NCBI GenBank assembly: GCA_000697335.1
Contig: JNEM01011008.1
Span: 1-37,545 of the forward strand
DNA: 37,545 nt
Source of the DNA: Conidiobolus incongruus B7586
Taxonomy: Eukaryota
Direction of reading: 5' to 3'
Part shown: positions 1-37,545 of the stretch, piece by piece
How the letters are laid out: each line of letters starts with the position of its first letter
Numbering within the stretch: position 1 is the first letter of the stretch
The notes under the pieces: generated by a model
Told to the model about the DNA's origin: nothing
The model's input: the letters and a program-made list of their open reading frames with translations, nothing else
Database searches by the model: none
Translations under genes and position numbers: made by a program

Positions 1-77
1 TGGTTAATCAGGTACTTAATAGTGAATTGGAGTGAAGAAAGGTATCAATTAGGTAGCAATCGTCACAATTAATTTAA

Positions 78-148
78 GCAATGGTGGTTTAGTGGTATAA
101 TTACCGCCTGCCACGCGGTAGACCGGGGTTCGATTCCCCGCCATTGCA
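78..148 (+). tRNA. tRNA-Gly (anticodon GCC), intronless
   Basis: Acceptor stem GCAATGG/CCATTGC plus discriminator A; anticodon arm TACCGC-CT-GCC-AC-GCGGTA; T-loop GGTTCGATTCC; T-runs downstream consistent with a Pol III terminator. Confidence 0.97.
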
Positions 149-1352
149 TTACACTTTATATTGTTTTTCTATCAAATCAATTATATGTTTTTCTTATTCT
201 TTTAATCATTTTATTTTACGATATAATTTATTGTATCCAATCAGATTTTAATTTTTTATATGTAATTTTAATGAAAACAATAATATTAGGTGTAGAGGTA
301 CAATTTTCTTGTATAATATTAATATTAGTAAAAATTCAAATCAACAACACCATTATTAATAAAAATTACATTAAATATATTTAATTGAAAACATAACTAC
401 AATGAATTAAATTTAAAACTAAAGAGAAACTAAATTAATTACTAAGAATTATTATTATTATTATTCTAATTTAAAATTTGATATATTTAATTGTCAAACG
501 ATAATTCTTGAAATAAATAGATCATTTTCTATTCAATCAAATAGAATTTTTAATTTTTAAATTTCTTATTTTTGTTAAAATAATTTTTGATAATGTCACA
601 ATTTAACGAATTCTATCAATGAATAGATTACTGGAATAATGTATTTTCACAATTAATAAACCATAAAAGTTGAACTATATTTTCTAAAAAATAATAAACA
701 TTTTTCACATTATTAAATTACATTAATAAATTATTCTCATTATGTTTCTATATCAAATAAATTCAATTGCCCACTCGAATATTTAACTAGTCTATCTGGA
801 TTAAATTCATCACTCCGAAAATTTGAAATAGTTGTATCAGAAACATTATAACATCTCCGAAATCTTTAAATTTCATAATTGATAAAACAAATAAAAATTT
901 GGATCAAAATTTATATTGTATTACATAAAATTATCTTTTAATTACAATTATAAAAAACTTTATTAATCCGATATAAAATCGATTATCATCAAATTTTGAG
1001 TAAAATTTTGAAATACCGAGATGAATTTACAATGTTTTAAGTGTAAAAATATATACCTTGCTAATTGACCAAGCTTCTTAATTTTATTAGTAAATTTCAA
1101 TTATGCACTATAGCAATTATATCTAAAAATATAATAATTATAAAAGTATATTCTGTATTTTCAAGCATTTTTAATAGCTCAAAATTTCATGTTCCGAACA
1201 TCAATTTATTTGATCTCCATATTACTGGATAAAATTCAAATTCCGAGCACATGTAATTAATTTGAGAATCGATTCAAGTGAAAATTAACTAAATAAGGGT
1301 TGGTAATTGAGATCATAACACTATAAATACGCATTGTTGAAACTCATCTTGG

Positions 1353-3097
1353 ATGAAAAATTGGTTAGTTATGAATTTCATATCGGATCAAGTGGTCAAC
1401 GGTATTGTAGTAATTATATTGGGATGGAAATGCTCCCAGTATATCTATCGATATTATTTTCACCCTTTGAGTCATTTGCCTGGGCCTTGGTACCTTCAAA
1501 TCAGCTCGCTAGTCACTGGGTACCTTAGAATAACGGGCCAATTCAACACTTATGTCGAACGCCTCCACGAGATTTATGGTCCCTTGATACGCATTGGACC
1601 GAATGCAGTAATCACAATCGATCCTAAAGCGTCCAAGACCATTTACACCAATTCCAAATTCGAAAAATCTAGATTCACCAAACTGATCCAAGCGATCATC
1701 GGCAAGAACCTATTCACCATTACGGATCGTGTGGAGCACGGCCGTAGACGAAGAATCGTGAGTCATGCTTTCAGTCAGGCGCATTTGGATGAGATGCATT
1801 CCGTCATTTGGGAGGAAGGTGTCCAGAAACTTATGCGAAAATTTGAGGCCAAGTGCAAGGATAACCAAGTGATCAATTTTTTGGAGGAGTTCAATTATTT
1901 GACAGTTGTAAGTGAATGCTGGAAAAACTCAAGCTCTATTATTAAAGATTATTAGGATATCATGGGACAGTTGGCTTTCAGTCAGAAGTTTAATATGATT
2001 GAAGATGAACAGTGTAATTTGATGGACGCTATCTCAAAATCGCAGATTATTCAAGTATTGGTGAGTTTTAAAGCTAATATTGTATTAATAAGCTCACATT
2101 AATAACTATTATAGTATGTGACGGTACCATTTTTGAAAAATAGAAGAATCCCGTTCTTGGGTAAACAGTATGATGCTATGATATACATGAACCAAGTAAC
2201 CACTTAACTGAATCAACTTAACACTGACTGACATATTTGCTCTAGTTTTGTAAGGAAGCTTTGGAGCAAAAGCGGAAATCGCAAATGGATGTCAAAGATA
2301 TAATGTATCATTATCTCAATGCAATCGATCCCGAGACTGGAGAAGGTCTTACCGAAGAAGAGCTCATGTCTGAAAGTCTATTAGTTCTGTTCGCAGGAGT
2401 GGATGGCACTGCAGCTACAATGGCATGGTGTATTTACTTCCTATTTAGACACCCTGAAGTCTACCACAAACTAGTCGAAGAGATCGATCGCGTCAAGCCA
2501 ATTAACGACGATGGCAAAGTCAAGCCATATCTGTGGTGCCGTGAGAATCTCCCGTACTTGGTTGCAGTAATCCAAGAGACTATGCGCCTGATACCCCCAT
2601 TCCAAAACGGCGTCTCCAGATCAGTTCCTAGCGGTGGATTTAACATCAATGGCTACTACATTCCAGAAAAGGTAAGTCACATCTAATCGATCCACATTTT
2701 CAATATCATCAATATATTAACGAATTTCCGATATATGGAATACTAACTGATCTTCATTTAATAGACTGAAGTATCCGTGAGCGTATCTGCACTTCACAAG
2801 AGTGAACTTGAATTCAAAAACGCCAAAGAATTTATCCCAGAAAGATGGCTCGAAGCTGACGAGGCTATTATACGTGATAAAATATACACTTTTGGCAAAG
2901 GTTCCCGCGTCTGTATTGGTAAGCATCTCGCGTGGATGGAAATCATGCTCTGCTTTGTTGGTCTCATCACCAAATTTCACATTCATGACTTGAACAAGGA
3001 AGAGAAGTTGGCAAAGGACGATCAGACGATTTGCTATGTTACTATCAAACCTAAGAGTGGTAGAATATCAGGTCGATTGAGTTTAAAATCATTTTAA
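1353..3097 (+). CDS. Cytochrome P450 monooxygenase, copy 1 (5 exons, ~499 aa)
   Basis: Exons 1353-1907, 1956-2060, 2115-2195, 2246-2671 and 2765-3097 join in frame across GT-AG introns (1500 nt). N-terminal TM followed by HPLSHLPGPW; I-helix AGVDGT; ExxR (ETMR); PERW; heme motif FGKGSRVCIG. Confidence 0.95.
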
Positions 3098-4213
3098 TAT
3101 ATTCATAAAAATATTAAATAAAAACTAATTATTTATCATAATATAATATGTATAATATATATTGTTATTTAAAATTTATAATTTAAAATATACCCATATT
3201 ATAATTTTTGGTGGTAAAATTGAATTAATTAATATTATGATAATTTTTTGATTAAATACCCAAATATACTCAATTTCCTATTTAATTAGGATATTGATCC
3301 AAATAGATTAGATCTTTGTTATTTAGAGCTAATAATTGATAAAGTTATATCAAAGCAAACTGAATAGTTGATTAAGCAATTATTTCAAATTGAAAAAGTC
3401 AAAAATGAGCCATTGCTATAAAAGATGAGATCATATTTTAGAATATATTATAAATGCAATATTATATTAGTAGAATGGCTAATAAATATAGCCAATTTCA
3501 AATATATGTTTTTTATAAATATAATATTATGGATTTAGCGATAGATTTAATATTTTCGAACATTTTAATATAAACATTATAATCGTATTCCTTATACCCT
3601 ATCATTTTATTTTCAATTATCAATTTAATGATTGTAATCTGAACTAGAAAGGGAACTGAAATCTCGTTACTTGCTACTTTTAATTTTGTTAATTGTGGTG
3701 ATCTGTCAGAGTGGCCCAAACTCATATTTTAGTGAGATTGTTACAAGGTTCGGTTCTTACTAAAGTCTAATAACTCATCTTGTACTTTAGGGAAATTGCA
3801 CTCCTAGAAGTAAATCTAAAATCTCATATTATTTTTTTGATTTGATTTTAGTTTATTCGTGGTTTAATATATTGATAAATTTATCCATGATTTATAATGA
3901 AAGAAAAGCAAATATCAAAATGATGATGAGATGATATAGAAAATAAATCACTTGGATCAAACAATAATTTGAAAATCATCAAACATAAATCAATAATCAA
4001 ATGTAATCATAATCATTAAATTGTTAATTATGAAAAGATTAAAATTTACAATGAACTAAATTTTCGGTTCAATTAATTCAATCAAATTTTAAAATCAAGT
4101 CGGGAACATTAATTGCTCCTTAGATACTTATTAATATCGATGTTGATAAGTATAAATAGCATTCAAATTCACATTATTTCGATAGTTTCATAATAGTAAA
4201 AGCTTGTAATAAT

Positions 4214-5957
4214 ATGAATATGTATAACAATTTAATGAATTGTCCATATTTCATTGGCTCTACTTGGGGTATTTGGATCAAAAGTATCATTGCAGCTTTC
4301 TGCGGTTATAAACTCACCAAATTCATCTACTTATATTACATCCATCCATTGAGTCGCATACCAGGCCCTTGGTATGTAATCCCAACTTCACTATATTCAT
4401 CCTATCACCAGATGAATGGCACTTTACACGAAAAAATTCTCGAATGGCATCGAAAGTACGGACCTGTAGTTAGAACAGGACCAAATAGTATCAGTGTAAT
4501 AGACCAAATAGGCTCAAAACTGATCTATACCAATAACAAGTTTCAAAAATCCAGCTTCACCAAATATTTCCAAAAGTTTTTTGGTCTCAATTTATTCAGT
4601 ATAATAGATAGACATGAGCATAGCAAAAGACGACGTATTGTGAGTCATGCTTTCAGTCAAAAGAATTTGGATGGAATGCAGCCAATCATTTGGAATGATG
4701 GTGTTAGAGAAATGTTGAAAAAATTTGAGAAAAATAGTGAAAGTGATGAAATTATCAATTTTATTGATGAATTTCAATATTTGACAGTAGTAAGTTTATT
4801 ATTATGATATCTGATATATTGATATACTGATATTTAGTTATTTATTAGGATGTGATCGGTGAGTTAGCATTTGGTCAAAAATTTAATATGATCAACAATA
4901 AAAAACACGAATTTATGGAAGCAATGAAAAATTCTATTACAATGATGGTTTTGGTAATCGATAATCTAATTTCAATACTTATCATCCATCTAACTAGACT
5001 TAATTTAGTATATTACTTTTCCATTCCTACACTATATTAAATTGCCGTTCTTGAATAAATTATATAAAGCAATCGAATATAAGAATGAGGTAACTCTCTC
5101 TCTATTATTCGATCAAATTAATATTAATTTAAATATAGTTTGCCAGAAACGCTATAACTTTGAAAAAGCAATCCCAATCTAATACCAAAGATATAATACA
5201 TTACTACCTCAATGCTAAAGAACCCGATACCAATGAAAAATTAACAGATACAGATCTGGAATCTGAAGCAACTATCCTATTATTTGCAGGGGTGGACAGT
5301 ACTGCGTCAACCATGTCTATGTGTGTTTACAATCTACTCAAATATCCAGAATGTTACCAAAAAACTGTCGAGGAGATCGATCGCGTAAAACCAGTCGATG
5401 AAAATGGCAACATTAAACCCTATCTCTGGTGTCGCGAACATCTCCCATACTTGGAAGGTATTATATACGAAACAATGAGATTAACACCGGCTTTCCCATT
5501 TGGTGTTCCAAGAGTCGTGCCCGAAGGAGGTACAACTATAAAAGACTACTATTTACCAGCTAATGTAAGTATTTCAATTTTGATTATCTCAATCATTGAG
5601 TTAAAACTAACTAATTATATCAAATAGACTGAAGTATCAGTTAGTATTTACTCCTATCAACACAGCGACCTTTACTTCGAGAATCCAGAAGAATTTAAAC
5701 CTGAGAGATGGTTAGATAGCAGCAAAAACAAACTTCAAGATTCCATTATGGCCTTTGCCAAAGGCTCCCGCGTATGTATTGGCAAGCATCTTGCATGGAT
5801 GGAGATTACCCTATGTCTCATTGGTTTATTGTCCAAATATAGTCTAAAACGCTTAAATCCTAGCGAGAAACAATCTGGAGATGATGAAATTATCAATTTT
5901 GTCAATTTCAAACCCAAGAGTGGTAGAATTGCTGCAAGATTGGTCAAGAGAAATTAA
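4214..5957 (+). CDS. Cytochrome P450 monooxygenase, copy 2 (tandem paralog, 5 exons, ~505 aa)
   Basis: Exons 4214-4789, 4849-4953, 5009-5089, 5139-5564 and 5628-5957. Intron positions and internal exon lengths (105/81/426 nt) match copy 1. Motifs AGVDST, ETMR, PERW, FAKGSRVCIG. The start could be one of several close ATGs. Confidence 0.95.
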
Positions 5958-6187
5958 TTCACTTTTATATTGATACAACTTAATATTCGTTCATAATGAT
6001 TTTTCATATTTTATACATACTATTAATAATTATTGTATTAATAAACATAACTGTATGAAAGTGTATTCGATATACTCATACAATATTACAAAATAATTGC
6101 AAAATTTTATTACAATCATTTTGAACATGCAAACTCAAAATAGATATTGGTTAGAATTAATTATTTGGAAAGTATATTGTAAAGGTT

Positions 6188-7630
6188 TTATTGAATATTT
6201 TTAAAATTGAACGAGTAACAATAATTGAAATAGCATAGAAGTACTAAAATATACCAGACTAGATGGTAGTCAAATGAATAAGGAAACTCGTGGCTCACAG
6301 AATAACTATATATAGTACCAGTTAAAGCAGGTGCTAGAGCCCCTGACATTCAGCTTAAAGTTTTACTTACACCATTCAGCATTCCCAAACTACCTGTATC
6401 ATTTGTAGATTCCACTAGCAGTATATTCAAGCTAGTATTTCCTAAAGTATTGCAAGTTGCTCTTAGTTCTATTAATATAATCATGGTGACCCACATTAGT
6501 GTATCGTTTCCCTGTTTGGCAATGTTATTCACCATTGAAATCAAATTGCATATAGACATATAGATGGGAAACACTGATTGATATAATTTTAGTGTTCCTA
6601 ACCATTGTTGCAGTTTTGTGTGAGTAACCAGTTGAACAAATAAAATCATAATACCAGTGGGTGATATTGCCTTGGCAATGTCATCATGTTCAAAACTTAG
6701 ACCTTCTTTTGAAATGTCGATAACTGACCACAATATAATCAGTTGGTTAAACATTACTGAAGATAGAGCCATCAGAGCAAATTCAATCATCACCACCTTG
6801 CTGTCATTAGATATGGAAGAGCCAAAGCGATTTTGTAACAATGGCTGTGAATTGGGATCCGAAGTTACAGAATGTATCGAACTTCCTGAATCTGATCCGC
6901 CCCTTCTATAAGATGGCTTTTGTTTCAAAGTTTCTTCCAAATAGTAAAATTCAAATAATGCAGACAATAAATTGATACTACCAGCAATTACACAAGGCAA
7001 AAAATAAGGATATGTAGTCCAAAAAGGATTACCTCCGAACCACACAGGGAATCGTTCTGCCGGTTTGGCAAGAAATCCACCAATTAAAGGACCTACCACA
7101 TTACCTAATCCCATCATCATAGGAAGATAGCTAAAAGCTCTAGCTCTGTTGGATTTATCAGTCATTTCTTCAACCATTATCTTCACAACACCTACATTCC
7201 CATAAATATACCACTCAAACTACGGGTACAAATTGCTCAAATTAACGATTTGCTCAACCCAAATAAAACTAATGCTGGATCCAATTAATCCACAGATGAG
7301 TACTACTTTCCTGCCAATCCCGTCAGACACACTACCCCAAAATATGCTGGTACACATTTGAGCGATTGCAAAACAGGATGCAATTGTTCCTACATAGTAA
7401 CCCAATTCAGATTCTCCGTCCGTAATGTTAAAATCTTTTATCATGAAATACATGAATGGAGATATAATGCTGTAGAATAGAGGTGCTGATAATCGAACCA
7501 TCAATAGGATATAAAGTTGAGGCTGTGATAATGGTGTGGGCTCGGGTTCTTGATCGACAAGTCTTGGCTCATTTGTTAACAAAGTAGTCATTTATATCGA
7601 CTGATTTTGATATGGGTCTTCACTTGCCAT
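6188..7630 (-). pseudogene. MFS transporter pseudogene (ZIFL/YCR023C-like; closest to the 16008 copy)
   Basis: Collinear with the intact paralogs from ATG 7630 to TAA 6188. Lesions: in-frame TAA at codon 13, a small deletion near 7265, TGG>TGA, a 1-nt deletion near 7205, and TGA at 6350-6352 where paralogs have Gly. Confidence 0.9.
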
Positions 7631-8591
7631 CTTTTTACTACATTATTATACTCAAAACTCTAGTAATTAATATAAAATCATTATTTATTTAGTCTCTATC
7701 ATTATTTATTTCCAAATTCAAAATTATTTAACTTGATTATAAAAAATCATCAATTCTAAAAAAATCTCCCATTAGAGAGCTAATGTCAATACCACAACAG
7801 TCATTCATCCTTTCAACAAGAGCTTAATTCGCTATTCTACAATTTAATTGGTAGTTCAAATAACCACTTCTCGGTAACTGACAAATTGTTTAACCTTTAT
7901 AATCAATTCTCTATATTGTTTATATTGCCAAGGATTTTATTATCTTGACTAAGTATTGATGGTATATGTATCAAATAATCGTAGTATATAGTCGTTATTA
8001 TATCAATCTCTTTTTCATCGTTTGGATAACTACTAGTGGTTCCACCAGAAATTTATAGTTATATTGGTATAGTTTATGAAAAATGAAACTGATATACTGA
8101 TAGGGTAATTTTTAATCAATATTTATAAAAAACCAGTTAAAATTTTTTTGCAATTGATTCAAAAGATTTTTGGATTAAACATTTTCATTAAACTTGGGCA
8201 CTCTGACATCATACATGAAATTTACAATTTTAAATCAAGTGTTTTTAATATTTATTTTTTATTGAAATATAATTAAGCACATTATGCTGGTGCTTAGGTT
8301 TCACTTGAAAATGTATATAAAAACATCTATCAAATACATATTGATATGATAATATAATTACTGGAAAAAATTATTAATGTTAACTACAATTATTATATAA
8401 CTATACGACTTTATATAGATTACAAAATATAAATTAAATACTATGGCCTATATTAAATGAATTGAATATTGATAAAAATTATAAAAATGATGAAATTAAA
8501 GTTTACTAACGTAAAAAATTAACTTGAATACATTTCTAATGATAATGTGTTGATCTAATAAACATCAAACTTAATTTTAAAAATCACTCTT

Positions 8592-8596
<5 letters not shown>

Positions 8597-8630
<34 letters not shown>
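8597..8630. repeat. (AT)n microsatellite
   Basis: About 17 AT units read directly. Confidence 0.95.
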
Positions 8631-8638
<8 letters not shown>

Positions 8639-8914
8639 ATCTCGATATTTTAAACAATTTTAATAACAATTGATTTTTTAAATATTACTCTTGAATAATT
8701 TAATTGAAGGATCTTTTAATTTTTTACCTATTAAGATTCAAACAAATTCAGAATTGGGAGACAGTTACATTATCCTTTGTGAATGGCCATAATTTTGGAT
8801 TTGTAAACATACTGAAATTAAAGATAATTTAAACTGATTTTCATCGATCCTTACTCTATAACTATAATCGGAAATAAAAATACTATTATAATAAATTTGA
8901 GTACAATAGGTTTA

Positions 8915-8916
<2 letters not shown>

Positions 8917-8948
<32 letters not shown>
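8917..8948. repeat. (TTA)n microsatellite
   Basis: About 10 TTA units read directly. Confidence 0.9.
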
Positions 8949-9980
8949 GTATTAAATATTAACACGCAGATGAAATAAATTTTTTTATTGGTCATATTAT
9001 AATAAATTCAAATATCAATTTTTTGGGATAATAATGCTTTAATACATATTTTTTAAAAAAATTTGGGTAATTTTTCAAATAATTCAATTTAGTTTTTGTT
9101 GATAAATTATATCAAATCAGGTAACAAATATTGCTAAGATAAAATCATAAATATGTCATTTTGAATAGCACTAATTATTAATAAAAATCAAAAAGAAATA
9201 CTCAAAACAGCAAACCAACGTTACTGAAATTGATTATAATAAATTTTATGACATTTATTCTTAAAATCGATTCCAAAATAAATGAAAAGTTTTTAAATTA
9301 TTATATGATTCACTTCTGAATCAATAAGTATAACTTACAGTTTTATTCGTAATAATCCAATTATTCAAATATTAATACCTATTAATTGATTTTGATTATA
9401 ATATCATAAATATTATGTCTAACAAATTTATAATACATTTAACTATGTTTTTATTATCAATAAAACTGTCAATGATATTTTTTGCAATAATTCTCATAAT
9501 TCATTTGAAGTAACAATGTGACTCGCATCAAAAAAATATCCTTATCTGTTTCATTTCCATTTTTGATATTATTGAAAAAATCCTCAATTTAAGCTATGAA
9601 AATAAATTAAAGTTTATATATAATAACATATGAAAATTAAACAAACTAATAAAGTTATAACCTAACTTTGATATGTTTAATTTATCTCTCTAAATGACGA
9701 AATACCTAATATCAGAATAAATAGTCAGGAAATTTCAGAAAATCAATTATTAAGTTTCCAATAGTGAACAAATTAGGATTAATCTACCTGACCAAAATGA
9801 CTTAAAATTAAAACTCTGTTCAAGATCACCTAATCACATGCCAATTAAAAAATTCATTATCCATTATTTAATCAATGATTCAAATTCATTTAGAATTCAA
9901 TTTTTTTTCATCTTTCAATCTTACACTCACCCTTATTTCATTTTTACCAATAATTAATAATAATAAATATAAAAATAATT

Positions 9981-10737
9981 ATGAATTTTATACTAAACTA
10001 TTATAATAATTTCAAAAACAAATTAAAAACTCAAAGATATAGTATTTTATTTGGTATTTTGATTTTAATTGGACTGTTAAGATTTGGTAAAGTTATTTGG
10101 TCTAGGGTGATTAATTTACATTTAAAGGAGGTATTTTATAATTTAAAATAGGATTATAATTATCGGCGATTTATGATAATTTGTATTTAGACTAAACGAA
10201 CTAAACAGATAAAACCTAAAATTAAGAGGAAATGTACTATTTCTTTAAATAAAGTAATTATAATTGTTTGTATTTTCATAAATTATAACTAACTGCTTTG
10301 TTTAGATAATCCTATGGAATCCTTCTCCAGACCCCAAAGTACCCAATTTTGCATTTGTAGAATCCGTGGTGCCAGCACTTACCCAGCTTTGCGAAAGGTA
10401 CGATGTCTACTTCATAGCGCAAGTGAATTCCCAAATTGAACAAGATCAAATTCTCAATCTTTTAAATCATTCTGAACTCGTTCAAAAGCACCAACTTGAC
10501 ACTCGCAAAATTCTATTCTGCAACTCAGTAGAAGGCAAGAGTCATATAGTACGCCATTTAGAGCCGTATATCCACGTAGACAACGAAATTGATGTGATTT
10601 ACAAGTTGAAAAGCTACATTCACAAGTTGTACCTTATCTTAACAAATCATTCAACGACTGTTAACAAAGAATTCAATCAATTTAAAAATATTGAAATTTC
10701 TAAAAGTTTTTTGGAATCTAGTCTTTACCAAACTTAA
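9981..10737 (+). CDS. PEX22-like peroxisomal membrane anchor (plant-PEX22-type domain), 3 exons, ~214 aa
   Basis: Exons 9981-10130, 10191-10253 and 10306-10737 are in frame. N-terminal hydrophobic segment SILFGILILIGLLRFG flanked by basic residues. C-terminal KILFCNSVEGKSHIVRHLEPYIHVD resembles the plant PEX22 segment KVLFCSTEIGRTSFVRQLEPDWHID (recalled, not searched). Confidence 0.7.
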
Positions 10738-10887
10738 TATCAATTTGTATTTAAATCTAATTCAAATAAACTTGTAAATTTCCTAATTTTTTTTATTTGG
10801 CAATATATCCCACATTTTTAATTTCAAATCTTATATTTATATTAAGTGATCATAATAAGATCATGATCAGAGTTATAATTAATCAAA

Positions 10888-11826
10888 ATGCAAGGATCAA
10901 ATAACTTACAACTTGCAGAATTAAAAACTAAATGGAAACAGTAATACATACTGAATACTAAATAATATACCTTAGCTAATCATATGACAGGGAGCAAATA
11001 GAGTTACAAAAGAAATTAATTTTAAATGATAATGAATTAAATTTTGAGTTTAATACTGAAGATAATGAGTTTAAAAATTTAAAATTGATAGGTGGTGTAG
11101 ATCTGAGCTTTCATCCAACTGATACTCAATTGGCTTGTGCAAATTTAGTTATATTAAATTATCCTGAATTAAAAGTAAAACACAATACTAGCATATTAAA
11201 TATATTTAATATATCTTCATAACTAGGTCATTCACAAAGAATATGCCTGGATCCAACTCCAGCAACCATACATCAGTGGATTTTTAGCATTTCGCGAGGT
11301 GGAACCGCTCAAACATCTAATAGACACATTAAAAGCCAATTCACCTCACCTGATCCCCCAAGTAATCTTTGTGGACGGCAACGGCATTTATCATCCCATG
11401 AAAATGGGCCTAGCCAGTCACTTGGGAATTCTCTGTGATATTCCAACGATTGGCATAAGCAAAAATTATTTGTTCTTTGACGACTTATTGATAACGAATG
11501 AAGAGATTAAAATGAAATTAAAGGAATTTCAATCGATTGTTGAGTTTGTAGAATTGAAGGGAAAATCGGGATTTGTCTATGGTGTTGTAAGTTTGAGTGA
11601 ATATGCTATTATTATGTTTTTATTAATATACCTTTAATAGGCTTTAAAACCCAAATTAGATCTCATTAACCCTATTTTTGTGTCCATAGGTCATAAAATC
11701 AGTTTATTGACAGCCATTCAGTTAGTTTTAAAAACCTGTCAATTTCGAATTCCAGAACCTACTAGACAAGCTGATTTAATTTCTAGACAGTTGATAAGGG
11801 ATTCGATGAGAGAAGCAGCCAAATGA
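10888..11826 (+). CDS. ENDOV: Endonuclease V (inosine-specific nuclease), 4 exons, ~260 aa
   Basis: Exons 10888-10940, 10991-11174, 11227-11586 and 11641-11826. Motifs [18 protein letters not shown] (wedge), [34 protein letters not shown]. Confidence 0.95.
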
Positions 11827-11963
11827 ACATTTTTGAATTCATTTAATTATATTATTGGAGAATATCCCATAATTTTTAAATTAATAAATAAATGAGATAA
11901 AATTCAATTGTAAATTCGAAATATGATGATAATTGGAATTAATATAAATTCATTTTATTAAAA

Positions 11964-11979
11964 ATGGAAGAAACCAATG

Positions 11980-12010
<31 letters not shown>

Positions 12011-12684
12011 AGTGCAATTAGATTTAAATACCAATAACACTTTAACAGAAGATCAACCCCAAAAACAAAGAGAGTTGAGCAATAGTGAACAAATACAACA
12101 GGATATCAATATTACTTTGGACGACTTGGTACTACCTCAAAATACTATTATTAAAATTATTAAAGAGAGAGTAATTGAAATATTATCACATATATTATCT
12201 TATTATTAATATTTCTAAATAGTTCCCTAAGAATATCAAATTGCAAGCTGAAGCTAAAGCTGCAATTACGAGATCTTCCACCGTGTTTATTAATCATTTG
12301 GCAGCTGTGTAACTCTGATAATCAATCCAAACAATTTACCATATTAATATTAAAATTTAGAGCTCAAGAATTTACTATTAAAAATAATCGTAAATATATT
12401 ACTGTAAATGATGTTATCAACGCTTTAGAAATTTTAGAATTCGATCAATTTAATAATTATGTGCAAAATTCTTCAGCGGGTAATTTACACTATATTATTT
12501 TTACATGAATCCCTATTAATTATTTTGATTAGATTATAAAAACTTAATGCAGGAGAGAAAATCCAAAAAAGCCAGTAATTCCAATGCTAATGGCGACGGC
12601 GCCAATGGAGAAGATTCTGAAGATGAATTGGACGATGATCAATTAACAGTTAGTAATCCCAATACACCACCAATTACCAAATAA
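11964..12684 (+). CDS. DPB4: Histone-fold protein, DNA polymerase epsilon subunit D (Dpb4/POLE3-like), 4 exons, ~187 aa
   Basis: Exons 11964-12170, 12223-12308, 12361-12479 and 12533-12684. The stretch LDDLVLPQNTIIKIIK...EAKAAITRSSTVFINHL...RKYITVNDVINALEILEF plus an acidic tail fits the NF-YB-like fold of Dpb4/POLE3. N-terminal poly-Asn comes from an (AAT)n repeat. Confidence 0.82.
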
Positions 12685-13168
12685 ATAACCACTATAATTG
12701 CGCTAATATTTTATCAACAAATAAAATTAAACTGGTTTATTTATCCCCTGTCACAGTTGGCTGAAAATTCATTTCTTTTAAAATTAATTAATGAGTTATA
12801 AATAGGATGATTGGTTTGATTATCTATCAAAATATACTATATTTCACTAGTTATTGGTCAATTGTCTATGTCAATATCAATGAACTAGTAGTTGACTAGT
12901 ATTTTATATACTTCTCATCCATTATTAACAACTTAAAAGTCATCAAAATTCCCAACTGACAAATCAAACAAAGAATGGATCCTTATTAACATAGATTTTT
13001 ATTAGTTGGCTAAATTTGTGCCACTTCAATCAAATGGTTCTGAAAATTGAAAAAAATATAAATGCACAGCATATACCTCTCAATTACGATTGGTATTAGT
13101 TTCTCTCTCTTTGAAATAGTCCCCTTATTTAATATTTGTTCAACTTTTTGTGAGTTGAATTTGCTTTA

Positions 13169-13942
13169 ATGATGTTAATTCAGTTGTTGGGATTAATGAG
13201 TGCTTTGACAGCACAGATTAGTCCTTATTATTATGATATTAGTGGTGGAAATGACTATAATCGTGATAAGTCCAACTATCCTACTAATAATTATCCCACG
13301 GATGACAAGGGATCCTATCCAACCACCAAGGACGAGAAATTTGGATCGGATATTAAGAATCCATCTGAACAATGTCAGTCCACTCTTAAGCGCGTGAACG
13401 AAGCAATTAGCAATGAATCGATTCGAGACTGTTTCCCCAAAGGCTCATTATTCTTTGACACGACTTACACCGGTTGTAAGCCTAACTGCATGGAACCAAT
13501 GATCCAAATGAGTCGCGAAATTGTATCCTCCTGCTTCTCCAAACCCTCATCGGAATGTTCAGCCTCTAGCAGCGGTACCGAATCACCATCCCAATCTTAC
13601 CAAAATGCTACCAATACAGCGTATCATCAGTGGACAGATTCCAAATTGGTACAACTAGCATGTCAAAAATCTCCCAACTCCGAATCCTACTGCATTCAAG
13701 AACTCCAGCAGTCCGCTGCCAAAATCCTGAATGCTGAAGCTAGCGGTAATCCCGTGCGCAATCCTGAAAGAATGTGCACACAATGTGCCTCCAACTACAT
13801 CTCTCTCTGTGATGCCGAAGTGACCAAATTCCCCACAACATATTTCAACCAGATTGAAGATCCTGTGAAATTCAAGAACGAGTTGAAGAAGTTATGCTCC
13901 AATTACAAGGATGGGGATAATTATTATCAATCCTACTATTAA
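13169..13942 (+). CDS. Secreted cysteine-rich protein of unknown function (257 aa, intronless)
   Basis: Clean ORF with higher GC than its flanks; signal-peptide-like MMLIQLLGLMSALTA; 12 Cys; TATA-like TATAAAT near 13057. Confidence 0.85.
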   Translation: MMLIQLLGLMSALTAQISPYYYDISGGNDYNRDKSNYPTNNYPTDDKGSYPTTKDEKFGSDIKNPSEQCQSTLKRVNEAISNESIRDCFPKGSLFFDTTYTGCKPNCMEPMIQMSREIVSSCFSKPSSECSASSSGTESPSQSYQNATNTAYHQWTDSKLVQLACQKSPNSESYCIQELQQSAAKILNAEASGNPVRNPERMCTQCASNYISLCDAEVTKFPTTYFNQIEDPVKFKNELKKLCSNYKDGDNYYQSYY

Positions 13943-14242
13943 TATTTAATAAATAATAATTTCTCACTATCTATCTATTGATATCCTAGTTATCAATATT
14001 AACTTTTGTTCTACTCCGTTGGCAAATTGTTGTACAATTTAAAATCAGGTACAATTTAGATTTAATGGGATTTAATCAAAGCAAGGAAAAGATAGCAATT
14101 ATTAGATATAGAGAGATTGAAAATTATTACATTAAGAAAATTGAATAATAGATAAACAGAAAAATATTATTAAAGGAATAAATTAAAAGAAAAATTGAAA
14201 ATTATACATATTAATAAAGGGACTTTTTACCAGTTTACTTAA

Positions 14243-14324
14243 GACAGTTTGTCCGAGTGGTTAAGGAGTCAGACTTGAAATCTGATGGGCTCCGCCCGCA
14301 CAGGTTCAAATCCTGTAGCTGTCG
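14243..14324 (+). tRNA. tRNA-Ser (anticodon TGA), intronless
   Basis: Acceptor stem GACAGTT/AGCTGTC plus G; anticodon arm TCAGA-CT-TGA-AA-TCTGA; long variable arm GGGC-TCC-GCCC; T-loop GGTTCAAATCC. Confidence 0.96.
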
Positions 14325-16007
14325 TGATTACATTCACCTTTTTAATATTTTAACAAATTACATATAAAATTATTCTACAAAATTATTTAATAATTTCCAA
14401 TTATAAATTTATCCATAATATATAAAACAATCTCATTAGATCTTGAGTTCAATATGATATTCCACTATTAAAATTGTGTCTCAAAATTTAATGAACACAT
14501 TGATGATTTAATGGTGAATTATAAGATCAAATTCAGTGATATTTAATGCAATTTAATTAAAATCATATATAAAGTAGAATATATATATATATCTATATCA
14601 AAAAATATATTTACATTTTTTATATTGCATTACTCAAAATGAATAATATACACAAATTCTATATCCAATAATCGTAGTAAATTTTTAATAATCCATATTT
14701 TTGAATATTCAAAAAGTTTGGCTGTAAATTTTCAGCCTAAGTTTATTAAATAAAAAATAATTATTTTTATATTATTTTTTACACTAAAATTTTATTATTT
14801 ATTTTTTTTTCAAAAATTAATCATTTTTCTTTGATTTTCTTTTAATTTATATCCAATGTTCGTATTGGGAAATTCGAGTTTACCTAATATCTGAAAATAT
14901 TTTTTAAAAAAAATTAATATTAAATTCATTAGATGAAAATTTAAATAAATATTGATCAATCTCGAGAAATATGAAATGCTACCTATTAATATTAGTTTAA
15001 TTTTCACATTAGTTTTGACTATGACTGCCTTTTATATCAACCTTCAAATTGATGGCTTATTCGAATCAAAAGATACTGATAGCAATGTGGTTATAACTAC
15101 TTGGGTTGTAATTTTGGATATTACATATTTGATTTTATTCATGAATTTGATGTTGGCTTGAAAGAAATGAATTTAGGACTAAAAGTTTAGTTAATATTAT
15201 ATAATTTAGCCCAATTGAAGTATGAAGTACAATACAATGACAATATAATTGCCAGATTAAATGGGAAGTAGTGTAAAATATAATTTTAGTAAATCAATCA
15301 CATTCTTTAATATATAATTAAATATTTAATTCAATAAACCCATAATGTATTTGTATCTATTTAAAAATCAAAGACTATCCTTATCCAATCTTAGTATAAT
15401 ATTATATTATTTGAAAATTTTGATAATTATAATTATAATTAAATTCATTTTGGCAATATATATTTTATACCAAAATTCATACGAAGCATTATATCCTACA
15501 CTCAAATGGATATTAAATTCCATAATTCTCAATATTCCAAAAAATGCAATAATTGTGATTTTACCAATGAAGTGTATCACCAAGATCTATTAATAAACAA
15601 ATTAAAATGTATGAAAGAATTAGTAGCATGACTCTAATATAGTGATAAAATCCCATTTAATTTTTTGAAATTAAAAATATTAAAAACATTATAATATTCT
15701 TTGGAGAAAAGCGATAAAATGCAACATATTTTATTTGAATTGTTTACTTTTTCACAACAAATAAACACATATATGGAACTTGAAAGATAAATTCCAAACT
15801 GTGTTTAAGTAACCTAAATGCAGTATTATTCATTTGTTACAAAAAAGAAAATAAGGCCACAAATTAAATCCAGCGGTAATAATTTGGGGGGATGAAAACA
15901 GATATAAATAAGTGTTAGGGACTTCATTTCCTCTCATTTTATTTTGTAAATTACAATTTTAAAAATTACTTTTTAATTTAATTTAATAAGAAAAATAATA
16001 ATAAAAG

Positions 16008-17453
16008 ATGACTGATAGAGCTCAAAGTCAACAGTCTTTAGAAACTTCACCACTATTGAATAACAAATCTAATTCAATCGATCAAAAACCATTACCAACA
16101 CCATTGCCAAAACTTAAACTCTATATCCTTCTTTTTGTTAGATTGTCCTCACCTCTGTCCCTCAGTATAATATCTTCATTCATCTACTTTATGGTAAAAG
16201 ATTTCAACGTTACGGAAAATGATACCCAAGTTGGTTACTATGTAGGTACTTTAGCATCTTGCTTTGCAATTGCCGAAACCTGCACTAGTATTATGTGGGG
16301 CACTCTATCAGACAGGATTGGTAGAAAACCTGTTCTTATCTTTGGATTAATTGGATCCAGCATTAGTTTAATATTATTCGGACTTAGCAAATCCCTTATC
16401 TGGGCGATTTTAACCCGTAGTTTGCACGGAATCTTCAATGGAAATGTAAGTGTCGTGAAGGCTATGGTAGGGGAGATGACGGACAAATCGAATCGACCTA
16501 AAGCTTTCAGTTATCTTCCTGTTATGAAGGGATTGGGAAATATTGTTGGTCCTCTCATTGCTGGGTTCCTCGCTAGGCCAGCTGCCCAGTTCCCTGGTTG
16601 GTTTGGCAAAAGTGCATTTTGGACCAAGTATCCTTACTTTTTACCATGCTTGTTTGCAGGAAGTGTTGATATATTAATTTTGTTGTTTACTTTTTATTAC
16701 TTGGAAGAGACTTTAAAGCATAAACCAGCCTCTAGAAGTGGATCTGATTCAGAAAGCTCTATAAATAATACTATATCTTCAGACTCTGTTGCGGCACCAT
16801 TACTACAAAATCGCTTTAGTTCTTATATCTCCAATGATAGTCGAATGGTAATGATAGGATTTGCTCTTTTATCTCTCTGTTCAATAATATTCAATCAATT
16901 AATTGTACTCTGGACAGCAACTGATATTTCTCAAGGAGGATTAGGTTTCAAGCATAAAGACGTCGCAAAAACGTTATCAACTACGGGACTATCAATTTTA
17001 TTCGTTCAATTAGTAACTTATGCTCCATTACACCGATGGCTAGGTACTTTGAAACTATATCGATCAGTGTTCCCCATCTATATGATAGTATGCATTTTGT
17101 TCCCAATGGTCAATCTTATCGCTAAACAGGGCAACTTCACATTAATGTGGATTAGTTTAGTCGTCCTGATCGTAATCCGAGCAGCTTGCAATATTTTGGG
17201 TAATACAAGTGTCAACATTCTACTCGTTGAGTCTGCAATCGACAAGGGCAATTTGGGCATGTTGAACGGTTTGAGTCGCACCCTAAACGGAATTTGTAAA
17301 TCTTTAGCTCCAGCTCTCAGCGGAGCGTTTTATAGCTATTCCCTAAGTAACCAACTCCCATACCCTTTTGACTATCATTTAGTGTGGTATATTTTAGCAA
17401 TTTTATGCCTCTGCAACTATTTGTACTCGTATAATTTTCAATATATACATTAA
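16008..17453 (+). CDS. MFS transporter (ZIFL/YCR023C-like, DHA1-related), intact copy A
   Basis: 481 aa single-exon ORF with about 12 hydrophobic segments; MFS motif A WGTLSDRIGRKPV; GNIVGPLIAGFLA; family-typical YPYFLPC. Confidence 0.93.
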   Translation: MTDRAQSQQSLETSPLLNNKSNSIDQKPLPTPLPKLKLYILLFVRLSSPLSLSIISSFIYFMVKDFNVTENDTQVGYYVGTLASCFAIAETCTSIMWGTLSDRIGRKPVLIFGLIGSSISLILFGLSKSLIWAILTRSLHGIFNGNVSVVKAMVGEMTDKSNRPKAFSYLPVMKGLGNIVGPLIAGFLARPAAQFPGWFGKSAFWTKYPYFLPCLFAGSVDILILLFTFYYLEETLKHKPASRSGSDSESSINNTISSDSVAAPLLQNRFSSYISNDSRMVMIGFALLSLCSIIFNQLIVLWTATDISQGGLGFKHKDVAKTLSTTGLSILFVQLVTYAPLHRWLGTLKLYRSVFPIYMIVCILFPMVNLIAKQGNFTLMWISLVVLIVIRAACNILGNTSVNILLVESAIDKGNLGMLNGLSRTLNGICKSLAPALSGAFYSYSLSNQLPYPFDYHLVWYILAILCLCNYLYSYNFQYIH

Positions 17454-18391
17454 ATAATATTAGATTTAGAGATTATTGATTGGTATAAGCAAAATAAAAT
17501 TATGTTTTCTCACTTAGCCCAATTTTTAGTCAAAAGTGTTTTTATATATGTATATTGTAGTATTGATATAATATATAAACCATTTTATCTACAGTATCCA
17601 AGTTATAAAATTTCAATTTTAAACAAATGAATATTATTATAAAATTGGTAAAAAAAATTTATAATGTTGGTCAAATAAAATAAAAATATAGTAATATAAA
17701 TGATTAATTATTTCTCCATAGGTGATATAATATTTATTGATACATCTCTTATTTCTTTATATTATCATTGTTATAATGAAATTATTATCCATTAAATATA
17801 GCTCAAAGCATGCTATATTTGGTTCAAGTTCAATCCTATTGGAAGTTTTGTATATTTAATTTATCTAGATCACATTTTTCATCAATTTTATATATTATGT
17901 AATCGGTTTTTCTGGAACTTAGGTTATCGGTAACAGGTATGTCTGCATTATTGGGATTACCACCAATAGCTCAAATATATGATTGATAATAACGAAATCA
18001 GATAACTTATGGAAATATCAAAATATTGTATAAAATATTACTCCCACCTTTGACCACTTGAATTTGCTTGCAGTTGATAAAATTAATTTTTATGACACTA
18101 CAATTTATTTTTGATCAATTTGTAATATAATTAGTTCATTAACTATATTATCTTCACTTATCCAATTGAGCCTGGTTTTAATTATTTTTATTTAATGAAA
18201 TTTATATTTAATACAATCTAATATATTTTTCATCTGATTTCAATATAATTTAATATTAATCTACTGGTCAAAAAGTAAAAAAATCAAATGTAAACCCTAA
18301 ATTAACTATTACTTATAAATATAGTTCTAAAATAAATAAATTCAGGAATGCGTAGATCAAATGGTCAAAGGAGAGCGTAGATTGTATTTAA

Positions 18392-18729
18392 TGTCACGGG
18401 CCGGAGGACCCGTTCGTCCTTAACAATTCAATTCATTCGAGAACCCCGTCACAGATCCACCTGCAACGTGACCACAAAATACACCCAAGCAATGCAATCA
18501 ATCGTTCCATCCGACGTACGGTTCGTACGCTGGGAAGACACGTCAAGAAACTATAAATATGCCGACTACAACCAAGTTATCACGTCTGTCCTCTTCCTAG
18601 GGTACAGCCCAATAATCCAGGTTAAACAATAAATTACCCCTTTTATATCACCAAACAGGAGCCGTCCCGGAAGACGACTATTTACTTAAAAGTTATTGGA
18701 CACTTGACTTCCCAGCCAGTGTCATTACA
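18392..18729 (+). mobile_element. Probable solo LTR of an LTR retrotransposon (~338 bp)
   Basis: Abrupt GC- and CpG-rich island in AT-rich DNA; begins TGTCA and ends TTACA; flanks TTTAA/ATTAA (5-bp TSD with one mismatch); internal TATAAATA (~18552) then AATAAA (~18628); no ORF. Confidence 0.7.
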
Positions 18730-19956
18730 ATTAATGACAATATATTAATAAAATTTTCTAGGTTTAATTTCGTAACCATCACGTTAACTAATGAAAACTT
18801 TAAATTTTTGAATGGTTTTGATTGGTTGTAGGTATTTGAAAAACTTATCATCAGAAATTTATTCCCTTGATTTTAGTATGTTTGAAAAATAAAATAAGAA
18901 AATTTAGGAATTATTAATTTCAAATATAAAATGAATTATTTCATTGATCTTAATTAATAATTAATATTTATTAAGGGTAAAATATTATAACAATCCGATT
19001 TATAAAACATTTATTTGTTAATTTCAAATTTAATACTGCTGTAAATTCCTTTTAAAATTTTTTGAACTAAAAATTCAATTTTTTTTAAATATTATCAGAA
19101 ATTAATTTTGAAAAAATAATCGAATAATACTACTAAAATAATAATAACTTTGAATTAATATAGCATAAATATACTGTAAATATATTTTTATAAATCAAAA
19201 TGACATTTTATTAATATTTCTAAATTTTATATAAATTCGGATATTAAATGATTTGTGAAATATCGAATTGGATATATTCCAAATAAATAACATTAAACTA
19301 TTAAGGTTTGATTTATTCCAAAATAAAAAAATTCTATAAATATATTATTATAAATTATTCTGTTTTAATTGAAGATTTTATGTTTTCATCTTGATTGTAC
19401 TATATTTAATATAAAAATGATTATGATAAAATCTAATTATATATTAAATTTAAAAAACATCCACACTAATTCTCTGATATGATCAAACTGGAAAATTTAA
19501 TTTATTAAAAACCTTGACAAATTAGAAATGGAACAGAATATTAGTGAAGTTTTTAGGTGACTTCACTAAGAGAAAATAAGGTCAGGCCCATTTCAAATTG
19601 AAAATTTGGAGGTATCAGAAGTACTCTTGGCAAAATATTATCAATATTAAAAAAGAATAGGATATCGGCGGCTGTATCTTTCCGCCGTAAGCGGCTATCT
19701 AGTTCGCAGCTTGGTAAGTTTAATTCATTATTTGATATTATAATCATAACAATTGATCTCCTTACTATAACGCAGTAGTGCTAAGAAATTAATGAGTAAT
19801 CAATCGGACTTGATTGGCATATTAGAATCTCAATTTGTGGGGATGAATTCAATATAAAAGAAGGTAATTAGTCTAACATTTACATTTTTGTGATTGTCAA
19901 CACTTAAGAAAGAACAATTATAATAATAATAATAATAGCAAAATAATAATTAACAG

Positions 19957-21396
19957 ATGACAACACTGAACCCAACACAAAATCAATCATTAGAGACTAC
20001 TGCGCTGTTAGCACACCCTCCAAGTCTCGAATTTCAAAGAGTAACTCCATTACCACAGCCCCAATTTTACGTTTTATTAATGGTTCGTTTTTCAGAGCCT
20101 TTAGCTTTTAGTATCCTCTTTCCCTTTATTTACTTTATGGTCCGAGATTTTAATGTTACGGACAAAGAATCGGAGATTGGTTACTATGTAGGTACTATAG
20201 CTTCTTGCTTTGCCATCGCGCAAACTTGTACTAGTATATTCTGGGGCAGCATATCAGACAGAATTGGTAGAAAACCGGTTATTATATTTGGATTAATAGG
20301 ATCTGGTTTAAGTTTGATATTATTTGGCCTCAGTAAATCACTCATATGGGCAATTCTCACTCGTAGTTTGAGTGGTATCCTGAATGGCAATGTTGGTGTC
20401 ATTAGAACTATGGCTGGAGAAATGACTGATAAATCTAACAGAGCAGTAGCATTCTCTTACCTTCCAATGATGTTTGGTTTGGGAAATATTGTAGGTCCTA
20501 TAGTTGGTGGATTTCTTGCCAATCCATCTGAACAATTTCCTGATTGGTTTGGAAATAGTACATTTTGGATTACCTATCCGTACTTTTTACCATGTTTATT
20601 TGCTGGGGTCCTAAATATTTTCAATGCTCTCTTTGCCTATTGTTATCTCGATGAGACTTTGAAACGTCAGCAATCGATCCGAAGATCTGGATCCGATACA
20701 GAAACCTTGATTGAGTCATCATCTTCCAATTCTAGTAATCATTCATTACCATTGAATGATAATTCCATATCATACGAAAGCAAAATGGTAATGATCGGTT
20801 GTACGCTCTTATCTTTCTCAGCTGTCATGTTCAATGAGTTAATTGTATTATGGTCCGCTACCCCCATCGCAAATGGAGGATTGAAATTCTCGAGACAGGA
20901 TATTGCCAAAGCACTCTCTGTTACTGGTGCTACCATTTTGCTAGTTCAATTGACTGCCTATCCCAAATTGCAGCGATGGCTAGGAACTTTGAAACTATAT
21001 AGATATATTTTTCCTATTTACATTTTTGTATGCTTTCTAATTCCAATGGTTAATATCTTTGCCAAAAATGGAGACACTTTGCTAATGTGGACATTTTTAC
21101 TAATATTACTTATGCTGAGAGCTGCTTGTAATACATTAGCTGTGACAAGCATTAATATTTTATTAATCGATTCTGCTGAAGGTAAAAGTAACTTAGGAAT
21201 GCTCAACGGTATAGTTCAAACTTTGGGAGGCGTGTCCCGATCCATTGCTCCAGCTTTAACTGGTGTTATTTATAGTTACACTTTGAGTAGTCATTTTTCT
21301 TACCCATTTGACTACCATTTTGTTTGGTATATATTATCATTGATATGCTTTTTCAATTATTTAAATTCTTTTAAAATCAATCTCAATTCAAATTAA
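19957..21396 (+). CDS. MFS transporter (ZIFL/YCR023C-like), intact copy B
   Basis: 479 aa single-exon ORF; RFSEPL in TM1; WGSISDRIGRKPV; GNIVGPIVGGFLA; YPYFLPC. Confidence 0.94.
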   Translation: MTTLNPTQNQSLETTALLAHPPSLEFQRVTPLPQPQFYVLLMVRFSEPLAFSILFPFIYFMVRDFNVTDKESEIGYYVGTIASCFAIAQTCTSIFWGSISDRIGRKPVIIFGLIGSGLSLILFGLSKSLIWAILTRSLSGILNGNVGVIRTMAGEMTDKSNRAVAFSYLPMMFGLGNIVGPIVGGFLANPSEQFPDWFGNSTFWITYPYFLPCLFAGVLNIFNALFAYCYLDETLKRQQSIRRSGSDTETLIESSSSNSSNHSLPLNDNSISYESKMVMIGCTLLSFSAVMFNELIVLWSATPIANGGLKFSRQDIAKALSVTGATILLVQLTAYPKLQRWLGTLKLYRYIFPIYIFVCFLIPMVNIFAKNGDTLLMWTFLLILLMLRAACNTLAVTSINILLIDSAEGKSNLGMLNGIVQTLGGVSRSIAPALTGVIYSYTLSSHFSYPFDYHFVWYILSLICFFNYLNSFKINLNSN

Positions 21397-22003
21397 TTTT
21401 AATCTGACAAATTGATATCTTTATAATAACATTCTTACCTTTCTCAATCGCATCAAAATAAAAATATTTTTTGAGTTAATATTTGTAGTCTTTTTTTCAA
21501 AGCCAATTGGAATATTGATTAATAATTTCAATTTGATCTATTTGGTACAATTAATTATTTAAATTATTATCAATTTAGAATTTATATATTTATGAACCTG
21601 TTAGTTGTAATTAAATTTATTTTATACAATATTACCGAACCGAAATTTGAAGCAATAAAATGGAATATCATTTATTATTTTGAGAAATAATAAAATAGAT
21701 TAATAAATATTTCCGAAATTTCTCATTTAATTTCTAAAAAATAATGATAAAATATATAGTATTATTAAAAATATTGATAATATTAAATTTCTTCAAAAAA
21801 ATATTAATACAGGCTAAAATATCAAATTTTCTAAAAAATGGATCTTTGATTAAATATATTAAATCCATAAGATACTTAGTCAATGTGTCATTATTTTTTT
21901 ACTGAATAATGGACATAATATTTTTAAACTTGCTAAACCATAGTTATAATTTTGGTATAATAAATATACTAATAAAAATATTGCCTAAATTTTGATTTTG
22001 GAT

Positions 22004-23386
22004 ATGTCAGGTCAACGAAAAAATAATTACACAGACGAGGCAACACTACTAGTGTCTAACACTCAGGAAGTCGAGACTCCTCTACTACAACCACAGTTTA
22101 CCATTTTGTTATTTGCACGATTCTCAGAGCCCTTCGCATTCAGTCTGTTATTTCCCTTTGTTTACTTCATGGTGAAGGATTTCAACCTAACTGAAGATGA
22201 AACTCAACTTGGATACTATGTAGGTACCATAGCTGCTTCATTCGCAGTAACTCAAACCTGTACGAGTTTATTCTGGAGTAATTTATCAGACAGAATAGGC
22301 AGAAATTCTGTGATTATTACTGGATTAGTGGAAGCAGGTGCTATTATGGTCCTTTTTGGATTGAGTAAGACTTTGGCCTGGGTAACTGTCGCTTGAAGCA
22401 TTAGTGGTATGCTGAATGGCAACATTTTTATGGTTAAGACTAAGTATTCAGCCGCTTACCTCCCCTAAATGGACTTGAAAATATCTTGTGTGCTGCTACT
22501 GGTAGTTATCTATCCAATCCTGCGGATAAATCCCCATCAATCTTTGTAGGTATCGGATTCTTCAAGCTGTATCCATACTTTTTATCCTGCTTCATCTGCG
22601 GGCTTCTTAATTTGACTAATTCCACTGTTGCATATTTATTTTTGAATGTAACTTTGGTTTCTAAAAAATTGTCCAAATGATCCCAAGATAATGAAAGGTT
22701 GATCGATCCTCAGTCTTTACATCCATAAATCCAATCCCAGATGATAACCAAGCTTGCAAATTTTCAGAGTCAACAGAGAGGAAAATCGTCATATTTGGAT
22801 TTGGACTAATTACATCAATATCAATAATTCCTAATAAACTATTTGTGTTATGGTAAATGATATCAATTCCCTATGGAGGCCTTAACTTTGTAATAGAAGA
22901 TATTGTCAGAAGATTGACTATTGATGGTATATGTATCCTTGTTATCCGACTAATTACTTTCCACATCATCCAAAAAATGTATCAGTGTTTTCAATCTATG
23001 TAGTCATGCATTCTTCTTATATATACTAGCGTGTATTGGAACTGCTATGTTGAATTATTTAGTTATTAATAATCACTATACTGTGGATTTATCTGGACAT
23101 TTTTAATATTCTGAGAGAGGTTTGTGTGATTACGGCAGCAACAAGTTTACATCTCATGCTAATTGGCACGATGGATGATGAAGGCAATTTAGGAAGTTTG
23201 AATGGTTTTTACCAAATATTAGCTAAGTTGGTCAAAGCTATTGAGCCAATTTTGTGTGATACTGTTTAGAGTTGGTCCCTAAGTCATAACTATTACTTCC
23301 GTTTGAATTGTCATTTTATATAGTGCGTATTGACTTTTTAATTTGTAATTAATTATTTGATATCATATTTTATTAAAATCTAATAA
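22004..23386 (+). pseudogene. MFS transporter pseudogene (paralog of the 25052 copy)
   Basis: Collinear with 25052-26473 from ATG 22004 to about 23386. Stop at 22394-22396, a deletion around 22440, and many further stops and frameshifts. Confidence 0.9.
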
Positions 23387-25051
23387 ATATATTGTATTAC
23401 ATATAATCAATTGATAGTAATTAATTTATCAAAATATACATGTATTTCTCATAAGTTAATTTTAATCTTAAACAGGATTATTCATTGTTTTTGTATTTTA
23501 TGTTATAATTTTAAAAGCATAAATATTACTGGAATAAGTATTAGCTTTCTCAATGTTTAGACTAAAATTTTAATTTATCCAATAAGTACGAATAAAGAAT
23601 CATTCAAATCATAATAATTTTTAATTTTTAACTCAACCAATATTGTTTATATATTACCCAAATGTTAGCAATAGCACATCAAAAATATATGCAATATAAT
23701 ATCATAATGCTTAATTTAATAATATCTTCTATTCAAACTTATAGGCATTGCGCTATAATACGATATTTGCCAATTAACAAATTTGAAATTGTGTTTATAA
23801 TTCAAAAAAATTATTTTGACAATAAACAATACTTTTTGATGAAAATTGTTAATAATCTTTATCATATGCGTGGATTTTGGATCAAGTTCAAATTTCAAAC
23901 ATAATACTAAAAGATTGAACAATATTTCAAATACTAAAGTTAGAAAAATTGAATTTTAAATAATTTTCATAACTGGTAAGAAAAAAATTAGTTACCAAAT
24001 ATAGTGATAAATCATTTGAAATTTAGCATATCCAAAATTTAAATGATTTATTACTTGATATTGCTGATACACTGACATTTTACTTTATATTCAAATATAT
24101 ATTATCAGGGCTTAAATTTGAAATAATTTCAACTATTTAAAATCTTTTAATAATCTATTTTACAAGTTTATTCTAAAAATGGCAACAATACTTATTATAT
24201 TCAATGGATTTCAATTAAAAACTACTTTAATTTTTTGTCATCACTTTAAATCGAATAAAATTTTCATTATATTATTAATTTTAATAAACATTAGTTTTTA
24301 ATCATATTTTTAGGTTAAGAAATTGAACTTTAACATTTTGAATAATAATACTATTATTTATAATATATATAATCAATTTTTCAATTATTAATCAAATTTA
24401 TAATATTTTATCTAATTTCGGAATTAGGATTTTGACAGGATAATTCCGGGAGAATGCTTCCAATAATAAGGATAATGCAGGGTGTTTCCCATTCACTTAC
24501 TAACTAATTAGCCACTTTTAATAAGCTTTATAGTATTTATGCGATATGAAATATCTATAATTTCCCTAATCCAAGTTATTTGGAAAAATTTCAAATTTCT
24601 AATACTAATAAATTAAATCAAGTTCAATATTCATTAATTGCCTAACTTGGAAATTGGCATTTGAAGTATTTTATGATATTTTGGAATAGTTAATAATCAA
24701 ATCTAAATATTTTTTATTCAAAAAATCAATTTATAGTTAATGATAAGTATGTGCTTCTCTAAAAGAAGTTGAAATATGTATTAAGCATTGATCCATATAT
24801 ACAATAATAAAAGTTATTTCTATTTTTATCAAATTTAAATTTCATAAGAATATTCCAATTCTCTTAAAATAATTACAATAGTCATAAGATTTAGGGAGAA
24901 GAGCTAAACTATGCATTCAAAAAAGTAATATTATCAAATGTAAAAAATTATTAACCGTAATAAACCTTGGTAATATGCAATAAAACACGATATTTCAATT
25001 GTATAAATACGCATTTAAAGAGTAGTTATTCGTTGTAACTTGATTTCAAAA

Positions 25052-26473
25052 ATGATAGATAGGACAAAAGACATTAATTCAGACGAGACAACACCACTAG
25101 TGTCTAACACTCAGGAAGTCGAGACTCCTCTACTACAACCACAGTTTACCATTTTGTTATTTGCACGATTCTCAGAGCCCTTCGCATTCAGTCTGTTATT
25201 TCCCTTTGTTTACTTCATGGTGAAGGATTTCAACCTAACTGAAGATGAAACTCAACTTGGATACTATGTAGGTACCATAGCTGCTTCATTCGCAGTAACT
25301 CAAACCTGTACGAGTTTATTCTGGGGTAATTTATCAGATAGAGTAGGAAGAAAACCAGTGATTGTTACTGGATTAGTGGGATCAGGTATTAGTATGATCC
25401 TTTTCGGATTGAGCAAGAGTCTGGCTTGGGCAATTGTCACTCGAAGTATGACTGGTCTTTTGAGTGGAAATGTGTCAGTAATTAGATCGACCGCGACTGA
25501 GATGACAGATAAATCCAATAGGGGCAAGGCTTTCAGTTACTTACCTCTCATGGTGGGACTTGGAGGTGTTTTTGGTTCTGCCATTGGCGGCTACCTATCT
25601 AATCCTGTAGACAAATACCCAGCAATATTTGGAGGAATTGAATTCTTTAAAAGGTATCCTTACTTTTTACCATGTCTAATGAGCGGTATTCTTAATTTCA
25701 CCAATGCTATACTTTGTTATTCATTTTTGGAAGAAACTTTGGCTTCTAAAAAGATTAAAGGTTTGCAAGATACGGAGAGATTGATCGATTCTCAACCCTC
25801 TACATCCACCAATTCACCTTCTGCTATGAATCAAACTAGCAAATTTTCAATATCAATACAGAGCAAAATTGTTATTTTTGCATTTGGTTTAGTTACACTG
25901 GTGACAGTAATTTCTAATGAACTTTTTATTTTGTGGTCAGTGACATCCGTATCTAAAGGAGGACTGAATTTTAAGACCCACGATATATCTAATATCTTAA
26001 CTGTTGGTGGTATCTGTATGCTATTTATTCAATTATATACCTTCTCCTTCATCCAAAAACGCCTCGGAGTCTTAAATCTTTATCGCCATGTATTCCCAAT
26101 ATATATCATAACAAATATTGCTATGCCAATGTTGAATTATTTAATCAAGTATGATCATTATACTCTGATGTGGATTTGTCTAATTTTCTTAAATATTCTG
26201 AGAGGAATATGTTTAGTTATGGCCGCAATTAGTCTACAATTGATGCTCGTTGACACCGTGGGTGATCAAGGTAACTTGGGTACTTTAAATGGATACAATC
26301 AAACATTGTCCAATTTTAACAAAGCGATTGGACCAATTATCTGTGGTGCTGCTTATAGTTGGTCACTTAGTCATGATTATTACTTCCCTTTGAACCAACA
26401 TTTCGTTTGGTTTATACTCGTCATTTTATGTGGAATTAACTATTTGATTTCGTATTATATTAAAATCCAATAA
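25052..26473 (+). CDS. MFS transporter (ZIFL/YCR023C-like), intact copy C (473 aa from the first ATG)
   Basis: Single-exon ORF; RFSEPF; WGNLSDRVGRKPV; YPYFLPC; TATAAATA near 25002. Confidence 0.94.
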   Translation: MIDRTKDINSDETTPLVSNTQEVETPLLQPQFTILLFARFSEPFAFSLLFPFVYFMVKDFNLTEDETQLGYYVGTIAASFAVTQTCTSLFWGNLSDRVGRKPVIVTGLVGSGISMILFGLSKSLAWAIVTRSMTGLLSGNVSVIRSTATEMTDKSNRGKAFSYLPLMVGLGGVFGSAIGGYLSNPVDKYPAIFGGIEFFKRYPYFLPCLMSGILNFTNAILCYSFLEETLASKKIKGLQDTERLIDSQPSTSTNSPSAMNQTSKFSISIQSKIVIFAFGLVTLVTVISNELFILWSVTSVSKGGLNFKTHDISNILTVGGICMLFIQLYTFSFIQKRLGVLNLYRHVFPIYIITNIAMPMLNYLIKYDHYTLMWICLIFLNILRGICLVMAAISLQLMLVDTVGDQGNLGTLNGYNQTLSNFNKAIGPIICGAAYSWSLSHDYYFPLNQHFVWFILVILCGINYLISYYIKIQ

Positions 26474-26804
26474 TGATTAATGGTATATTCAATTTTTTAA
26501 TAGCGGTTGGTATTTCAGAATAAATATCTCAAAAACTTACATTTTTTAATGACGTATACTTATATTGGATATATTATATTTATGACTATATATTAATAAT
26601 CTACCATAATAAATTATAATCAAAATAATGTAAATATTAACATATATATTTAAAAACTAGGTTAATCAATATATCCAACTTAATAAATTTATTAATTTTA
26701 TTGAATCAAGAATTAATATTTCTTAAAATTTGGCAAATATTATTTCTAAAGAACATTTCTGGAGAATAAAGCTCAAAATGTTGTAAAAGGAAATGTAATT
26801 TCAA

Positions 26805-27140
26805 TATATTTAAACGAATATGATCAATATGTTCTGATGTGAGTTTATCTAATTTCCTTAAACATTTTGAGAGGAATATACATTATTATGACAATGACAA
26901 GTTTACAGTTTATTCTAGATGGCACAGCTGATAATAAGGGCAATTTGATAATTTTAAAACTTTATAATCAACCTTTATCGAATTATTTCAGGCTACTGGA
27001 CCAACTTTATGCCGCGTCGTCTACAGCTAATCTCTTAAACATTGATATCACTTTCCTTTGAATGGATATTTTAATTTGTATTTATTAATTTTGCAATGCA
27101 GAAGCAATTATAGTATACTATAGTTTATTTAACTTAATTA
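26805..27140 (+). pseudogene. Degraded C-terminal fragment of the same MFS family
   Basis: Translates to YDQYVLM*VYLISLNILRGIYIIMTMTSLQFILDGTADNKGNL..., matching YDHYTLMWICLIFLNILRGICLVMAAISLQLMLVDTVGDQGNL of copy C. Contains stops and frameshifts; boundaries are approximate. Confidence 0.8.
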
Positions 27141-28990
27141 GATACTCTAATAACTTTAACAATTGAAAATTTTTTATTTTGATTTTGATATTTAGAACTT
27201 AAAATTTAGAAAAAAATCATTTTTAATTTCATTAATTCAAAAGATATATATAATTTAATAAATATTGACAGTTTAAATTTTTATTATTAACTGATTAGAA
27301 TATTGATTATTTTTCAATTATTTTTTATATACTTGCTTAATCAAATCTCTTTTATATATAGATTGAAATTTAATGTTATTAAAATATATACTCTAGTTAA
27401 GTTTAAGTTAACCATTAATATCTGAATAATATCTTTCATAATTATTTCAATATTATTTTAGATGAGTTTAACTAGAATATTGGAAAATCAAATAAAAAAC
27501 ACTTAATTAAATATTAAAAACTTTATTTTAACTATATAAAATAATATTATATCTTTCATATTTTTTTAATTTTTATATAATGAAAAGATTTTATTCAAAA
27601 TAAAATTTGAGTTATCATATAACTTTCTTTAATTTTTCAAGTATAGCTTTATAAAATTAATAAAATTCTAAAAATTTAAGTTGATATAAAATTTTATATC
27701 TATTTTACTCTTTTAATTTATAAATTAATTATATAAAATTAATCAATCTATAATATAAAAAATCAAAATTATAATAATAATAATATAAATGACAACTATT
27801 GTATTATCTCAAAGTTAAAAAAATTATATTATAAATAAATAGGAGAATATATAGTTTTAAACTATACTGAGGGAGTATTTTAACTCCTTGTTCCAAGAAC
27901 TGGTGATATTCTAGATAATCCATTTTATAAGCCACTGTTTGATGAGTTTGAAATATTTAAACTATCCAACTTTCCTAAATAAACCCTCTCCTCTATTTCT
28001 ATTAACTTTAACTTTACTCTTTCTTTATCTTTTACTTACCTTTTTGGCTCTTTTGCCTGATACTTTATATCCTTTTACAGAATTCCTCCCAATGGGGCAA
28101 GTTTAAACCCTAACAAAATAATGATTTAATAAAAGATATAGGTTTTAATTACATTGTAATAAAAGGAGCTAAAGAATATCAATTAATTATAGACCAACAA
28201 ATCCATTTTAAATAGGAGGTAATATGGACTTAACTATCAAATCTAGACAGACAGATATTTTTGAAATACAACAATATTATATATCATTGTATAAATTATC
28301 AATTTTTGATCTTATTGAAAAAGGTAAAATATATTTCAAATACATTTTATAGAGTTAATATTGCTAAAATTGGTTTCGATATTGATATAAATTTATTGAA
28401 ATTGTTTTAAATTCTGAAATATGTGAAAAAGTATTTTCAAAACGTTGTAAATAAATAATCAAATAGCTGTAATTGGTATTATAATTTCATCAATTAGTGA
28501 AGAAGGAATTGATAAATTAGATCTTGAATAGTTTAAAAAAGTCAAATTAACCCAATATTCAAAACTAATAAAATAACTTGGAATCATTTAATGATTATTA
28601 AATCAACTTGAATCAATAGAAATTATAATCAATTGAAATATTTATCAAAATGCCATAAAGAATATAGAATAATAAACAAGTTGAAAATAAATTTAATAAG
28701 AATAGTATAGTTGAAATGGTATAATAAACTTATAATCATGCTTGAATATTTATTAAATCTGATTATATATTATAAACTGACTCTAAGTTGAAAAATCAAT
28801 TGAAAGCATATTGGTCTGATATTTGATTTTGTCGATTTCCACAAAAATAAGATCAAAAATATTCAATTAAAAATTATCTAATCCCATAATTTCATCAATT
28901 CAAAAATATATATATATATATATATTAATTTTTTTCAATCAAAAGCAACTTTTGAATGATTGATCATCGTTAACAATTTAATCAATTAAT

Positions 28991-30811
28991 ATGAGTCAAA
29001 TCAAAAACCTCCAACAACAAATTATCGATCATGGTAATAAAGTACGCCAATTAAAAGCTGACAAGACCGAAAAAGAAGTAATCGATGCTGAAGTACAAAT
29101 TCTCAAAGATCTCAAAAAGAAGCTAGCAGAATTAACTGGGGAAGACCCCTCAGAAAATAAAAAGAAGTCAAAGCAATTCGTATTAAAAACTCCCAAGGTA
29201 TTGCTTACAGCTTTGAATTCGGGTTGAATATTAATAGTAGAATAGGGTACCAAAGATTACAATGATAAGGAGATGGCTATTCGTGAACAAATTTTCAGTA
29301 CCATTACCAAGGTTTTTAAGAAGCACGGAGCTATTACGATTGACACCCCAGTTTTCGAACTCAAAGTAACCCTAATTGTATAATTGATATGCCAGCGAAA
29401 TTAATTTGTAATAGGATATTTTAGCTGGCAAATACGGTGAAGATTCTAAATTAATCTATGATTTGGAAGACCAAGGAGGCGAAAAATGTTCCTTACGTTA
29501 TGATTTAACAGTAATTAGTCAAAAAATGTGTGATGGAATGATATTAATATTAGTGTTAGGTTCCTTTCGCTCGCTACTTGGCTATGAACTGCACAGCTAA
29601 TCAATCCATCAAGAGATATCAAATCGCCAAAGTATACAGAAGAGATCAACCCGCTATGACCAAGGGAAGAATGAGAGAATTTTACCAATGTGTAAGTAAA
29701 TGAATTTGACATTTAATCAATGTATTAAGACTTGATCTAATAGGATTTTGACATTGCCGGCAATTTCGAGCCCATGGTACCCGACAGCGAAGTGATAACC
29801 ATTATGGCTGAAGCTTTAACAGAATTAGAAGTTGGTAAATTCATCATTAAACTTAACCATCGCCAAATCTTGGATGGATTGTTCCAAGTTTGCGGTGTGC
29901 CCGAAGACAATATCCGTCCTATTTCCTCAGCTGTTGACAAGCTCGATAAATTACCTTGGGCCGATGTTAAGAAGGAAATGGTCGAGGAGAAGGGATTGGA
30001 TCCCGCTGTCGCCGATAAGATCGGAGAGTATGTCAAATTGAATGGTGGTAAGGAGCTCTTGGACAAATTGGAGCAAGACGAAGTGTTAATGGCCAACGAG
30101 AGTGCTAAGCAAGGTGTCGCCCTCATGAAGGTCTTATTCAAGTACTTGGAAATTTTCGACGTTTTGGATAAGGTCAAGTTCGATTTGAGTTTAGCTAGAG
30201 GACTTGACTACTATACCGGCGTCATTTACGAAGCTGTTTTAGCTGACATTGACGAATCTACCCCTGAAGAACTTGCCGCTAAGAAGAAATCTTCCTCCAA
30301 GAATGATGAGGATGACGACAGCCAAGTTCGCGTTGGTTCCATTGCTGCTGGTGGTCGATACGACAACTTAGTCGGAATGTTCGCTCAAGGTGCTAAGAAG
30401 AACAGCTCCCTTCAAATTCCCTGTGTCGGTGTCAGTATTGGTGTTGAACGTGTATTCTCTATCCTTCTCAAGCGCTCCAAACTCGAAGAGGTCAAAGCTA
30501 ATCAAGCTCAAGTTTACGTCATCGCCGTCGGGGACGGTCTTTTGGAAGAACGTATGAAGCTCTGCTCCGAACTCTGGAAAGCTGGTATTGCTGCCGAATT
30601 TGCCTATAAGGCTAAGCCCAAACTCCAAAATCAGTTCACTTACTGTGACAAAGAACATATTCCTTACAGTGTTATCATTGGTCAAGGTGAATTAGATCGT
30701 GGTGTTGTCAAGATTAAGAATATGACCAGTAAAAATAAGGAAGAAGGTGATGGTGTTGAAGTCCCCAGGTCTGATTTGATTAAAGAATTACAAACTAGAT
30801 TAAATTTGTAA
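28991..30811 (+). CDS. HTS1: Histidyl-tRNA synthetase with N-terminal WHEP domain, 5 exons, ~540 aa
   Basis: Exons 28991-29197, 29246-29365, 29415-29510, 29560-29691 and 29744-30811. Motifs [71 protein letters not shown]. Confidence 0.97.
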
Positions 30812-31028
30812 TCATATTTTACTAATAATAAACCTAATTTTTGATCATTAATATTCAATTTATCAATGCAATCCCATCTCCTCAAATCTTTCTTACAAAT
30901 CCCGATTTTAGTTCATTGATTTATTTGATAAATATATATATATTTATATAAACATAATGTCAATTAATGAATCAAAAATATATTTATTAAACAGTAAACT
31001 AAATAATTAACATAAAAAACTAGTATTT

Positions 31029-33177
31029 TTAATAAACGTGAGCTAAACCATGTTTACGACCGTCACTCAATGCTAAGAAAATATATCAATATTCAAATAT
31101 AAAAAGCTAATCATATAATTTACCTTCAATTTCCTTATTTTTCAACCTCTTGACAATTTGAACAACAGATTTGTGACCTGGCCACTTAGTAACATTATGA
31201 CCCTTATTCAACAAATCATCGATAATCCCCTGATCAAAAGTTTTCTCAAGGAACACACTCTCGGGAATCAACTGATGATGAATTCTAGGAGTATCGATAG
31301 CAGCGTTAAGGTCTTTGCCATTAACCAAATTTTCCACCAGGATTTGAGCTACAGCTGAAAGGATACGACTGCCACCACTGCCTCCCAAAGTTATGAGTTC
31401 ACCGTTGGGAGTCACGACAATTGTAGGGACTGTTGAACTCAATGGACGTTTTTTGGGCTCTATCCAGTTCAAGGGACTTGGGAACAGGCCGAAATCGTTA
31501 CTGACACCCGGAATACTGAAATCGTCCATTTCATCGTTGAGGATGATACCAGATTTGGGTGTCATTAAATGGCTACCAAAGATGAGATTTACAGTGCTAG
31601 TTAAGCTTACAGCATTGCCATCGGAGTCAATTACCGAAATGTGAGTAGTACCTGGAAGCTCCTTGGTATCGTACTTGGGGTGATAGTATTCAAAGTTATG
31701 AGTTTTTGACATATCGACTTCGTCGGATAATTTGTCAATATATTTGTCAGTTAATATCTTTTTGGAGTAGCTAGTAATATTTTGGTGAAAGGCGGGATCT
31801 GCAATCTGAGTTCTCATAGCGAACCCGAATTTGAGACATTCTACAAATTTGTGATAAAGTTCGGATTGATTGCCTATACCGTGACGTTGAATGACAGTTT
31901 CTAAGAGCTTCAATGTACTGATTAAAATGGTACCAGCACTTGGAGCAGAACTAGAAATGACTGTAGAGTTGAAGAATTTACCAATGGATGGTTCTCTGGT
32001 TATTGGCTCATAATTCTTCAAATCTTCAAGGGTTAAAATACCACCATGTTTGTTAGCGAATTCTACAATTTCCTCAGCGATGGGACCTTCGTAGAATGCC
32101 TTGCTACCAACTTGAGAAATTTGTCTCAGTGTCTGTCCTAGTTCTGGACGTTTTATTAATTCATCAATTTCTACTAATTTGCCACTGGGTGCGTAAACTT
32201 TGGCAAATTCTGTATTAGTCAAAATCCAATCTTCATTTTCTCTCAACTGCTTGACCAATTCGACACCTGCTGGGAATCCCTGTTCACATAATTTTATAGA
32301 TGGTTCAAATAATTCGCTCCATGGTAACTTTCCATACTTTTTATGGAGTTTTTCGTAACCTTTAACTTCGCCAGGGACTGCTACGGATAGACCGCCCACA
32401 AGGATTTTGTTGGGGTCATCATTGTACATAGTTTTATTGGAGGCTTTGGGTGCAGTTTCGCGGAAGTCAATTAATTCCGACTTGCCGTCCGATGTGCGGA
32501 TTATAACAAATCCTCCTCTATGACAAATGGGTTAATGATCTATTTAGAAATTGATATGTATGATATATTTTTATTTACCCTCCAATGCCTAAATTATTGT
32601 ATTAGTAACATAATAATTTATTAAATAAATTTGGAATTTACCTGACGAAAATCCATTCATAACACCTATACAAAGACCAGTAGCAATGGCGCTATCGACA
32701 GCCGATCCACCTTGTTTCAGAACTATAGAATCATTATGATTAATATCTTTTGAAAAGAAAATATTTCAATAAAACTTACTATCTACACCAATTTCAGAAC
32801 ATTTTCCATTTTCACTAGCTACACCAGCATGTTTGCCCCTAACCAATGTGGTAGGTACCTCTTCGTATGGGTTTTTAGATACTTCGGTAGCTTTAACTTT
32901 ATTATAATTAGTCAATAATAACTGCACAATTTATGATCAACTTACTATGTTTTGAGTTGTTATTATTACTATAACTTATCCATTTCACCGAAAACCAAGC
33001 GAAAGTACCAAGTAGTAAAACATTCACAATAAGCAGCAGTAACTTATTACGATGGGGTAACAATCCCTTCTTCTTTTTGGGAACTGATTCTTTTAATAAA
33101 GGCTCAAATTCATTATTATTAATTGATAATTTAACAAATTTGGAATCATTCTCCAACTGATTATTATTCACTATCAT
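31029..33177 (-). CDS. GGT1: Gamma-glutamyltranspeptidase (type II membrane anchor), 6 exons, ~623 aa
   Basis: Minus-strand exons 33177-32946, 32890(or 32896)-32780, 32722-32642, 32588-32579, 32517-31124 and 31072-31029. Motifs GGSAVDSAIA, SGIGGGGF, IDFRETAP, VAVPGE, catalytic GTTHISV, NDEMDDFS, KRPLSS, GGSGGSRI, SDGRK. Confidence 0.95.
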
Positions 33178-35871
33178 TATTTTCAAATAAATTAAATTAT
33201 ATTTTTAAAAAACTTATTTTAAAATTAAAAAAATTTTAACACTGAAATAAAATTTAAATATTATTAATAATGAAGTTGAAAGTATACAGTATTTATAGGG
33301 ATTTAAAATTGCATGAATTAAAGATTATTAATACTGAATGGATAAGGGTTGAATTAGTGTCATGAGACCATTTGATTAGTGTGACCCTCAACAGTCCTAA
33401 AATTAAGTGAGATAATATAATAGTGGAAATTTAGTAGAAAGTTGTTGATACAATATATCTCAATATTGTAATAGATTATTAAATAATGAGTATATTAACT
33501 TTAATAATGGTATTCAATTCTAAGAATTTATATTAATCTGATTATTACTATTTATCAAAAAAAATCTAGATTTGATAGACTTTGTTAAAGATTAAAATAT
33601 GACTCATAAAAATTTTTGGATAATTTATTTTGCCATTCGACATCCAACAAAAATTGTAAATTAAAATTTACTAAATTAGGTATAATAAGAACTAGATAAT
33701 TCTTCAGAAAACCCTGAATAACTGTTAGTGGCAAATTGGAAATTGGCATAATTACTTGATTTGAATATTGGTTAACGATTAGAGCTGTGGTTCTATGAAT
33801 CGATAAACAATATAATATTTTATCAATAGAATTCGACTATGTTAAAACACTTGAGGAATCACACACGCAGATTAATTTGAGATGATTTGGTGTATATCCT
33901 GATAATCAATTTTGAAATATTGTGCCAATGAATCAAGTAATACTAGTCAGAATAAATTATCAATATGCAATATTAATTGTCAGCAATCTAGTATTAATAT
34001 TTGTAGAAGGATTTCTTGAACAATTCAATGAAATGATTAATGATTTCTTTGATAAATGTAATCTTAATGAATATATAGATTCTTAATTCTTTAATCAATG
34101 TTCACCATTTATGAAAGGAATTACCATTATTTTAGACAAAAATAGTGATTAGCTTAGATATTATAAATAATCTATTAACAACTAAAATGGGTCGCATAAT
34201 TTGTCATAAATTTCTCACTAGTATTTGAAAATACAACATGAATATTCCAATTATTTTGGATAAAACTTTTAAACTTCAAAAAATATGGTATTAAATTTTG
34301 GTGCACTCTATTGAAAATTGAAGTATCTGACCAATTTTTCTCAGAGAAGCTGAATTAAATAATTGAGTATTGGGTATATCAATCAAGTGACTGTTTTAAA
34401 TGTATCATTCCAATTCTTAATGAAGATTCGGATGAATTCAATTCTATAATAGAGTATAATTCTAGTAAATATTTAAGTATAAGTGATTCTAAGATATTAG
34501 TTGTTATGAACAAGACCAAATTACCATTTAGGATTTATTTGGTTATTGAAGTGCAGTGTGAAATTACATAACTCATAGTATTAATGTCTATAATTGATAT
34601 TTTTACATTTAATATATATCTGTTTAATGATAATTACGATCGATTCGCTTACTTTTTTATATCTGATTGAAAAAAAACCAGGAGTTTTTTAATAAATGAG
34701 AAACACTTGCTTAAGGTCACCCATATGTTTTTGAACCAATAATAATTGAACAACTATTAACAGAATTATTGGATAATTAAAGACTACATTTTATTAAAAT
34801 TGTTTATTACAGATTCAAATAATCAATAGTAAGCATTCCTACAAGTAGTATTTAAATTTAAACTCATTTATTTAAATAAAATTATAAAAATTTCAATATT
34901 TTGTACTATTGCTTTATTGTATATCTGATGAAAATAAAATAATCTATTTGAAATTCAATTATTATAATTATTGCCAATATTATCACTATTCAAATATTTG
35001 ATTCTAAAATTTTTCAATTAAACACCATAGTGTTCAAATTAAATTTTAAAATATTTTAAGCAATAATATCAAAGTCAATTCTTAAATTTATAGTTTTTTT
35101 TCTGTAAAACTCAACTAAGAAAATGTTTAAATTATTAAAAATTATTAAATTTTAAATTTTAAATTAGATCTTATTATAATTAGTTATTGATTAATATTTT
35201 ATTACTTTAACCCTTTACCAATTTTGTTCTAATATTTTTTTCATTCAAATTGAAACAATATTAAATTATACAGTAGTTATTCATTGTTCATTTTAAATTT
35301 AATACAATGTATTCATTGTCTATTTTATGATAATTATTCATTATTTGTCTAGTTTTTCAAGTTTCATCATGAAATGAGAAAACCATTTATTATTTAATTA
35401 AAGTGTAATTAAAAACAAAAAAGTTACTAATATATTTGGAAATGACATTTTGAAACCTATTTTATCAAACTTGAGCTATAAGCTTTTGAAGTGAATTAAT
35501 TATATTAATGATTATATATATAAATCAATATGATAATATTAAAACCAAATTTAATAGAGCTATAGCCACAATGAAATTTTTGATTATTGTTAATTTAGAG
35601 TGTGTAATTCATAGCATTCCTTATTATAGTTCTATTTAGATCTGAGTTGACAGACTTAAAACTTGAAAATTTATCACTTGACTAATATAAGCTGATTTAG
35701 TTCATGTATTAGTTGAATCCCATTTATTGCAATTGTATTATATTATAGATTATGTTTAATAATATCCACTCTCTATGTTTCTTACTATAATAATAATTCA
35801 AATTTATAATAGAATATTATATTAAATAGTTTTATAATTTTATAATAATTCTATAATTACATCTAATATTA

Positions 35872-37179
35872 TTACTTTGCATTTTTAATAATGGGAATTT
35901 TTTGCAATTAAAAATAAATAAACATTTGAATATATGATATATAAAAATAAATATATAATATAAATTTAATAGTTTCTTTTATTATTAATAACTTTTTGCT
36001 ATACTTTTAACAAACTTCTAACACCTAAAAAACAATTCTTTTTATTAAAGATTGAAATTTGATGTTTCACAAACCAATTAAATTTTCCTGTAGAAATTTT
36101 CTTTCTTATAAGCTGGTTTTTTAATTACCTAAAGCAATTATAATTACATAGGTTATAATCAAAGGAATATACTAGATATGGTAGTTTTTTCTAGTTATTT
36201 TTAATTAGAAAGTTTTTTACAGCTTTAGATTTATGTATTTTATAATTATCATGTAAAATAATAAGTCTTCTTAAATTATATTGAGAACACTAATTAGAAA
36301 TACTTTTATTTAAAAAAACAATATATAATTTATTATTAATTAATTTTCCTTCAGGAACTAAATAAGAATAGCATATACTATTATAATCTATTATAATAAT
36401 TAATATTTACTTATTAATAAAATATTTATTTAAAGGGATTTGTAGAGAAGGTTAATTTAACTTAATCTAGCATTTTGATTTGTGTTTTAGTAAAAGATTA
36501 TACATAAAGATTTAAGATTCATCAATTGTAATTATTTGCTGTAAAAGTCTAGGCTTCTAGTAATATTTTAATAGGTTTTGTTTAACAATAACTACTCTAG
36601 CTTTTTTTTAAGCTTTAGTTAAATTATAAGGTATTTATTTTATATTTTTATTTATTAATTTTAGTTTAAACTTTAAAATATATAAAATACTTGTAAAACT
36701 AATATTAAAGTGCTTAGATAATTCTCTAGCTAAAATAAAAAGGTGCTTTTCAATATATTTTTTCACTCTATTTATAATTGAAAAAATAACAGTTAAAGTT
36801 AATCTTTTAGATTTTAACAGGTTTTGAATAGTTTCTCTTTTAGCTTTAAAGTAATTTACCTAGCAATAAATTGTTAATTTAGATAATGCTTCATTATTAA
36901 AAGCTGCTTGTAAATTTTAAATAATTTTAAAGGGTTTATGGTTAAGTTTTACTAATACCAAAATAAAAAACTTTTGATGATTACTATTTAGTTTAAGTAT
37001 GATTAAATTAAACAACCAATTTTAAAAAGTTAATTTTTTAATCAAAAAAACTAATATATATATATATTAAAAATATATAATTTCTTATTAACTTTGTATA
37101 TATTTATTTATTTCAAACTAATAATATGTTTGAAAAATCAGAAATTAAAAAATTTCCCATTATTTTAAATTCAAGGTAA
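35872..37179 (-). mobile_element. Full-length mariner (Tc1/mariner, DD34D) DNA transposon, inactivated, ~1308 bp
   Basis: TA at both ends (35870-71 and 37180-81). Imperfect ~30 bp TIRs: TTACTTTGCATTTTTAATAATGGGAATTTTTT versus TTACCTTGAATTTAAAATAATGGGAAATTTTT (the latter read on the minus strand). Encloses the transposase pseudo-ORF. Confidence 0.92.
35966..37000 (-). pseudogene. Mariner transposase pseudogene (345 codons, no frameshift, 13 internal stops)
   Basis: Manual translation: LQAAFNNEALSKLTIYC*VNYFKAKRETIQ (HTH); K*IPYNLT (WVPHEL); IITIDES*I (TGDEKW); ILHDNYKIH (HDNARPH); LPYLVYSFDYNLCNY (HPPYSPDLAPSDY); GVRSLLKV*QKVINNKRNY*. There are 34 residues between the HDN Asp and the third catalytic position, now AAT. 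Confidence 0.93.
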
Positions 37180-37278
37180 TAAATTTATTTTTTTTGATTA
37201 TTATTAAATATTTAAAATTTTTATAATATTAATTTTTTTTTGAGATTAATCAAAATTTTACAAATAATAATAATAATA

Positions 37279-37384
37279 TTACCTTGAATTTGAAATAATG
37301 GGAAATTTTTTAATTTCTGATTTTTCAAACATATTATTAGTTTGAAATGAATAAATATATACAAAGTTAATAGGAAATTATATA

Positions 37385-37416
<32 letters not shown>

Positions 37417-37545
37417 TAGTTTTTTTGATTAAAAAATTAACTTTTTAAAATTGGTTGTTTAATTTAATCATGCTTAAACCAAATAGTGATCATCAAAAGT
37501 CTTTTATTTTAGTATCAGTAAAACTTAACCATAAACCCTCTAAAA
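37279..37545 (+). mobile_element. 5' end of a second copy of the same mariner, in opposite orientation, truncated by the window end
   Basis: Reverse complement of 36925-37181 with 10 substitutions and a longer (TA)n tract; preceded by TA (37277-78); intact ATG at 37470 reading MLKPNSDHQKSFILVSVKLNHKPSK. Confidence 0.92.

What the first reader, a model, noticed from the sequence alone, without database searches (positions are those of the whole stretch)
35966..37545. RIP-like directional C>T / G>A hypermutation of a repeat in an apparently non-Dikarya fungus
Seen: the transposase keeps all 345 codons in frame but has 13 stops, all TAA or TAG. Many fall at expected Trp or Gln positions, and I saw no CpG in the element. 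Seen: aligning the two copies by eye (36925-37181 vs 37277-37545) gives 10 substitutions. All are transitions, 7 at CpA/TpG and 3 at CpT/ApG, and 9 of 10 have the A/T allele in the left copy, including ATG>ATA. By contrast the neighbouring MFS pseudogenes decay with indels and mixed changes. Established: CpA-biased, indel-free C>T mutation of repeats is the hallmark of RIP, characterised in Pezizomycotina where it depends on the RID methyltransferase-like protein. Inference: this genome has a homology-dependent genome-defence mutator, possibly with different machinery.
Basis: partly seen in the sequence, partly recalled or inferred. Interest (0 to 1): 0.88.

Follow-up and report, generated by a model that had tools for sequence, protein, structure and literature searches.

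The report
RIP-like transposon hypermutation in Conidiobolus
A multi-copy mariner transposon in an early-diverging fungus close to Conidiobolus carries mostly C-to-T changes, many of them outside CpG sites, which likely reflects a methylation-linked anti-transposon mutator resembling RIP, a defence so far established only in ascomycetes.

Summary
The host is sister to Conidiobolus coronatus (Zoopagomycota). The element is a 1,308-bp mariner (35872-37179): 345 codons in frame, 13 internal TAA/TAG stops, no CpG.

Reads from one sample show a large family: 17,129-22,804 contig pieces lie on 1,036 bases. In run X2, 173 of 193 C/G sites vary to T/A, but only 7 places show C>A/G>T. Of the 40 best-supported rows (of 340), 38 are C>T/G>A in this copy: CpA 17, CpT 17, CpC 4, CpG 0. 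Neighbouring single-copy pseudogenes show mixed changes and frameshifts. CpG-only decay is rejected.

RIP's defining features (homology dependence, premeiotic timing, RID) could not be tested because no genome is held. The context is broader than Neurospora's, and CpG loss extends 1.2 kb into the flank. Best reading (0.55): a DIM-2/DNMT1-type methylation-linked mutator. True RIP is 0.22.

RIP-like signals in Entomophthorales were already proposed from indices (PMC11105155), while a kingdom-wide screen scored C. coronatus as no-RIP (PMC12543289). This is per-site evidence on an open question, not a first report.

The parts
35872..37179 (-). Full-length decayed mariner (Tc1/mariner) element, 1,308 bp, with TA directly outside both ends
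   Evidence: Terminal repeats found by pattern scan, 0 matches in 100 shuffles; TA flanks seen in the sequence; relatives carry Transposase_1 and HTH_48 domains
35966..37000 (-). Dead transposase frame: 345 codons, 13 internal TAA/TAG stops, no frameshift, GC 18.6%, zero CpG; RIP product 1.28, substrate 0.74, composite 0.54
   Evidence: stringent thresholds (>1.15, <=0.75, >0) from PMC7882544 passage
35872..35897 (+). Imperfect terminal inverted repeat, 3' end of the element
37154..37179 (-). Terminal inverted repeat, 5' end of the element
37279..37545 (+). 5' end of a second copy, head to head with the first and cut by the window end; less mutated or a collapsed consensus
37180..37278 (.). 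99-bp AT-rich spacer between the two copies
34648..35871 (.). Flank with no CpG (7.6 expected at the intergenic rate, P=0.0005) but normal CpA
22004..23400 (+). Control: MFS pseudogene with mixed substitutions and three frameshifts
6170..7591 (-). Control: MFS pseudogene with mixed substitutions and two frameshifts
29744..30811 (+). HisRS exon used to place the host, sister to Conidiobolus coronatus

Best explanation
Copies of a large mariner family in this Conidiobolus-like fungus carry a strong excess of C-to-T changes on both strands, inside and outside CpG, and the likely cause is a repeat-targeted mutator linked to cytosine methylation by a DIM-2/DNMT1-type enzyme. Shown: the family is large; its variation is 86-87% transitions; non-CpG cytosines are hit; C>A changes and indels are rare; single-copy pseudogenes nearby decay differently. 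Inferred: (1) after the element spread, copies were packaged as silent chromatin and methylated in CpG and non-CpG contexts; (2) methylated C became T, by deamination or by the enzyme's own mutator activity, fastest at CpG (now gone), then CpA, then CpT and CpC; (3) CpG methylation spread about 1.2 kb into the flank; (4) Trp, Gln and Arg codons became TAA/TAG and killed the transposase without breaking the frame. Not determined: whether this happens in mitosis (as with Zymoseptoria Dim2) or at the sexual stage, and whether pairing of homologous copies is sensed.
For: Family variation (one sample, three runs). X2 has 288 transitions among 332 places. C>T occurs at 81 of 91 C and G>A at 92 of 102 G, against C>A 6 and G>T 1. 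At 115 places this copy has A/T where others have G/C by transition, against 2 by A>C/T>G. There is one indel row. In the 38 shown A>G/T>C rows, 55-94% of family depth still has C/G; contexts are CpA 17, CpT 17, CpC 4, CpG 0. Of the 17 CpA rows, relatives favour CpA in 6, CpG in 1, and cannot tell in 10. Protein anchor: at columns >=70% conserved in 28 relatives, 34 of 56 mismatches are reachable by C>T/G>A alone (random codons: mean 9.9, max 20 in 3,000 draws) and none by the reverse alone; with 80 more distant relatives, 31 of 49. Every transition-only route to TAA or TAG needs a CpA/TpG hit (genetic code). Simulation: CpG-only decay gave 13 or more stops in about 0% of 300 runs; the best grid fit was CpA 1.0, CpT 0.4, CpC 0.4 with CpG set hot (chi2 9.0, against 19.1 for equal CpA and CpT). 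Control: pseudogene C>T:C>A is 36:9 against 173:7 in the family (p=0.0009); C>T share is 36 of 97 against 38 of 40 (p=6e-11). Only 1-kb windows overlapping the element have a positive composite RIP index. Precedents: Dim2-dependent mitotic C>T at CpA in Zymoseptoria (PMC8016269 passages); Neurospora DIM-2 prefers CpT, and a DIM-2 homologue is reported in Phycomyces (PMC13297926 passages); 5mC sits on repeats in Phycomyces and Linderina (PMC11258239 passages).
Against: No methylome and no gene inventory for this organism, so the enzyme is not shown to exist. Zoopagomycota are described as 5mC-poor (PMC11258239). In Zymoseptoria, Dim2-linked mutation spares CpG, whereas here CpG is gone. That CpG was lost by mutation is inferred; a CpG-poor founder is not excluded. 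CpA preference among the shown rows is not significant (17 of 76 against 21 of 155; p=0.09). Only 40 of 340 rows were displayed, chosen for support, which favours sites where most copies keep C. X2 has 29 A<->T places, and one A>T row is carried by about half the depth; a C>T mutator does not explain these. The pseudogene control mixes in changes from before inactivation (intact paralogues show 38, 33 and 23 changes) and uses a different method from the family count. The simulation assumes host codon usage and the amino-acid make-up of relatives only about 21-34% identical. One family, one sample.
Confidence: 0.55

Rival explanations
1. True RIP or a convergent equivalent: duplicated DNA is recognised by pairing at the sexual stage (zygospore formation) and mutated C-to-T in bursts, by a RID-like or unrelated enzyme.
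For: Near indel-free, transition-dominated decay confined to the repeat; the ORF passes stringent RIP thresholds. CpA is the best-fitting non-CpG target. The closest paralogous genes in the window are only 67-74% identical, below the 80% that RIP needs (PMC3318451 passage). Conidiobolaceae include zygospore formers (PMC9409958 passage). Entomophthorales have two-domain methyltransferases with a RID-like layout, and Zoophthora radicans scores 24.2% RIP-positive windows (PMC11105155 passages).
Against: [quoted passage not shown] The Entomophthorales candidates are 12-14% identical to RID and their authors decline to call them homologues. C. coronatus and all 8 of 8 Zoopagomycota rows are 'no_rip' (PMC12543289 supplement file 12). 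CpG is gone and CpT is common, unlike Neurospora. CpG loss runs 1.2 kb beyond the element. The family reached high copy number, which efficient RIP would tend to prevent (inference).
Confidence: 0.22
2. Ordinary decay: a genome-wide AT-biased mutation rate plus CpG-only 5mC deamination acting on unselected transposon copies.
For: Intergenic DNA is about 20% GC. Pseudogenes also lose C to T faster per site than the reverse (25 of 166 against 21 of 303 in one). CpG is under-represented window-wide (o/e 0.75) and lowest in pseudogenes and the element.
Against: 21 of 38 shown sites are CpT or CpC and cannot descend from CpG by transitions. The CpG-only model fails, and the CpG-hot plus uniform models miss CpA and CpT together. 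C>A occurs at 7 places against 173 for C>T, versus 9 against 36 in pseudogenes. There is no frameshift in 345 codons, against five in the two pseudogenes.
Confidence: 0.11
3. A methylation-independent DNA cytidine deaminase acts on transposon DNA, for example during transposition or transcription.
For: It would also give transition-only, indel-free change with broad context (own knowledge of AID/APOBEC-type enzymes; no call).
Against: Changes fall on both strands about equally (63 A>G and 52 T>C places). The bias is on the 3' neighbour. Complete CpG loss, including in the flank, points to 5mC. No such enzyme was looked for.
Confidence: 0.06
4. Artefact: the repeat belongs to a contaminating ascomycete with ordinary RIP and was joined to the host contig by misassembly.
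For: The repeat lies at the window end. The flank-element junction was not checked with reads, and no listed contig spans the laid stretch. All data come from one sample.
Against: The same runs hold 83-86% of the words of 29700-37545, including HisRS. The element has a TA and a terminal repeat at the junction. CpG loss continues into the flank. The named relatives of this mariner group are arthropod elements and one archaeal IS630, none fungal. None of the 120 best HisRS hits listed is named as Dikarya.
Confidence: 0.05

Closest known systems
Repeat-induced point mutation (RIP) of Neurospora crassa and other Pezizomycotina (RID, DIM-2)
   Same: C>T/G>A transitions concentrated in repeats, frame-preserving stop codons, CpA as the leading non-CpG target, RIP indices above stringent thresholds.
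   Different: The host is Zoopagomycota. CpG is gone and CpT/CpC are substantial targets. Homology sensing, premeiotic timing and RID are untested.
Dim2-dependent mitotic C>T mutation in Zymoseptoria tritici (PMC8016269)
   Same: Repeat-confined, over 95% C>T, non-CpG, tied to a de novo cytosine methyltransferase, no sex needed.
   Different: There over 98% of hits are at CpA and CpG is spared. Here CpA and CpT are equally numerous among shown sites and CpG is gone. It is an ascomycete.
RIP-index signal in Entomophthorales (Zoophthora radicans, Entomophthora muscae; PMC11105155)
   Same: Same subphylum and same proposal of RIP outside Dikarya.
   Different: That evidence is the composite index in 1-kb windows in giant genomes. 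Here it is per-site family variation with an internal pseudogene control, in the Conidiobolus lineage.
TpCpG hypermutation in Pucciniomycotina (PMC3318451) and ordinary CpG 5mC decay of transposons
   Same: Loss of CpG in repeats by C>T.
   Different: Those are CpG-confined. Here at least 21 of 38 shown sites cannot be CpG-derived.
mariner (DD34D) family of Tc1/mariner transposons
   Same: About 1.3 kb, about 345-codon transposase, short terminal inverted repeats, TA target, Mos1-type HTH and Transposase_1 domains in relatives.
   Different: This copy is dead, with at most 21-34% identity to any intact protein found. The closest relatives are unnamed environmental sequences.

Membership tests
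RIP (Neurospora-type) | C:G>T:A transitions dominate, with few indels or transversions | tested here: met
   288 of 332 places are transitions, one indel row; 38 of 40 shown rows
RIP (Neurospora-type) | Excess is specific to repeated DNA | tested here: met
   Differs from two single-copy pseudogenes; only element windows have composite index >0. One family only, and the methods differ between test and control.
RIP (Neurospora-type) | Strong CpA target preference | tested here: inconclusive
   CpA 17, CpT 17, CpC 4 of 38 shown (p=0.09); pair 6 of 20 CpA, 3 of 16 CpT, 0 of 9 CpC; model fit CpA about 2.5 times CpT, with CpG gone. Broader than Neurospora.
RIP (Neurospora-type) | Triggered by homology between copies (over about 400 bp and 80% identity) | not testable with these tools
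   Needs engineered duplications or copy-resolved assemblies; no genome held
RIP (Neurospora-type) | Acts premeiotically in the sexual cycle | not testable with these tools
   Needs parent-progeny sequencing
RIP (Neurospora-type) | Requires RID/Masc1 | not testable with these tools
   No genome. The literature places RID in Dikarya. Per-species gene tables of PMC12543289 were not seen.
Dim2-dependent mitotic mutator (Zymoseptoria-type) | Mutations over 98% at CpA, CpG spared | tested here: not met
   CpT as numerous as CpA; no CpG left
Dim2-dependent mitotic mutator (Zymoseptoria-type) | Functional Dim2 and non-CpG 5mC on repeats | not testable with these tools
   No genome or methylome
CpG-only 5mC deamination | Excess confined to CpG, with CpA/TpG gain | tested here: not met
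   CpA o/e 0.73 in the ORF against 0.98-1.32 in the 1-kb windows from 1 to 27,000; 21 of 38 sites CpT/CpC; model fails
mariner (DD34D) transposon | Terminal inverted repeats with TA target | tested here: met
mariner (DD34D) transposon | Mos1-type HTH plus DD34D catalytic domain | tested here: met
   Met through relatives: HMMER E=2.6e-32 over residues 5-344, Transposase_1/HTH_48, 34-residue spacing in 33 of the 33 relatives (of 80) where the motif was matched. This copy alone scores DDE_3 at E=4e-4, below the cutoff.
Ascomycota host (would make this ordinary RIP) | Host genes group with Dikarya | tested here: not met
   HisRS 88-89% identical to the C. coronatus cluster; clade support 100/100, and 95/94 with Entomophthora, Massospora and Neoconidiobolus. 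The tree used 27 chosen relatives, none Dikarya, because none was named among the 120 best hits.

The most novel reading that the evidence does not exclude
Conidiobolus has a true homology-sensing, RIP-equivalent genome defence that works without RID and with its own target order (CpG, then CpA, then CpT/CpC). Repeat-directed mutagenesis would then either predate the split of Zoopagomycota from Dikarya or have evolved twice, and a small-genome, easily cultured zygospore former would be the place to find its machinery.
Probability: 0.2. Interest if true: 0.85.

Novelty: new variant of a known kind. Interest (0 to 1): 0.6.

Why it matters
Whether RIP-like defence exists outside Dikarya is open and the literature disagrees. 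One study proposes it for Entomophthorales from dinucleotide indices, with stated caveats (PMC11105155). A 1,239-genome screen finds it only in four ascomycete classes and scores C. coronatus as no-RIP (PMC12543289). This locus gives per-site evidence, with an internal control, that non-CpG cytosines in repeats are hypermutated in the Conidiobolus lineage. It also hints at why screens can miss it: against 20% GC intergenic DNA, a mutated repeat at 17-19% GC barely stands out (inference). Conidiobolaceae grow readily in culture and some form zygospores (PMC9409958), so the mitotic-versus-sexual and methylation questions are directly testable.

Tried and rejected
No whole genome is held, so copies could not be collected one by one and RID/DIM-2/DNMT1/DNMT5/deaminase genes could not be searched for.

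Searches that found nothing useful:
- A word-indexed protein search with the read-through transposase found no hit among 1,585 candidates. Full HMMER found 990 hits, the best 150 at 21-34% identity, so no intact member of this exact family was seen. This is weak, because the family is shattered in short-read contigs.
- A terminal-repeat scan of metagenome contigs gave 0 matches. A HisRS scan gave 21 loci, best identity 72%, none a close relative, so the empty-site flank could not be compared.
- A Pfam scan of five intergenic regions in six frames (30 translations) found no second transposon, only the GGT and WHEP exons.
- No RNA holder was listed. Run X1 could not be read. The flank, the flank-element junction and the right copy beyond the shared part were not examined with reads.
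- The primary DNMT survey (Bewick 2019) is not held and is cited only second-hand. A supplement search in PMC11105155 for methylase orthogroups found no data rows. In PMC12543289, files 13-19 were not searched and three were too large to read; they may list Rid1/Dim2 for C. coronatus. PMC8105982 was uninformative.
- Own-scan look-ups by place, words and sequence were empty.

Rejected readings: an ascomycete host; CpG-only decay; uniform C>T (misses CpG, CpA and CpT together); absence of TGA as strong evidence on its own (P 0.02-0.16 across models).

Full report
OBSERVATION. On the minus strand, 37000..35966 reads as 345 codons in one frame with 13 internal stops, 7 TAA and 6 TAG, no TGA. There is no CpG between 34648 and the window end. 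The head-to-head copies differ by 10 transitions, 7 at CpA/TpG and 3 at CpT/ApG, 9 with A/T in the left copy (p=0.02). The ORF has RIP product 1.28, substrate 0.74 and composite 0.54, passing the stringent thresholds quoted in PMC7882544 (passages). No 1-kb window away from the element has a positive composite value.

HOST. The HisRS exon is 88% identical to a cluster that contains Conidiobolus coronatus. In a 28-row maximum-likelihood tree it is sister to that cluster (100/100), inside a clade with Neoconidiobolus, Entomophthora and Massospora (95/94). I used 27 relatives (26 of the 120 listed hits plus the named cluster member). No Dikarya were included because none was named among those hits. 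The host is therefore an entomophthoralean zoopagomycete next to, but distinct from, C. coronatus. No whole genome is held.

ELEMENT. Terminal repeats lie at 35872-35897, 37154-37179 and 37279-37304 (3 matches, 0 in 100 shuffles), each with TA just outside. This gives a 1,308-bp element and the start of a second copy cut by the window end. HMMER over 1.84 billion proteins gave 990 hits; the best is E=2.6e-32 over residues 5-344 at 26% identity. The 9 scanned relatives carry DDE_3 (9 of 9), Transposase_1 (9 of 9) and the Mos1 HTH (5 of 9). The catalytic spacing is 34 in all 33 of 80 relatives where the motif matched. It is a mariner.

FAMILY-LEVEL EVIDENCE. Four runs of one sample hold 83-86% of the words of 29700-37545; this may be the source sample, so it is not independent. 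Three could be laid on 35980-37015: 22,804, 17,129 and 17,197 contig pieces, mostly 90-95% alike. The element is therefore a large family. Summed depth suggests some hundreds of copies, but the tool warns that depth is no copy number. At a 1% threshold, X2 shows 332 variable places, 288 of them transitions (X3 271 of 315, X4 274 of 319). C>T appears at 81 of 91 C and G>A at 92 of 102 G, but C>A at 6 and G>T at 1. At 115 places this copy has A/T where others have G/C by transition, against 2 by A>C or T>G. One indel row is listed. Only 40 of 340 rows were displayed, the best supported: 38 are A>G/T>C, one C>T and one A>T. In the 38, 55-94% of X4 depth keeps C/G, so this copy carries the derived letter (inference from majority). 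Their contexts are CpA 17, CpT 17, CpC 4, CpG 0, against 59, 104 and 30 cytosines still present in this copy (Fisher p=0.09 for CpA). They fall on codon positions 15/15/8, as expected without selection. Some CpA rows could be former CpG: relatives favour CpA in 6, CpG in 1, and cannot decide in 10. At both pair sites with family data, the right copy has the majority letter, so it may be a collapsed consensus.

PROTEIN-ANCHORED TEST. Against 28 closer relatives, 7 of 13 stops sit where Trp or Gln is commonest (18 of 344 columns; p=4e-7), 2 where Arg is, and 4 elsewhere. At columns at least 70% conserved, 34 of 56 mismatches are reachable by C>T/G>A alone, none by the reverse alone, and 22 need other changes; random codons give 9.9 on average, at most 20. 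At 50% conservation the counts are 53 of 110, with 3 reverse and 54 other. By the genetic code, every transition-only path to TAA or TAG includes a CpA/TpG hit, and the CpG-only product TGA is absent.

CONTROL. At codon positions 1-2 shared by the other four MFS copies, the two pseudogenes show 36 C>T, 33 T>C, 12 T>A, 9 C>A, 6 T>G and 1 C>G (strand-collapsed; 97 in all) and five frameshifts. Their C>T contexts are CpC 15 of 94, CpA 11 of 100, CpG 5 of 18 and CpT 5 of 97, with no CpA preference. The family differs: C>T:C>A is 173:7 against 36:9 (p=0.0009), and the C>T share is 38 of 40 against 36 of 97 (p=6e-11). The control is imperfect: it includes changes from before inactivation (intact copies show 38, 33 and 23), and the counting methods differ.

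MODEL. I simulated C>T decay of 80 related transposases back-translated with host codon usage. CpG-only decay did not reach 13 stops (0.00 of 300 runs) and predicts CpA gain (160 against 57 observed). Uniform decay leaves CpG and gives equal CpA and CpT (observed 57 and 113). The best of 120 grid points has CpA 1.0, CpT 0.4 and CpC 0.4 with CpG set hot; equal CpA and CpT fits worse (chi2 19.1 against 9.0). This depends on the assumed founder composition.

FLANK. The 1.2 kb outside the element has no CpG (7.6 expected, P=0.0005) but normal CpA. This suggests CpG methylation spreading from the repeat, and that the element is truly linked to host DNA. It could instead be an unrecognised older repeat (no Pfam match).

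MECHANISM. Shown: repeat-associated, both-strand, non-CpG C>T excess with few transversions or indels. Inferred: a DIM-2/DNMT1-type methyltransferase marks the copies and the marks turn into T (0.55). Dim2 causes this kind of mitotic mutation in Zymoseptoria, though at CpA only (PMC8016269, passages). Neurospora DIM-2 prefers CpT, and a DIM-2 homologue is reported in Phycomyces (PMC13297926, passages; PMC7862722, passages). Repeats are the 5mC target in Phycomyces and Linderina, although Zoopagomycota are called 5mC-poor (PMC11258239, passages). True premeiotic, homology-sensing RIP remains possible (0.22), but none of its defining mechanistic features could be tested. RID is reported only from Dikarya in the passage shown (PMC5751038, passages and supplement rows). 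Ordinary decay (0.11), a deaminase (0.06) and contamination (0.05) are weaker. Unexplained: 29 A<->T places in X2.

WHAT IS KNOWN. PMC11105155 (passages; supplement search) already reports RIP-positive windows in Entomophthorales (24.2% in Z. radicans) and suggests RIP outside Dikarya, with caveats. PMC12543289 (abstract, passages, sections 8 and 9, rows of supplement files 1 and 12) finds strong signatures only in four ascomycete classes and marks 8 of 8 Zoopagomycota, C. coronatus included, as no_rip. PMC3318451 (passages) describes CpG-confined hypermutation in Pucciniomycotina. PMC12210899 (passages) still treats RIP as ascomycete-specific. PMC9409958 (passages) says zygospores are present or absent in Conidiobolaceae. 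Searches showed no paper with alignment-level evidence in Conidiobolus. Most of those hits I saw only as listings, and the library lacks most subscription journals. Earlier AI notes from this scan describe similar patterns in Endogonales and Dimargaris; they are unchecked leads, not support.

VERDICT. The feature is real and not ordinary CpG decay. It works like RIP in outcome, but membership of RIP is not shown and its context differs from both Neurospora RIP and the Zymoseptoria mutator. New variant of a known kind; interest 0.6.

Noticed in passing
window 27018-28377: A second long CpG-free run (1,359 bp; the next longest elsewhere is 638 bp) with lowered CpA and the highest composite RIP index away from the mariner (-0.14 to -0.18). 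Possibly another decayed repeat; no Pfam match.
   Followed up: partly
window 34648-35871: CpG is absent from 1.2 kb of flank while CpA is normal; CpG is also low in 33051-34647 (10 against 16 expected, P=0.08). This could be spreading from the element or a separate old repeat.
   Followed up: partly
window 35966-37000: The closest relatives form a mariner group known here only from unnamed environmental contigs. The named, more distant relatives are arthropod elements, which raises horizontal transfer from an arthropod host as a lead; no tree or donor test was run.
   Followed up: partly
window 35980-37015: 29 places vary A<->T in the family (run X2) and one is carried by about half the depth; a C>T mutator does not explain them. 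They may be subfamily marks or misalignment in AT-rich DNA.
   Followed up: no
window 6170-27062: Cluster of MFS transporter genes: three intact, two frameshifted pseudogenes and one fragment, 64-74% identical at DNA level.
   Followed up: partly
window 1341-3097 and 4160-5957: Two tandem genes, 69-71% identical in the aligned exons, that look like cytochrome P450s by motif (recalled motif, not scanned).
   Followed up: no
window 78-148 and 14243-14324: tRNA-Gly(GCC) and tRNA-Ser(TGA) genes.
   Followed up: no
window 37180-37278: The two copies sit head to head 99 bp apart, each with its own TA; either local re-insertion or an assembly join at a repeat.
   Followed up: no
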